DNA of 64,000 bases, from NCBI GenBank assembly GCA_963733065.1, contig CAVTBT010000004.1:271183-335182 (forward strand), in the 5' to 3' direction. Below, piece by piece: positions 1 through 64,000 of the stretch. Source of the DNA: an uncultured Gaiellaceae bacterium. GTDB taxonomy: Bacteria; Actinomycetota; Thermoleophilia; Gaiellales; Gaiellaceae. A program made the translations under genes and the position numbers. Position 1 is the stretch's first letter; every line of letters begins with the position of its first letter. The notes below the pieces were generated by a model that saw only the letters and a program-made list of their open reading frames with translations, had not been told where the DNA came from and did no database searches.

Positions 1-514
1 GCTCGGCGAGATCGCGCACGGCCGACGTGGGCGAGACGTCGCGCCCATCCGTGAATGCGTGGATCCACGTACGAGCGGCCATGTCTTCGCGTTCCGCGAG
101 CTCGAGCAGCGCCCGCAGGTGGTCGATGTGCGAGTGGACGCCGCCGTACGAGACCAGGCCGAGCAGGTGAACGTCGCCGCCGCGCTCCTTCGCCCGCCTG
201 AATGCGCCGACGAGCGCCCCGTTCTCGAAGAACGAGCCGTCGCTGACCGCGACGTTCACGCGCTGCAGGTCCTGGAACAGGATCCGCCCGGAGCCGATCG
301 TGAGGTGACCGACCTCGGAGTTCCCCATCTGACCCGGCGGCAGGCCGACTGCTCCCCCGGAAGCCTCGAGCGTCGCGTGCGGGAAGTCGCGCCAGAGCCG
401 GTCGAAGACCGGTGTGTCGGCGAGCTCGACGGCGTTGCCCGGGCCGGCTGGGGCGCAGCCCCAGCCGTCGAGGATCACCAGCGCTACGAGGGGATGCGCG
501 CCGCCGTCTCGCAA
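1..514 (-). CDS. gpmI: 2,3-bisphosphoglycerate-independent phosphoglycerate mutase, N-terminal part (gene runs off the window start)
   Basis: Hand translation of the reverse strand gives ..LVALVILDGWGCAPAGPGNAVELADTPVFDRLWRDFPHATLEASGGAVGLPPGQMGNSEVGHLTIGSGRILFQDLQRVN.., matching the conserved iPGM N-terminus (ILDGWG, GQMGNSEVGH). It is absent from the ORF track because it is truncated. The start is provisionally TTG at 514, overlapping the tpiA stop; GTG at 478 is possible. Confidence 0.8.
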   Translation of the reverse strand, partial: MRDGGAHPLVALVILDGWGCAPAGPGNAVELADTPVFDRLWRDFPHATLEASGGAVGLPPGQMGNSEVGHLTIGSGRILFQDLQRVNVAVSDGSFFENGALVGAFRRAKERGGDVHLLGLVSYGGVHSHIDHLRALLELAEREDMAARTWIHAFTDGRDVSPTSAVRDLAE

Positions 515-1182
515 ATCGCCGCGAAGGACTCGGGGTCGAGCGAGGCGCCGCCGACCAACGCACCGTCCACGGCCGGCCGGCTGAGGAGCTCCTCGGCGTT
601 CTCCGGCTTGACCGACCCGCCGTAGAGCACCGGGCGGTCGAGGATGCTCTTCACGAACTCGTGCGCCTCTTCTGCCTGGTCGGGCGTCGCGACCTTGCCG
701 GTGCCGATTGCCCAGACCGGCTCGTAGGCGATCACGAGACCTTCCTCGTCGCCGGCGGCGAAGGCGATCGCCTCCACCTGGATCTTGAGCACCAGCTCGG
801 TGTCGCCGGACTCGCGCTGCTCGACCGTCTCGCCGACGCACGCGATCACCTTCAGGCCCGCCGCCAGGGCGGCCCGGGCGCGGCGCGCGACGGTCTCGTC
901 CGTCTCGCCGAAGAGCTGCCGCCGCTCCGAATGGCCGACCAGTGTGCCCTGGACGCCGAGCTCGGCCAGCATGTCGGGCGCGATCTCGCCCGTGTAGGCG
1001 CCGTGCGGCTCCCAGTGGACGTTCTGTGCGTACACGTCGTGCCCGCGGTCGACGGCGGCGGCGAGCGAGACGAACGGCGGGCACAGGACGACGTCGACCC
1101 CGGCGGGGGCGCTGAACCCGTCGAGGAAGGCCAGCGTCTCGCCCGGCCCCTTGAACATCTTCCAGTTCCCAGCGACCAGCAC
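484..1182 (-). CDS. tpiA: triosephosphate isomerase
   Basis: 232-aa ORF starting MLVAGNWKMF, with ..GHSERR.. and ..AYEPVWAIGTG.. motifs. It lies directly downstream of pgk. Confidence 0.95.
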   Translation of the reverse strand: MLVAGNWKMFKGPGETLAFLDGFSAPAGVDVVLCPPFVSLAAAVDRGHDVYAQNVHWEPHGAYTGEIAPDMLAELGVQGTLVGHSERRQLFGETDETVARRARAALAAGLKVIACVGETVEQRESGDTELVLKIQVEAIAFAAGDEEGLVIAYEPVWAIGTGKVATPDQAEEAHEFVKSILDRPVLYGGSVKPENAEELLSRPAVDGALVGGASLDPESFAAICETAARIPS

Positions 1183-1206
1183 GGCCGGATCTTAGGATGC
1201 TGAGCG

Positions 1207-1521
1207 ATGTCGACGGGGGATTGGGTCACGCTCGTCCTGCTCGCCGGTGCCTCGTTCGCCGCGATTGCGATCGGGATCCGCCGCCACCGCCTCGCGGCGT
1301 ACGCGTACGGGGCCACGTGCGTGCTCGCGGTGCTCTGGACGCTCGCGCTCTGGCTCTCCCTGAGCGGCCTGGGGGACGCGGACGGCTGGGTGGAGTGCGA
1401 CTCGTCGTGCTCCACGCTCCAGGACGTCACCGGCACGCTGCTGACCTGGGGCGCCGCGCTGACCCTGCTCGTCGCGCTGATCGGCATCGGGTCGCTCATC
1501 GGGCGGCGCCGGCCGCCGTGA
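1207..1521 (+). CDS. hypothetical small membrane protein (3 predicted TM segments)
   Basis: 104-aa ORF with hydrophobic stretches (VTLVLLAGASFAAIAIGI, CVLAVLWTLALWLSL, LTWGAALTLLVALIGIGSLI). It fills the gap between tpiA and pgk on the opposite strand. No family was recognised. Confidence 0.45.
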   Translation: MSTGDWVTLVLLAGASFAAIAIGIRRHRLAAYAYGATCVLAVLWTLALWLSLSGLGDADGWVECDSSCSTLQDVTGTLLTWGAALTLLVALIGIGSLIGRRRPP

Positions 1522-1528
1522 GCAGAGC

Positions 1529-2572
1529 TCAGCCGGCGGGGATGGCCGCGACGCCTGGCAGCTCCTTGCCCTCGAGCAGCTCGAGGGAGGCGCCGCCACC
1601 GGTCGACACCCAGGCGATCCGGTCGGCGAGCCCCGCCTCCTGGACCGCCCGGACGGAATCGCCGCCGCCCACGACCGTGTAGCCGTCGGCGTCGGCGACC
1701 GCCTGCGCGACCGCCAGCGTGCCGGCCGCGAAGCGCTCCCATTCGAAGACGCCCATCGGCCCGTTCCAGAACACCGTGCCGGCAGCGCGGATCCGGGCTC
1801 CGAACGACTCCCGCGCCTCCGGCCCGATATCGAGGCCGAGCCAGCCCTCGGGGAGCGCGTCGTACGCCACGACCCGGGTCTCGGCGTCGGCCTCGAACGA
1901 GTCGGCGGCCACGATGTCCTCCGGCAGCTCGACCGGGAAGCCGAGCGGGTTCTCGTCGCGCAGCTCCTCGGCCATCTTGCCGCCGACGAGCACCGTGTCA
2001 GCCCGTCCGCCGAGGTGCTGCAGCACGCCCAGCTTGTCCTCCACCTTGGCCCCGCCGGTGATCAGGACGAACGGCCGCTCGACGTCGCCCAGCAGCCGCC
2101 CGAGGTGCTCGAGCTCGTCCAGCAGCAGCAGCCCGGCATACGCGGGCAGGAGCCGTGCGACGGCCTCCGTGGAGCTGTGCGCCCGGTGCGCGGAGCCGAA
2201 CGCATCGTTGACGTACAGGTCGCAGCCCTCGGCGAGCTCGCGGGCGAAGGCTTCGTCGTTCGCCGTCTCGCGCGGATCGAAGCGCGTGTTCTCGAGGACG
2301 TGAACTCGCCCGTCGTCGAGCAGCGAGCGGAGACGCTCGGTGACCGGCGCCATGCGGTACGCGGGATCCTCGCCCTTCGGCCGTCCGAGATGCGAGCAGA
2401 CGCGCACCTCCGCAGCCCCCCGCTCCAGGAGCAGCCGTAGCGTGGCCAGGGCGGCGCGGATGCGGGTGTCATCGGCGACGCGCCCGTCCTCGAGCGGGAC
2501 GTTGAGATCGGCCCGGACGAGGACGCGCTTGCCGCCGACGTCCGCGGTCACGACCGAGCGGGGCAGCCCCAC
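1529..2572 (-). CDS. pgk: phosphoglycerate kinase (compact, 347 aa)
   Basis: Contains GKRVLVRADLNVPL, DDTRIRAAL, SHLGRPKG, VNDAFGSAHRAHSS, WNGPMGVFE and STGGGASLE motifs. It shares a 1-nt stop/start junction with gap. Confidence 0.95.
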   Translation of the reverse strand: MGLPRSVVTADVGGKRVLVRADLNVPLEDGRVADDTRIRAALATLRLLLERGAAEVRVCSHLGRPKGEDPAYRMAPVTERLRSLLDDGRVHVLENTRFDPRETANDEAFARELAEGCDLYVNDAFGSAHRAHSSTEAVARLLPAYAGLLLLDELEHLGRLLGDVERPFVLITGGAKVEDKLGVLQHLGGRADTVLVGGKMAEELRDENPLGFPVELPEDIVAADSFEADAETRVVAYDALPEGWLGLDIGPEARESFGARIRAAGTVFWNGPMGVFEWERFAAGTLAVAQAVADADGYTVVGGGDSVRAVQEAGLADRIAWVSTGGGASLELLEGKELPGVAAIPAG

Positions 2573-3567
2573 TAGAGCAGTCGGCCGACGAGATCAACGA
2601 GCCGACACGAGTACCCCCACTCGTTGTCGTACCAGCCGAACACCTTCGCCGTCCGGCCGTGCGCCATCGTCAGCTTGCTGTCGAAGATGCACGACGCGGG
2701 GGACTTCTGGATGTCCGACGAGACGAGTGGGTCGTCGGTGTAGCGGAGGATGCCGTCGAGCGCGCCGCCGGCAGCGGCCTTGAACGCTCCGTTGATCTCG
2801 TCGACGCTCACGTCGCGGCCGAGCGTGACGACGAGGTCGGTGATCGAGCCGGTCGGGACCGGTGCGCGGATCGACATGCCGTCGACCTTCCCCTGCAGGT
2901 GCGGCAGCACGAGGCCGATCGCCTTCGCGGCGCCGGTCGACGTCGGCACGAGGTTGATCGCGGCCGCGCGCGCGCGGCGCAGGTCCTTGTGCGGCGCGTC
3001 CTGAAGCACCTGGTCCTGCGTGTACGCGTGGATCGTGGTCATGAAGCCGCTCTCGATGCCGGCGAGGTCGTCGAGCACCTTCGCCATGGGCGCCACGCAG
3101 TTCGTCGTGCACGACGCGTTCGAGACGATGTGGTGGCTGTCGCGGTCGTACCCGTCGTCGTTCACGCCGAGCACGACGGTGATGTCCGGATCGGTGGCCG
3201 GGGCCGAGATGACGACCTTCTTCGCGCCGGCGTCGAGATGCTTCTGCGCGCCTGCGCGGTCGGTGAAGAAGCCAGTCGACTCGAGCACGACGTCGACGCC
3301 GAGCTCGCCCCAGGGCAGGTTCGCCGGATCGCGCTCGGACAGCCACTTGAGCTCTTCGCCACCGGCGCGGATGGCGTCCTCGCCGAGCTCGACCTCGCCG
3401 GGGAAGGGCCCGAGCGTCGAGTCGTACCTGAGCAGGTGCGCCATAGTCTCGCCGGCGCCGAGATCGTTGAACGCCACGATCTCGACGTCCGCGTCGAGCT
3501 CGTGCTGCGCCCGGAAGAAGTTGCGCCCGATGCGCCCGAAGCCGTTGATCCCGACCCGTACCGCCAT
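2572..3567 (-). CDS. gap: type I glyceraldehyde-3-phosphate dehydrogenase
   Basis: True start is ATG at 3567 ([17 protein letters not shown]), preceded by GGGGGAGG. Contains SNASCTTNC and WYDNEWGYS motifs. The 708-aa ORF in the track is an upstream read-through artefact. Confidence 0.95.
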
Positions 3568-3663
3568 GTCCTCCCCCGCTCTCGCTGGCTGAACCGCTGG
3601 CGAGTCTAACGAGGCAGGCACCATCACCAGTCGTCGGTCAACCTTGTCATCGGCTCGCGGCTC

Positions 3664-3959
3664 GTTCGCCTCAGGCACGTCGGTGCGGGTGCCGGGCCGG
3701 AGGGGATAGTGCATCAGCACAGACCCGGAGAGCCCGGTGCCCGCAGCGGCGTGAGGCGCTGCCGGAGGCCGGCTCCGCCGGCCGGGAGGCAGCGCCGGCC
3801 TGTGGCGAACGTTCGCCTCAGGCGGCTCGCTCGCGGTGCCGGGCCGGAGGGGATAGTGCACAAGCACAGACCCGGAGAGCCCGGTGCCGCGAGCGAGCCG
3901 AGCGCTCGGGCGGAGCCGGGCTTCGCCCGGCGGGAGCCCGAGCGCGGCCTGTGGCGAAC
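3664..3959. repeat. two tandem ~148-bp structured units (3664-3810, 3811-3959), each bounded by 13-nt inverted termini
   Basis: Both units start GTTCGCCTCAGGC and end GCCTGTGGCGAAC. They share the blocks GGTGCCGGGCCGGAGGGGATAGTGCA and AGCACAGACCCGGAGAGCCCGGTGCC. Their right halves differ in sequence but keep hairpins (GCGCTGCC/GGCAGCGC versus GCGCTCGGG/CCCGAGCGC). Confidence 0.85.
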
Positions 3960-3976
3960 GGGCGGACGGGCGGGCC

Positions 3977-4009
3977 GGAGGGGGAGCTCCGAGGACGACC
4001 TCCCCCTCC
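3977..4009 (-). terminator. GC-rich hairpin (10-bp perfect stem GGAGGGGGAG/CTCCCCCTCC, 13-nt loop) downstream of whiA
   Basis: The perfect inverted repeat was read directly from the sequence. There is no U-tract, so a terminator role is only a guess. Confidence 0.25.
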
Positions 4010-4148
4010 GCGGTACCGCGCTCCGGACCGGGGCGACGGACGGGGTCTGAATCCATCGCCGGACGAGCGCGGACCCGCCCTGCGAGAAGGTTACGCAGCC
4101 TAGGGCGCCGAGTCATCGGATTTACAAGACGGAAAATGCCGATGCCGT

Positions 4149-5069
4149 TTACGCGCTTGCCAACTCGACGAGGCGCTTGAGCCGGCGATGCATGCCGGCC
4201 TTGGACGCCGGCGGGTCCGCGCGCCCGGCGAGCTCGGCGAGCGAGAGCGTCGGGTGGCGCAGCCGGAGGCGGCCCGCCTCGCTCAGCCGATCGGGGAGCG
4301 AGTCGAGCGTGCCGTCGGCCACCAGGCGGCGGACCGCGTCGAGCTGGACCTGCGCGGCACGGGAGGTCCGGACGAGATTCGCGTGGTCGGCGTTCGCGAG
4401 CCGGTTGGCCTCGGCCCGGAGACCCGCCACCACCGACCGCTCCTCGAACGCGAGCACCGCGTCGCTCGCGCCCGCCGCCAGCAGCAGGCCCTCGATCGCG
4501 TCCGACCCCTTCGCGTAGGCAGCCACATGGCGGCGCCGGTCGACGATGCCGAGCGCGATGCCCTCGGCCGCCGCGACGCTGCGCAGGAACTCGGCACCTT
4601 CGGGGGACGCGGTGCGCAGCTCGAGGTGCGGGCTGCCGGGCCCGCTCAGCGAGCCGCTGCCGAGGAGCGCACCGCGCAGGTAGGCGCGCCGGCAGCACGA
4701 TCTCGCGACCACGCGCCGCGGCGGGCGCTCGAGGGGACGCGAGCGGTGGTCGAGCACGCCGGCGTCGCGGAGCAGCGCGCGTGCGGTCTCGTCGCCGGCG
4801 ACGTGGAGCTGGTAGCGCGTCGCCTTGGCGAAGGCGCGCTGGCGGTACGTTCGGATCTCGGACTGGACGCCGTGCTCCCGCAGCAGTGCGAACGCGCGCC
4901 GGGCCACGCTGGAGGCCGAGACGTCGAGGTGGACGGTGATCTCCCCGCGCCCGCGGAGATGGATGCTGCCCGCGGTGTGGAAGAGCGCCGAGAGCTCGGC
5001 AAGCCGGTCGCAGGCGCGGCCGGGGGCGATCGCGGCGAGCTCGCTGCGGAGCTCGTCAGAGAGCGCCAA
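4149..5069 (-). CDS. whiA: DNA-binding sporulation/cell-division regulator WhiA
   Basis: Reads [71 protein letters not shown], i.e. LAGLIDADG-like domains plus a C-terminal HTH. Start taken as TTG at 5069, overlapping the ogt stop by 14 nt. Confidence 0.85.
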
Positions 5070-5613
5070 CCGGAACGCCCTCGAGCTCGAGCAGGCGCTG
5101 CTTGAGGCCGGTGCCGCTCGCGCCGTAGCCGCCGATGCCGCTCGCCGCGACGACGCGGTGGCAGGGGACGAGGAGCCAGAAGCGATTGCCGGCGCACACC
5201 GACCCGACGGCCCGCGCCGCACCCGGGTAGCCAGCGTGCGCGGCCAGCTCGCCGTAGGTGACGACGTCGCCCCAGGGCACGGCGCGCGCGGCCTCGACGA
5301 CGGCGCGCTGGAACGGCGTGCACCAGTCGAGGTCGAGCGGCACGTCCGTGAAGTCGACCGGCTCGCCGGCGAGCTGCCTGTGGACGCGTTGGAGCACATC
5401 CGGCACGAAGGCGTCACCGTTCCGTTCCCCGGCCGGGGCTACGGTTCCAGAAGGGGACTCGGGGGTCCCCTTGGGGTCGCCTGCCGGGGCGTGGTCACCC
5501 GCGCGCGCGGCCCCTCCGACCGTGAAGGCGTGCTCCACGACGACCCCGGCGGCCGTCCACAGCTCGCCGACGCCCCACCCCTCGACCGCGTAGGCGTGCC
5601 GCGCCACTCGCAC
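5056..5613 (-). CDS. ogt: methylated-DNA--protein-cysteine methyltransferase
   Basis: C-terminus reads TPFQRAVVEAARAVPWGDVVTYGELA..LVPCHRVV..GGYG, containing the PCHRV active site. Start is GTG at 5613 or 5607. The 1057-aa ORF in the track is an artefact. Confidence 0.8.
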   Translation of the reverse strand: MRVARHAYAVEGWGVGELWTAAGVVVEHAFTVGGAARAGDHAPAGDPKGTPESPSGTVAPAGERNGDAFVPDVLQRVHRQLAGEPVDFTDVPLDLDWCTPFQRAVVEAARAVPWGDVVTYGELAAHAGYPGAARAVGSVCAGNRFWLLVPCHRVVAASGIGGYGASGTGLKQRLLELEGVPVGAL

Positions 5614-5624
5614 CCGGCCCACTC

Positions 5625-5630
5625 TAGTAT
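5625..5630 (+). promoter_or_regulatory. -10-like box TAGTAT 7 nt upstream of the pruA GTG (leaderless arrangement)
   Basis: Matches the TANNNT pattern. Only about 25 nt separate the divergent ogt and pruA starts. Confidence 0.35.
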
Positions 5631-5637
5631 CCGACCT

Positions 5638-7299
<1,662 letters not shown>

Positions 7300-7323
7300 C
7301 GCAACGCGGCTACCGTCCCGGGG

Positions 7324-8268
7324 ATGCACGCGGTCCTCGACGCGATCGAGGTCTTCTTCGAGCGCCTGGGCGCGGTCGACTTCGTGCCGCTTGCCCTCGC
7401 AATCGGCTGTCACCTGCTGAAGACGACCTGCACGAGCCGTGCGTGGCGGAACACGCTCCAGGCGGCCTATCCGCAGCAGCGCGTCTCGTGGCGGAGGATC
7501 TGGGCGGCCTACGTCTCGGGCGTCGGCGTGAACGCGATCATGCCGATCCGCGGCGGCGACGCCGTGAAGCTCTACATGGCGCATCGCGCCATCCCGACCA
7601 GCACGTACACGACACTTGCCGCCAGCCTGCTCGTGCTGGCGATCGTCGACAGCGTGATGGCGCTGTCGCTCTTCGGCTACGCGCTGTCCCAGGACGTCCT
7701 GCCGACGATCGACGTGCTGTCGCGCCTGCCGAGCTTCGACTTCGCCTGGTTCCTCGACCATCCACGGGCCTCGGCCGTGGTCGGCGCCGTGCTCGTCGTG
7801 CTCGGGATCATCGCCGCGCTGTGGATCCACCGCCGCGTCTCGGAGTTCAAGGCGCGTGTGCGGCAGGGCGTCACCGTCCTGCGGAACCGGCCGCGGTACC
7901 TCCGCACGGTCGTGTTCTGGCAGCTCTGCGACTGGACGCTGCGCTTCGTCACGATCGGGTTCTTCCTGCGCGCCTTCGACATCGACGCCACGGTGCGGAA
8001 CGTCCTGCTCGTCCAGGTGACGACCAGCATGGCCAGCCTCGTGCCGGCGACCCCCGGCGGGATCGGCACCGAGCAGGCGTTCATCGTCTACGTCTTCCGC
8101 GGCACGGCGCCGCGCTCGACGCTGCTGGCCTTCAGCGTCGGCATGCGGATCACGCTGACCGTCGTGAACGTGATCGTCGGCTTCGCCGCGATCGCGGCGA
8201 CGCTCGGCACGGTCCGCTTCCGCCGCCACGCCGACGCCGCGAAGGCCGAGAGCGCGGCCGCCAAGTAA
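7324..8268 (+). CDS. flippase-like / lysylphosphatidylglycerol-synthase TM-region family membrane protein (UPF0104)
   Basis: 314-aa polytopic membrane ORF. Contains WRRIWAAYVSGVGVNAIMPIRGGDAVK and PATPGGIGTEQAF motifs typical of this family. Confidence 0.7.
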   Translation: MHAVLDAIEVFFERLGAVDFVPLALAIGCHLLKTTCTSRAWRNTLQAAYPQQRVSWRRIWAAYVSGVGVNAIMPIRGGDAVKLYMAHRAIPTSTYTTLAASLLVLAIVDSVMALSLFGYALSQDVLPTIDVLSRLPSFDFAWFLDHPRASAVVGAVLVVLGIIAALWIHRRVSEFKARVRQGVTVLRNRPRYLRTVVFWQLCDWTLRFVTIGFFLRAFDIDATVRNVLLVQVTTSMASLVPATPGGIGTEQAFIVYVFRGTAPRSTLLAFSVGMRITLTVVNVIVGFAAIAATLGTVRFRRHADAAKAESAAAK

Positions 8269-8271
8269 GCG

Positions 8272-10134
8272 CTAGGACGCGCGCGCTCCCGCGGTCTTGT
8301 GCAGCTGGTCGTAGATCGCGCGCGCCGTCTTCGCCGGCAGGCCGGGCACGCCCTCGAGCTCCTCCTGCGAGGCGGCGAGGAACCGCTCGGCGGAGCCGAA
8401 GTGGCGGAGCAGCGTGCGCCGCCGGGCCGGGCCGACGCCCGGCAGCTCGTCGAAGATCGACCCGAACGCCTTCGCCTCCCGGCGCTGGCGGTGAAATCCG
8501 ACCGCGAAGCGGTGCGCCTCGTCGCGGATCCGCTGCAGGAGCTGCAGGCCGGGCGTGTGGTGCTCGAGCAGGATCGGGTGGGGGCTGCCCGGCACGAACA
8601 CCTCCTCGACCCGCTTGGCGAGCGCGATCACGGCCACGCGGGGCAGGTCGTACGCCTGCATGGCGGCCAGCGCGGCGGACAGCTGGCCCTTGCCGCCGTC
8701 GATCACCACGAGGTTCGGCACGGCCGCGAACCCCTCGTCGTAGTCGTCCGAGCTCACCGACACCGAGAGCCGTGCGAAGCGGCGCGCGATCACCTCGGCC
8801 ATCGCGGCGAAGTCGTCCTGGCCGTCGAGCGTGCGCACGCCGAACTTGCGGTAGTGGGCCTTCTTCGCCACGCCGTCGGAGAAGACGACCATCGAGCCGA
8901 CCGCCGACTCGCCCTGGATGGTCGAGATGTCGAAGCACTCGATCCGGATCGGCAGCGACTCGAGGTTGAGCGCCTCGCGCAGCTCCTCCAGCCCTTCGAG
9001 CCGCCGCAGGCGCTTCGCGTCGCTGACCGCGGTGTCCGAGGCGAGCGCAACGCGCGCGTTCTCAGCCGCGAGCTCGGAAAGCCGCCGCTTCTCGCCGCGC
9101 TCCGGCACCCGCACCTCGACGCGCGAGCCGCGCCGCTCGGAGAGGAACTCGGCGAGCGCCGTGGTGTCCCCCACCCCCGGCGGCACCACGAGCTGCGGCG
9201 GCACCGCGGGAGCCGACCCGTAGTACTCGATGCAGAACGCCTCCAGGATCGTCGTCAGGTCCTGTCCGGAGACGTTCTCGAGGTGGAAGCCGTGCCTGTC
9301 GACCATCTTGCCCCCGCGGAGCGGAAAGACCTGGACGGCGGCGCGGTCGCAGTCGGCGGCGATGCCGATCACGTCGATCGTGCCGACGGCGGCCTTGTCC
9401 GCCGCCTGGCGCTCGGCCAGGTGGCGCACGGCGAAGAGCCGGTTCCGGTAGCGGGCCGCATCCTCGAAGCGCTCCTCGGCCGAGGCCGCGGTCATCCTGC
9501 GCTCCAGCTCACGCAGGATCGGCCGCGACTCGCCCGAGAGGAACTCGATGACGCCGTCGATGATCCCGCGGTAGTCCTCTTTCGAGATGTACCCCACGCA
9601 GGGCGCCGCGCAGCGCTCGATGTGGTAGTCGAGGCACGGAATGCCCGAGTGGCGGCCTGGCTTCGGCCCCTCGCACGGGCGGAACTGGAAGACGCGGTTG
9701 AGCACGTCGAGCGTCTCGCGCACCTTCTTCGCGTTCGCGTACGGCCCGAAGTACCAGACCCCGCGGCGGTGCCGCTCGCGGGTGAACATGACCCGCGGGT
9801 AGTCGTCCTGCACGGTGACCGCGATGTACGGGAACGACTTGTCGTCGCGCAGCCGGACGTTGAACGGTGGCCGGTGCCGCTTGACGAGATTCTGCTCGAG
9901 GTGCAGCGCCTCGACCTCGGTGCCGGTGACGATCACCTCGATGCGGCAGATGCGCTCGCGCAGCTGCGCGGAGCCGGAGCGGACGTCGCCCGTCTTCTGG
10001 AAGTACGAGCGCACGCGCGAGCGCAGGGACTTCGCCTTGCCGACGTACAGCACCTCGTCACGGTCGCCGTGGAAGAGGTAGACGCCGGGCTTCGCGGGCA
10101 GCCCCCGGAGCTGCTCCCGGATGCCGTCGGTCAT
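8272..10134 (-). CDS. uvrC: excinuclease ABC subunit C
   Basis: Start reads MTDGIREQLRGLPAKPGVYLFH..VLYVGKAKSLRSRVRSYF (GIY-YIG domain). The UvrBC-binding, endonuclease and C-terminal (HhH)2 regions (GVGPARRRTLLRHFGS) are present. Confidence 0.93.
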   Translation of the reverse strand: MTDGIREQLRGLPAKPGVYLFHGDRDEVLYVGKAKSLRSRVRSYFQKTGDVRSGSAQLRERICRIEVIVTGTEVEALHLEQNLVKRHRPPFNVRLRDDKSFPYIAVTVQDDYPRVMFTRERHRRGVWYFGPYANAKKVRETLDVLNRVFQFRPCEGPKPGRHSGIPCLDYHIERCAAPCVGYISKEDYRGIIDGVIEFLSGESRPILRELERRMTAASAEERFEDAARYRNRLFAVRHLAERQAADKAAVGTIDVIGIAADCDRAAVQVFPLRGGKMVDRHGFHLENVSGQDLTTILEAFCIEYYGSAPAVPPQLVVPPGVGDTTALAEFLSERRGSRVEVRVPERGEKRRLSELAAENARVALASDTAVSDAKRLRRLEGLEELREALNLESLPIRIECFDISTIQGESAVGSMVVFSDGVAKKAHYRKFGVRTLDGQDDFAAMAEVIARRFARLSVSVSSDDYDEGFAAVPNLVVIDGGKGQLSAALAAMQAYDLPRVAVIALAKRVEEVFVPGSPHPILLEHHTPGLQLLQRIRDEAHRFAVGFHRQRREAKAFGSIFDELPGVGPARRRTLLRHFGSAERFLAASQEELEGVPGLPAKTARAIYDQLHKTAGARAS

Positions 10135-10153
10135 CGCGGCTAGCGTATCGGCC

Positions 10154-11293
10154 GTGCTGCGTGGCGCCGCCTGGCTGGTCGCCGTGTTGCTGCTCGGCGG
10201 CTGTGGCGGGGGCGATGCCGGCGGCACGACAGGCGCGCCGGGAGAGGCGCTCGTCGTCGGCGTGGTCGACGACGCCGTCCGCGAGAAGGGGCGCGGCGCC
10301 GAGGTCATGAAGCAGCTCGCCGACGCGGGGTTCCGCGCCGTTCGGGTCACGAGCATCTGGGACCCGGGCGAGACGACGCCCGCGCCCGACGAGGTGGCGA
10401 CGCTGCGTCGCGTCGTCAGGAACGCGCACGACCGCGACGTCCGTGTCTACGTGAGCGTCTACCACGCCGGCTCGGCGACGACGCCGCTCACCGCACAGGA
10501 CCGCACGGCGTTTGCCACCTACGCCGCCGGCCTGGTGCGGGCCGTCCCCGAGCTGCGGGACGTGATCGTCGGCAACGAGCCGAACCTCAACCGCTTCTGG
10601 CTGCCGCAGTTCGGCCCGGGCGGCGAGGACGTCGCCGCGCCGGCCTACCTCGAGCTCCTCGCGGAGACCTACGACGCGCTCAAGGCGGTCTCGCCGGACG
10701 TGGTGGTGTACGGCGGCGCCCTCGCGCCGCGAGGCATCGACCGGCCGGGCACGGGCCGCGACACCCAGTCCGCGACGGCCTTCATCCGCGACCTGGGCAA
10801 GGCGTACCGTGCGAGCGGCCGCGACCGTCCCGTGATGGACGCCCTCGCCCTGCATCCGTACCCCGAGAGCTCGCGGACACCGCCGGACCGACCGCACCCG
10901 AACACGGCCACCATCGGCCTCGCCGACTACGAAAAGCTCGTCCACCTGCTCGCCGACGCGTTCGGCGGCACCGCACAGCCGGCGCGCGAGCTGCCGGTGC
11001 TGTACGCGGAGTTCGGGGTGGAGACCACGATCCCGCAGGAGAAGACGACCGCCTACACCGGCCGGGAGCCGGCTGCGACCGTCGACGAGGAGACGCAGGG
11101 TCTCTACTACCGGCGTGCGATCCAGATCGCGGCCTGCTCGCCGAACGTCGTCGGCATCCTGATCTTCCACTCTCACGACGAGCCCGCGCTCGAGGGCTGG
11201 CAGTCCGGTGTCTACTACGTCGACGGCACGGCGAAGGACGGCCTCGACACGGTGCAGGGCGCGGCCGTCGCAGTCCGCACGGCCCGCTGCTGA
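10154..11293 (+). CDS. lipoprotein, clan GH-A (TIM-barrel) glycoside-hydrolase-like
   Basis: Lipobox LLLGGC follows the GTG at 10154. Contains VIVGNEPN (acid/base Glu) and VLYAEFGVE (nucleophile Glu) motifs. The ATG at 10121 would overlap uvrC. Confidence 0.65.
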   Translation: MLRGAAWLVAVLLLGGCGGGDAGGTTGAPGEALVVGVVDDAVREKGRGAEVMKQLADAGFRAVRVTSIWDPGETTPAPDEVATLRRVVRNAHDRDVRVYVSVYHAGSATTPLTAQDRTAFATYAAGLVRAVPELRDVIVGNEPNLNRFWLPQFGPGGEDVAAPAYLELLAETYDALKAVSPDVVVYGGALAPRGIDRPGTGRDTQSATAFIRDLGKAYRASGRDRPVMDALALHPYPESSRTPPDRPHPNTATIGLADYEKLVHLLADAFGGTAQPARELPVLYAEFGVETTIPQEKTTAYTGREPAATVDEETQGLYYRRAIQIAACSPNVVGILIFHSHDEPALEGWQSGVYYVDGTAKDGLDTVQGAAVAVRTARC

Positions 11294-11296
11294 GGC

Positions 11297-11657
11297 TTAG
11301 CCGATGCTCAGTCGGGGGCGCGGGAGCTCCTCGTAGCGCACGAACGCGTTGCCGGGCGCCATCGCCGAGCTCTCGGGTCAGCATCGCGGACACGGTGTCG
11401 AGGATGCGGCTGACGACCTCGTCGGAGCGCGGCGCGCCCGAGACGCGCACGAGTGGTGGATGCGTCGTGGCCGGCTGCTCGGTGACCGTCACCCCGCCCT
11501 CGGAGTAGTGGGTGAACGGAATCTCCTCCCACGTCGCCCAGGTCCCCCGCGGCTCCTCCCCGAGCACGGCCGCAACCGCGTGCGTGACGACGTCGAGCAC
11601 GCGCCCGATGTCGACGTTCGCCGGCTGGGGGAGCGCGCGGATCTCGATCACGGGCAC
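11297..11657 (-). pseudogene. tautomerase (4-OT superfamily, ~120 aa) with an apparent +1 frameshift near 11363
   Basis: Starts MPVIEIRAL (Pro1). Frame 2 reads ..VSAMLTRELG, and the next frame continues MAPGNAFVRYEELPRPRLSIG*. Gene length 361 nt equals 3n+1. The 291-aa ORF in the track is read-through into the neighbouring gene. Confidence 0.6.
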
Positions 11658-11664
11658 GGCGTCC

Positions 11665-12123
11665 TCACCCCCCGGCCGGGCACGCCCCGTCGGCGTATCT
11701 GCCGTAGTCGTCGGGCCCGATCACCCACCGCCAGCGTCCGTCGACCGCGAACAGGTGGACGGTGAGGTCGAACGTCTGGGGCTCCGAGTCGGGCACCGCC
11801 AGCGTGAGCTCGAGGGTGACCGCCGTGCTGTCGTCCCGGTCGTCCTCGCCCGGGACCGGCCAGGGCTCCTCGCGCACGTTCGCGACGCGGATGCCGGTGA
11901 CCTCGCCCTGGATCGGGTCGCGCTCCTCGCACGAGATGTAGCGGGCGCGCGACACGGCGTCCTGGTGGCTCGGATGCAGCGCGTCCCAGGCGAGCCCCGT
12001 CTGGCCGCGGTCGAGTTGCTGCACGAGCGTCCTGGCGAAGGCAGCCGGGTCCTCGTCCGGCTCGTCGTCGCCGCCGCAGGCCGCGAGCGCCAGGACGGCG
12101 AGCAGAACGGCGGCGCGCGTCAT
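11665..12123 (-). CDS. hypothetical lipoprotein
   Basis: Signal peptide plus lipobox (LALAAC). 152 aa. No family was recognised. Confidence 0.55.
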   Translation of the reverse strand: MTRAAVLLAVLALAACGGDDEPDEDPAAFARTLVQQLDRGQTGLAWDALHPSHQDAVSRARYISCEERDPIQGEVTGIRVANVREEPWPVPGEDDRDDSTAVTLELTLAVPDSEPQTFDLTVHLFAVDGRWRWVIGPDDYGRYADGACPAGG

Positions 12124-12847
12124 GCCGCGTACGATAAGCGCCGTGAGCGAGCAGTCGGCCGGCCAGTACGTCGCCTACACGTTCTTCCGTGTCGATCCGG
12201 CATGGCGGCGGCTGCCGATCGAGGAGCGCGCGGCGGGGAAGGACGCGTTTGCGGACGTCGTGGAGCGCTGGAGCGAGCGCTTCGACCACCTGCGGACCTA
12301 CTCGACCGCCGGGGTGCGGCCCGAGACCGACTTCTTCCTCTGGAAGATCACGGAGCGGTACGACGACCTGGGCGAGCTCGGCGCGGAGCTGAACGCCGGC
12401 CCGCTCGCGGGCTGGCTCTCCACGCCCTACTCGTACCTCGCGACCACCAAGGCGTCGGCGTACACCCAGGCGCGCCGGGCCCGGAAGGTCGCGCCGAAAG
12501 GCTCGCCCTATCTCGTCGTGTACCCCTTCGTGAAGGTGCGCCCCTGGTACGCGCTGCCGTCCGAGGATCGTCAGCGCGCGATGGACGAGCACATCCGCAT
12601 CGGCCGTGAGGAGTTCCCGACCATCCACAACCACACGACCTACTCCTTCGGCATCGACGACCAGGAGTTCATGACCGCGTTCGAGTGCGACGAGCCGGCC
12701 GATTTCATGCATCTGATGCTGCGGCTCCGCGACTCCGAGGCGAGCCGCTACACGGAGCGCGATACGCCGATCTTCGTCGGCAGGCACGTCCCGATCCGCG
12801 AGGCGCTCGACGCACTCGACGGCGCAGCGACCCGCGTCGAGGCGTAG
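12122..12847 (+). CDS. chdC: coproheme decarboxylase / hydrogen-peroxide-dependent heme synthase (chlorite-dismutase family)
   Basis: Reads YTFFRVDPAWRRL...YLVVYPFVKVRPWYALP...RQRAMDEHIRIG..HNHTTYSFGIDDQEFMTAFE, as in actinobacterial HemQ. Confidence 0.82.
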   Translation: MPRTISAVSEQSAGQYVAYTFFRVDPAWRRLPIEERAAGKDAFADVVERWSERFDHLRTYSTAGVRPETDFFLWKITERYDDLGELGAELNAGPLAGWLSTPYSYLATTKASAYTQARRARKVAPKGSPYLVVYPFVKVRPWYALPSEDRQRAMDEHIRIGREEFPTIHNHTTYSFGIDDQEFMTAFECDEPADFMHLMLRLRDSEASRYTERDTPIFVGRHVPIREALDALDGAATRVEA

Positions 12848-12856
12848 AACCGGCCC

Positions 12857-13228
12857 CTAGCCGTACCGGTGCTCGTCGCGCCACACGCGGACTCCCGCGT
12901 AGACGCACGCCGCGAGCACGAGCACGAACGCGAACGCGTCCGGCCCCGACGGGCGGAGGCCGATCAGCATGCCGATGTCGACGACCGCGACGATCACCGC
13001 GGCGTAGAAGACCCGCCTGCCGCGCTCCGACCACGCCTCGATGTCGCTCCGTCGTTCGCGCCAGAGCAGGAAGAGGAAGAACGCGATGGCGAGGAAGAAG
13101 GCGATGCTGAGGAGGCCGCCGATCGCAGCCAGCGTCTCCTCGAGCGACAGCACGACCACGACCGCGACGATCGCCGTGATGATCATGAACCCGCGTGCGG
13201 TCGGGTGGTCGGAGAGCCAGCGCCTCAT
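12857..13228 (-). CDS. hypothetical membrane protein
   Basis: 123-aa ORF with 3-4 hydrophobic helices. Confidence 0.5.
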   Translation of the reverse strand: MRRWLSDHPTARGFMIITAIVAVVVVLSLEETLAAIGGLLSIAFFLAIAFFLFLLWRERRSDIEAWSERGRRVFYAAVIVAVVDIGMLIGLRPSGPDAFAFVLVLAACVYAGVRVWRDEHRYG

Positions 13229-13235
13229 CGACTCA

Positions 13236-13589
13236 TCATCCCGTCAGGAAGGCCCGGACGGCGAGCGCGGCCGCGAGCAGCGTCGTGAGCGAGAACCAGA
13301 GCAGCCGCCGTCGCCCCTCCGCCGGCGCGTAGAACCACGGCACGAGCGCCGCGCCGAGCGCGAGCGAGCCGTACGCGTAGTGCAGGTCGTCCGGCGCCCG
13401 CCGGTCGTCGGAGAGGAGCAGGAGGCCGATGCCAACCTGCGCCACCAGCAGCGTCTGCGCCAGCGCCAACACGTGGGCGAGGACGTGTCCCGCGCCGCGC
13501 CGGCGCCAGTAGACGAGCCCGCCCCACATCGCCGCGAGCGCACAGACGACGATGAGCGTTGCTCCCAGCCACTGGTGCAGGGATAGCAT
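13236..13589 (-). CDS. hypothetical membrane protein
   Basis: 117-aa ORF with 4 hydrophobic helices. It lies 7 nt from the preceding gene. Confidence 0.5.
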   Translation of the reverse strand: MLSLHQWLGATLIVVCALAAMWGGLVYWRRRGAGHVLAHVLALAQTLLVAQVGIGLLLLSDDRRAPDDLHYAYGSLALGAALVPWFYAPAEGRRRLLWFSLTTLLAAALAVRAFLTG

Positions 13590-13623
13590 CGCGGCTGACC
13601 CTAGCTACCGGCCAGGAGGCGAC

Positions 13624-14244
13624 GTGATCGAGCAAAGCAAGCCGGCTCCCATCACGATCTCCCCTGCGAACGAGGCGAGCTGGGAGGATCTCCAGGCCGT
13701 CTTCGGCACGCGCGGTGATCCGTCCAGGTGCTTCTGCCAGCGGTACAAGATGCAGCCCGGCGAGTCGTGGGCGTCGTTCCCCGCCGAGGAACGCGCCTTC
13801 CGGCTCCGCGCGCAGACCGACTGCGGGCACCCCGGGTCGGGCACGACGAGCGGTCTCGTCGCCTACCTCGACGGCGAGCCCGTCGGCTGGTGCGCGGTCG
13901 AGCCGCGCAACGCCTATCCGCGTCTACTGCTCAAGACCCGCGTCCCGTGGGACGGGCGAGCGGAAGACAAGAACGACGAGACCGTCTGGGCCGTGACCTG
14001 CTTCGTCACCCGCACGGGCTTCCGGCGCCGCGGGGTCAGCCGGGCTCTCGCACGCGCGGCCGTCGACTTCGCCCGTGACCGCGGCGCTCGCGCCGTCGAG
14101 GGCTATCCGATGATCACCGAGCCAGGGCGCGACATCATGCCGGTCGAGGTGCACGTGGGCAGCCGCAGCGCTTTCGCCGAAGCCGGGTTCGTCGAGGTAA
14201 GTCATCCGACCCTCCGTCGGGTCGTGATGCGCATCGATTTCTAG
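13624..14244 (+). CDS. GNAT family N-acetyltransferase
   Basis: Contains the acetyl-CoA site TRTGFRRRGVSRALARAAVDFARDRGA. Start taken as GTG at 13624, in frame with the listed ORF. Confidence 0.7.
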   Translation: MIEQSKPAPITISPANEASWEDLQAVFGTRGDPSRCFCQRYKMQPGESWASFPAEERAFRLRAQTDCGHPGSGTTSGLVAYLDGEPVGWCAVEPRNAYPRLLLKTRVPWDGRAEDKNDETVWAVTCFVTRTGFRRRGVSRALARAAVDFARDRGARAVEGYPMITEPGRDIMPVEVHVGSRSAFAEAGFVEVSHPTLRRVVMRIDF

Positions 14245-14316
14245 GCAGGGCGTCTCACGCCTCGCGGTATGCATCCCAAGGACGACACGTCAGCAACGTA
14301 TGGACAGTAGGAGCGG

Positions 14317-14667
14317 GTGAACCTCGAAGAAATCGAGCAGTTCGTCCTCGACGAGATCGCGTCGTACCGATACGAGGTCTCCGACGGAGCGCTGGGGCGA
14401 GCGTTTTCGGCCGACAAGGTAGAACGCCTTCTCGCCGAGATGCGAGCGGCACTCGTCAAGCCGGAGTGGCACATGGTGGACACGTCGAATACAGGTGCCG
14501 TCGCACGTGGGCTCGCGGAACCACGTCGGTGCGCCCTCGTCGCCGACGACGGCACGTACCAGCTGTACTACGACCCGTTCGCGGGCGAATTCGCGCTCGC
14601 GAACGGCGACCCGCCCGCGACGATCGGCGTCGACGGCGACGCCGTCGGCTGCTGGATGGCCCGCTGA
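14317..14667 (+). CDS. hypothetical protein
   Basis: 116-aa ORF with GTG start preceded by AGGAG. Composition is protein-like. No family was recognised. Confidence 0.45.
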   Translation: MNLEEIEQFVLDEIASYRYEVSDGALGRAFSADKVERLLAEMRAALVKPEWHMVDTSNTGAVARGLAEPRRCALVADDGTYQLYYDPFAGEFALANGDPPATIGVDGDAVGCWMAR

Positions 14668-14679
14668 GAGAGGAGAGCA

Positions 14680-15141
14680 ATGATCGAGGAAGGAACCGTC
14701 GCGCCGGACTTCACTCTGCCGAGCGACTCCGGCGAGAGCATCACCCTCTCGGCCCTCCGCGGAAGGCCAGTAGTGCTCTACTTCTATCCCAAGGACGACA
14801 CCCCGGGTTGCACGGCGCAGGCCTGCGGTATCCGCGACGCGTGGGGCGACTTCGAGCAGCGCGGCGCGGTCGTGCTCGGCGTCAGCCCCGACAGCGAGAA
14901 CTCTCATGTGACGTTCAAGCAGAAGTACGGGCTGCCGTTCACCCTCCTCGCCGACCCCGATCACACAGTCGCCGACGACTACGGCGTCTGGGTGGAGAAG
15001 TCGTACGCCGGCCGCACGTACTGGGGCGTCGAGCGGTCGACCTTCGTGATCGACGCCGACGGCACGATCGCGAGCGTGATGCGCAAGGTCAAGCCGGACA
15101 CGCACGCCGAGCAGGTGCTCGAAGCGCTCCCGGCCGCCTAG
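14680..15141 (+). CDS. bcp: thioredoxin-dependent peroxiredoxin (Bcp type)
   Basis: Contains APDFTLP, VVLYFYPKDDTPGCT and STFVID motifs. Confidence 0.9.
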   Translation: MIEEGTVAPDFTLPSDSGESITLSALRGRPVVLYFYPKDDTPGCTAQACGIRDAWGDFEQRGAVVLGVSPDSENSHVTFKQKYGLPFTLLADPDHTVADDYGVWVEKSYAGRTYWGVERSTFVIDADGTIASVMRKVKPDTHAEQVLEALPAA

Positions 15142-15470
15142 CTGCAGGCCTGCCGCACAGCCTCCTGTGGCGGCCGCGAACGGCCGATGAAATGGGGGAG
15201 CGCCGGTGGGCGGGGAGAGGAAGGGACGCCCAACCGGCGCTCTCAGACTGCGTCGGGCTGCCGCAGTCGCGGGATCTTCCACGGTCGTCACGTTCGGTGC
15301 AACCGGCAACGTGCGGTCGCCGCTTCGAAAGGACTGCGGAACCTTGCCCTGTATAGGGTGCCAGGCTTCGTCATGCCACCCGCGACGGCCGCCGTCCCTC
15401 GATCGAGGGAGGCGGAGCGCCATGCCGCCGTCGATCCGACCCTCGTAGGCCCGGAAAGGAACGCTCCCAG

Positions 15471-16460
15471 ATGACGAGACGATCACGCCTGACCGCCCTC
15501 CTTGCACTCGTGGCCGTGGTCGGAGTCGGTGCGGCCGCCGCGCTCGCGGCCGGCGGAGGGAGCGTCCTGCCGACGTTCGAGCTGACGATCACTCCGAACT
15601 ACGTCCACCGGTACGACGATCCGGCGAGCAACTACCAGGGCTTGTGGCTCATGGGCAAGTCGCCGGCGACGCCGTATCGCTCTCCCGACAGCCAGCGCCA
15701 GATCCAGCGGTACATGCTGCTCGACTCGCGCTATCGGGACGCCGACGGTCGGCGCGGGCACGACGAGTGGTGGTTCGTGATCGAGCGCTACTGGCCGTCT
15801 TCGTACGACTCGAGGAACCATGGCAAGTGGGGCACGCAGGTCAACTTCCACAACGTGGCCGGTGACGCGGGGCCGCCCAACTCCGGCGGGATCGGCTGGG
15901 GCTTCGGGCGCGGGATCTCGTCGCTGTACCTCGGCTGGAAGCCCGAGCTGCGGCACCCGACGATCAACATCGAGCTCGATCCGAGTACGACCAACCTGTC
16001 ACTCCCCGTGGCCAAACGGGACGCCTGGCACACCTACGTCGTGCACTGGATCGCAGGTCGGACGGATGGCACCACGGTCCGACCCGGCTCCATCACCGTC
16101 TGGGCCGACGGAGCCAACCGGCCGGTGATCACGCGCCGCAACATCAACACGGTCCAGCGCGCCAAGGGCCCGGATGGACGGTCGTACACCCAGCGCTGGA
16201 TGCAGCTCTGGGAGGGCGACTACACGAGCGAGCTGCCCGTCCCTGCAACGACACGCCTCGTGCTGACGCGGATCGGGAACACGCTCGCCGGGGCGCTCGC
16301 CGACCGTCCGCGGCTCGCCGGGACCACCCTCCGCGGCTGGCAGTACACCGGCTCCGGCAGCGATCTCGGCCCGCCGACGGCGCGCCAACTGCCCTCCCGC
16401 CCCGCGTCGGCCGCGCGCATCCCACCGAGCCTGCGGGGCGCCGCGGCCCGCGGTCGGTAG
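15471..16460 (+). CDS. secreted protein, polysaccharide-lyase / concanavalin-like fold (tentative)
   Basis: Has a signal peptide. The segment WHTYVVHWIAG..GSITVWADG resembles heparin-lyase-I-like family proteins. This call rests on pattern recall only. Confidence 0.45.
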   Translation: MTRRSRLTALLALVAVVGVGAAAALAAGGGSVLPTFELTITPNYVHRYDDPASNYQGLWLMGKSPATPYRSPDSQRQIQRYMLLDSRYRDADGRRGHDEWWFVIERYWPSSYDSRNHGKWGTQVNFHNVAGDAGPPNSGGIGWGFGRGISSLYLGWKPELRHPTINIELDPSTTNLSLPVAKRDAWHTYVVHWIAGRTDGTTVRPGSITVWADGANRPVITRRNINTVQRAKGPDGRSYTQRWMQLWEGDYTSELPVPATTRLVLTRIGNTLAGALADRPRLAGTTLRGWQYTGSGSDLGPPTARQLPSRPASAARIPPSLRGAAARGR

Positions 16461-16480
16461 CAGCGTCTGGCGAGCCCTTC

Positions 16481-17287
16481 TCAGGCACCGATCGAGAGTG
16501 CCACGCGACCGAGCCGGCCCATGTCCGCGACCACCTCGTCGCCACGGCTGACCGGGACGTTGACCACGAGCCCCGTGATCACACGGTCGCCGGCACACAG
16601 CCGCTCGCCGACCCCGGCCAGCACGCGCGCCGCCGCATCGACGCGCTCCGCGACGTCGAAGCCGACCTGGCCGGTCGCACGCGTCCGGCCGTTGACGATG
16701 AGCCGCGCCGCCGTCGGTTCATCGGGAGGCGCCGACTCGAACGAGCCGAACGCGACGGCACGGTGAAAGACATTTCCGGCGACGACGGCCTCCGGATCGT
16801 CCGGAGGGTGCTTGACGTCGCAGATCTCGAGCGCCACTGCGTACCCGGCAATCGCGCCCTGTGTCGCTGCGACCGAGGTCCTGGAGTCGACGTCGCTCCC
16901 GAGCCGAACCGCCACCTCGGCGTCGGCGAAGAGCACCGCGGCGCTGTCGTCGGCGGCATACGCCGAGCCACCGCGCAGACACGTGTCCGACGTCAGGTGA
17001 CCGACGGCGATCTCGTCCTCGATGCGCTCGCGCTCGCCAAGGCCGAGCTTCCAGCCGACACGCCGAGCGCCGCTTCGCAAGACCTGGTCGCGCTGCTCGA
17101 GCTGGACCTGCAGCGCCCGGACGAGCCGCTCGTCCACATCGCTCTCGAGCTCGGCAGCCAGGCGCCGGCGGAGCTGCGACAGCGACCTGTCGAGCTCGTC
17201 GTGCTGCCTATCGTCCTCGATGTCGGCGAAGGCTCGCTTCGCCGCGTCGGTCACCTTTTCGAGCCACCGTCGCCGCTCGGCGTCCAT
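16481..17287 (-). CDS. FAH-superfamily hydratase/decarboxylase (2-keto-4-pentenoate hydratase-like)
   Basis: 268 aa. Contains GWKLGLG..., ...EVAVRLG... and ..GDRVITG... motifs, consistent with the MhpD/HpcG family. Confidence 0.6.
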   Translation of the reverse strand: MDAERRRWLEKVTDAAKRAFADIEDDRQHDELDRSLSQLRRRLAAELESDVDERLVRALQVQLEQRDQVLRSGARRVGWKLGLGERERIEDEIAVGHLTSDTCLRGGSAYAADDSAAVLFADAEVAVRLGSDVDSRTSVAATQGAIAGYAVALEICDVKHPPDDPEAVVAGNVFHRAVAFGSFESAPPDEPTAARLIVNGRTRATGQVGFDVAERVDAAARVLAGVGERLCAGDRVITGLVVNVPVSRGDEVVADMGRLGRVALSIGA

Positions 17288-17316
17288 CCATCCATCGTCA
17301 CCGCATGCGGTGGCCG

Positions 17317-17664
17317 TTAAGCACGCGGTCGGGTCTGCAAGGACTCGACGACGTCGGCCGCCTGCCCGAGCTTCTCCACCACGACGTACGTCTTGTATTC
17401 GGCGACGGTCCGCTCGACGTCCGGGTAGACATGGCCGGGGAGCACCGCGAAGTGCCGAGGCTCCGCCCTGATGCCCTCATACCGCGGAGCCGAGATCGCG
17501 AGCGTCCGGACACAGGTCGGATCGGCGCACTCACACGAGATCACGTGGCTGCCGGTGAGCTCGGCGAGCGGATCGTCACGCGTCAGGCGCTCGTTGATCT
17601 CGCGGAACATCGCCTGGTTACGCCCAGCGCGGACTTCGCGTTCGTCGCTCGAGACGGACTCCAT
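17317..17664 (-). CDS. hypothetical protein
   Basis: Internal ATG at 17664 (MESVSSDERE..) is preceded by GGGGAG. No family was recognised. Confidence 0.4.
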   Translation of the reverse strand: MESVSSDEREVRAGRNQAMFREINERLTRDDPLAELTGSHVISCECADPTCVRTLAISAPRYEGIRAEPRHFAVLPGHVYPDVERTVAEYKTYVVVEKLGQAADVVESLQTRPRA

Positions 17665-17836
17665 GTGGTGGCTCCCCGGTGGTGGGTCGACGTCGCCGGG
17701 GGAGGTCCTCTCGAGCACCCGCCTAAGTACAAGGCCGGGTCAGAGTCATGGGCACCGAAGGGCACCCTGGCGACCTCATTGTACCTCGTTGGAGCCGCCG
17801 ACCGACCCGCCGGAGCGCGGACCCTAGAGTGCCGCT

Positions 17837-18595
17837 GTGCGTGTCTTCACCTACGCTGAGAGGCCGGACCTCGCTGCGCGCACCGGCGAGATCGACGACG
17901 TCCTGGCCGCGTTCCTGGGTCACGGCGAGGTGGCGCTGCGGCACTGGCACCGGCTGCGTCACGAGCTGCCGGAGCTGCAGCTCGTGCTCTGGGACGACGA
18001 GCAAGACGCCGTGGTAGGCCACGCGAGGACGATTCCGGCGCGGACGTCGGAGGCGCTCCCCGGCGGAATCGACGACCTACTGGAGGCGTGGTTCGGAGAC
18101 GGCGCCCGCCCCGAACCGGATGTCCTGTCGGCGCTCGTCGCGGTCGTCGACCGGAAACGCCAGCGAGAGGGGCTGTCGTCCGTGCTCATCCGCGCCATGG
18201 GCGATATCGCCGTTCGGCAGGGCTTCCCCGCGCTCGTCGCTCCCGTTCGCCCGACGTGGAAGGACCGCTACCCGTTGATCCCGATGGAGCGCTACGTCGC
18301 CTGGAGACGCGACGACGGCCTCCCCTTCGACCCGTGGCTCCGCGTGCACACCCGCCTCGGCGCGGAGCTGCTGGAGGTGTGCCCCGAGTCGATGCGGATC
18401 GAGGGCAGCGTCGACGAGTGGGAGGAATGGACGGGCATGGCCTTCCCGGAGGACGGCGACTACGTCGTCCCCGGCGCGCTCGTCCCGGTCCGGGTCGCCG
18501 GCGGTCGCGGCCTCTACGTCGAGCCCAACGTCTGGATGCGCCATACCGTGGTCGACGTCGTAGAGCCACTCAGCCGAACCGCCGGATTGCGTTGA
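17837..18595 (+). CDS. GNAT-like acetyltransferase family protein (tentative)
   Basis: 252-aa ORF with protein-like composition. The region VVDRKRQREGLSSVLIRAMGDIA resembles a GNAT core. Confidence 0.5.
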   Translation: MRVFTYAERPDLAARTGEIDDVLAAFLGHGEVALRHWHRLRHELPELQLVLWDDEQDAVVGHARTIPARTSEALPGGIDDLLEAWFGDGARPEPDVLSALVAVVDRKRQREGLSSVLIRAMGDIAVRQGFPALVAPVRPTWKDRYPLIPMERYVAWRRDDGLPFDPWLRVHTRLGAELLEVCPESMRIEGSVDEWEEWTGMAFPEDGDYVVPGALVPVRVAGGRGLYVEPNVWMRHTVVDVVEPLSRTAGLR

Positions 18596-18767
18596 ACGGC
18601 CCCCGGGAGCAAGGGTGAGTTCCGCGGGGAGGTCGCGGCCCCGCGCTCCAGGTCACTCGTCGGGTTCGGCGATCCCCTGCTGAACAATCCACGTGCCGGC
18701 GAATTCAGCCGGAATCGTCGCGGCCAGCTCCAAGGAGGGATTGGCGGTGTCGCCCACTAGAAACCCG

Positions 18768-19232
18768 TTAGCGGGACGTATCGAGCCGCGGCCGTCCGAG
18801 GATTTCATGGACGGTCAAGCGACCGTCGGGCTTTCGCACGGTCAAGCCCCAGCGCCGCTGTCCGAGGCGCACGATGCGCTCGTACTTCGGCTGCGCCTCG
18901 TAACCCGGCTGAGCGACCATCGGATACAGCCCTTTGCGCTCCTGCTTTTGCTTCCACGCGCGGATTTCGTCCCACGTCATCCCGTCGAAGAAGCTGTTCT
19001 TATGCCGGATTCCGAACCACCGGGCCGGGAACCACCACTTCACCGCTCTCCCGACAGCGGTGCGGCGACACCAACAGTCCGGGTCGCAGCCGCACTCGTA
19101 GTTGCGCGGGTTGTGGATGCGATGGAGCAGCGGGCGCCCTGCCACGGAAGCAGCGTAGCGCGGCCTACGCGGCCAGAGCCGCGCGCCTGCTCGGACGAGC
19201 GCTGACTCGTCCGACAGCGGCGACATTGCCAT
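18768..19232 (-). CDS. hypothetical protein (Cys/Trp-rich N-terminal half)
   Basis: 154-aa ORF in a locally lower-GC stretch. No family was recognised. Confidence 0.4.
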   Translation of the reverse strand: MAMSPLSDESALVRAGARLWPRRPRYAASVAGRPLLHRIHNPRNYECGCDPDCWCRRTAVGRAVKWWFPARWFGIRHKNSFFDGMTWDEIRAWKQKQERKGLYPMVAQPGYEAQPKYERIVRLGQRRWGLTVRKPDGRLTVHEILGRPRLDTSR

Positions 19233-19367
19233 CTACTGAGGCCGATCGGAGCCGTCTACGCTTCCGCGGCTACCGCCGGCGCGGCAGCCCTGGACGGGTG
19301 GGGTTACGAGGCGCGTCGGCACGGGCAGACAGGTGATAGCGCGCGCCTGACGCTGCGGCCACGGCAC

Positions 19368-19438
19368 CCTGTGGGGGGTCGGTGCCTTGCCTGACGGCGC
19401 GCGCTTCAGAGGCTCGCCTCAACGAAGAAACGTCTCTG
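19368..19438. repeat. copy 1 of a ~70-bp direct repeat
   Basis: CCTGTGGGGGGTCGGTGCCTTGCCTGACGGCGCGCGCTTCAGAGGC..AACGAAGAAACGTCTCTG. It is about 90% identical to 20009-20077. Confidence 0.85.
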
Positions 19439-19552
19439 TGGCCACGACCGAGCGCGAGATCTACGGTGGCTCGCCGGTACGCGCCAGTACACACACCTCG
19501 CAGGAGCATGGGGTCGTTCCCGCGTGCGCCCGGATCGTTCTAGAGTGCCGTC

Positions 19553-19948
19553 GTGCTGAGGGGGCGCTGCGCGTGCAATGCCGTTGCGTTTGAGGTCTCG
19601 GACGAGTTCGTCGCCGCGTACAACTGCCACTGCTCGAACTGCCGTGCGGAGACAGGCTCGGCGTTCTTGCCCTGGGGCGAAATCGAGCCCGTGAAGCTGA
19701 GGATGACCAAGGGTGCGGACTCGTTGATAGTGATTGGCGATGCCCAGGGCCACCACGCGAGGCGCTGCGGGAAGTGCTTCTCGCTGCTGAATTGGACGGG
19801 TTACGAAGGCAAGATCCGTGTGCCCTATGGGTCACTGATCGACGAGCCGGCGCTCAAGCCGATGGCGCACATGTTCGTCGGCTCGAAAGCTCCTTGGTAT
19901 GAAATCCTCGACGACCTCCCTCAGCACGACGAGTACCCGTGGTCTTGA
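19553..19948 (+). CDS. GFA family protein (glutathione-dependent formaldehyde-activating / CENP-V fold)
   Basis: Cys pattern C-x-C..CHCSNC..C-x-x-C, with ..HMFVGSKAPWYEI.. typical of GFA. Confidence 0.75.
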   Translation: MLRGRCACNAVAFEVSDEFVAAYNCHCSNCRAETGSAFLPWGEIEPVKLRMTKGADSLIVIGDAQGHHARRCGKCFSLLNWTGYEGKIRVPYGSLIDEPALKPMAHMFVGSKAPWYEILDDLPQHDEYPWS

Positions 19949-20008
19949 TCGGCTGATACGGATCTAATCCATGCTCTAGGCTCTGACGCTCGCGAGTGGA
20001 GCGGGCAG

Positions 20009-20077
20009 CCTGTGGGGGGTCGGTGCCTTGTCTGACGGCGCGCGCTTCAGAGGCGCCCTCAACAAGGAACGTCTCTG
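20009..20077. repeat. copy 2 of the ~70-bp direct repeat
   Basis: Same sequence as 19368-19438, with a few substitutions and a 2-nt indel. Confidence 0.85.
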
Positions 20078-20286
20078 AGGTTAGTTCGCTGGACTGACAT
20101 CGCAAGCTCAGCTAGGCGGCCTCGGCGCGACAAGTAGGAGCAGCCGAGATCGACCAAACCTACGGGCACCTGCGACCCGACTCCGAGGGTATCTGCGCGG
20201 CCTGCTCGACCCTACGATGACCTCGTGGACTGAGCGTGGACTATGGGAACGGCCGACAGCCCGCAATCCCTTCCGTAGAACCGAGA

Positions 20287-20370
20287 TGCGGATGAGAGGA
20301 CTTGAACCTCCACGGGGTTTCCCCCACACGGACCTGAACCGTGCGCGTCTACCAATTCCGCCACATCCGC
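20287..20370 (-). tRNA. tRNA-Leu (anticodon CAG), long variable arm, no encoded CCA
   Basis: Reverse strand reads GCGGATGTGGCGGAATTGGTAGACGCGCACGGTTCAGGTCCGTGTGGGGGAAACCCCGTGGAGGTTCAAGTCCTCTCATCCGCA. The cloverleaf was folded by hand. Confidence 0.9.
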
Positions 20371-20439
20371 GGGCGGCGGACATCATAGCCGCGTGCTCCC
20401 GGCCCTCCCGAGCCGCGATGTGGCTGTTCAGGACGTACC

Positions 20440-22898
20440 ATGGCCGCCGTGCTGAGGGTCGCGGTCATCGCCGTCATCGCCGTGCTCGGCTTGTCGGCCG
20501 GTGCCCAGGCTCGCTCGGATTCGCCGTCGGGCCCGTTCGTCCAGGTCGTCCTCGCGCTCGACCAGGCGCCGCTGGCCGACGCCGCTCCGGCGCGCACGCT
20601 GGCCGGGCGCGGCCGCGCCGGACGCAAGCTGAGCCTGCGGGCGCCGGCGAGCGTCTCGCACCTGCGGACGCTCGCATCCGCCCAGCGGTCGCTGGAAGAC
20701 CGGCTCGAGGACGCGGTTCCCGGGGCGTCCGTCCGCTGGCGCTACCGCATCGTCGCGAACGGCCTCGCCGTCGTGCTGCCGGCGAGCGAGGTCGGCCGCC
20801 TGTCGAAGGTGCCCGGTGTCGAGGCGGTCTACCCGAGCGTCTCGTACGGACCTGCCCTCGACCGCGCGCCCCAGCAGATCGGAGCGCCGCAGCTGTGGGG
20901 CCAGGATCTGGCGGGCAGCACCGGCGCCGGCCTCAAGATCGGCGTGATCGACACCGGGATCGACCGCGACCACCCGTTCTTCGAACCGTCCTCGTACACG
21001 ATGCCGGGCGGCTTCCCGAAAGGGCAGCGCGCCTACACGAGCGCGAAGGTCATCGCCGCCCGCGCGTTCCCGCCGCCCGGGGCGGACTGGCGCGGAGCCG
21101 CCCTCGCCTTCCACGGCGACGAGTCCGACCACGGCACGCACGTGGCCGGCATCGCGGCCGGGAACGCAAACACCTCCGCGGACGGTGGCACCGGCCGGGT
21201 CCGCGTCTCCGGAGTGGCGCCGGGCGCGTACCTCGGCAACTACAACGCGCTCACGATCCCTAGCCGGTTCGGCCTGAACGGCAACTCACCGGAGCTCGTC
21301 GCGGCAATCGAGGCGGCTGTCGCCGACGGCATGGACGTGATCAACATGTCGCTCGCCGAGGCGGAGATCGAGCCGTCGCGCGACCTCGTGGCCCTCGCGC
21401 TCGACCGCGCGGCGCGCGCCGGAGTCGTGCCGGTCGTGTCGGGCGGCAACAGCTTCGACGAGCTCGGCCAGGGCTCGGTCAACTCCCCGGCGAGCTCCGC
21501 GCAGGCCATCAGCGTCGGCGCCGTGTCGACGACGCGCGGCGGGCCGCCGAACACGATCGCCAGCTTCTCGTCCGCGGGCCCCACCCCGCTCTCGCTGCGG
21601 CTCAAGCCCGACGTCCTCGCGCCGGGCTCCAACATCCTCTCCTCCGTTCCCGGCGGCTGGGAGCTGCTGTCCGGAACGAGCATGTCGAGCCCATGGTCGC
21701 CGGCGCGGCAGCGCTCCTGCGACAGCGTCATCCCGAGTGGTCCGTCGCGCAGCTCAAGTCGGCCCTGACGCTGACTGCGACGGACGCAGCGGGTGGCCTG
21801 CCGGTGACGCGCCAGGGCGGCGGTGTCGTGAGCCTTCCTCGCGCGGACGCCCCGCTTCTGTTCGCCGCGCCGAGCTCACTGTCGTTCGGGCTCGTTCGTC
21901 GAGGCGCCTCCGCAACGCGCGCGATCACGCTCACCGACGCCGGCGGCGGCCCCGCGCCGTGGACCGTCGTCGTGACGCCGGGCCGCTCCCTCCGGGGCGT
22001 GACGATCAGCGCGTCGGCGGCGACAGCCGTCGCACCGGGGACGATTGCGCTGCGGGTCCAGACCACCGCCGGCGCCGAGCAGGGCGAGCTCTCGGGCCGG
22101 CTCGTGCTGACGCGAGGCGCAGACGTGCGCCGGATCCCGTTCTGGTTCCGCGTCACGGCGCCGGCGCTGCCGAAGCCGGCCCGGGCGCTCGCCGGGCCCG
22201 GCGCCTACCGCGGGTCCACGGCCGGACGCCCGGGCCGCGTCTCGACGTACCGCTACCCGGATCGGCCGGCCGACTTCGGGTTCGCCACGACGCTGAACGG
22301 CCCCGAGCAGGTGTTCCGCGTGCGCCTTCAGCGCTCGGCCGTGAACTTCGGGGTCGTGATCACGCAGCGGGCGCCCGGTGTGCGTGTCGAGCCTCGCGTG
22401 GTTTACGCCGGCGACGAGAACCGCCTGACCGGGCTCGCGGGCCTGCCGTTCAACGGCAACCCGTACCTGCGCGGATACGGCGAGGTCGTGCTCGCAGCCG
22501 GCGCGATCCTCCCCAAGGCGGGCAACTACGACGTGGTGTTCGACAGCGGCGCGCGAGCAGGAGCCGGCGCGTTCGCGTTCCGGTTCTGGCTGAACGACAT
22601 CACTCCGCCCGCGCTCGCGCTCGCGAGCCGCACCGCCCGGGCCGGCGAGCTGTCCGTGAGCGTGAGCGATCGCGGCAGCGGCATCGACCCCGCGTCGGTG
22701 CTGGTCGAGGTCGACGGGCGCGAGGTCTCCGGACGACTCGACCAGGGCCGGCTGACCATTCCGGTCTCCGGCCTCCCGGCAGGACGCCACACGCTGCTCG
22801 TCCAGGTCTCCGACTACCAGGAGACCAGGAACATGGAGAACTCAGGCCGCCTGCTGCCGAACACGGGCACGCTGCGGACGACGTTCGCCGTCCAGTAG
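20440..22898 (+). CDS. secreted S8 (subtilisin-like) serine protease with a large C-terminal extension; reading frame broken by a 1-nt deletion at 21690-21692
   Basis: Catalytic motifs are VIDTGID (Asp), HGTHVAGIAAG (His) and GTSMSSP|MVAGAAALL (Ser). The last is split between ORFs 20440-21768 and 21693-22898. Total length equals 3n+2. Confidence 0.8.
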
Positions 22899-22901
22899 CT
22901 C

Positions 22902-23129
22902 CTAGGTCCGGTCCCGCTCCTCGATCGTCGGCAGCGAGTCGAGGTCGCGCTGCACGCTCGCCGCGAACTCGTCCTCGTCCGTGTGCACGACGTGCAGGTT
23001 CGCCTTGCGGCGTTGGCGGTCCCGGCGGCGTCTCGCCTCCGGCCCCAGCACGCCCGACAGCCGCGGCCACTCGGCACCGATCACGACGACGAGGGCCGCG
23101 GCGAGCACGGCGATCCACGGCCAGCTCAC
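22902..23129 (-). CDS. hypothetical small membrane-anchored protein
   Basis: 75-aa ORF with one N-terminal TM segment followed by a charged tail. Confidence 0.4.
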   Translation of the reverse strand: MSWPWIAVLAAALVVVIGAEWPRLSGVLGPEARRRRDRQRRKANLHVVHTDEDEFAASVQRDLDSLPTIEERDRT

Positions 23130-23382
23130 ATCTCTGATTCTAGCCTGGCGACGGGACTCTCACAGCCGCGGCACCGCGAAATGACGCTGCCTGTAAAGGC
23201 GCAGCGCATGCTGCCGATACCCAGGGCATGGGCTTCGGACTCACGTGCATGTACCTCGCGCTCGCCGCAGTGCTGGTACGCGCTCTCGCACTGAAGCTCC
23301 GGCTCGGTTCTCCGACGTGTGCGCGCTGCGGACTGACGTTCGAGCGACGCGCGCTCGGCGAGCCGGTCTGCCACTGCGAGCG

Positions 23383-23982
23383 CTAGCGGGAGCCGGGCGG
23401 CTGGAACGCCTCCCGGGCCCGCTCGGCGCCCTCTCGCGCGTCGCAGCCCTCGATGTGGTCGTTGACGAGACCCATCGCCTGCATGAACGCGTACACGGTC
23501 GTCGGGCCGACGAACCGCCAGCCGCGCCGCTTGAGGTCCTTCGCCAGCGCGACGGATTCGGGCGTCTGCGCCAACTCGAGGAGCGCCGCGTGAGTGACCC
23601 GCGGCGGGCGCGAGGCCGGATCCGGCTCGAAGCGCCAGACGTACGCTGCGAGTGATCCCTCCGCCTCGACGAGCTCGACGGCGCGGCGGGCGTTGTTCAC
23701 CGTCGACTCGATCTTGCCGCGGTGGCGGACGATCGACGCGTCTTCGAGCAGGCGCTGCACGTCCCGCTCGCCGAAGGTCGCGACCGCCTCGAAGTCGAAG
23801 CCGGCGAACGCGCGCCGGAACGCGTCGCGCTTGCGCAGGATCGTGAGCCACGAGAGCCCGGACTGGAAGCCCTCGAGGCAGAGCTTCTCGAACAACCGCC
23901 GGTCGTCCGCGACCGGGAAGCCCCACTCGGCGTCGTGGTAGGCGCGGTACTCGTCGGTCGAGTCGCCCCACGAGCAGCGCAC
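23383..23982 (-). CDS. tag: DNA-3-methyladenine glycosylase I
   Basis: Reads (M)RCSWGDSTDEYRAYHDAEWGFP..LEGFQSGLSWLTIL..VGPTTVYAFMQAMGLVNDH. Start is GTG at 23982. Confidence 0.85.
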   Translation of the reverse strand: MRCSWGDSTDEYRAYHDAEWGFPVADDRRLFEKLCLEGFQSGLSWLTILRKRDAFRRAFAGFDFEAVATFGERDVQRLLEDASIVRHRGKIESTVNNARRAVELVEAEGSLAAYVWRFEPDPASRPPRVTHAALLELAQTPESVALAKDLKRRGWRFVGPTTVYAFMQAMGLVNDHIEGCDAREGAERAREAFQPPGSR

Positions 23983-24014
23983 GACACCGTCCGCGCCACG
24001 GGCGAGACCGTCGG

Positions 24015-24986
24015 TCAGGGCAGCGTCGCGAGATACCGGGCTGCCCGCGCCTCCTTGCGGTAGAGCGCGAGGCCGCGCGGCTTCGAGCGCAGCTCGTAGA
24101 CACCGCTGCCGCCGCTCCAGCCCTTGTTGAAGTAGACGAGGCCGATCGTCCGCGGATGGGAGGCCACCCACGCGAACATGCGACGCGCGAACTCGACGTC
24201 GTCCTCCGCCTCGAGCGCCCACTCGGCGACGAGATACGGCTTGCCGAAGGCGTACAGCTTGTCCATGCCCTGCCAGGACGGCTCGCCGCTGTCCGAGTAC
24301 ATGTCGTTCGCGACGATGTCCACGTAGCCGGGGCCGGGCCAGTACGCGCTCGGCTCGTTCGCGGCGATGAACGGCGTCCCGTGGCCCTGGGGGTTCCAGA
24401 CGATCGCGACCTTGCCGGAGGGTGCGACATCGGCGCGAGCCCGGAGCTTCGGCAGGCCGGCTGCCGCCAGCCGGCGGTCCACCGCCGCCGCCGATCCGCC
24501 GCGCAGGATCACGGCGATGCGCCGGAACGCCCGCACGAAGGCGGCCGTCGAGCGCTTCGCGCCGCGCGGGCGGCCGGACGCGTCGAACGCGCACCAGGAG
24601 TTCCACTCGCCGTTCATCTCCGGCAGCGGCCGCAGCCAGACGTCCTGCCCGAGCCCGTGCACCTGACGCGAGAGCCCGACGAGCCAGGCGTCCTCGGCGC
24701 CGGCCGCGATATCGGCCGGGGCGACCTCGGACGGCAGCGACAGGATCGGTAGGCGCCCGGCCTCGTGCTCACGGGTGATCAGCTCTGTCACGTCGCTCCG
24801 GAAGGCGCCGAAGACGAGGTGCAGCGCGTGGTGCTTGCCCGTCAGGCGGTCGAAGCCGTCCGGATCCGGGCCGACCATGCCCAGCAGGACCTTGCCGGGG
24901 GGCGGCTTGCCCGGGATGGCCGCTCCGGCAGCGGCGGCGACGAGCAGGAACACCGACAGCGACGCGGCCACCGCAATCCGACGCAC
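24015..24986 (-). CDS. secreted glycoside hydrolase, GH26-like
   Basis: Has a signal peptide. Contains WLRPLPEMNGEWN and PYLVAEWAL motifs (GH26-type catalytic Glu contexts). Confidence 0.55.
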   Translation of the reverse strand: MRRIAVAASLSVFLLVAAAAGAAIPGKPPPGKVLLGMVGPDPDGFDRLTGKHHALHLVFGAFRSDVTELITREHEAGRLPILSLPSEVAPADIAAGAEDAWLVGLSRQVHGLGQDVWLRPLPEMNGEWNSWCAFDASGRPRGAKRSTAAFVRAFRRIAVILRGGSAAAVDRRLAAAGLPKLRARADVAPSGKVAIVWNPQGHGTPFIAANEPSAYWPGPGYVDIVANDMYSDSGEPSWQGMDKLYAFGKPYLVAEWALEAEDDVEFARRMFAWVASHPRTIGLVYFNKGWSGGSGVYELRSKPRGLALYRKEARAARYLATLP

Positions 24987-24995
24987 CGCCGGAGG

Positions 24996-26108
24996 CTACC
25001 GCTGTGCTGCCCTGTTGCCTAGCCCGCCACCTCGAAGACCCGCATCGGCAGGCCGGACAGCGGTTCGCCGCCCGTGCTCGGTGACGAGCCACGTGTCCTG
25101 CATGTACAGGCAGTCGCGGCCGTTCTCGGCGATCGCATGCGGGTGCATCGAGAAGACCATGCCGGCCTCGAGCTCCGTCTCGACGCCCTCGCCGATCTTC
25201 GGGTGCTCGATCATCGTCATGCCGATCGAGTGGCCGGTGACGTGCCCCAGGTGGTAGCCGCGCTCCGTGAAGCCGGCCGAGACGGCCCGGTGCACGTCGT
25301 GGGCGGTGGCGCCGGGTCGCATCGCGCCGAGCGCGGCCTCGTGGTACTCGACGTAGGCGTCGAGCATGCGGCCGACCTCGCCGTTGGCCCGGCCGATCGC
25401 CCGCGAGACCTCGACCCAGTGCATGCCCGGGCCGGCGATCTCGAGCGACGGCAGGACGAACTCGCCGAGCGCAGCCTCCTTCTTGGCGATGGCGAACTCC
25501 GGGCCGACGAGCACCATGTTCATCGTCAGGCGGCCGCAGCCCTGCTCGACGAAGACACGCTCGGCCGCCGCCATGACCTCACCGGCCGGGCGCCCGGGCC
25601 GATACTCGGCGAGGAAAGCGTCGAAGCCCGCTTCGTTGATGCGGACGCTGTCGCGAACCGACGCCAGCTCGGCATCGCTCTTCACCGCCCGCGCGAGGTC
25701 GAACTCCTCGTCGAACGGCACGAGCTCGAGGCCGTCGACGCTCTCGAGCGCACGGTAGTCGCGCACGGTCATCACGTAGTCGAGCCCGTACACGCCGACC
25801 CGTCGCCAGCCGGCGTCGCGCGCGCGCAGTGCGATCGCCTCCCCGGGCCGGTCGTGGAACACCTGCTCGATACGGGCGGTGCCGTGCTCCCCGACGTAGC
25901 GCGCCTCGCTGGGGAAGACGACGATCGGGTCGCCCTCGGCGGGAACGACGACGTAGGCGTACCTGTGCACGATCTGAAAGCCCGTGAGGTACGTGACCGC
26001 GCCCTCGAAGCCGGTGTACTCGCTGCCGGAGACCACCAGCGCGTCCAGCCCGTGCGCCTCCATCGCGCGGCGAACGTTTGCGTACCGGCGCGCTAGCTCG
26101 GTGTCCAT
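24996..26108 (-). CDS. M24 family metallohydrolase (Xaa-Pro peptidase / creatinase-like); probable +1 frameshift in the last ~20 codons
   Basis: Starts MDTELARRYANVRRAMEAHGLDALVV. Pita-bread motifs are present (HGTGHSIGM-like HVTGHSIGMTMIEHP). Removing one G/C at 25071-25073 gives the family-typical end ..TEHGGEPLSGLPMRVFEVAG* (stop at 25019). Confidence 0.75.
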   Translation of the reverse strand: MDTELARRYANVRRAMEAHGLDALVVSGSEYTGFEGAVTYLTGFQIVHRYAYVVVPAEGDPIVVFPSEARYVGEHGTARIEQVFHDRPGEAIALRARDAGWRRVGVYGLDYVMTVRDYRALESVDGLELVPFDEEFDLARAVKSDAELASVRDSVRINEAGFDAFLAEYRPGRPAGEVMAAAERVFVEQGCGRLTMNMVLVGPEFAIAKKEAALGEFVLPSLEIAGPGMHWVEVSRAIGRANGEVGRMLDAYVEYHEAALGAMRPGATAHDVHRAVSAGFTERGYHLGHVTGHSIGMTMIEHPKIGEGVETELEAGMVFSMHPHAIAENGRDCLYMQDTWLVTEHGRRTAVRPADAGLRGGGLGNRAAQR

Positions 26109-27016
26109 GACGCTTCTACCCCCTTGATCAGCGCCGCGACGGCGTCGTTGAGCGGCGTCGGCACACCGTGCTCGCGGCCGAAGCGCGCGATGCCGCCGTT
26201 CAGGAAGTCCACCTCGGTTGCTCGGCAGGCCTCGACGTCCTGGAGCATCGAGGCCTTGTGGTCGTACGCCACCTCCCGCTTCGCAGCGTGGTCGATGAGC
26301 GCCTCGGGATCGGCGTCCAGCTCGATGCCCTGGGCGGCCGCCACGGCCTTGCCCTCGTCGACGAGCCCGCTGACGAGCCGCCGCAGCGCCGGGTTCTCGC
26401 AGACGCGGCCGTGCGTGAGGCCGGTGAGGGCGCCGACCGGGTTCGTCGAGGCGTTGAAGATCACCTTCCGCCACTGCGCCGGCCGGGCATCCGGGACTGC
26501 CGCCGCGGGCATGCCCGCACGCGTGCAGGCCTCCGCCAGCCGCTCGATCTCGTCGCTCCGTGCCGGGCGCGGCTCGAACGGCCCGAAGGTCGTGTCGCCC
26601 TTGACGTCCCACTGCACGTGTCCCGGGCCGAGCAGCTTCCCGGCCGGGAACGTCGTCCCGCGGATCACGCGCGGCACGTGCGCGGCGAGCACCTCCTCGT
26701 TGCCGACGCCGTTCTGAACGGTCGCGAGGGCGCCGTCCGCGAACGCGTGCGCGGTCGCCTCGACGGCGGCCGCGGTGTGCATCGCCTTCGTGGCGACGAT
26801 GCCGAGCTCGCAGGGCGGCAGCTCGGCGGCGTCCCAGGTCGCCCTGGGCCGGCCGACCACGTCGCCCGCGCCGGAGAGACGCAGGCCGGAGGCGTTGATC
26901 GCGTCCACGTGCTCGCGGTACTGGTCGTACGCCCACACCTCGACGTCGTCGAGCGTGGCGAGGTTCGCCGCGAACAGCGATCCGACAGCCCCGCAGCCGA
27001 CCACGCAGATCCTCAT
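26093..27016 (-). CDS. 2-dehydropantoate 2-reductase family oxidoreductase (PanE/ApbA-like), copy 1
   Basis: Contains MRICVVGCGAVGSLFA (Rossmann fold), ..ATKA.., ..SMLQD...R.TEVD..NG.. It overlaps livM by ATGA. Confidence 0.78.
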   Translation of the reverse strand: MRICVVGCGAVGSLFAANLATLDDVEVWAYDQYREHVDAINASGLRLSGAGDVVGRPRATWDAAELPPCELGIVATKAMHTAAAVEATAHAFADGALATVQNGVGNEEVLAAHVPRVIRGTTFPAGKLLGPGHVQWDVKGDTTFGPFEPRPARSDEIERLAEACTRAGMPAAAVPDARPAQWRKVIFNASTNPVGALTGLTHGRVCENPALRRLVSGLVDEGKAVAAAQGIELDADPEALIDHAAKREVAYDHKASMLQDVEACRATEVDFLNGGIARFGREHGVPTPLNDAVAALIKGVEASWTPS

Positions 27017-28059
27017 GCGGTCGCCTCCTGGGTCGCAGGCCCGGGCCGACGGCGCGGTCCGCGGGGCAGCCGCAGCTCCCGCCCACCCGTGAGCCCGGAC
27101 GGCCGCAGGATGAGCACGAGCGCCATCAGGCCGGCGATGACGATGAGACGTGTTCCCGTCGGCAGGTTCAGGTCGACGCCCACGACGCTGACGCCCTGCT
27201 CGGCCTCGCCGAGGAAGGCGTCCACGCCGCTCACGACGAGCGCACCGACGACCGCGCCCCACAGGCTCGACACGCCCCCGACGACGAGCATCGCCAGGGT
27301 CAGGAACGTGAACTCGAGGTACACCTGCTCGGTCGTGATCGAGCCGAGGAAGTGCACGTACAGGCCTCCGGCGAAGCCCGCGAGCGTCCCGCTGAGGGTG
27401 AATGCCCACAGCCGCTGCCGGTGCACGGAGATCCCCACCGCCTGGGCGGCAGCGGGATCCTCGCGTGTCGCGCGGAGCTTCCGGCCGAGCGGGCTGCGCT
27501 GGTAGAGGAACGCGCAGGCGACCACGACGATCGCCCCGAGCGTCGCCTGGCGGCCGGTGGTCGTCTCCGGTACGAGTGAGAGCGTCGTCGCGCCGGGGCC
27601 GATCTTCGTCCATTCGCGCAGCAGGTTGTGGGTGATCTCGAGCACGGCGAAGGTCGCGATCCCCGCTGCCAGGCCGGACAGTCGCATGAGCGGCAGCCCG
27701 ACGAGGAGCGCGAACGCGCCGCCCACCGCCGCCGCCAGGAGCAGCGAGGGAACGTTGCCGATCGTGTGGTCGCGGAGGATCGGGAAGAGATCCGGCAGGA
27801 CGCCGGTCTTGGACTCGAGCGGCACCGTCATCACGCCCGCCGCGAACGCCCCGACCGCGACGAAGCTGACCTGACCGAACGAGAGTACGCCAGAGTTGCC
27901 GATGAACACGTAGATGGCGACGACGATCGCCACGGAGACGAGCGCGTTCAGCACGTGGATCTCGGTCGAGCGTGAAACGACGGTCGAGAGCAGTCCGACC
28001 ACCACCACCAGCACGACGGGCCCGAGCAGCTCGACGGCGGTGTCGACGCGGGACCTCAT
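27013..28059 (-). CDS. branched-chain-amino-acid-type ABC transporter permease (LivM family)
   Basis: Polytopic membrane protein. Its operon position and ATGA overlaps match Liv-type transporters. Confidence 0.82.
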   Translation of the reverse strand: MRSRVDTAVELLGPVVLVVVVGLLSTVVSRSTEIHVLNALVSVAIVVAIYVFIGNSGVLSFGQVSFVAVGAFAAGVMTVPLESKTGVLPDLFPILRDHTIGNVPSLLLAAAVGGAFALLVGLPLMRLSGLAAGIATFAVLEITHNLLREWTKIGPGATTLSLVPETTTGRQATLGAIVVVACAFLYQRSPLGRKLRATREDPAAAQAVGISVHRQRLWAFTLSGTLAGFAGGLYVHFLGSITTEQVYLEFTFLTLAMLVVGGVSSLWGAVVGALVVSGVDAFLGEAEQGVSVVGVDLNLPTGTRLIVIAGLMALVLILRPSGLTGGRELRLPRGPRRRPGPATQEATA

Positions 28060-28967
28060 ACGCGCTCCACGAGTGAGCCGCCGCCTCGGGCGAACAGGCC
28101 GGCCGGCCGCAGCAGCAGCACGAGGATGACGAGCGCGAAGACGACCGACGGCAGGAAGACGGTCTTGTCGGTCGGCAGGGCGCCGTTGATGACGCCGATC
28201 GCGAAGCCGATCGAGAAACCACCGAGCGTCGCCGTCCACAGGCGGTCGATCCCACCGAGGACGACGCCGACGAGCACGACGATCGTGTCGCGGAGCGCAA
28301 AGTCCGGGGCGACGAGCGGGAACTGCACGGTGAGGATCACGGCCACAGTGGCCGCGAGCACGCCGGAGAGCAGCACGGCGAACGAGATCACGCTGTCCGC
28401 GCGCACGCCGAGCAGGCGCGCGGTGCGGAAGTCCGTCGCGGCGGCGCGCATGTGCAGGCCGATTCGGGTGCGTCCGAGGAGCAACGCCAGCAGGCCGAGC
28501 GAGACAACGGCCACGACGATCGCCACGATCGTCACCTTGCGGACGTCGACGCCGCCGACCGTGATCGCCTGGTTGAGGGGCGCCACGGACGCGGCGACCT
28601 CGCCGATCGTCTCGTCGCGCGTGTCGATCAGGAGCGCGACGCTCTCCAGCAGGAACGCCACGGCGAAGGTGGTCACGAGCATCACGGCCGGCGACTGCGT
28701 CCGGAGCGGCCGGAAGACCGCACGGTCCATCGCCATCGTCAGAGCGATGACGACCGCGAAGCACGCCGCGACGCTGCCCGCGACCGGCCACGTGGACGTG
28801 AACGCGAGCGTGTAGGCGCCGGCCATGATCAGCTGCCCGTACGCGAAGTTGATGAGCCGCAGCACGCCGAAGACGAGGCCGATGCCGACGGCCATCAGCG
28901 CATAGACCGAGCCGAGCCCGACGGCGTCGACGATGGTCTGGGCGTCGACGGCGGCGACGATGCTCAC
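28056..28967 (-). CDS. branched-chain-amino-acid-type ABC transporter permease (LivH family)
   Basis: 303 aa and polytopic. Contains LINFAYGQLIMAGAY, typical of LivH. Confidence 0.85.
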   Translation of the reverse strand: MSIVAAVDAQTIVDAVGLGSVYALMAVGIGLVFGVLRLINFAYGQLIMAGAYTLAFTSTWPVAGSVAACFAVVIALTMAMDRAVFRPLRTQSPAVMLVTTFAVAFLLESVALLIDTRDETIGEVAASVAPLNQAITVGGVDVRKVTIVAIVVAVVSLGLLALLLGRTRIGLHMRAAATDFRTARLLGVRADSVISFAVLLSGVLAATVAVILTVQFPLVAPDFALRDTIVVLVGVVLGGIDRLWTATLGGFSIGFAIGVINGALPTDKTVFLPSVVFALVILVLLLRPAGLFARGGGSLVERV

Positions 28968-29680
28968 GAGAGGTAGGCGGCCACCATCCGCTCCGTGTCG
29001 CCGGCGTCGGCCTGGGTCAGGGTCAGCCGGAGCTCGCCGTTCGCGATCAGGTACGTCCGGTCCGCGAGGGCGACGGTCCGCTGCGCGCGCTGCTCGACGA
29101 GCAGCACGGTGACACCTCGTGCGCGGATCGTGCCGAGCGCCTCGAAGACGACGTCCACGAGCCCCGGCGCGAGCCCGAGCGACGGCTCGTCGAGCAGGAG
29201 CACGTCCGGGCTGGCGACGAGCGCCCGCGCGATCGCGAGCTGCTGCTGCTGGCCGCCGGACAGCGCGCCGGCAGGCCGGCGCCGGAACTCGCGGACGACC
29301 GGGAAGAGCTCGTGGACGGCCTCGACGTCTGCGTCGACACCGGCACGCGAGCGGCGGCCGGCGAGGCCTAGGCGAAGGTTCTCCTCCACGGTCATGCTCG
29401 CGAAGATCCGGCGGCCTTCCGGCACGAGCGCTACGCCTGAGCGCGCGACCGCCTCCGGCGACTTGCCGCGGGTGGACACGCCGCCGAGCCGGATCTCGCC
29501 GGCGTGATGCGGGACGAGGCCCATGATCGCGTGCAGCGTCGTGGACTTGCCCGCGCCGTTCGGGCCGATCAGGCCCACGATCTCGCCTCGCCGGGCCTCG
29601 AACGACAGCCCGCGCACCGCGGCGACCGCCCCGTGCCGAACGCCGAGGTCACGCACCTCCAGGACGGCGGCGTCAGTCAT
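28964..29680 (-). CDS. ABC transporter ATP-binding protein (LivF family)
   Basis: Contains Walker A GPNGAGKST, signature LSGGQQQ and Walker B LLLDEPS. Confidence 0.9.
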   Translation of the reverse strand: MTDAAVLEVRDLGVRHGAVAAVRGLSFEARRGEIVGLIGPNGAGKSTTLHAIMGLVPHHAGEIRLGGVSTRGKSPEAVARSGVALVPEGRRIFASMTVEENLRLGLAGRRSRAGVDADVEAVHELFPVVREFRRRPAGALSGGQQQQLAIARALVASPDVLLLDEPSLGLAPGLVDVVFEALGTIRARGVTVLLVEQRAQRTVALADRTYLIANGELRLTLTQADAGDTERMVAAYLS

Positions 29681-30443
29681 CGTGCACCGCGCTCTCGCCC
29701 AGGTAGGCGGCGCCGACGTCCAGGTTCGCCCGTACCTCGGCCGGCGTGCCCTCGGCCAGCGTGCGGCCCTGGTCGAGCACGTGGATCCGGTCGCAGACCT
29801 CCATCACGAGCGCCATGTTGTGGTCGATCAGCAGCACGCCGGCGTTGTGCTCGTCACGGACGGAGCGCACGACGGCGGCGAAGTCCGGCACCTCCGCCTC
29901 AGGGAGCCCCGCCGCGGGCTCGTCCATGAGCACGAACCGCGGCTCCGTTGCCAGCGCCCTCGCGACGCCGAGACGCCGCTCGTCGCCATGGGCAAGCGTG
30001 CCCGCCGATGCGTCCGCGTAGCCGTCCAGACCGAGCAGGCCGAGCAGCTCGTCGGCCCGCGCCCGCGCGGCGCGCGGCCGGGAGCCGACACCGAGGGCCG
30101 CCACCTCCACGTTCTCGCGCACGGACAGCCCCGCGAAGGAGCGGCTGTGCTGGAACGTCCGGGCGAGCCCGGCCCGGCCGCGCCGGTGTGCGCTCCAGCC
30201 GGTGATCTCGCGCTCGCCGAGCTCGACGCGCCCGCTGCTCGGCGCGTCGAAGCCCGAGAGGAGGTTGACGAGCGTCGACTTGCCCGCTCCGTTCGGCCCG
30301 ATCAGGCCGACGACTTCGTGGCGCCGCAGCTCGAGAGTGACGCCGTCGAGGGCGCGTACCCCCTGGAACGAGCGCGAGACGGCGGAGGCCCGGAGGGTCT
30401 CTCCGGGCCTCCTTTCCGACTCAGGTGCGAGCGTCTGCGTCAA
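29673..30443 (-). CDS. ABC transporter ATP-binding protein (LivG family)
   Basis: Contains GPNGAGKSTLVNLL, a signature-like region and FVLMDEPAAGL. Confidence 0.9.
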   Translation of the reverse strand: MTQTLAPESERRPGETLRASAVSRSFQGVRALDGVTLELRRHEVVGLIGPNGAGKSTLVNLLSGFDAPSSGRVELGEREITGWSAHRRGRAGLARTFQHSRSFAGLSVRENVEVAALGVGSRPRAARARADELLGLLGLDGYADASAGTLAHGDERRLGVARALATEPRFVLMDEPAAGLPEAEVPDFAAVVRSVRDEHNAGVLLIDHNMALVMEVCDRIHVLDQGRTLAEGTPAEVRANLDVGAAYLGESAVHDD

Positions 30444-30451
30444 GCGACGTC

Positions 30452-31633
30452 CTAGAGCGTGGGGACGACCTTGGCCCGGACGGCGCCGACGTAGCGCGCC
30501 TTGTTGCCCTCGATCTTGATCACGCGGTACTGCCGCCCGAAGACGGTGTGGTACTGGCGGGAGAAGGTGACCAGGCCCGACAGCGTCGGCACGTTCTTGA
30601 ACTTCTCCAGCTGCGCGGCGAGCCGGATGCCGCTCGTCGACCCACCGGCACGCTTGATTGCGGCGGCGACGCCGTCGATTGCCGCGGCGCCGGTGACGAA
30701 GCCGCCGGTGCCCGCCTTGACCTGCTTCGCCAGCGTGCGGACGGCCTTGTTCGGATCGTCGCCGAAGACCGACGCATAGGTCACGGCGTAGTAGTTCGTG
30801 ACCTGCGGGTTCTTCGGGTTCCAGTACGTGCCGTCACCCGCCCACGAGTTCAGGATCGCGGTGCGATTGCCGAGCGCGCGGAGGCCCGACACGAGCGCCG
30901 GCAGCTCGCCGAACGCCGTCGCCGTCACGATCACGTCCGCCGTGCGGCTGTTCAGCCGGCTGACCGCGTTCTGGACGTTGTTCGCTCCGGTCGCGTAGCT
31001 CTCGCGGGCGGCGATCTTGCCGCCCAGCTGCGTGAACCGCTTGTCGAACGCCTGCACGACGTTCTTGAAGTAGACGAGCAGCGTGTTCGTCGCGAGCGAC
31101 GCCGTCCGCCAGCCCTTGCGATAGGCGTACTCCGCCATCGCCGAGCCCTCGTCCTGGGCGAGGTTGCCGAAGCTGAACGCGAGGCGTCCCTTCGTGCCGA
31201 AGCGCTTCGGCCCCATCTGGTCGGTGCCGATGCACGGCGCCACCGCCAGCACGCCGCGGTTGATCGCCTCCTGCACGACGGGTGTCGCGAAGTCGACGTC
31301 GCACGTCGTGAAGATGACGTGCGAGCCCTGGCCGAGCAGCGACGCCGCACAGGACTTCGCCTTCGCCGGGTTGTTGTTGTTCGTGTCGCAGGTGAGGATC
31401 CGCAGCTGGCGGCCGTTGACGCCGCCACGGCTGTTCAGCTGGTTGACGCGAATCTTCGCGGCGGCCAGGGCAGGCCCGTCGAACGGGGCCATGTTGCCCT
31501 TGCTGTCGTACGCCCAGCCGATCGTGATCGGCGAGCCTCCCTTGCTCGCCGCCCTCACCGAACCGGCGACGACGGCCACGGCCACGGCCGCCGCGACGAG
31601 CACGGCGAGCGCAGCCCAGGTCCTACGTGTCAT
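30452..31633 (-). CDS. ABC transporter substrate-binding protein (LivK / type-I periplasmic binding fold)
   Basis: Start is ATG at 31633 with a signal peptide. It is the first gene of the transporter block. Confidence 0.82.
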   Translation of the reverse strand: MTRRTWAALAVLVAAAVAVAVVAGSVRAASKGGSPITIGWAYDSKGNMAPFDGPALAAAKIRVNQLNSRGGVNGRQLRILTCDTNNNNPAKAKSCAASLLGQGSHVIFTTCDVDFATPVVQEAINRGVLAVAPCIGTDQMGPKRFGTKGRLAFSFGNLAQDEGSAMAEYAYRKGWRTASLATNTLLVYFKNVVQAFDKRFTQLGGKIAARESYATGANNVQNAVSRLNSRTADVIVTATAFGELPALVSGLRALGNRTAILNSWAGDGTYWNPKNPQVTNYYAVTYASVFGDDPNKAVRTLAKQVKAGTGGFVTGAAAIDGVAAAIKRAGGSTSGIRLAAQLEKFKNVPTLSGLVTFSRQYHTVFGRQYRVIKIEGNKARYVGAVRAKVVPTL

Positions 31634-32604
31634 GACGCCCTCCTTGAAGCAGTTGACCCTTCTGGAACCGGTCCCTCGGACTCGGCCGACCACGACGCCT
31701 CCCTCGCCTTGATCAGCCTGTACATCGCTTCGTGCAGCGGTACGGGCACGCCGAGGCGCTGGGCCTCGCGCACGAGCGAGCCCGTGATGAGATCGACCTC
31801 CGTCGGCCGCCGGGCCTCGACGTCCTCCAGCATCGAAGGGTAGTGGGCGCTCCCCCTCCGCGTGGCGAGCACGTTCATCTCCCACGGATCGTCGTGTAGC
31901 TCGACCCCCGCGGCGGCGGCGACACGCTTGCCCTCCTCGACGAGCTCCTTGACGAGATGCCCAAGGTCGGTCGGCTCGTCGAGCTCGGCGAAGTGGCGGT
32001 CGTGCGGGAGCCCGGTCAGCGCGGCGACCGCGTTGACCGTGGCGTTGAAGATCAGCTTCGACCACTGGGCGGGCAGCAGGTCGGGCAGCGCCTCGGCCTT
32101 CAGGCCGGAGCGCTCGATCAGACCGGCGATCTCCTCGACCGTCTCGAACGACGTGTCCTCGTACGGGCCGAGCCACGTCGGCGTGTCGAGGATGTACTCC
32201 ACGTGGGTGTCGTCGTGGCGCGTGCCGCTCATGAACGTGACGGCGGAGACGATGGGCCAGTTGCCGCGGCGGCGGACGACCTGCTCGGCGCCGAGGCCGT
32301 TCAGCACCGGCATCACCGTGGCGCTCCGGAAGTGGCCGGCCATCGCTGCGGCGGCCGGCTCGAGGCCGGGCGCCTTCGTCGCCACGATCGCCAGGTCGGC
32401 GGGCTCGAGATCGCCGGGATCGTCGCTGGCCGTGACGGTCGCAGTGAAGTCGGACCGACCCGAGACGCGGAGCCCCTCGGTGTTCAGGGCGTCGGCGTGC
32501 TCTCGGCGTCGCGTGAGCACGCTGACCTCGGCCTCCCGGGCGAGGTGCCCGGCGAAGAGGCTGCCGATGACCCCGCCTCCCACGACGCAGACTCGCTCGA
32601 TCAG
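31630..32604 (-). CDS. 2-dehydropantoate 2-reductase family oxidoreductase (PanE/ApbA-like), copy 2
   Basis: Contains VCVVGGGVIGSLFAGHLA (Rossmann fold) and ..SMLEDVEARRPTEVD.. The start is uncertain: there is no ATG/GTG/TTG upstream of the Rossmann strand. CTG at 32604 forms a CTGA overlap with the LLM stop; GTG at 32583 is the alternative. Confidence 0.7.
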   Translation of the reverse strand: MIERVCVVGGGVIGSLFAGHLAREAEVSVLTRRREHADALNTEGLRVSGRSDFTATVTASDDPGDLEPADLAIVATKAPGLEPAAAAMAGHFRSATVMPVLNGLGAEQVVRRRGNWPIVSAVTFMSGTRHDDTHVEYILDTPTWLGPYEDTSFETVEEIAGLIERSGLKAEALPDLLPAQWSKLIFNATVNAVAALTGLPHDRHFAELDEPTDLGHLVKELVEEGKRVAAAAGVELHDDPWEMNVLATRRGSAHYPSMLEDVEARRPTEVDLITGSLVREAQRLGVPVPLHEAMYRLIKAREASWSAESEGPVPEGSTASRRAS

Positions 32605-33686
32605 ACCCCGACCGCCTCCGACTCCCGCGCGCGGGCCGCGAAGTGCGGGACCACGCGGCTCGCGAACAGCTCCTGATTCTTGATCGCCTGCCAGTGGTCG
32701 GCGCCGCCCGCGTTGACGGTGATGCCGATCTCGCCGATCCCGGTACACGTCTCGAGCGTGGCCTCGATGCGCTCGATCACGTCGTCGGGCGTCCCCACCC
32801 AGACGTAGTCGTCGGCCACGAGCTGCTCGAACGGGATCTCGACGAGCGACTCCATGATCCCCGCGGTGTAGAAGCCGTAGTCGGCCTTGATCAGGTCGTC
32901 CTTCGGCGGCTTGTCGTATTCGATGAGCGGCGACGAGTTTCCGGCGATGAACCCCAGCATCCACTCCTTCGCCTCGCGCATCGCCGTCTCGCGGTCGTCG
33001 TCCAGGTGCACGGCGTGGATCCACACGATGTCCGGTTCGGTGCCGAACTCGGCGCACTTCTCGCGATAGAGATCCATCTGCTTCTCGAGCGCCGCGTACG
33101 GGAGCAGCGGCGGCACCGCCACCGACCAGCCGTGCTCGGCGGCGAGCTCGTAGGTGCGATCGGACGTGCCGCCGAGCGTGACCCGGAACTTGCGGTCGGG
33201 GAACGGGATGATGTGCGAGTCGCCAACCTGGAAGTACTCGCCGCTGTGGGAGAACCGCTCGTTCGCGAGCGCCTCGAAGAGCAGGTCGACGGCCTCCTCG
33301 TACCGCGGCCGCGCGTGCTCGTCGAGTGGCACGCCCGCCTTGGGCGGGATCCAGCCGTGGCCGCGTCCGACTCCGAACTCGTAGCGGCCCTGCGTGAGGA
33401 TGTCCGTGACGGCGATGGCCGAGGCCAGGACGGTCGGGTTGTGGAACGGCAGCGCGTGCAGCATCGTCCGGAAGTTGATGCGCTTCGTCCGCTGCGCGGC
33501 GGCGGCGAAGAGCGCCGTCGGGTTGGCCGAGATCGAGAACTTCGGGAAGAAGTAGTGCTCGATGACGGCGTAGACGTCGTAGCCGAGCCGGTCGGCGTTG
33601 ACCATCTGCTCCAGCACCTCGTCGTACAGCTGCTCCGGCGATTTCCCCGGATGCAGCTGGATCTCCGAGTACAGGCTGAACCTCAC
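32601..33686 (-). CDS. LLM-class (luciferase-like) flavin-dependent oxidoreductase
   Basis: Reads (M)RFSLYSEIQLHPGKSPEQLYDEVLEQMVNADRLGYDVYAVIEHYF... Start is GTG at 33686, 9 nt after AGGAGG. Confidence 0.8.
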   Translation of the reverse strand: MRFSLYSEIQLHPGKSPEQLYDEVLEQMVNADRLGYDVYAVIEHYFFPKFSISANPTALFAAAAQRTKRINFRTMLHALPFHNPTVLASAIAVTDILTQGRYEFGVGRGHGWIPPKAGVPLDEHARPRYEEAVDLLFEALANERFSHSGEYFQVGDSHIIPFPDRKFRVTLGGTSDRTYELAAEHGWSVAVPPLLPYAALEKQMDLYREKCAEFGTEPDIVWIHAVHLDDDRETAMREAKEWMLGFIAGNSSPLIEYDKPPKDDLIKADYGFYTAGIMESLVEIPFEQLVADDYVWVGTPDDVIERIEATLETCTGIGEIGITVNAGGADHWQAIKNQELFASRVVPHFAARARESEAVGV

Positions 33687-33704
33687 GGGCCTCACCCTCC
33701 TACC

Positions 33705-33718
33705 GTGTGACATGTCTC
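33705..33718. promoter_or_regulatory. operator-like palindrome copy 1 (GTGTGACATGTCTC; 9/10 match to TGACATGTCA)
   Basis: Lies between the putative -10 and the Shine-Dalgarno sequence of the LLM/ABC operon. Confidence 0.55.
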
Positions 33719-33740
33719 GGGCGAGGCGGAGTATCCCGCG

Positions 33741-33754
33741 GTGTGACATGTCAC
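33741..33754. promoter_or_regulatory. operator-like palindrome copy 2 (GTGTGACATGTCAC), flanked on the minus strand by -35-like TTGACG (33752-33757) and -10-like GATACT
   Basis: Perfect palindrome, 36 bp centre to centre from copy 1. Confidence 0.6.
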
Positions 33755-33837
33755 GTCAATGGCGCATATCGGCTACGCCGACTGCGCCCAGGAACTCCCG
33801 TGCGGAGCCGCCTGGGCTTTCTGGGCGGTTCTCGCCG

Positions 33838-34233
33838 TCAGGCGAGAACCGCCGTGACCTCGATCTCGATCACGCACCCGGGCACGGCCAGCCCGGTGAC
33901 GCCGACGATCGTCTGCGCCGGATGCTCCGCGCCGCCGGTGACGTCGTCGATGGCGCGCGTGATGGTCTCGTACTCGGTCGGCTGGAGCGTGTAGATCGTC
34001 CGGCGCACGACGTCGTCCCAGCCGACCCCGGCCGAGTCCATCGCCACCTTGACGTTCTCCATCGCCTTGCGCGTCTGGCCGTAGAGGTCGTCGGCCGCGA
34101 GCGAGAAGTCCTGCTCCAGCCCGAGCTGGCCCGCGAAGTGGACGACCGCCGTGCCCCGCGCGAGCGCCACGTGGCTGAAGCCGGGCGCCGGGTGGAGGTC
34201 GGGCGGGTTCGACAGCTCACGGTGGTGGGACAT
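33838..34233 (-). CDS. RidA family protein (YjgF/YER057c/UK114)
   Basis: 131 aa. Contains ..HFAGQLG.. and ..IVGVTGLAVPGCVIEIEVTAV.., typical of RidA. Confidence 0.85.
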   Translation of the reverse strand: MSHHRELSNPPDLHPAPGFSHVALARGTAVVHFAGQLGLEQDFSLAADDLYGQTRKAMENVKVAMDSAGVGWDDVVRRTIYTLQPTEYETITRAIDDVTGGAEHPAQTIVGVTGLAVPGCVIEIEVTAVLA

Positions 34234-35410
34234 GTCGCGCTCCTCTCGCCAGTCGTCTGAACTCCGAGTCGGTCACGAGCCCGCCCTTGCGCACGCCGAG
34301 CGCCTTGACCTTCGCCAGCACGTCGGCGTAGCGCTCCTCCGGCAGGTCGACGCCCAGTTGCTCGACCTTGATGCGGATCGAGTCGAGCCCGCTCTTCTTG
34401 CCGAGCACGATGCCGCGCTGTGCGCCGATGAGCTCGCCGGCGTACGGCTCGATGGCCGGTGGATCGTGGAACTGCGCCGCGACCGCACCCGATTCGCGCG
34501 TAAAGAGATTCTCGCCGGTGACGGGCTTCCACGGCTCCAGTGGCGTGCCGGCGGTCTCGGCCACCAGCCGGCCGAGCGCGCGTGCTCGCTCGAGCCGCAG
34601 CCTCGTCGGGATGGCGTAGAGGGCCTCGAGCGCGAGCGCCACCTCGAGCAGGTTCGCGTTCCCGCCCCGTTCGCCCATCCCGTTGATCGTCCCCTGCACC
34701 CAGGTTGCGCCGGCCTGCACTGCGGCAACCGCAGCCGCGGTCGCGAGCCCGAAGTCGTCGTGGCCGTGCCAGTGCACCGGAAAGGCGTCGCCCAGCCACT
34801 CGACCACCGAGCCGACGAGGAACGCGGCAGCCTCGGGCGTCGCGACCCCGAGCGTGTCGACGACGACGACCTCGCGAGCGCCCGCCTCGACCGCCGCCTC
34901 GTAGGCCTCGCGGACGAAACCGAGGTCGGCACGCGTGCCGTCGACGCCGAAGTAGGCGACGGTCACTCCGGCGGCGCTCGCCGCACCCACGGCCGTCCGG
35001 ATGCGGTCCAGCATCGTCTCGCGCGTGACACCGAGCGCCGCGAGCTTGGCGTCGGAGATCGGGCTCTCGACCACTGCGGCGCGGACGCCCAGCTCCGCGA
35101 GCGCCTCGACGTCCGCGGGCACGGCGCGTGCGAAGCCCCAGACCTCGGCTTGCAGATCTTCCTGCATGATCAGGCGAATGGCCTCGGCGTCCTCCTCCGA
35201 GACGCGGGGAAAGCCGGCCTCGATGCGGTCGATTCCGGCGTCGTCGAGCGCCTTCGCGATGGTCACCTTGTCCTCGGGCGACAGCACCACGCCGACCGTC
35301 TGCTCACCGTCGCGGAGCGTCGTGTCGTAGAGCCCGACGGTCACGTGCGGCTGCGGTTCCAGCGCACGCCGGTTCAAATCGCCGGTCCAGACCTTCGAGC
35401 GGTCGAGCAT
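34217..35410 (-). CDS. HMGL-like (DRE-TIM) carboxyltransferase / homocitrate-citramalate-isopropylmalate synthase family enzyme
   Basis: Contains LYDTTLRDGEQ, HWHGHDDFGLATA and GTINGMGERGGNA motifs. Confidence 0.75.
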   Translation of the reverse strand: MLDRSKVWTGDLNRRALEPQPHVTVGLYDTTLRDGEQTVGVVLSPEDKVTIAKALDDAGIDRIEAGFPRVSEEDAEAIRLIMQEDLQAEVWGFARAVPADVEALAELGVRAAVVESPISDAKLAALGVTRETMLDRIRTAVGAASAAGVTVAYFGVDGTRADLGFVREAYEAAVEAGAREVVVVDTLGVATPEAAAFLVGSVVEWLGDAFPVHWHGHDDFGLATAAAVAAVQAGATWVQGTINGMGERGGNANLLEVALALEALYAIPTRLRLERARALGRLVAETAGTPLEPWKPVTGENLFTRESGAVAAQFHDPPAIEPYAGELIGAQRGIVLGKKSGLDSIRIKVEQLGVDLPEERYADVLAKVKALGVRKGGLVTDSEFRRLARGARHVPPP

Positions 35411-35469
35411 GAACGGACTATCGCATCGCGCGCTTGTCGCCTGCCGTCTACTGCCGGATACTCACGCCC

Positions 35470-36762
35470 GTGATCTTCGAGCCCGGCGTCGAGACGATGC
35501 CGCGCGAGCAGCTCCGTGAGCTGCAGGTGCAACGCCTCCGCGGGGTCGTGGCAGCCGTGAAGGACGCGGTGCCGCTGTACCGCGAGCGCCTCGCGGACGT
35601 CGAGTCGAACGGCATCCGTGCCCTCGACGACCTGAGCCGGTTGCCGTTCACCCGCAAGGACGACCTGCGCGACACCTATCCGTTCGGCCTGTTCGCCGTG
35701 CCGCGGGAGCGCATCGCGCGCCTCCACGCCTCGTCGGGGACGACGGGCAAGCCGACGGTCGTCGGGTACACCGCACACGATCTCGACGTCTTCGCGCGGG
35801 TCGTCGCGCGCTGCCTCGCCATGGCCGGCGCGGAGCCGGGGATGACGCTGCACAACGCGTACGGCTACGGCCTCTTCACCGGCGGTCTCGGCCTGCACGA
35901 CGGCGGCGGCCGCCTCGGGCTGTCGGTCGTGCCCGTGTCCGGGGGCATGACGGAGCGGCAGGTGACCCTCATCGCCGACCTGCGCCCGGACGTGATCGCC
36001 TGCACGCCGAGCTACGCGCTGACGCTCGTGCAGGCGCTCCACGACCACGGCCTCGTGCCGCAGGAGATCAGCCTCCGCTTCGCCGTGCTCGGAGCAGAGC
36101 CGTGGACCGAGCGCATGCGTGACGACATCGACGCCGGCCTCGGCGTCCGCTGCACGAATCTCTTCGGGCTCTCCGAGATCATCGGCCCCGGCGTCTCCGG
36201 GGAATGCGTGGAGGCCCGAAGCGGCCTGCACGTGAACGAGGACCATTTCTTCCCGGAGGTCGTCGACCCGGAGACCGGCGCGCAGCTCGCGGACGGCGAG
36301 GAGGGGGTGCTCGTCATCACGACGCTCACGAAGGAGGCGCTGCCACTCGTCCGCTACTGGACCGGCGACCTCACGACGCTGACCTCGGAGCCCTGCGCCT
36401 GCGGCAGGACACTCGTCCGGATGGGGCCGATCGTGGGCCGGACGGACGACATGCTGATCGTGCGCGGCGTCAACGTCTACCCGTCGCAGGTGGGAGCAGT
36501 GCTGGGCAGCCTGCCGGAGCTGTCGCCGCACTTCGGCCTCGAGGTGCGCCGCGAGGGCACGCTGGACGAGGTCGAGGTCGTCGCGGAGCTGACGACCGAC
36601 GCTGCAGCCGCAGCCGACACCGCGCTGCAGCAGCGTGCCGAGCAGCTCCTCAGGGAGACGATCGGCTGCACGATGCACGTCCGGCTCGTCCAGCCCGGCG
36701 AGGCACCCCGCTCCGAAGGCGGCAAGATCCAGCGGGTAAGCGATCTGCGCACCCGAGCCTGA
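35470..36762 (+). CDS. phenylacetate-CoA ligase family (PaaK / coenzyme F390 synthetase-like) adenylate-forming enzyme
   Basis: Contains LPFTRKDDLRDTYPFGL, HASSGTTGKPT, YGLSE-like FGLSEIIGPG and GRTDDMLIVRGVNVYP motifs. Confidence 0.8.
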   Translation: MIFEPGVETMPREQLRELQVQRLRGVVAAVKDAVPLYRERLADVESNGIRALDDLSRLPFTRKDDLRDTYPFGLFAVPRERIARLHASSGTTGKPTVVGYTAHDLDVFARVVARCLAMAGAEPGMTLHNAYGYGLFTGGLGLHDGGGRLGLSVVPVSGGMTERQVTLIADLRPDVIACTPSYALTLVQALHDHGLVPQEISLRFAVLGAEPWTERMRDDIDAGLGVRCTNLFGLSEIIGPGVSGECVEARSGLHVNEDHFFPEVVDPETGAQLADGEEGVLVITTLTKEALPLVRYWTGDLTTLTSEPCACGRTLVRMGPIVGRTDDMLIVRGVNVYPSQVGAVLGSLPELSPHFGLEVRREGTLDEVEVVAELTTDAAAAADTALQQRAEQLLRETIGCTMHVRLVQPGEAPRSEGGKIQRVSDLRTRA

Positions 36763-36801
36763 CCCACCCCCGGTGGTGGAGCCTCGGCGTGGAGCGCGTT
36801 G

Positions 36802-37176
36802 CTAGGGGCGAATCTCTTGCAGGATCCAGCTGTTGCCGTCCGGATCGCTGAAGAACGCGAACAGGAACCCGCCCAGGTCGCGCGGCTCGCTGATCTCGAC
36901 CCCGCGCGCCACGAGCTCGTCGCGCGCGGCGGCCATGTCCGTGACGACCAGCTGGAGACCCTCGACTGATCCCGGCTCCATCTGGGAGAGCCCGGTGCCG
37001 ATCGCGATCGAGCAGTACGAGCCGGGCGGCGTCAGCTGCACGACCCGCATCCCGTTGTCGAAGCTCCGGTCGTGGTCGGCGTTGAACCCGACCTGGTCGG
37101 TGTAGAACGCCTTCGCGCGGTCGACGTCCGCGACCGGAACCTGCACCACCTCGAGCCTGAAGTCCACGCCGGCCAC
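36802..37176 (-). CDS. VOC (glyoxalase/bleomycin-resistance/dioxygenase) family protein
   Basis: Contains ..AKAFYTDQVGF.. and ..FFSDPDGNSWILQE.. Start is GTG at 37176. Confidence 0.7.
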   Translation of the reverse strand: MAGVDFRLEVVQVPVADVDRAKAFYTDQVGFNADHDRSFDNGMRVVQLTPPGSYCSIAIGTGLSQMEPGSVEGLQLVVTDMAAARDELVARGVEISEPRDLGGFLFAFFSDPDGNSWILQEIRP

Positions 37177-37219
37177 CTTACGCGAGCTCGGCGAGGCGAT
37201 CGGTGAGCACGACTCGGTG

Positions 37220-38437
37220 CTAGGCGGCGATGATGCCGTCGGGGAACGGCGAGAGCTGCTCGACGCCGCTCTCAGTGACCAGGAAGTTGTCCTCGACCCG
37301 GAGTCCGCCGCCCTCCGGCCAGTAGACGCCCGGCTCGATCGCGAGCACCATCCCACTCTCGACGGCGCCCCCGCCCGCCTGGTGGGCGTAGGGCGGCTCG
37401 TGCGCGCGGGCGCCGACGCCGTGAGCGATCGGATGCGACGGCTGACCGGGGTAGCCGGCCTCCGCGATCGACCGTCGGCACTCGCGGTCGAGGTCGGCGA
37501 GGCTCGCCCCCGGTCTGACCAGGCTGGTTGTGGAGGTGTACACCTCCATCAGCGCCTGCTCGAGCTCGCGGTAGCGGTCCTCGAGCTCGCCGCAGACGAG
37601 GTTCTTCGTGTGGTCGCACCAGTAGCCGTCGGCGCAGACCCAGATCTCGAAGAGCGTCGGCTGGCCCTCGACGACCGGGCGGTTGGACGTCGCCGTGAAC
37701 GTGCGGATCCCGGGCCCGGACCACACGAGCGAGAAGCCGAGCGCGAGCTCGACCGCTCCACCCCAGCCGGTGCCTTCGCCGTGCACGAACCCCTCCCACT
37801 CCGCCGCGACCTGGGCCTCCGTCAGGCCCGGCCTGATCACCCCTCGTACGTGATCCATCGCCGCCGCGGCGATCTCGTTCGCGAGTCTCATGCGCGCGAT
37901 CTCCTGCTCGGTCTTGATCGCGCGCGCCTCGTTCAGGAGCGGCGTCGCGTCGTCGGCCTCCGGAAACGCGTCGAACCACGCCTTCGGGTACGTCGTCGGC
38001 TCGCCGACCATCCGGTCCGCGGCCTGCGTTCCCATCGAAAGCTCGAGGCCCACGCGGCCGAAGCCGCCGGCGATCTGACGGGCAAGATCGAGCGTGCGGA
38101 GACCCGGCGGCCTCGGGTCGGTCTCGGCGTAGCCGGCGAAGAAGCGCACGTCGCTCGTCCACGCCATCCGGTCGGCGTCGGCCTCCGAGGCCTCGAGGCA
38201 GATCAGCACTGGGTCGCCGTCGCGCGGGAAGACAACGGCGTCGTAGCCCTTCATCCCCCAGAAGTTCGTGAGGTACAGGACGTTGTCGGGCGCGCGCACC
38301 ACGAGCGCATCGAGGTCGTACTGGCCCATGAGCGCACGGACGCGGTCGAGCTTCGGATCGTCGCGCGGCCAGGTCATCGACTGCGCCGCAGCCGACAGCC
38401 GCGCGCCGAGAGCGCCGAATCGGCACAGATCCGACAC
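37220..38437 (-). CDS. M24 family metallohydrolase (Xaa-Pro dipeptidase / creatinase-like), copy 2
   Basis: Contains YDLDALVVRAPDNVLYLTNF, ..IKTEQEIARMR.., ..HPIAHGVGARAHEPP.. and ..LAIEPG..RVED.. An alternative start is at 38377 (MTWPRDD). Confidence 0.75.
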   Translation of the reverse strand: MSDLCRFGALGARLSAAAQSMTWPRDDPKLDRVRALMGQYDLDALVVRAPDNVLYLTNFWGMKGYDAVVFPRDGDPVLICLEASEADADRMAWTSDVRFFAGYAETDPRPPGLRTLDLARQIAGGFGRVGLELSMGTQAADRMVGEPTTYPKAWFDAFPEADDATPLLNEARAIKTEQEIARMRLANEIAAAAMDHVRGVIRPGLTEAQVAAEWEGFVHGEGTGWGGAVELALGFSLVWSGPGIRTFTATSNRPVVEGQPTLFEIWVCADGYWCDHTKNLVCGELEDRYRELEQALMEVYTSTTSLVRPGASLADLDRECRRSIAEAGYPGQPSHPIAHGVGARAHEPPYAHQAGGGAVESGMVLAIEPGVYWPEGGGLRVEDNFLVTESGVEQLSPFPDGIIAA

Positions 38438-38543
38438 GAACGCGTGCGGATGTCATGGGTATCGTCGATCGCCGAGGGAGGCGGGAAGGCGCCCCACCCA
38501 GGGTGGGGGTGCGCTTGCGGCGACGCGCCCCGCAAAGTGCGCG

Positions 38544-39410
38544 TCACCACCGGACGCGGGCAGGCGCCGGCTCGCCGTGCGCCTCTTGCCACGACACGAC
38601 GGGGTTCCGCAGCACGCCGATGCCTTCGATCTCGCACTCCATCACGTCGCCCGGGCGCAGATAGAGCGACGCGGCATCCTCGGAGAAGCCCGCCACCCCG
38701 GACACGGTCCCCGTCGAGACGACATCCCCCGCGGAGTAGCCGAGCGCCGAGTAGTGGCTCACGATCTCCGGGATCGTGACGCTCATGTTCCCCGAGTGCG
38801 ACGTCTGGCGCGGGGCGCCGTTGACGCGGAGCTCCATCCGCAGATCGTGCGGATCCGGGATCTCGTCGGGCGTGACGATCCACGGCCCGAGCGGACAGAA
38901 CGTGTCGATCGCCTTGCAGAAGCTGAACACGCCCGACCGCATCTCGCGTCGCTGGATGTCTCGCGCCGTGATGTCGTTGAAGATCACGTAGCCGGCCACG
39001 TACTCTGTTGCCTCCTCCGGCGAGAACCACTTCCCGGCCTTGCCGATCACCACGGCGAGCTCCAGCTCGTAGTCGAGCTCCTCCGTCAGGTGCTCGGGGT
39101 ACACGACCGGATCGTCCGGGCCGACGATCGCGTCGACGTTCTGGAAGAACACGATCCAGGGCGCGATCTCGTGGGTCCAGCCGATGGTCTTCGACTCCTC
39201 CTCGTGCTCGCGGAAGTTGCCCGCCGTGTGGAAGAACTTCTTCGGGACGATCGGAGCCCGGAGCCGGGCCCCCTCGAGTGCGACGCGCTCGCCCGTGTCC
39301 GCCGCGCCGCCGCGCTCGAAGTACTCACGCATCGTCGCGACGTCGAGGACGGCGATCTCGTCGCCGTCGACGCGGCCGACGCGGCCCTCGCCGAACGTGA
39401 CGAGCTTCAT
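38544..39410 (-). CDS. fumarylacetoacetate hydrolase (FAH) family protein
   Basis: Starts MKLVTF. Contains ..DYELELAVVIGK.. and ..STGTVSGV.. Overlaps the M20 gene by ATGA. Confidence 0.85.
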   Translation of the reverse strand: MKLVTFGEGRVGRVDGDEIAVLDVATMREYFERGGAADTGERVALEGARLRAPIVPKKFFHTAGNFREHEEESKTIGWTHEIAPWIVFFQNVDAIVGPDDPVVYPEHLTEELDYELELAVVIGKAGKWFSPEEATEYVAGYVIFNDITARDIQRREMRSGVFSFCKAIDTFCPLGPWIVTPDEIPDPHDLRMELRVNGAPRQTSHSGNMSVTIPEIVSHYSALGYSAGDVVSTGTVSGVAGFSEDAASLYLRPGDVMECEIEGIGVLRNPVVSWQEAHGEPAPARVRW

Positions 39411-40606
39411 GCAGCGACCCCGCACACCTTCATCGCTGCCCGAGCGTAGACCTCGGCCGTCTTGACGAGCCCGTCCACGGCCAGGTTCTCTCCCAGCTCC
39501 GCGTCGGGGAGCCCGCTCGACGTGCCGTAGTTGACCGTCTCGATGCCGTAGCGCGTCAGCACGGAGGCGTCCGAGAACCAGCGCGTCACGTCGCGTTCCG
39601 GCTCGGCGCCGAAAACATCCGCGTGCGCCTCGGCAAGCGAGCCCACGAGTGGGTGCTCGTCGTCGATCCGGGCCCCGGGCGCGGTCACGTACACCTCTGC
39701 CTCCACCCCGTCCAGACCGCGTGCCCACTCGAGCGCCGTCCGCCGAGCCTCCGCCATCGACACGTCCGGCGGGACGCGCAGGTCGAGGAACAGCTCCGTG
39801 GCATGCGGCGTTCGTGAGGCGCGCCAACCGAACCCGCCGCCGATCGCACCGAGGTTGGCCACGCCGCGGACGTCGCCGTAGGACATCCGCTCCTCCCAGG
39901 TCGGCAGCCACTCGAGCACCGTGTCGATCACGGAGCGCATCTTCACGATCGAATTCTCCTGCAGGCGGCCTGAGGAGAAGGCCGTGTGGATGAACGGGCC
40001 GCGCACGCACAGCCGCAACCACAGCGCGCCGAAGTGTGCGAGCACCAGCTTGTTCTCGGTCGGCTCGCCGAGGATGCAGACGTCCGCAGCCCCTCCGTGC
40101 CCGACGAGGTAGCGGGACCCGGCGGCGTAGCCCCGGTACTCGGCGCCCTGGGCGTCGCCCTGCTGCGTCTTCTCGATCTCGCCGCAGACGGCGGCGATCA
40201 TGACGTCGCCCCGCAGCCGCACACCCGCGTCGCGCAACGAACGGACGGCCTCGGCGTAGCACGCAAGCGCGCCTTTCATGTTCGAGATGCCGAGCCCGTA
40301 GATGCGCCCGTCGCGCTCGAAGCCGGCCGGCTGAAAGCCCGGAATGCCGGCGAGCCACGGCTCGCGCCCGGAGTACGACGTGTCGAGGTGGCCGTTGAAC
40401 ATCAGCGTCGGCCCGCCACCCTCGCCCGGCCACGTACCGAGCACGTTCGCGCGCCCGTCCTCGACCTGCTGCCACTGGACGCCCAGGCCGACGGCACGCA
40501 GCTCCTCCTGCATGACGCGAGCACACGCCTCTTCCGAGCCGGTGAACGAAGGCGTCGAGACGAGCCGCACGGCGAGGTCGACGAGTCGGCGGGCATCGAT
40601 CTTCAC
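39407..40606 (-). CDS. M20 family metallohydrolase (ArgE/DapE/ACY1/CPG2-like deacylase)
   Basis: Contains ..LMFNGHLDT.., ..GISNMKGA.. and ..GEPTE.. Start is GTG at 40606 after GGGAGGAG. Overlaps the upstream gene by GTGA. Confidence 0.8.
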   Translation of the reverse strand: MKIDARRLVDLAVRLVSTPSFTGSEEACARVMQEELRAVGLGVQWQQVEDGRANVLGTWPGEGGGPTLMFNGHLDTSYSGREPWLAGIPGFQPAGFERDGRIYGLGISNMKGALACYAEAVRSLRDAGVRLRGDVMIAAVCGEIEKTQQGDAQGAEYRGYAAGSRYLVGHGGAADVCILGEPTENKLVLAHFGALWLRLCVRGPFIHTAFSSGRLQENSIVKMRSVIDTVLEWLPTWEERMSYGDVRGVANLGAIGGGFGWRASRTPHATELFLDLRVPPDVSMAEARRTALEWARGLDGVEAEVYVTAPGARIDDEHPLVGSLAEAHADVFGAEPERDVTRWFSDASVLTRYGIETVNYGTSSGLPDAELGENLAVDGLVKTAEVYARAAMKVCGVAA

Positions 40607-41439
40607 GCGCTCCTCCCGGCTGCGAGTTTGACAGCGACCGGCACCGCGAAGCCGTCTCCCGTCCGATGCTCCTCGAGGAGCTCGTCGAAGCGACGTCGTA
40701 TCTCGTCCTGCATCGCCTGGCTCTGAGAGAGCACGAGGGGCCGCACGCGCACGGTGCCGTCCACGAGACCGTGCCAGAGCTCGTCGGCGCTCACCAGCGG
40801 CAGCATGAAGTCGACGGTTTCGACCCGCACGTCGACGAGACCGGCGTCGCTCAGCAGGCGCGAGAACGTCTGCTCGTCCGCGAAGCGGAAGATCGGCGGC
40901 CCGGCTGGAAGGTCGTCTGGCGGGGTCGCCCCGGCGGCGGCGACCGCGTCCAGCAGCAGGCCGAGCCACCGGGCGCGCGCAGGGTCGTCCCAGACCGTGA
41001 ACGCCGCCAGGCCGCCGGGCACGAGCACCCGAGCGGCTTCGGCGGCAGCGTCCTCCGGCCGACCGAGGTGGAGCAGAAGGAACGCGGCGACGTAGGCATC
41101 GAAGGACCCATCGGCGAACGGCAACGATGTCGCGTCACCCGCGACGAACTCGACCTCGGGGTGGCGCGACCTCGCGAACGCGAGCATGGCCTCGGAGCGG
41201 TCGAGCCCAACCGCCTCGGCCCCTCGCGCCGCGGCGCGGCCAGCAACGTAGCCCGGCCCCGTGGCGACGTCGACGATACGCGTCCCGCGTTCGGTCCCGA
41301 CCGCGTCGAGCAGCGGATCGGCGAGGCGCGCCGTTGCTCGACCGGCGAGCTGGTCGTACCGCGCCACCTCCTTCGCCGCCCACCCCTCCGCCTCGAAGTC
41401 GTCGAACGCGTCCGCGTCGTACCCGTGCTGGTCGCTCAC
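40603..41439 (-). CDS. class I SAM-dependent methyltransferase
   Basis: Contains motif I VDVATGPGYVA and ..LVPGGLAAF.. Overlaps the LLM gene by GTGA. Confidence 0.75.
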   Translation of the reverse strand: MSDQHGYDADAFDDFEAEGWAAKEVARYDQLAGRATARLADPLLDAVGTERGTRIVDVATGPGYVAGRAAARGAEAVGLDRSEAMLAFARSRHPEVEFVAGDATSLPFADGSFDAYVAAFLLLHLGRPEDAAAEAARVLVPGGLAAFTVWDDPARARWLGLLLDAVAAAGATPPDDLPAGPPIFRFADEQTFSRLLSDAGLVDVRVETVDFMLPLVSADELWHGLVDGTVRVRPLVLSQSQAMQDEIRRRFDELLEEHRTGDGFAVPVAVKLAAGRSA

Positions 41440-42470
41440 GACCGGAAGTGCGGCAGCACCCGCTCTCCGAAGAGCCGGATCTGGTCGTGTCTGCGGTCGC
41501 CCCACAACTCGAGCATGACGTGAGTGCAGCCGGCCTCGCGGTACTCCTCGATCGCGGCGATGCAGTCGTCTGGCGTGCCGGCGATGGGCTTGCAGCGGTC
41601 GAGAATCGAGTCGGTGACCTCGGCCTTCGCCGCAAGGCGGCCGCCGCGCTCCATCGCCTCCGCCACGGGTCTGATCTCCTCCACGTCGATCTCGGCGAGC
41701 TCCAGCAGCGTGTCGGCCGCGCCCCGGATGTTCTGCACCTTGTTGGCGAGGTACATGCCGGCGATCTCCCGTGCGCCGTCCCGGCCGGTGCCGCGGTCGG
41801 ACTCGTGGATCGACGCGACCACCGTGCAGCCGATGTCGATGTCGGCGGCGACGTTCTCGCGCGTGTAGCGAACGAAGGCGGGTGTCGTGATCGACGGCGT
41901 CAGGCAGCCGTCGGCGATCTCGCCGGCCAGCGCCTGCATCTTCGGCGCCGTGGCCGCGACGTAGACCGGCGGGACGTCGCGTGGGCTGTGCGCGTCGTCC
42001 GCGAGCGGCGGCACCGACGCACTCCACGTCTCCCCGTCGTACTCGAAGCTGCTGCCGCCGAGGACACCGCGGACGATCTCGACCGCGTCGCGCATCGGCC
42101 CGAGCGTTCGCTTCGTCTGGTGCTTGATGTTGTTGAGGAAGATCTTCGACGTCCCGAAGCCGAGCAGGAACCGCCCCGGACCGGCCGCCTCCTGCACCAC
42201 GCGCGCGTCCATCGCCACCTGCACCGGGTGCCGCGTGAACGGCGAGATGATCCCCCACCCGATCGTCAGGCGCTCCGTCTCACGCGCCATGAGCGCCGAG
42301 ACCACCGTTGACGAGCGCGCCTCCATGCCGTGCTTGCGCCACCACGGGTACGCCTCGGCGAGCCAGATCGTGTCCATGCCTGCTGCATCCATGACCCTGG
42401 CCGACTCGAGCATCTCGTCGAGCGGCTCCATCGTCAGCTGCATGACCCCGATCCGGAACGGCGGTGACAT
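41436..42470 (-). CDS. LLM-class flavin/F420-dependent oxidoreductase
   Basis: 344-aa TIM-barrel LLM protein (..TIWLAEAY.., ..LGFGTS.., ..CTHVML..). Its ATG lies in the centre of palindrome copy 3. Confidence 0.85.
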   Translation of the reverse strand: MSPPFRIGVMQLTMEPLDEMLESARVMDAAGMDTIWLAEAYPWWRKHGMEARSSTVVSALMARETERLTIGWGIISPFTRHPVQVAMDARVVQEAAGPGRFLLGFGTSKIFLNNIKHQTKRTLGPMRDAVEIVRGVLGGSSFEYDGETWSASVPPLADDAHSPRDVPPVYVAATAPKMQALAGEIADGCLTPSITTPAFVRYTRENVAADIDIGCTVVASIHESDRGTGRDGAREIAGMYLANKVQNIRGAADTLLELAEIDVEEIRPVAEAMERGGRLAAKAEVTDSILDRCKPIAGTPDDCIAAIEEYREAGCTHVMLELWGDRRHDQIRLFGERVLPHFRS

Positions 42471-42475
42471 GTCAC
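42464..42475. promoter_or_regulatory. operator-like palindrome copy 3 (GTGACATGTCAC) overlapping the LLM start codon; -10-like TAGGGT at 42480-42485 (minus strand)
   Basis: Perfect 12-bp palindrome. TAGGGT ends 9 nt before the ATG, a leaderless arrangement. Confidence 0.6.
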
Positions 42476-42510
42476 GGCGACCCTACACCACGCCGCGGCG
42501 TCTCCACGCA

Positions 42511-42543
42511 CGCGAAAGCGGCGCCCGAAGGCGCCGCTTTCGC
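42511..42543. terminator. strong hairpin (15-bp perfect stem CGCGAAAGCGGCGCC/GGCGCCGCTTTCGCG, loop CGA)
   Basis: Read directly from the sequence. It sits 19 nt downstream of the stop of the 42562-42978 gene and upstream of the LLM promoter. There is no long U-tract. Confidence 0.6.
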
Positions 42544-42561
42544 GTGTCGCTCGGGGCGATC

Positions 42562-42978
42562 TCAGGAGAGGACGACGCGCCGACGGTGGCGGATCGTGAG
42601 CAGCAGCCCAGCAGCGAGCAGCAGCACGACCGTGGCCACCACCGACCAGTCGCGCGCGTCGCTGAGGTAGGACGACGACGTGGAGACGGGCTGCTCCGGG
42701 ACGACCCCGGGTCCGCGGAGCTCGCCACGGTCATCCGGGCGCACGGAGTTGGCGACCGCCCGCTCGAACGCGTCAGGCACCGGAGTCGAATACCGGGCGT
42801 TGACCGCGCGCTCGAACGCATCCGGGCCGGGCGTCGCCAGGCGGGCGTTGACCGCCCGCTCGAACGCGTCGGGCGGCGCCGGGGTGCCCGAGGACGCGAC
42901 CGCGCCGCCGGTCAGGATCGCGGCGACCGCGACGGTCAGCACGATGGTTCCCATCAACCGCTGAGCCTGCACCTTCAT
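42562..42978 (-). CDS. secreted, C-terminally membrane-anchored protein with three 16-aa PDAFERAV repeats
   Basis: Strong Shine-Dalgarno sequence (AAGGAGGAG). Has a signal peptide, 3 x P-DAFERAV(N/A), and a C-terminal TM segment followed by RHRRR. Confidence 0.6.
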   Translation of the reverse strand: MKVQAQRLMGTIVLTVAVAAILTGGAVASSGTPAPPDAFERAVNARLATPGPDAFERAVNARYSTPVPDAFERAVANSVRPDDRGELRGPGVVPEQPVSTSSSYLSDARDWSVVATVVLLLAAGLLLTIRHRRRVVLS

Positions 42979-43085
42979 GATCTCCTCCTTGCCTCCGATC
43001 GCCCCGTGCGATCGACTGGGCCGAGAATGCGGCGGCGCGGTTGCCAGCCGGCTGCAGACGGGTTACAACCGGTTGCGGCGGAGCA

Positions 43086-46000
43086 ATGGAGCTGCGGATC
43101 CTCGGACCTCTGGAGCTGACGGACGACGGGCGAACGGTCGAGCTCGTCGGCGTCAGGCAGCGTGCGCTCCTGGCGATTCTCCTCCTCAACCGCAACGAGG
43201 TCGTGCCGAGCGACCGCCTGCTGGAACACCTCTACGGCGCCGAGCAGCCGGCCACGGCTGCGAAGAGCCTCCAGGCACACGTCTCTCGGCTCCGCAAGGT
43301 GGTGACACCGGACCGACTGCTCACCCGAGGCACCGGCTACGTGCTCGTCATCGAGCCCGAGGAGGTCGACGCCGAACGATTCAGCCTGCTGCTCGACGCG
43401 GGCCGCGCCGCACTCGCTGAAGGTGACCCAGCCAACGGCGAGCGTTTCTTCGTCGACGCGCTCGCGCTGTGGCGCGGCTCTCCGCTCGAGGACGTCGCGT
43501 ACGAGGACTTCGCGCAGAGCGAGATCGCCCGACTGGGAGAGCTGCGGCTCGCGTGCATCGAGGAGCTCAACGACACGCGGCTCGCGCTTGGTCGCCATGC
43601 CGAGGTCGTCGGGGAGCTCGAGCGCCTCGTCGCGGCCGAGCCGCTGCGCGAGCGCCTCCGCGGCCAGCTGATGCTCGCGCTCTACCGCTCCGGCCGTCAG
43701 GCGGATGCGCTCGCGGCGTACGCCGACGCACGCCGCCTGCTCGGCGACGAGCTCGGGCTCGACCCGAGCCGGGCGCTGCAGGAGCTCGAGCGCGCGATTC
43801 TGAACCAGGACCGGAGCCTCGATCCGCCTGGAGGCCCGGCGACTGCGACTGCAACCGCGGCCGGCACGGCGGCCGGGCGCCTCGCCGCGGGCGTCTTCGT
43901 TGGCAGAGAGCGCGAGCTGGCGCTCCTCGACGATGCGCTCGCCGACGCCCGTGAGGGCCGCGGCCGGCTGGTGCTCCTCTCCGGGGAAGCGGGCATCGGC
44001 AAGAGCCGCCTCACCGACGAGGTGGCGGCCCGGGCGCAGGTCAGCAGGCGCGCGCGTCCTCTGGGGGCGCTGCTGGGAGGCGGGCGGTGCGCCGTCTTTC
44101 TGGCCGTGGGTGCAGGCACTTCGGACGTACCTGCGTGACGCCGACCCGGACGCGGTCCGCCGCCACCTCGGCCGCGGCGCGCCGGACGTCGCGCAGCTCC
44201 TACCGGAGCTCCGCGACCTCTTCGCCGACCTGCCCGAGCCCGCGTCGCTCGACGCCGAGGGCGCCCGCTTCCGCCTGTTCGACGCAACGGCCACGTTCTT
44301 GCGCGGCATCGCGAGCGAGGCGCCGTTGCTCATCGTCCTCGACGACGTCCACGCCGCCGACGCCCCGTCTCTGCTCCTGCTCGAGTTCGCGTCGGCCGAG
44401 CTCGTCGACGCCCCCATCATCGTGCTGGCCGCCTACCGCGACCCGGAGCTCCAACCGGGCGACCCTGTGGCTGCTGCACTCGGAAGCGTGGGCCGAAGAG
44501 CCGGCACGCGCATCACGCTTGCCGGCCTCCCCGAGCCCGAGGTCGCGTCGTTCATCCAGCTGAGCGCCCACGCAGAGCCGCCGCCAAGCCTGGTCGCCGC
44601 CATCGCCGCCGAGACGGAGGGGAACCCGCTCTTCATCGGCGAGATCGTGCGGCTGCTCGCGTCGGAGAACCGTCTCGCGCAGGCCGCCGATGCGTCCTGG
44701 CGCGTTTCCATCCCGGAGACAGTCAAGGACGTCATCGGCCGGCGCCTGCACCGGCTGTCTCCGGAATGCGCGGAGACACTTTCAACGGCGTCGGTCGTCG
44801 GTCGCGAGTTCGGGCTCGACCTCGTCGAGCGCCTAACCGGCCGAGCGGTCGACGAGCTGCTCGCCGCGCTGGATGAGGCAGCCGCGGCGCGCGTTGTGAC
44901 GGACGTACCGGGATCGCCCGGGCGCACGCGCTTCACCCACCAGCTCATCCGCGACACGCTCTATGACTCGCTGCCGCAGATGCGCAGGCTCGAGCTGCAC
45001 CGCAGCGCCGGGGAGGCAATCGAGGCCCTTGCCGGGACGGACGTCTCGCCATACCTCTCCGAGCTCGCACACCATTTCTTCCACGCACTCCCCAGAGCCG
45101 AACCTGAGGTCGCGGTCGACTACATGCGCCGCGCGGCGCGGCAGGCCACCGCCCTCCTCGCCCACGAGGAGGCTGCCCGCCTGTACGCCTCGGCTCTCCA
45201 GGCTCTGGAGCTTCGGTCCGGCACCGAGCCGGAGCTCCAAAGGTCGCTTCTGCTCGAACTCGGCGAGAGCCTCGACCGCTCGGGCGACATGCCGAACGCG
45301 CGCGACGCCTTCCTCCGGGCCGCTGCGCTCGCACGTGCGACGGGCGCAGCCGAGGATCTCGCCCGAGCCGCACTGGGCTATGGCGGCCGGATCGTCTGGG
45401 CGCGCTCGGCCCGCGACCGGCTGATCGTGCCACTGCTGGAGGAAGCGCTCGCCGCCATCGGCAAGGAGCCGACGACGCTTCGCGCTCGACTGCTAGCCCG
45501 CCTCGCCGGCGCCCTGCGCGACGAGCGTGACCCGGCGCGCCGGGTCGCGACCGCCGAGCTCGCGGTGGAGACCGCCAGGCGCACCGGCGACCCGGCTTCG
45601 CTCGTGTACGCGCTGGCGGGCCTGTGCGGCGCACGGCATGGCATCGGCGCGGAGGACGAGCGGCTCGCGATCGCCGCCGAGCTGCGAGCGGCTGCGCGAG
45701 CGGTCGGCGACAAGGAGCACGAGTTCGACGCGAACACGGCCGAGGCGCTGGTCTACTTCGACCGCGGCGCGCTGGAGGAGGTTCGCGCGCGTGTCGCGGC
45801 TGCGTCCGCACTCGCGGACGAGCTTCGCCAGCCATCGCACCAGTGGTTCGCGGCCACGAACCGCACGCTGCTCGCGCTCCACGAGGGACGCTTCGAGGAG
45901 GCCGAGCGGACCGTGGAGGAGGGCATCGAGATCGGCCGACGGGCGACGCCGGGCGACATCGCCGAGGGGACGTACTGCCTCCAGCTCTACGAGGTGCGCC

Positions 46001-46596
46001 GCCAGCGAGGCCGGACTGCCGACGTCTACGAGCTCGTCGCCACCACGGCGCGCGACTACCCGGCCCGGCCGGTCTTCCGCAGTGGGCTCGCACGCGTCGC
46101 GCTCGAGCTCGGCCGTCACTCCGAGGCCCGAGAGCTGTTCGAGGAGCTCGCCAGTAACGACTTCCACTCGGTGCCACGCGACAACGAGTGGCTGCTCGCC
46201 GCCAGCTACCTGACCGACGTCTGCGTCGGCCTCGGTGACGTCGTGCGCGCCGGCACGCTCTACGACCTCCTCGAGCCATCCGCGGTCAAGGTCGTCAACG
46301 ACGTGGCCGAGGGGTGCGCCGGGTCGGTGCAGCGTCTCCTGGGCATGCTCGCGGCGATGCTTGGTCGTAAAGACCAGGCCGTCGCCCATCTCCGTGCCGC
46401 GATCGAGCGGAACACCGAGATCGGGACGACGCCCTGGGTGGCGGAGGCCCGAGTCGAACTCGCGGAAGTGCTCCTCGGCCTCGGCGAGCGCGAGGAGGCC
46501 GAGCAGCTGCTCGACGACGCGTGGGCGACGGCCGCCGAGCTCGGCATGGTGCCGCTCTCGCGGCGCATCGAGCTCCTCCGCCGCGCGTCGCCCTAG
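43086..46596 (+). CDS. SARP/AfsR-type regulator (OmpR-like wHTH + BTAD + AAA/NB-ARC ATPase + TPR), with an apparent +1 frameshift at ~44039
   Basis: Contains [11 protein letters not shown].., BTAD ([15 protein letters not shown]..), Walker A GEAGIGKS and a long TPR tail. Frame 1 ends ..EVAARAQ and the next frame continues [25 protein letters not shown]. Length equals 3n+1. Confidence 0.8.
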
Positions 46597-47067
46597 AGCT
46601 CGCCGTCCCAGTAGTCGACGTTGCTCTCGCGCCGCACCATGATCTTGTCCGCCCCGCCGCCGAGCTCCGGCCAGACGCCGATCTTGTCGCTGTCCGGGTA
46701 GACAGCCATGACAGGGTTGCCCTTCGTCGAGAGCATCATCAGCCGCACCGGCGCCTCGCTCCGGTTGGTCAGCTTGTGCGCGCCCCGCCGGCCCCTCCGC
46801 GAAGCAGACGGCCTCGCCGGCCGCGACCTCCTCGTCGCCCTCGGGCGTGCGCACCGTCAACACACCGTCGAGCACGATCAGCCACTCCTCGCAGCCGTAC
46901 TCGTAGTGGTAGGGGCAGTTGCTCTGACCGGGGCCGAGCTGGTAGATCGTCGCGCCCATCCTCGACGCCCCGATGAGCGGGCCGATGGCCAGGTACTCGG
47001 CCTCGTAGCCGGACGGATCGTCGTCGTCGTGCTGGAGCTCGGCCGTGAAGAGGTTGACCCGCTCCAC
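46593..47067 (-). CDS. cupin domain protein, with an apparent +1 frameshift in a C/G run at 46783-46786
   Basis: Reads MERVNLF..NCPYHYEYGCEEWLIVLDGVLTVRTPEG..AVCFAEGPAG | AHKLTNRSEAPVRLMMLSTKGNPVMAVYPDSDKIGVWPE..DYWDGEL*. Length equals 3n+1. The 524-aa ORF in the track is read-through. Confidence 0.65.
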
Positions 47068-47073
47068 GATGCG

Positions 47074-47613
47074 TCAGGCCGCGGTGTCGTGCGTGGGGCC
47101 CTCCGGCTCCGAGGAGTACGTCTCCGGCGAGCCCGGATGGACGCCCTGCTCGGCACCGCCGGCGGCCGCTCGGCTCTTCGTCGCGACCGTCTTGTCCAGC
47201 GCCTCGAGCACGTTCTTCACCTGCTGGTTGACGATCGGCTGCAGCACCCGCTGGCCCATCGAGCCGACGGGACCCGCGATGCGGACGTCCGCCTCCCACT
47301 TCATCGAGGTCCGATCGCCCTCGCCGGTGAGGTGGAACTCCGTCTGCATGTTCATGATCGCGCCGACGCCGTTCCCCTTCGCCTTCAGGGACGCGTACTC
47401 GGGCTCGCGCTCCTCGAGCTTCTCGAAGTCGACGGTCAGGCGCAGGCCACCCAGTCCGAGCGGGATCTTCACCTTGGCGCTCCAGTGGCGGTCGTCCTGC
47501 ACCTCGAAGCCCTCGACACCCGGCATCAGGCCCGCCATCTGCGCCGGGTCGTTGAGCACGCCCCACACGACGTCGCGGGGTGCGCCCAGCTCCTTGGTCC
47601 CCTCGAGCTTCAC
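47074..47613 (-). CDS. coxG: SRPBCC / CoxG-family carbon-monoxide-dehydrogenase subunit G-like protein
   Basis: Reads (M)[33 protein letters not shown]... Start is GTG at 47613 after GGAGGTGG. Overlaps the coxL-like stop by GTGA. Confidence 0.78.
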   Translation of the reverse strand: MKLEGTKELGAPRDVVWGVLNDPAQMAGLMPGVEGFEVQDDRHWSAKVKIPLGLGGLRLTVDFEKLEEREPEYASLKAKGNGVGAIMNMQTEFHLTGEGDRTSMKWEADVRIAGPVGSMGQRVLQPIVNQQVKNVLEALDKTVATKSRAAAGGAEQGVHPGSPETYSSEPEGPTHDTAA

Positions 47614-50090
47614 CGAGACACCACCTCCACGTTGGTGCGGGTCGACTCGGGATCGCGCAGCATCTCCCAGACCCGCTGGTAGGGATTGCACGAGTCGTAG
47701 ACGATCGGCCTGCCCGCCGGGCGGAGGGCGTCCTGGATCGCCGAGCAGATCGCATGGATGCCCCCGCCGCCGCCCTCGCCCATCCCCTTCGCGCCGAGCG
47801 GGGCGAACGGCGACGCCGACTCGATCGCCGCCGTCTTGAGCGGCGGCATGTCCATCGCGTGCGGCACGTGGTAGTCGTAGAAGTTGGCCGTCAGCAGCGT
47901 GCCGTCCTCGTCGTAGGCGAAGTGCTCGTGGACGGCCGCGCCGATCGCGTGCGCGGTCGCGCCGTGCACCTGGCCCTCGACGATCTGCGGGTGGATCCGC
48001 GTGCCGCAGTCGTCGACGGCGCCGTAGTCGACGATCTCGATCTCGCCGGTCTCCCGGTCGATCTCGACCACGCAGGCGTGGATCTGCATCGCGTAGGTGA
48101 GCGTCAGCTTGCCCATCTTCTTCTCGGTGTCGACGACGCCGAAGTACGGGCGGTAGACGAAGCGGTGGTTGAGCGTCGGGTTGAAGTCGGGCGGCAGGAA
48201 GGCGTTGTTCGCGTTCACGATCGCGCCGAGCGCCATGAAGGGCAGCGCGGCCTCCTCGGGGCCGTCCTTGATGCGCGCGAAGCCGTCGGCCAGCTCGATC
48301 TGCTCCGGCTCGGCCTGGAGCACCGCGGCCGCCAGCTGGATCATCTCCGCCCGCAGCAGTTCGGCCGCGCCCTTCACGGCGCCGAGCCCGGTGACCGCGA
48401 ACTGGCTGGCGTAGGTCCCCGAGAAACCCGCGTGCGTGTTCTGGGACGAATCGTGGCCGCGGCGCACGTTCACGTTGTCGGGTGAGCAGCCGATGATGTC
48501 CGCCACGACCTGTGCCGACGTCGTCTCGTGGCCCTGCCCCTGCGGCACGGTGCCGAGTGCCACGACCACCTCGCCGAAGATGTCGAGCTTCACCGTCGCC
48601 GCCTCGTTGTTCCCGGAGAACTGGAGCTCCGGGTTCAGGAGCTGGGACTGGCCGAAGTTGTTCGTCCCAGAGTCGAGGGTCGAACCGATGCCGAGGCCGA
48701 GCAGCTTGCCGCGCGACTCCGCGTCCGCGCGCCGCTGCTCGATCGAGGCGTGGTCGACGAGCTCGAGTGCCAGGTCGAGCGAGCGCGCGTAGTCGCCGGA
48801 GTCGTAGACGCAGCCGTTCGGCGTCTCGTAGGGCATCTCCTCGGTGCGGACGTAGTTCTTCTTGCGCATCTCGACCGGATCGAGACCGAGCTCGGCGCCG
48901 ACGATGTCGCAGATGCGCTCGGTGAGCCACAGGTGCTGCATGCGCGAGTAGCCGCGATTCGGCGACACGGGGCTCTTGTTCGTGCAGACCTGCGTGAAGT
49001 CGACGTGGATGTTCCTCCAGCGGTACAGCCCCGGCGTGACCTGCGCCCAGATGATGCAGCCGAGCGGCTCGTAGCGCGGGAACGCGCCGCAGTCGTCGAT
49101 CGCCTTGACCGAGAAGCCGGTCATTTCGCCATCTGCCTTCACGGCGACCTCGACGTCGAGGAACGTGCGCTCGTTGCCGTGCGCGTTCGCCGTGTGCTGG
49201 TCGGTGCGCCATTCCGTCCACTGCACGGGGCGGCCGAGCTTCCGGGCGAGCAGGCAGAGCACGACGTACTGCGGGTGCAGGCAGATCTTGTTGCCGAAGC
49301 CGCCGCCGATGTCGTCCGTGACGAAGCGCAGCTTGTCGAGGCCGACGCGAAGCGCCGGCGCCATCCAGATCGCCCCGATGCCCGGCATCTGGTGGTTGCA
49401 GTGGAGCGTCCACTGCTGGATGCCCTTGTCGTACTCGACGAGCGCGCCGGCGCACTCGAGCGGCGTCGACGCGAAGCGGTGGAAGTGCAGCTTCTTGATG
49501 GTGACGACGTGGTCGGCCTCGGCCTTCGCCGCCTCCCAGTCGCCCCAGTCGAAGACGCCCGACCAGACGACGTTCGAGCCCGCGTCGTCGTGCAGGATCG
49601 TCTCGTCCTTCAGCGACTCCTCGCCGTCGACGAGCACCGGCAGCGGCTCGTACTCCACAGCGACGAGCTCGGCGGCGTCACGCGCGAGCTCGCGGGTGGC
49701 GGCGCACACGGCCGCCACGGGCTCGCCCATGTGCCGCACTCTGCCGACCGCGAGCGCGAAGTCCTTGATCTCGCTCCCGGGGGGCGTCGACATCTCGAAG
49801 AACGGATCCGTCTGGATCGCGACCTCGTCGCCCGTGATCGTGCCGTAGACCCCGTCCAGCTCGAGCGCGGCCGTGACGTCGATCGAGACGATCTTCGCGT
49901 GCGCGTACGGCGAGCGCACGAAGTGGACGTACCCCGTGCCGTGGCGCTTGACGTCGTCGAAGAAGAGGCCCTGCCCCTGGACGAGGCGCCGATCCTCCTT
50001 CCGCGGCACCGACTGGCCGATCCAGCCGCGCTGGAGCTCGGTGCCCTCCGTCGTGACGATCGGGGTCGGCGTGGTCGTCGTCGAGCTCAT
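47610..50090 (-). CDS. molybdopterin-binding large subunit of a xanthine-dehydrogenase/CoxL-family hydroxylase (non-canonical active-site loop)
   Basis: 826 aa. Contains IGGGFGNK and GAKGMGEGG motifs. The loop reads [10 protein letters not shown] where form I CODH has AYRCSFR and form II has AYRGAGR. Confidence 0.88.
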
Positions 50091-50575
50091 CGCCCGCCGC
50101 CCTTTCCCGCCGCGACCACGGCCTCGACGATGTTCACGTACCCCGTGCAGCGGCAGATGTTGCCCTGGATCGCCTTGCGGGCCTCGTCCTCGGTCGGATG
50201 CGGATTCTGCTCGAGGAGCGCCGCGGCGCTCATCAGCATCCCGGGCGTGCAGTAGCCGCACTGCAGCGCGTGATGCTCCGAGAACGAGCGCTGGAGCGGC
50301 GTCAGCTCTCCGTCGGGCGCGAGGCCTTCGATCGTCTGCACCGTGTGACCGTCGACCTGGACGGCGAGCAACATGCAGCTCTTCACCGACTTCCCGTCGA
50401 GGTGGATCGTGCACGCGCCGCAGTTGCCGGTGTCGCAGCCGATGTGCGTGCCCGTCAGATCGAGGTCGTCGCGGATGAAGTGCACGAGGAGCCGGCGCGT
50501 CTCGACCTCGCGCTCGTAGCGCGTGCCGTTGACGTCCACCTCGATCGTCTGGCTCGTGACGGGCTGCTCTGACAC
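50087..50575 (-). CDS. (2Fe-2S)-binding small subunit (CoxS family)
   Basis: Contains [10 protein letters not shown] and CGYCTPG..C.C.GY cluster motifs. Has an ATGA overlap. Confidence 0.92.
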
Positions 50576-51394
50576 CTACGACCCCTTCCTTTGCTCGGCC
50601 TGCCGCACGGCGCGGACGGCGCACACCTCGGCGAGGTGGCGTCGGTACTCGGCGCTCGCGTGCACGTCGGACGGCGGTTCGAGCGCGGCCTCGCGGACGG
50701 CCGTGCGCACGGCGTCCTCCTCGGTGCTCTCGGGCCGCACGACGATCGGCACGGCGTCGACGCAGCCGATCGCGAGCCGCGGCGCGTCGCCGCCGAGGGT
50801 CGCGGCGACATTGACGATGCAGGTGCCGTCGGCGCCAATGGTCACGGCGCCGAAACCGTCGGGAGCGTGGCCCGCGGCCGGCACCGAGACCTTCGTCAGC
50901 AGCTCGCCCTCCGACACCGCGGTCATGTAGACGCCGAGGAAGAAGTCCTCCGCCGAGACCCAGCGCGTGCCGCCCTTGCCCTGGATCGTGAACGTCGCGT
51001 CGAGTGCGGCGAAGAGCGGCGGCAGGTGGTTCGTCGGATCGTTCGAGCAGACGTTGCCGCCGATCGTGCCGCGGTTCCGAACCTGGACGTCGGCGATCGT
51101 CGCCGTGACCTCGGCGATCACCGGCCGCGCGACGTCCACCTCGGACGACTCGACGATCGCCGTGTACGTCGCCATCGCGCCGATGTCGAGCGTGTCGCCG
51201 GTGACCGAGATCCGCCGCAGCTCCTCGAGCTCGTTGAGGTCGACGAGGACGTCCGGCGAGGCCGCGCGCTGCTTCATGACGTTGACGAGCGTCTGACCGC
51301 CCGCGAGCACACGTGCGCCGTCGTGACCTCCGAGCAGTGCGACCGCGTCGTCGATCGTGCGCGGACGCGCGTACTCGACCTCGCGCAGCAGCAT
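50576..51394 (-). CDS. FAD-binding medium subunit (CoxM family)
   Basis: 272 aa. Contains ..AGGQTL.. and ..IGGNVC.. motifs. It is the first gene of the operon. Confidence 0.88.
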   Translation of the reverse strand: MLLREVEYARPRTIDDAVALLGGHDGARVLAGGQTLVNVMKQRAASPDVLVDLNELEELRRISVTGDTLDIGAMATYTAIVESSEVDVARPVIAEVTATIADVQVRNRGTIGGNVCSNDPTNHLPPLFAALDATFTIQGKGGTRWVSAEDFFLGVYMTAVSEGELLTKVSVPAAGHAPDGFGAVTIGADGTCIVNVAATLGGDAPRLAIGCVDAVPIVVRPESTEEDAVRTAVREAALEPPSDVHASAEYRRHLAEVCAVRAVRQAEQRKGS

Positions 51395-51419
51395 GGGCGT
51401 ATCTAACCAGCATTGCTCC

Positions 51420-51431
51420 GTGACATGTCAA
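51420..51431. promoter_or_regulatory. operator-like palindrome copy 4 (GTGACATGTCAA) in the 56-bp divergent region between the coxM-like and CrtI-like genes
   Basis: On the minus strand it reads cTTGACATGTCACgg, so a perfect TTGACA -35 (51426-51431) is embedded, with TTAGAT (51401-51406) 6 nt before the coxM-like ATG. On the plus strand TAGGGT (51437-51442) lies 8 nt before the ATG at 51451. Confidence 0.6.
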
Positions 51432-51450
51432 GCCGATAGGGTCGCCCGCA

Positions 51451-53073
51451 ATGGGGCCGTACGACGCCGTGTTCGTGGGCAGCGGCATCAACGCCCTCGC
51501 GGGCGGCGCACTGCTCGCCAAAGAGGGCTGGCGCGTCTGCATCCTCGAGCGGAACGACCGTCTCGGCGGCGCGATCCGCACGGAGCAGGGGCTGATCGCA
51601 CCCGGCTACGTGCACGAGGTCTTCTCGTCCTGGCACCCGCTCTTCACCGGCTCGGCGGCGTACGCCGAGCTGCAGGACGACCTCGAGCGGCATGGGCTCG
51701 AGTACCTCAACACCGACCTGCCGACCGGCAGCGCGTTCCCCGACGGCTCGAGCGCGTTCCTCACGACGTCGCTCGACGACAACATCGCCGAGCTGGACCG
51801 GCACGCAGCGGGCGACGGAGCCGCGTGGCAGGCGGCGTTCGAGGGCTTCATGACGAACGCCGACCTCTCGTTCGGCGTCCTGTCGTCGGAGCTCTGGTCG
51901 GGCGCGGGCTTCGGCCTCGGCCAGAAGGCCTACCGCCGCTTCGGCCGGCGCGGACTGCTGGCGTACGGCGGCGAGGTGCTTTCGAGCTGCCGCGACTGGC
52001 TCGGCGACACATTCGCGAGCCGCGAGGCGCACGGCCTGCTCGCGCCGTGGGTGCTCCACACCGGCCTCGGACCCGAGCAGCCGCTGTCGGGGTTCATGAC
52101 GAAGGTGATCGGCGCGGCGCTGCAGCTCGGCGGCATGCCGGTGCCGAAGGGCGGCGGGGTGAGCCTCGTGGAGGCGCTCGCGGCGATCGTGCGCGAGGCA
52201 GGCGGCGATCTGCGCACCGACGCGGAGGTCGAGCGGATCCTCGTCGCGGACGGCCGCGCGACCGCGGTGCGGCTCGCGGACGGCGAGGCGATCCAGGCGG
52301 AGCGGGCGATCGTGGCCGGCGTCACGCCGACACAGCTCTACGGCCGGCTGCTGGCCGCAGGGGAGGTGCCGCCGACGGTCCGGGACGCGGCGGCCCGCTA
52401 CCGCTACGGCCTCGCGGGCATGCAGATCCACATCGCCATGAAGGAGCGTCCGCGCTGGCGGGGCGACGAGCGGCTCGGGCGGACGGCCATCGTCCACGTC
52501 ACGCCCGGTCTCGACGGCGTGTCGCGGGCCGTCAACGAGGCGACCCGCGGCCTGCTGCCGGCCGAGGCGACGATCGTGTGCGGCCAGCCGATGGCCGTCG
52601 ACCCCTCGCGCGGCCCCGAGGACGGCTGGGTGGTCTGGATTCAGCTGCAGGAGCTGCCGCAGCGGCCGACCGGCGACGCCGCCGGGGAGCTCGACACGGG
52701 CGACGGCACATGGACGGAGGAGCTGCGCGAGCGCTACGCCGACCGGATCGTCTCCCGGCTCGGACAGCACATCGAGAACCTCGAGTCGGCCTCGCTCGGC
52801 CGCGTGGTCCTCTCGCCGGCCGACATCGCGGCGCTCGACGTGAATCTCGAGCACGGCGACATCTATGCGGGCGCCTGCACCCTCGACCAGAACCTGCTCT
52901 GGCGGCCGCTGCCACAGACGCCCGGCCACGAGACGCCGGTCGACCGGCTCTACCAGATCGGGGCGAGCACGCACCCGGGACCGGGGCTCGGCGCCGGCTC
53001 GGGCTACCTCGTCGCGAAGAAGCTGACGAGGCCGGCGATGCACCGTCGGCTCCTCGACCGCATCATGCCGTGA
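51451..53073 (+). CDS. phytoene-desaturase-family (CrtI-like) NAD(P)/FAD-dependent oxidoreductase
   Basis: Contains YDAVFVGSGINALAGGALLAKEGWRVCILERNDRLGG (dinucleotide-binding motif). Size (540 aa) and layout match the CrtI/amine-oxidase family. Confidence 0.8.
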   Translation: MGPYDAVFVGSGINALAGGALLAKEGWRVCILERNDRLGGAIRTEQGLIAPGYVHEVFSSWHPLFTGSAAYAELQDDLERHGLEYLNTDLPTGSAFPDGSSAFLTTSLDDNIAELDRHAAGDGAAWQAAFEGFMTNADLSFGVLSSELWSGAGFGLGQKAYRRFGRRGLLAYGGEVLSSCRDWLGDTFASREAHGLLAPWVLHTGLGPEQPLSGFMTKVIGAALQLGGMPVPKGGGVSLVEALAAIVREAGGDLRTDAEVERILVADGRATAVRLADGEAIQAERAIVAGVTPTQLYGRLLAAGEVPPTVRDAAARYRYGLAGMQIHIAMKERPRWRGDERLGRTAIVHVTPGLDGVSRAVNEATRGLLPAEATIVCGQPMAVDPSRGPEDGWVVWIQLQELPQRPTGDAAGELDTGDGTWTEELRERYADRIVSRLGQHIENLESASLGRVVLSPADIAALDVNLEHGDIYAGACTLDQNLLWRPLPQTPGHETPVDRLYQIGASTHPGPGLGAGSGYLVAKKLTRPAMHRRLLDRIMP

Positions 53074-53245
53074 GGTTCCTCACGCCGCTGGGGCGCCGGT
53101 CGCGTCGGGATCCATCGCCGGCCAGCGCGAGGACAGCACATTCCGGTGCGGCCTCGCGCTGGCCGGCCTCGGATCGTGGCGCGAGCGGCGTCAGCCTTCG
53201 GCGGAGCCCGGCTTCGCCGGGCGGGAGCCGAAGGCGGCCAGCGCC

Positions 53246-54057
53246 GTGAGGCTCTCGCTGAGCCAGATCTCGACGGCCAACGCCTCGTTCGACGACGACC
53301 TGCTCGCCTACCGGTCCGCCGGATTCGAGGGCATCGGCCTGTGGCAGTTCAAGCTGTCCGGCGACTGGGTGGCCGACCGAGACGCGGTGCGGGGTGCCGG
53401 GCTGGAGGCGACGAACTGCGTGCCGCTCGTGCCGACGATCCTGCCGAACCCCGTCATGGAAGGCCCGGACGACCCCGACGAGCGGATCGAGTCGATCTGC
53501 GCGTCGATCGGGCTCTTCGCCAACTTCCGGCCCGCGTCGGTGCTGTGTCTGACCGGGCCGGTCGGTGAGTTCGGCAACGCCGAGGCCAGGCGGATCGTGA
53601 TCGACGGCCTCCAGGCGGCGGCCGAGACCGCGCGTGCGCTCGGCGTCCGCTTCGGCCTCGAGCCGATCCACAGCTCGGAGTCGGAGACGTTCTCGTTCGT
53701 GCACACGATCCCGGACGCGCTCGAGCTCCTCGACGAGGCGGGCCTCGACGACGTCGGCGTGATGGTCGACACGTTCCACGTCGGCGACACGGACACCGTG
53801 CTGCAGGACCTCGAGCGCCACGTCGACCGGATCACGGGCCTGCACGTGGCGGAGTGGACGGCCGACGGGATCGGACGGACGCGCGCTGCCGGGCGAAGGC
53901 GTGCGGCCTCACGCGCGAGGCGTCGACACGCTGCGCGACGCCGGCTGGGACGGCTGGCTCGACGTCGAGATCTTCTCGACGCCCGGACGGCTTCTGGGGC
54001 TTGCCGCCCGACGAGGCGGCCCGCAGGGCGCACGCCGCGGCGCGCGCCCTGCTGTAG
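53246..54057 (+). CDS. sugar-phosphate isomerase/epimerase (xylose-isomerase-like TIM barrel), with two apparent +1 frameshifts (~53860-53882 and 53982-53984)
   Basis: Frame 1 reads ..FGLEPIH..MVDTFHV..ITGLHVAEW. The next frame reads DGRALPGEGV..GVDTLRDAGWDGWLDVEIFSTP. The next frame reads DGFWGLPPDEAARRAHAAARALL*. Length equals 3n+2. Confidence 0.65.
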
Positions 54058-54062
54058 CAGCG

Positions 54063-54566
54063 CTACGGCAGCTCCGGGATCCGCTCCACGCCCATGCGCT
54101 CGCCCGTCGCGGTCGCGATGAAGCTCGCGACGACGTTGCCGGCCGGGTCGAGCACGTTGACCCTCGCCACGAGCGTGAACGTCTTGCTGTCCTGCGAAAG
54201 CCGGATCGTGCGGCTGATCTTCTGCGAGCCCAGGTACGCGCCGGTTTGCGGGTTGAAGCGGAAGAACACGGTCGTGTTCGCGTAGAGCCGTCCCGCGATC
54301 CGCTCCCACGACCCGTACGCCTCGGTGCGCGTCGCCGGCCATTCATTGGCTGTCTCGACCACGCTCCCGGTCCCGGTGAAGACCTGCAGCGACGTCAGCG
54401 GCGGCGCAGGTGCCGGCCGGTTGACGGTCACCTTCCACGTCCCGGCAATCTGGTTGCCTGCCTTCGAGCCGGTGCCGGCACCCGCCACCGCGACGATCGC
54501 GCCGGCGGCAATCAGGCTGACTAGGCCGATCACGGACCAGGTTCTGTGTGCCCTCATGCGTGTCAT
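54063..54566 (-). CDS. hypothetical secreted protein (beta-rich)
   Basis: Start is ATG at 54566 (MTRMRAHRTWSVIGLVSLIAAGAIVAVAG) after GAAGGGA. No family was recognised. Confidence 0.5.
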   Translation of the reverse strand: MTRMRAHRTWSVIGLVSLIAAGAIVAVAGAGTGSKAGNQIAGTWKVTVNRPAPAPPLTSLQVFTGTGSVVETANEWPATRTEAYGSWERIAGRLYANTTVFFRFNPQTGAYLGSQKISRTIRLSQDSKTFTLVARVNVLDPAGNVVASFIATATGERMGVERIPELP

Positions 54567-54679
54567 CTCGATTCCCTTCGCTGGTGACCGTTCCGACGCT
54601 AGAGCCATCCGCTAACGGCGCTCTAACCCCGCCCTTCCAGGCCTCGGCCGGCGCCAACGAGAGTGCTAGCGTCGTTCGG

Positions 54680-56605
54680 GTGTCCGTGCTCGAGTTCCGC
54701 GTCCTCGGACCGCTCGAAGTGCTGCGTGACGGCGAGGTCGTGCCCATCCCTGCCCCCAAGCAGCGTGCGCTCCTCGGACTGCTCCTGCTGCACGCGAACG
54801 AGCCCGTCGCGCAGGAGGAGCTGATCGACCAGCTCTGGGGCGAGCAGCCGCCGAGGACGGCGAAGGCGTCGCTGCAGAACCAGGTGCACGCAATCCGCCG
54901 GCTGCTCGGCGCGGAGGTGCTCGAGCGGCAGGCGGCCGGCTACGTCGTGCACGTCGAACCGGGTCGGCTGGACCTCGGGCGCTTCGAGCGTCTCGTGGAC
55001 GAGGCTCGAACGGCGGAGCCGAAGGAGCGCGCGGCGAAGCTCCACGAAGCCCTCGCGTGCTGGCGCGGCCCGGCGCTGGTCGAGTTTCCGGCGGAACCGT
55101 TCGCCTCCCACGAGATCGGCCGCCTCGAAGAGGAGCGCCTGGCTGCGCTCGAGGAGCGCATCGACGCCGACCTCGCGCTCGGCCACCATGCGGATGGGGT
55201 GGCGGAGCTCGAAGGTCTGGTGCAGCGCTATCCGCTGCGCGAGCGGCTCTGGGGCCAGCTGATGCTCGCCCTCTACCGCGGCGGGAGACAGGCCGACGCC
55301 CTGGCCGCCTATCAGCGGGCGCATCACGTTTTCGTAGGCGAGATTGGGCTGGAGCCGGGCGTCTCCCTGCGCGAGCTGCAGCGGGCGATCCTGCTCCAGG
55401 ATCCCTCCCTCGACGACGACCAGCATCAGATCGGTTGGACGCTCGAGCGCGCGGCCGCGATCCTGCCGGCCGAGGGCGCCGAGCGGGCCCGATCGCTCGC
55501 GGAGTACGGCAAGGCGCTCTGGCAGCTCGGCGAGCGACGGCGGGCGCGGTCGACGATGCGAGCCGCCGAGCGCCTGGCCCGCGCTGCCGGTGAGCCCGCG
55601 CTCGAGGCGCGTGCTCAGCTCGCGCTGTCGTTCTTCGCCTGCTACGAGGATCGACGCAACCCGCTCGACCATCTCGCCGAGGCCGAGCGCGTCGCGGGGA
55701 TCTGCGAGGCGCACGGTGATGACGAGGGCCTGGCGCTTGCGCTCCGGGACCAGGCGTTCATCCACCAGGTGAGCGGCCGAGCGGACGAGGCTGCGCGCCT
55801 GACGGAGCGCGCGCTCGCCGTCGCGCTACGCACCGGCGATCCGTGGCAGAAGGCGGCGGCACTGGGCTCGCTTGCCCTGTGCCTCGCGGACGGATCGACT
55901 CCCGTCGACGAGGCGATCGCCCGTTGCGAGGCGATGCTGCAGGAGGTAGGCCCCCAGGTCGAGACGGAGCAGAAGATCAAAGCCGCACTGGCGGTCATGT
56001 ATGCCGAAGCGAGCCGGTTCGACGAGGGCCGAGCGCTCATCGACGACGTCCTGGCTCAGGCTCGCGCGACCGGGGCGTCCTGGGGCCTCGTCGGCTTGTC
56101 CGGTCCCGCCGTCCTGGTCGAGCTCGCGGCAGGCTCGTACGACCGGGCGGCGGCGCGATGCCGCTGGGCCTGCTCGCTGCTCGAGGTCGAAGACGACCGC
56201 GGCGCATTGCCGGTGTGCCGCTCGGCGCTGGCCTGCATCCTCGTCCGGCTCGGCGAGCTCGACGAGGCGCGCACCCTCGGCCGCTCCGCGCACGCCGGGG
56301 CGGGGTCGCCGGACGACTTCTACGCGGAGGTGAATTGGCGGTGCGCGCTCGCGCTCGTCGGCGCCCACGACGGGCGAACGGACGAGGCGCTGCGACTATC
56401 GGACGAGGTGCTGGCCCGCGTCAACGCATCGGACCTCCTCACGTACCGCGGACAGAGGCTCGAGGACGTGGCGCTGGTGCGCGGCCTCGCAGGAGACGAG
56501 GTCGGAGCGCAGGATGCGCTGGACGAGGCGCTCGCCCTCTACGAGCGTAAGGGCAGCGTCGCCCACCGCGACCGGCTGCGGGCGCAGCTCGCAGACAGCG
56601 CGTAG
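54680..56605 (+). CDS. SARP/AfsR-family regulator (wHTH + BTAD + TPR; no ATPase module)
   Basis: Contains (V)SVLEFRVLGPLEVLRDGE.., BTAD (WRGPALVEF..RLAALEERIDADLALG..LMLALYRGGRQADAL) and a TPR-like C-terminal half. Intact across 641 aa. Confidence 0.8.
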   Translation: MSVLEFRVLGPLEVLRDGEVVPIPAPKQRALLGLLLLHANEPVAQEELIDQLWGEQPPRTAKASLQNQVHAIRRLLGAEVLERQAAGYVVHVEPGRLDLGRFERLVDEARTAEPKERAAKLHEALACWRGPALVEFPAEPFASHEIGRLEEERLAALEERIDADLALGHHADGVAELEGLVQRYPLRERLWGQLMLALYRGGRQADALAAYQRAHHVFVGEIGLEPGVSLRELQRAILLQDPSLDDDQHQIGWTLERAAAILPAEGAERARSLAEYGKALWQLGERRRARSTMRAAERLARAAGEPALEARAQLALSFFACYEDRRNPLDHLAEAERVAGICEAHGDDEGLALALRDQAFIHQVSGRADEAARLTERALAVALRTGDPWQKAAALGSLALCLADGSTPVDEAIARCEAMLQEVGPQVETEQKIKAALAVMYAEASRFDEGRALIDDVLAQARATGASWGLVGLSGPAVLVELAAGSYDRAAARCRWACSLLEVEDDRGALPVCRSALACILVRLGELDEARTLGRSAHAGAGSPDDFYAEVNWRCALALVGAHDGRTDEALRLSDEVLARVNASDLLTYRGQRLEDVALVRGLAGDEVGAQDALDEALALYERKGSVAHRDRLRAQLADSA

Positions 56606-56652
56606 TCACCGCCCTAGCTGCGCAGCCACGCCTGTCGTACGCTCGTCGCGGG

Positions 56653-59139
56653 ATGCGCGGCGACCTCCCACGCGGCACCGTCACCTTTCTCTTCACCGAC
56701 ATCGAGGGCTCGACGCGCCTCTTGCACACACTCGGACCGGAGGCGTACGCGGAGGCGCTCGCCGAGCATCGACGCGCCCTCCGCTCGGCGTTTGCCGACC
56801 ACGGTGGCGTCGAGGTCGACACCCAGGGCGACGCGTTCTTCGTCGCCTTCCCGACAGCGGACGGGGCGGCCTCGGCGGCTCTCGCCGCGAACGAGGCTCT
56901 CAGCGGCGGCCCGATCCGGGTCCGCATGGGCGTGCACACCGGTACGCCGTCGCTGACCGACGAGGGCTACGTCGGCATCGACGTCCACCGCGGCGCCCGT
57001 GTCGGAGCGTTGGCCCACGGCGGCCAGATCGTGGTCTCGCCGGCAACCGCGGCGCTGCTCGACGGGAGGCCGCTCGGCGACCTGGGACTGCACCGGCTCA
57101 AGGACTTCGACCGCGTCACGCGGCTCTTCCAGCTCGGTGGCGACGAGTTCCCGGTGCTGCGCACGCCAGGCAGCGTCGACCTGCCGACGCCGGCGACCGC
57201 CTTCATCGGCCGCGAGCAGGAGCTGCTGGATGCGGTCTCGGTCGTGTTCGAGAGCGATCCGCGCGTGCTCACCGTCGTCGGCCCGGGCGGGACGGGAAAG
57301 ACGCGATTCGCGATCGAGCTCGCCAGGCTCCTCGCCGAGGAGGCCGATGGCGGCACGGTCTTCGTGCCGTTGGCACCCCTGCGCGACCCGGCCCTCGTCC
57401 TCCCAGTGCTGGCCGAGGCTGTCGGCGCCGAGAACGGCGACCCGGGAGCGATCGCCGGCCGGATCGGCGGGAAGCGAACACACGTCGTGGTCGACAACCT
57501 CGAGCAGCTCCTGCCGGACGCCGCGAGGCACCTCGCCGGCCTGGCCGATGCCGCGCCGTCGCTGCGCCTACTCGTGACGAGCCGCGAGGCCCTGCGTATC
57601 GGTGCGGAGACGCAAGTGCGACCTGCCGCCGCTGCCTGCCGACGACGCCGCAGAGCTCTTCGTCACCCGCGCCCGCGCCGTGCGACCGGACATCCATCGC
57701 TCTGAAGCCGTCGACGAGCTCTGCGAGCGGTTCGACCACCTGCCGCTGGCCGTCGAGCTCGCGGCGGCGCGGACGAAGCTGCTCGCACCCGAAGCACTGC
57801 TGCAGCGCCTCGGCGCGCGCCTCGACCTGCCCGCGTCGCGCGACGCCGATCCGCGCCACGCCACTCTGAATGCGACCATCGCCTGGTCGTACGACCTCCT
57901 GACGGCGGAGGAACGCAGTCTCTTCGCGCGGCTGGCCGTCTTCCGCGGCGGATGCTCGCTGGAGGCCGCCGAGGAGGTCTGCAGGCCGATCTCGAGACGA
58001 TGGCCTCGCTGCTCGACAAGAGCCTGCTCCGACGGCGCGAGGCGCCGAACGGGGCCGAACGGTTCTGGATGCTCGAGACGATCCGAGAGTTCGGACTCGA
58101 GCGCCTGGGCGACCTCGGCGACGAGCACGACGTGCGGCGAGCACATGCCGTCTGGCTGCGCGACCTCGCCAGCTGCAGGGAGCGCGGTGCACCGCATGAG
58201 ACGATGAGCCGTGAGCGGCTCGCGCTGGTCACGCCCGAGCTCGACAACGTCCGCGGAGCGCTTGACGTGGGCGCTCGTCCACGATCCGACCCTCGGTCTC
58301 GAGCTCGCGGTGGCGCTCGAGGAGTTCTGGGTCATCCGCGAGCCGGTCGAGGGCGCGACCTGGGAGGAACGACTGCTCGAGGCGGCGACCGACGCGCCGC
58401 CCGAGCTACGCGCCGGCGGCCTGGCGCGCGCTCGGCGGTGCATTCGACATCGTCGGCGAGCGCGATCGTGCGGCACCGTGCTACCGCGCGAGCCTGGAGC
58501 TGTTCGAGCGCGCCGGCGACCATGCCGAGGCCGCGTTTCTCCGCTTCCGCGTCGGCGCCAACGCGGTCAATCGCGGCGACACGACGACGGGCTGGCCGCT
58601 GATCGAGGCGTCGCTCGAGGACTTCAGGCGCTAGGCCAACCCGGTGAGAGAGGCCCAGGCGCTCTCGTATCTGGCGTGGAAGGCGGCGGACGAGGACGAC
58701 GACCTCGACCGAGCGGTCGAACTGAGCCCTGCAGAGCGCCTCGCTCGTCCGCACCGTCGGTTGGACCTGGTGGGAGGGCAGACGAGCTCGTGGCGGCCGC
58801 CGAGTTCGAGCGGCGTCGCGGCAACCACGCTGCGGCGGAACGGCACGCTCGCGAAGGCGCTCGCGCTTGCCGTGGCAGTCGGCGACCGGATGTTCTCGGT
58901 CTTCGCCGCGGCCGAGCTCGCGTGCGCCGCGGCTGTGCGCGGCGACGCGGCGCTGCCGGCCGGCTGTGGGGTGCGATCGAGCGCGAGGAGTCGGCCGCCG
59001 TCGATCGCTCAGTGGCGCGACCTACCGCGGCGAGCACGAGCAACGCGTCCTGGAGGCCGCGGGCACCGAGTTCGAGCAGGCGCGTGCCGAGGGCCGGCTG
59101 CTTTCGATCGCCGAGGCCGCAGGTCTGGCGGACGACTAG
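56653..59139 (+). pseudogene. adenylate/guanylate-cyclase-domain + AAA ATPase + TPR regulator, disrupted by ~9 frameshifts and an in-frame TAG (58632-58634)
   Basis: The N-terminal 320 aa are intact (TFLFTDIEGST..DTQGDAFFVAF..VGPGGTGKT). After that, the protein-like reading hops between ORFs 57602-, 57952-, 58211-, 58644- and 58867-59139. The reading ..LEDFRR*ANPVREAQALSYLA shows the internal stop. Confidence 0.75.
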
Positions 59140-60434
59140 ATGCGGCCGCGCAGCGCCAGCACGCTCGCCACGAACTCTTCGCTCACCTGGTAGACCCCAC
59201 GCTCCCGGACGGCCTTCGAGCCCTGATACCACGCGGCGAGCGCGAGCCGCAGGTCGCCCTTCCACTCGCGCAGCAGGTGGGCGAGCAGGCGCACGCCCAT
59301 CTGCACGTTGCCGTCGGCGGTCGCGCCGTCGATCCGCTGCATGAGCAGCACGCCCTGGACGAACTCCATCGTCACCGGCAGCAGCTGCATCACGCCGCGG
59401 GCGCCGGCCGAGGAGACGACGTGGTTCTGGAAGCCGGATTCCTGCCACGCGAGCGCCCGCACGAGGCTCGGGTCGACGCCGTAGTGGGACGACCAGCGGT
59501 CGAGGGCGCCGCGGATCACGTCCTTCGACACGAAGTTGCCTGCGACGGTGGTCGTCGCGGTGCCGGGTACGCGCAGGCGCGTGCCGATGAGCAGGAACCC
59601 GCGCGGATCGAGATCGTTCCGCTTCGCGAGCGATTCGACGGACATGCCGTACCTGGAGGCGATCGCCGTCAGGCTGTCGCCGCTGCGCACGACGTAGGTG
59701 CCGGAGGCCGCCGTCGTTCGGGTCGACGGCGTCGGCGTGGCCGCCGGCGCGGGCGTGGCCGCCGGCGCCGCTCCGCCGCGTGCCGGTACGCGGAGCCTCG
59801 TGCCGATCAGGAGCACAGCGCCGGGGTCGAGCCGGTTTCGCTTCGCGAGAGCGGCGACGCTCGTCCCGAAGCGCTCGGCCAGCGCGGTCAGATGGTCGCC
59901 GGCGCGAACGACGTACACGCGCGACGCCGCCTGCCTCCGCGCGACGGGGACCCCTTGCCCGGCGAGCGCCGCCAGCGTCCGCGGCCCGGCGATGCCGTCC
60001 GCGACGAGACCATGCGCGCGCTGGAAGGCCTTCACGGCAGCCGCGGTGCGGGCGTCGAAGGCCCCGGTGGGAGCGTCCGAGCAGAAGCCACGTGCTCGCA
60101 GCAGGAACTGGAGCACCGACACGTCGAAGCCCACGGCGCCGCGCGCCAGATCGCGCCGGCCGAGCAGCGGTCGGCCGAGCGGCCCGAGGGCGGCGCGGGT
60201 GCGCGTGCCCGCGCGACCGTCGACCGCAAGCCCCTTGCGCGCCTGCAGCAGCTTCACGGCCGCGACGGTGCCCGGCCCCGAGACACCGTCCACGGCGCCC
60301 GTGTAGAGGCCGTGCGCCTTCAGCGCGACCTGTAGCCCCGCCACCTGCGGATTGGCGGCATGCGCGGCAGCCCCGCTCGAAAGCGCGATGAGCGCCGCGA
60401 GCGCGGCAACGACGAGTGTCCGCGTCGACCCCAC
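59136..60434 (-). CDS. secreted lytic transglycosylase with 2 PG-binding and 2 LysM domains
   Basis: Has a signal peptide, 2 x (LQ..L...G.Y.G..DG..G..T) PG_binding_1-like repeats, 2 x LysM (Y.V..GD.L..IA.R.G....LA..N.L) and an SLT domain (AWQESGF..VSSAGARGVMQL). Confidence 0.85.
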   Translation of the reverse strand: MGSTRTLVVAALAALIALSSGAAAHAANPQVAGLQVALKAHGLYTGAVDGVSGPGTVAAVKLLQARKGLAVDGRAGTRTRAALGPLGRPLLGRRDLARGAVGFDVSVLQFLLRARGFCSDAPTGAFDARTAAAVKAFQRAHGLVADGIAGPRTLAALAGQGVPVARRQAASRVYVVRAGDHLTALAERFGTSVAALAKRNRLDPGAVLLIGTRLRVPARGGAAPAATPAPAATPTPSTRTTAASGTYVVRSGDSLTAIASRYGMSVESLAKRNDLDPRGFLLIGTRLRVPGTATTTVAGNFVSKDVIRGALDRWSSHYGVDPSLVRALAWQESGFQNHVVSSAGARGVMQLLPVTMEFVQGVLLMQRIDGATADGNVQMGVRLLAHLLREWKGDLRLALAAWYQGSKAVRERGVYQVSEEFVASVLALRGRI

Positions 60435-60471
60435 GGACGCACGAACTTCGGCGCCCGCGGACGGCCTCCTG

Positions 60472-60990
60472 CTACTCGACGGGCATGACGATCGGGCTCG
60501 AGTACTCCCGCCGGAAGTACAGGATCGGCACGCTCGCTGGATCCGGTGCCATGCCGGCGACGACCAGCCCGGTGATGATCACGTGGTCGCCGGCCTCGAG
60601 CTCCAGCTCGGTCTCGCACTCGGCATAGGCGAGCGCATCCTCACGCAGGCAGGGCATGCCGCCGAGCCCGGGCTCCCACACGACGTCCGCGAACTTGTCC
60701 TCGGCCTTCGAGGCGAAGCGCTTCGCCAGCTCGTCGCGCCGTTCGGCGAGGAAGTTCACGACGAACCGCCTCGAGTGCTGGAGCGCGGGCAGGGTCCGAC
60801 TCTCGCGGTCGACGGAGATCAGGAGGAGCGGCGGCTCCGCGGAGACGGAGCAGAGGGCGTTGGTCGTCAGCCCGCGCGGCCCGCCGTCGGCGTCGAGCGT
60901 GGTCACGACGGCTACGCCGGTCGGGAAGGCGCTCATGATCGCGAAGAACTCCTCCCGCGCCACGGCCACGGGGCTAGTGTGACATGTCAT
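60472..60990 (-). CDS. flavin reductase family protein (NAD(P)H-dependent, FMN-binding split barrel)
   Basis: Contains ..FFAIMSAFPTGVAVVTT.., ..GLTTNALCSVSAEPPLLLISV.. and ..RFVVNFL.. The start may be a downstream GTG (VAVAREEF). Confidence 0.82.
   Translation of the reverse strand: MTCHTSPVAVAREEFFAIMSAFPTGVAVVTTLDADGGPRGLTTNALCSVSAEPPLLLISVDRESRTLPALQHSRRFVVNFLAERRDELAKRFASKAEDKFADVVWEPGLGGMPCLREDALAYAECETELELEAGDHVIITGLVVAGMAPDPASVPILYFRREYSSPIVMPVE
60977..60990. promoter_or_regulatory. operator-like palindrome copy 5 (GTGTGACATGTCAT) spanning both divergent start codons; -10-like TAGTGT at 60975-60980
   Basis: The central and adjacent CATG provide an ATG on both strands (60990 minus, 60989 plus). 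TAGTGT ends 8 nt before the cupin ATG. Confidence 0.6.
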
Positions 60991-61417
60991 GGGTGAGGAT
61001 CCGGGCTGCGTCCTCGTCGGACGCGGCGGTCGCTACACCGGCACGCAGGGGCTGACCTATGCATCCGGGCTCACCGGTGGAAGCGCCGGTTCCCGCGGCC
61101 TCAGCATGACCGAGGCCGAGCTTCCGCCAGGCGCCTGCTCGCGGGCGCACCTACACCGCGGTATCGAGACCGGTGGGTACGTGCTCGAGGGCACGCTGGA
61201 GACGCTCTGGGGCGAACAGCTCGACGAGTCGGTGGTCGCGGAGGCGGGCGAGTTCGTCTACATCCCGCCGGACGTGCCGCACGTCGTCCGGAATCCGTCA
61301 CGCGACCGGCCGGCCCGCGCCCTCGTCGCCCATACCGCGGCCGACGACCAGGAGGGGATCGAGCTGCGACCCGACCTCGACGAGCTCGTCACCGCCCGGA
61401 CCGGGTCGCCAACTTGA
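60989..61417 (+). CDS. cupin domain protein
   Basis: Reads ..AHLHRGIETGGYVLEGTLET.. and ..GEFVYIPPDVPHVVRNPS.. (cupin motifs 1 and 2). Confidence 0.7.
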   Translation: MGEDPGCVLVGRGGRYTGTQGLTYASGLTGGSAGSRGLSMTEAELPPGACSRAHLHRGIETGGYVLEGTLETLWGEQLDESVVAEAGEFVYIPPDVPHVVRNPSRDRPARALVAHTAADDQEGIELRPDLDELVTARTGSPT

Positions 61418-61453
61418 GGTCGCAGGCGGCACCTGCCACAATCCCGCGCGCGG

Positions 61454-61918
61454 ATGCGTGCCCCTGCTGCGGCTCTTCTTTCGGCTCTCAGCGTGTTGGC
61501 CCTCGCGGTCGCCGGCTGCGGCGGTGACGACGACGGCGACGCCGTGCCCGCCACGACTGCGGCGGGCGGCGAGACAACACTCGCCTCCCCGAGATGCGAG
61601 CCTGCGGCAAGCGACCTGACGACGCCGCTGGGGAACGGGATCTCGGCCGAAGGCGCACGCCTGACGAATGCGTACGTGGTGAAGTCGGAGGATCACGACA
61701 GCATCTACTTCGTCTCGGCGGAGATCGACGGGACCGGATACGAGGACGCCGGCGACATCGCCACGTGGGCATCCACGAGCCGCTTCGGCGGGGATCTCGT
61801 CTACGCGGTGGACGATCTCGCGAACGAGCTGTCGACGCTTCGCGACGGCCGCGAGGTCGCCGACGTGTCGCTCGACGACGACGGGGTCGACGAATCGCGC
61901 GCCTGCGCAGGCGGCTAG
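61454..61918 (+). CDS. hypothetical lipoprotein
   Basis: Has a signal peptide with lipobox LAVAGC. 154 aa. Confidence 0.55.
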   Translation: MRAPAAALLSALSVLALAVAGCGGDDDGDAVPATTAAGGETTLASPRCEPAASDLTTPLGNGISAEGARLTNAYVVKSEDHDSIYFVSAEIDGTGYEDAGDIATWASTSRFGGDLVYAVDDLANELSTLRDGREVADVSLDDDGVDESRACAGG

Positions 61919-61927
61919 CCTGGCAGC

Positions 61928-62326
61928 GTGCCCGCCGGCCCGCGCCTTGCCCACCTGGATCACGTCGTCGTCGCCGTCACCGAATGGGAGCGCTCGAACC
62001 GCTTCTACGCCGAGGTGCTGGGCGCTGAGCTCGTGCGGCGTGGCGAGGGCTGGGCCTACCGGCTCGGCGAGCAGCAGCTGAACGTCCACGGCCCCGGCGT
62101 CGCCCCGCATCCGGTCGCGACGATCCCGGTGCCGCCCGGAGGCAGCGACCTGTGCTTCGTGTGGCCGGGGACGATCGAGGATGCCGTCGAGCACCTCACG
62201 CGCCACGGCGTGACCGTGGAGGAGGGCCCGGTGGAGCGCGATGGCGCCGCCGGCTCTGGTCGCAGCGTCTACTTCCGCGACCCCGACGGAAGCCTGCTCG
62301 AGCTCATCAGCTACGACCCCGCCTGA
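61928..62326 (+). CDS. VOC family protein (glyoxalase/dioxygenase fold)
   Basis: Contains LDHVVVAV...RFYAEVLG and ..YFRDPDGSLLELISY. Confidence 0.75.
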   Translation: MPAGPRLAHLDHVVVAVTEWERSNRFYAEVLGAELVRRGEGWAYRLGEQQLNVHGPGVAPHPVATIPVPPGGSDLCFVWPGTIEDAVEHLTRHGVTVEEGPVERDGAAGSGRSVYFRDPDGSLLELISYDPA

Positions 62327-62329
62327 GCG

Positions 62330-62656
62330 TCACGGCAGGAGCTTCGCTCCGACGAGCGCTTCCCGTGCGCCGGCGCAGTCACGCCTGGCCGCGACGAGCT
62401 GGCGACGCCCGGAGAAGCACATTGTGGTCGCGCCGAGCACGCAGACTGTCCGTTCGATCCTGCGATCCGGCGACAGCGCAACCCCACAGCGCCCCTCGCC
62501 GTATGGAACCGGGCCGCGGATCGCCCGCCAGGTCTGCGTCGAGTCGGTGACCCGCACGTAGGCCACGATCGCCGCGATCGCGAGCAGCGCCACGACGAGC
62601 CAACGCACGCGGCGGCGGCGACGACGAGGACGGGAACGGTACTGACGTGCTCGCAC
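62330..62656 (-). CDS. hypothetical membrane-anchored protein
   Basis: Arg-rich N-terminus, one TM segment (WLVVALLAIAAIVAYV) and a Cys-containing ectodomain. 108 aa. Confidence 0.4.
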   Translation of the reverse strand: MRARQYRSRPRRRRRRVRWLVVALLAIAAIVAYVRVTDSTQTWRAIRGPVPYGEGRCGVALSPDRRIERTVCVLGATTMCFSGRRQLVAARRDCAGAREALVGAKLLP

Positions 62657-62812
62657 GCATGCTCCTGTCGATGGCGCGTTTCACCTGCATCCTGCACCAT
62701 CCCGAGCGGTCCGTGGCCCTTTCGTCCACGGCCAATCGCGTTAGTGTGAAGGAGCACCGACGCGGGAGCGGCGCGCGCGGTGCACTGCGGCAACAAGGAA
62801 AGGGGTTCTGCG

Positions 62813-63106
62813 GTGGGGATCGACGCATCTCGCCTTCTCGCGCGACGGATCGCCGAGCAGCAACAGTGGGAGCAAGCGGCGGCCGTGCGGTCCGGCCAGC
62901 AGCCGGCGAAGGATCCGGACGCTGACAGCCTCCTCGACCTGGGCGACGACCTCCGTGTCTACGCGCGACGAGCCGGCCATCCCGAGCGGAAGCGACTCGT
63001 CGGCGGCCGGTGGGAGGAGGAGGCGTGGGTCGACTTCTTGTCGGCCGAGGAAGAGCTGCACCAACGGGATCTGGTACCGAGGCAGCCCGGCAGCGCCCGA
63101 GGGTGA
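62813..63106 (+). CDS. hypothetical protein
   Basis: Start is GTG at 62813 after GGAAAGGGG. Charged, protein-like composition. No family was recognised. Confidence 0.35.
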   Translation: MGIDASRLLARRIAEQQQWEQAAAVRSGQQPAKDPDADSLLDLGDDLRVYARRAGHPERKRLVGGRWEEEAWVDFLSAEEELHQRDLVPRQPGSARG

Positions 63107-63133
63107 GGAGCGCGTAGGCGCCTCGAGTCGGCG

Positions 63134-63400
63134 CTACCCCGTCGTGCGGCGTGGGTCCTTGCCGTATGTGTTCCGTTCGCGGATCTGGCCGTTGCGCCCG
63201 TGGACCAGGAGCTCCGACTCGTTGCGGCGGGCCAAGCCTCGCGCGACCTCGCGTGCTGCGGCCTGAGTCTCGTGCGTCGAGTGGACCCCTGCGGAGCCCT
63301 CGACCTCGACCCGCCAGCCATCCTGGCCAGGCAATACGTGGACGTCACCCTTCGTAGGCATCGCATCCTTCCCTGTGTCGACTGCCGTCGCCGTCGTCAT
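63134..63400 (-). CDS. DUF2188 domain protein
   Basis: Reads ..HVLPGQDGWRVEVEGS..STHETQAAAREVARGLARRNESELLVHGRNGQIRERNTYG, typical of DUF2188. Confidence 0.6.
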   Translation of the reverse strand: MTTATAVDTGKDAMPTKGDVHVLPGQDGWRVEVEGSAGVHSTHETQAAAREVARGLARRNESELLVHGRNGQIRERNTYGKDPRRTTG

Positions 63401-63549
63401 GTCACCATCCCCAACGACCCGGAAACGGCGGCTGCTCTTCGTTCTGCTCGGTCACGTCGATTCGAGGACGGTACAAAGTCCAGTACAAAGAAAGGCGCCC
63501 GATGCGGGCGCCCTTCTCGCAAACCCCGTCCGTTGCAGGTGGTTCGCAG

Positions 63550-63622
63550 CTCCCGCGGTTGGACTCGAACCAACAACCCTCCGGTTAACAGCCGGATGCT
63601 CTGCCAATTGAGCTACGCGGGA
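63550..63622 (-). tRNA. tRNA-Asn (anticodon GTT), no encoded CCA
   Basis: Reverse strand reads TCCCGCGTAGCTCAATTGGCAGAGCATCCGGCTGTTAACCGGAGGGTTGTTGGTTCGAGTCCAACCGCGGGAG. The cloverleaf was folded by hand, with discriminator G. Confidence 0.9.
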
Positions 63623-64000
63623 ACGCAGCGGCGGTCATTGTAGCGCCGCGATTCGCCGAACCGGCCGCGGCGTCCTGCTCCTCGACACCGTTGCGCACCA
63701 CCCACGCCACGAGCGCCGCGGTCAGTGCGAGCACGTACGCGTTCGCGGCACCGGAATGCGGGTGCAGCGAGGGGCCGACGAGCCAGAGCGCGGCGACGAA
63801 CAGCCACGGCGCCGACCACCGCTTCGCCCACAGGCCCACGATGACGCCGACGACGGCCAGGTAGTAGATCCAGGCGAGCGGGCTCGAGACGATCCCGGCG
63901 AGCAGAGCGAGCGCGAACCGCGCCCGATCCGACCTGACGAGCGCGGCGACGGCGAGCAGCCCGGCGGCGGCCAGCAACCCGACGGCGGTGGCGACGACGC
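63585..64000 (-). CDS. polytopic membrane protein, C-terminal part (DUF2029/GT87-like, tentative); gene continues past the window end
   Basis: Hydrophobic helices (..SPLAWIYYLAVVGVIVGLW..). The last ~13 codons of the listed ORF run into the tRNA-Asn gene, so the true stop context is uncertain. Confidence 0.45.
   Translation of the reverse strand, partial: VVATAVGLLAAAGLLAVAALVRSDRARFALALLAGIVSSPLAWIYYLAVVGVIVGLWAKRWSAPWLFVAALWLVGPSLHPHSGAANAYVLALTAALVAWVVRNGVEEQDAAAGSANRGATMTAAAFPRSSIGRASGC

Follow-up and report, generated by a model that had tools for sequence, protein, structure and literature searches.

Classical palindromic repressor operators (e.g., those of TetR, MarR, GntR, and LacI proteins at catabolic operons) combine dyad symmetry with restriction to promoters and overlap with core promoter elements, and are likewise found as one site for divergent promoters, as two sites at one promoter, or as the same site in front of several operons of a pathway. 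These traits, with the overlap being predicted from sequence, are shared by TGACATGTCA, a 10-base palindrome in the 64-kb stretch of Gaiellaceae DNA analyzed here (the window), and this candidate operator is most readily classed as a further instance of a common kind, the palindromic operator overlapping the (here predicted) core promoters of a catabolic regulon. It differs from the classical operators in that its invariant unit is only 10 bp long, with no spacer, and in that no cognate regulator gene adjoins it in 42 motif-bearing sequences. No description of TGACATGTCA as a bacterial operator was found in the searchable literature, the matches other than those for ArtA and UrtR (see below) being, as judged by title, p53 or primer sequences.

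More specific comparisons can be drawn with a number of regulator families. LacI-type operators are palindromes of 14–16 bp with a central CG step, whereas only 10 bp are conserved in TGACATGTCA and its central step is AT. CRP/FNR-family sites read TGTGA-N6-TCACA or TTGAT-N4-ATCAA, and one of the window copies (copy B, see below) reads TGTGACATGTCAC, which recalls the TGTGA/TCACA arms; the original prediction had likened the palindrome to a CRP-type pair with a shortened spacer. This likeness did not hold, as conservation over 82 TGACATGTCA sites does not extend to the outer TG and CA, the sites take the form TGA-CATG-TCA with a spacer of 4 rather than 6 bases, and their positions fit repression rather than class I/II activation.

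The met-box of MetJ, AGACGTCT, is a ribbon-helix-helix operator. ArtA of pSK41, also a ribbon-helix-helix protein, binds ACATGACATGT-type sites, and the ArtA operator oligonucleotide TTGTCATGACATGTCATGTGTAA even contains TGACATGTCA (PMC2777438). Like TGACATGTCA, ribbon-helix-helix operators are short (8–11 bp) palindromes with no spacer and a CATG- or ACGT-type center. However, ArtA is a staphylococcal plasmid protein with no link to Gaiellaceae, and the analogy is one of operator size only. UrtR regulators (HucR, PecS, MftR) recognize the consensus T-xx-CT-N8-AG-xx-A, an 18-bp palindrome, and although a UrtR crystallization oligonucleotide contains GACATGTC (the 8-mer core of the palindrome), it does so outside the recognized bases (PMC11602129). 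With these uric-acid-responsive MarR proteins of purine/urate catabolism, the theme in common is a repressor of genes including xanthine-dehydrogenase-family enzymes, but the consensus is different and no MarR gene lies near the TGACATGTCA sites.

In kind, TGACATGTCA would be an ordinary bacterial operator and not a new regulatory principle; its interest lies in the candidate testable regulon that it delimits in an abundant uncultured lineage. The Gaiellaceae, actinobacteria that abound in soil, have hardly any cultured representatives, and we know of no experimentally defined regulon in this family. The palindrome provides a delimited cis-element together with a target set comprising a molybdenum hydroxylase, two F420/FMN-type luciferase-like oxidoreductases, amidohydrolases, and an ABC transporter.

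The palindrome and its candidate target operons in the window

A pattern search of the window (ca. 71% G+C) located four exact copies of TGACATGTCA, at 33744–33753, 42465–42474, 51421–51430, and 60980–60989, and a one-mismatch copy (TGACATGTCT) at 33708–33717. From base composition, ca. 0.0095 exact copies are expected in 64 kb, in agreement with the earlier estimate of ca. 0.01. When up to one mismatch was allowed, the five matches compared with 0.53 expected, and none of 100 dinucleotide-preserving shuffles of the window reached five. Two mismatches added only five extra matches, where ca. eight matches in total are expected by chance, so that the weak partial matches listed in the original prediction amount to background. 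Genes were called by third-position G+C bias and annotated with Pfam, and all five copies proved to lie outside, or on the edge of, gene calls and at operon starts. Recurrence of the palindrome at five promoter-proximal sites, as originally proposed, was thereby confirmed, as were the gene assignments at the sites (by Pfam); of the coordinates given earlier, two of the five were exact and three were one base too low. The 12-mer GTGACATGTCAC, put forward in the title of the original prediction as the recurring unit, had to be abandoned, since it is exact at two of the five sites only (33743–33754 and 42464–42475, with one mismatch at the other three) and relatives are invariant only in the 10-mer.

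The features concerned are as follows, with operator and promoter assignments being predictions:

27013–33686, minus strand: operon 1, encoding LLM_A, an ApbA-like reductase, a periplasmic binding protein, two ABC ATPases, and two permeases
33708–33717: candidate operator copy A, with one mismatch (gene strand: AGACATGTCA), lying as the proximal site downstream of the –10 and upstream of the LLM_A Shine-Dalgarno sequence
33730–33759, minus strand: predicted sigma-70-type LLM_A promoter, with –35 TTGACG (33759–33754), an 18-nt spacer, and –10 GATACT (33735–33730)
33744–33753: candidate operator copy B, an exact TGACATGTCA that forms the first 10 nt of the –35/–10 spacer and is the distal site at the LLM_A/ApbA/ABC promoter
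33838–42470, minus strand: operon 2, encoding LLM_B (41436–42470), a SAM methyltransferase, an M20 deacylase, a FAH-family hydrolase, an M24 hydrolase, a glyoxalase-like protein, an HMGL/IPMS-like aldolase, and RidA
42465–42474: candidate operator copy C, exact TGACATGTCA, 5 nt downstream of a TAGGGT –10-like hexamer (42485–42480, minus strand)
43086–46596: SARP/BTAD-AAA-TPR regulator gene, split into two overlapping frames
46593–51394, minus strand: operon 3, encoding a coxM-like FAD subunit (50576–51394), a coxS-like 2Fe-2S subunit, a coxL-like molybdopterin subunit, CoxG, and a small ORF
51421–51430: candidate operator copy D, exact TGACATGTCA, common to two divergent promoters
51451–54121, plus strand: operon 4, encoding an amine-oxidase/CrtI-like flavoprotein (51451–53073) and an AP_endonuc_2 (xylose-isomerase-like TIM barrel) protein
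54680–56605: BTAD-TPR regulator gene
from 56653: cyclase-AAA regulator gene
60472–61417: divergent pair of a flavin reductase (60472–60969, minus strand) and a cupin (60989–61417, plus strand)
60980–60989: candidate operator copy E, exact TGACATGTCA, between the flavin reductase and the cupin

LLM_A (32601–33686) has a GTG start preceded by GGAGG, the start at 33686 being the one predicted from Shine-Dalgarno spacing and orthologues, and the ABC transporter of the same operon is of the branched-chain type. The span of operon 2 also holds an AMP-ligase gene on the opposite strand (35434–36762). Within operon 3, the cox-like molybdenum hydroxylase genes (coxMSLG) span 47074–51394. The flavin reductase is 165 aa long in public records. 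None of the enzymes of the cluster reached an equivalog cut-off in NCBIfam, and in the absence of any equivalog-level name the pathway must be regarded as uncharacterized. As originally noted, no small HTH gene adjoins any of the window sites, although the three large regulator genes listed above are present.

Putative core promoter elements were found at or next to each of the copies. At LLM_A, a consensus scan retrieved TTGACG-18 nt-GATACT (one found vs. 0.1 expected), with copy B inside the spacer. This was the only one of the four promoters to pass a strict E. coli-type sigma-70 scan, the others being read as having a TANNNT-type –10, and such TANNNT hexamers lie 0–6 nt from copies C, D, and E. 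In copy C, the core CAT (42468–42470) is the ATG start codon of LLM_B. On the minus strand of copy D, TTGACA (51431–51426) corresponds to the –35 of the cox-like operon, while on the plus strand 6 nt separate the end of the palindrome from the TAGGGT –10 (51437–51442) of the amine-oxidase-like gene. Copy E overlaps both a TAGTGT –10-like hexamer (60975–60980) and the cupin ATG (60989–60991), with TAGTGT reaching onto its first base and the ATG starting on its last. The promoter elements thus overlapped, as read from the sequence with three of the four promoters failing the strict scan, are the –35, the –35/–10 spacer, or the –10/start-codon region, and both promoters and transcription starts should be taken as predicted throughout, the latter being expected at 42470, 51394, 51451, and 60989 (leaderless) and near 33723.

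Conservation and coordinated loss in related Gaiellaceae

LLM_B has hundreds of homologues at ca. 90% identity, with the named ones stemming from Gaiellaceae, Actinomycetota, or Actinobacteria metagenome-assembled genomes. Exact-protein look-up retrieved three loci, and a single scan of the reference genomes added 80 more, almost every one of them from a species representative of its own. Each of the 80 loci was centered on LLM_B and up to 21 kb long (ca. 20 kb covered per genome). The resulting comparison set consisted of 84 related Gaiellaceae sequences totaling 1.47 Mb, 85.5% of which is coding by gene calls. Across the 80 loci the gene order coxMSLG – LLM_B – M20 – FAH – M24 – aldolase – (RidA) – (LLM_A) – ApbA – ABC is kept, and the divergent arrangement of cox and the amine-oxidase-like gene is conserved in relatives as well.

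These 84 sequences contain 67 exact and 15 one-mismatch copies of TGACATGTCA, compared with ca. 0.2 exact copies predicted from composition in 1.47 Mb, so that statistical over-representation of the symmetric sequence holds in the relatives as in the window. By gene calls, 80 of the 82 copies are intergenic (65/67 exact and 15/15 one-mismatch), and the remaining two lie 65 and 146 nt inside over-extended gene calls, in standard promoter context. For the 8-mer core GACATGTC, two occurrences in coding DNA stand against 76 in non-coding DNA, a 183-fold higher density in the latter. Every copy in the LLM_B-centered loci lies at an operon start of this one cluster, and three classes of sites can be distinguished, i.e., (i) between coxM and its divergent neighbor (an amine-oxidase-like or SnoaL-like gene), (ii) upstream of LLM_B, only where inserted genes part LLM_B from coxG, and (iii) upstream of LLM_A or ApbA. 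When genes have been inserted between LLM_B and coxG, a copy is often, though not in every such locus, present at the new operon start (the window and loci L009, L040, L045, L047, L053, L055, L062, L072, and L075).

The site between the flavin reductase and the cupin was found in the window and in one other species (represented by six redundant contigs, L124–L129, with a cupin 71% identical), where it reads CTAGTCTGACATGCCATG, at the same position and with one mismatch. The two checks named beforehand for the proposed operator at promoter-proximal positions of catabolic operons, i.e., coding vs. non-coding density and footprinting of orthologous promoters, both came out in its favor, since all 82 copies are located in promoter regions and the palindrome is kept upstream of the orthologous operons in another 41 sequences from Gaiellaceae (almost every one representing a species of its own), in addition to the flavin reductase/cupin pair in another.

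A symmetrized position profile of the 82 sites showed the ten core positions alone to be invariant, with A being weakly disfavored in the left flank and T in the right. Because the sites were chosen by the 10-mer, its conservation is partly circular, but no such bias applies to the flanks, and that they are not conserved remains informative. The conserved, and presumably functional, unit is therefore the 10-mer, and the 12-mer and the CRP-like 14-mer were dropped because of their unconserved flanks.

In the orthologous promoters, the palindrome takes a distinct but recurrent position in each class. The 34 orthologous cox promoters read gCT[TGACATGTCA]...(C/T)TGAATC-N5-6-ATG, in which the left half of the palindrome and the preceding T make up a perfect TTGACA –35, and the cox gene appears to be leaderless. 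On the opposite strand, the TANNNT (TAGGGT or TAGAGT) of the divergent gene is found 5–6 nt from the palindrome, and a single copy D-type site could thus control both directions. The 24 orthologous promoters at the ApbA/LLM_A-distal site read TTGAC[TGACATGTCA]-N8-9-GATACTC. Loci that have LLM_A carry a second copy between the –10 and the Shine-Dalgarno sequence, which in most cases (7 of 10 orthologous LLM_A promoters) takes the form AGACATGTCA. The distal and proximal copies are 33–41 bp apart from center to center, a variation suggesting that their spacing is set by promoter elements and not by helical phase. Finally, 11 orthologous LLM_B promoters read TAGGGT-N4-5-[TGACATGTCA], with the central ATG of the palindrome being in frame as start codon in nine of them. 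Most promoters of this cluster would then be leaderless, and start and stop codons would be overlapped by operators, which may be useful for the annotation of metagenome-assembled genomes.

Species without the palindrome provide a natural control. In their cox promoters, TTGACAggcc or TTGACAcggg precedes the same TTGAATC element, and their ApbA promoters read TTGAC-TGACGTGGAG or TTGAC-TGACATCGGA, followed by the same GATACTC; TGACAGGCCA is likewise a natural motif-less variant of TGACATGTCA. In these species the –35 and –10 are kept and the right half-site alone has decayed, indicating that palindrome and –35 are two separate features. Moreover, among 30 genomes with both promoters in view, 21 carry the site at both cox and ApbA, three at cox only, none at ApbA only, and six at neither (Fisher p = 1.4e-4, with kinship ignored). 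Such coordinated loss at unlinked promoters is the signature that would be left by a trans-acting factor that some lineages possess and others lack or have retargeted.

Proposed repressor and the search for the binding protein

Taken together, it is likely that TGACATGTCA serves as the operator of a twofold-symmetric dimeric factor, most likely a repressor encoded outside the window, that coordinately controls one conserved Gaiellaceae cluster. In the proposed mechanism, a dimeric sequence-specific factor would bind TGACATGTCA at four promoter regions of one pathway, i.e., those of the cox-like and divergent amine-oxidase-like operons, the LLM_B operon, the LLM_A-ApbA-ABC operon, and the flavin reductase/cupin pair. 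As the sites overlap predicted core promoter elements, the protein bound over the –35, the spacer, or the –10-to-start stretch would block RNA polymerase, and it is this geometry of the sites that points to repression rather than activation. A substrate or intermediate of the pathway, acting as a presumed inducer, would then release the repressor.

No regulator gene consistently adjoins a site in the 42 motif-bearing sequences, and the regulator is probably encoded elsewhere in the genome. Some of the proteins encoded near the sites were considered and set aside. The 176-aa gene divergent from coxM turned out to specify a SnoaL-like enzyme, while conserved 208-aa and 176-aa proteins of the cluster lack a Pfam match and occur in motif-bearing and motif-less loci alike. 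An Lrp/AsnC regulator in L124 has no site in its own intergenic region. The series of presence and absence of the palindrome among close relatives could serve to identify the regulator by phyletic profiling, and subsequently the substrate of the pathway.

A 10-bp palindrome without a spacer is short for a typical helix-turn-helix dimer, and this counts against the operator reading. A variant of it, to which we assign a small chance, is that TGACATGTCA may be read by something other than a usual helix-turn-helix protein, e.g., a small ribbon-helix-helix or similar beta-sheet binder or a Thermoleophilia-specific protein, which would be encoded away from its targets and have been repeatedly gained and lost in close Gaiellaceae, with the operators decaying in step. 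No small ribbon-helix-helix gene was noticed near the sites when ORFs under 90 aa were looked at unsystematically.

Alternative explanations for the palindrome

Rather than by a repressor, the palindrome might be bound by a transcriptional activator, possibly one of the SARP/BTAD, LuxR-TPR, or cyclase-AAA-TPR-HTH proteins that recur beside the cluster, although we regard this as unlikely. Such large regulators do adjoin the cluster in many species. Moreover, homologues of the cyclase-HTH protein were found in motif-bearing loci only, and in L002, L009, and L049 their gene is the last of the amine-oxidase operon that shares the operator, while a 542-aa LuxR-TPR protein (not encoded in the window) was found in five loci with the motif and in none without it. 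However, an activator bound over the –35, in the spacer, at +1, or at the start codon would block RNA polymerase instead of recruiting it. SARP genes are also present in motif-less loci such as L080, and SARPs bind direct repeats, a preference that does not suit the palindromic TGACATGTCA. The cyclase gene of the window, in turn, is frameshifted near 57615 and truncated before the HTH while all five sites are intact, which disfavors its product as the binder, even if the frameshift may be an assembly error. The good –35 and –10 elements kept by motif-less species further suggest that these promoters are seemingly not activator-dependent.

A second candidate from within the cluster is a 244-aa GntR/FCD regulator, which in some species is encoded inside the LLM_B operon, and which we consider a very improbable binder of TGACATGTCA. 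GntR/FadR-type operators are short palindromes, a form that TGACATGTCA suits, and the gene was found in motif-bearing loci only (L040, L062, and L066), downstream of the LLM_B-promoter site where context was available (L085, L086, and L117). Just 3 of the 42 motif-bearing sequences, however, have the gene in the operon, and the window lacks it. In addition, among homologues gathered by one metagenome scan, nearly all those with a readable upstream region (58–91% identity) carry a different conserved palindrome, TGCATGCA or TGCATACA, ca. 20 nt before their own start, often with a second related palindrome further upstream, and no TGACATGTCA there. The protein thus most likely has its own operator of the TGCATGCA type. 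TGACATGTCA does not fit the operator of a linked GntR/FadR gene that is autoregulated through the same site, and the GT...AC arrangement typical of GntR operators is absent from it.

That TGACATGTCA is itself a core promoter part (e.g., a symmetric –35 serving both divergent directions or a site for an alternative sigma factor) instead of a regulator binding site finds some appeal in the cox promoters, where the left half of the palindrome supplies the TTGACA –35, but we hold this to be yet more improbable. The position of the palindrome relative to the –10 and the start codon varies by class (at the –35, in the spacer, past the –10, or within the 5′UTR region). In ApbA promoters, a TTGAC of their own lies directly upstream of it, and orthologues devoid of the right half-site keep both –35 and –10.

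Finally, recurrence by chance, a dispersed repeat or the end of a mobile element, a hairpin RNA/DNA element, or a restriction-modification target (a short palindrome containing the 6-bp ACATGT being the type of sequence that restriction enzymes cut) can practically be dismissed, since the counts exclude chance (five vs. 0.53 in the window and 67 exact vs. ca. 0.2 in relatives), restriction targets would not be restricted to the promoters of one cluster, the 10-mer alone does not fold (0.0 kcal/mol) and in cox promoters lies upstream of the transcript, and the 60-nt flanks of the five window copies are 0.19–0.39 identical, compared with 0.29 ± 0.06 for random 60-mers.

Translation signals at the candidate operator and apparently leaderless starts

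The palindromic 10-mer, as a candidate operator, has predicted translation signals embedded in it. The start codon of LLM_B, the luciferase-like oxidoreductase gene that opens its operon, is the core ATG of the operator (window 42468-42470), and in several species (i.e., in the related loci L016, L023, L060, L068 and L070) the stop codon of the upstream aldolase-type HMGL-like gene is the TGA that opens the palindrome, as placed by the segment after the stop beginning with CATG. In other species (e.g., L025, L031 and L033), this stop falls within the preceding TTGAC.

Since the coxM-like, divergent amine-oxidase-like, LLM_B and cupin genes have no Shine-Dalgarno sequence at their starts (window 51394, 51451, 42470 and 60989, respectively) and carry a TANNNT- or TGAAT-type hexamer 5-9 nt 5′ of the start codon, their sequences suggest that leaderless transcripts are common in the Gaiellaceae lineage of the window. 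LLM_A differs from these four genes in that a GGAGG is present.

The GntR/FCD regulator and loci lacking the palindrome

Just 5′ of the start of the gene for the 244-aa GntR/FCD regulator, which some species encode inside the LLM_B operon, a separate palindrome, resembling TGCATGCA or TGCATACA, is conserved in nearly every homologue with readable upstream sequence (L084-L120), and many of these homologues carry a second, related copy farther upstream. The two copies lie ~20 nt and ~80 nt upstream of the gene (example, L085:5260-5352). This palindrome is probably the regulator's own operator, adding a second layer of regulation within the LLM_B operon.

Another GntR/FCD gene was encountered in a single motif-less species, where it is divergent and inserted ahead of LLM_A (L003:18405-19153). 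The intergenic region of the inserted gene carries TTTGAT...TGATCA...GTCAAA repeats in place of the palindrome, suggesting that the LLM_A operon of this species is now under a different regulator. The palindrome is also absent from both copies of the whole cluster in one MAG, MFD04850.bin.2.263, which carries one copy on each of two contigs (L012 and L024); either the cluster is duplicated or the bin is mixed.

Further features of the window

18600-20400, stretch of lower G+C (0.67)
20287-20370, minus strand, tRNA-Leu
43086-46596, SARP/BTAD-AAA-TPR gene in two overlapping frames (43086-44138 and 44110-46596)
45082-45173, minus strand, 92-nt tRNA-Gly called by ARAGORN
56653-58423, cyclase-AAA regulator with a frameshift near 57615, its C-terminal TPR-HTH part absent
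63134-63400, minus strand, small ORF of 88 aa
63549-63622, tRNA-Asn

The two large regulator genes (SARP/BTAD-AAA-TPR and cyclase-AAA) appear disrupted and could be either pseudogenes or products of long-read indel errors. The tRNA-Gly call falls within the SARP coding sequence and is probably spurious. The tRNA-Asn looks genuine. The stretch of lower G+C, which the tRNA-Leu adjoins and within which no convincing gene call was obtained, may have been left behind by an integrated element. Finally, the small ORF was judged DUF2188-like by sequence alone, and its start overlaps CGTCATGTCA, a weak match listed in the original prediction that differs from the palindrome by two mismatches and is consistent with chance.
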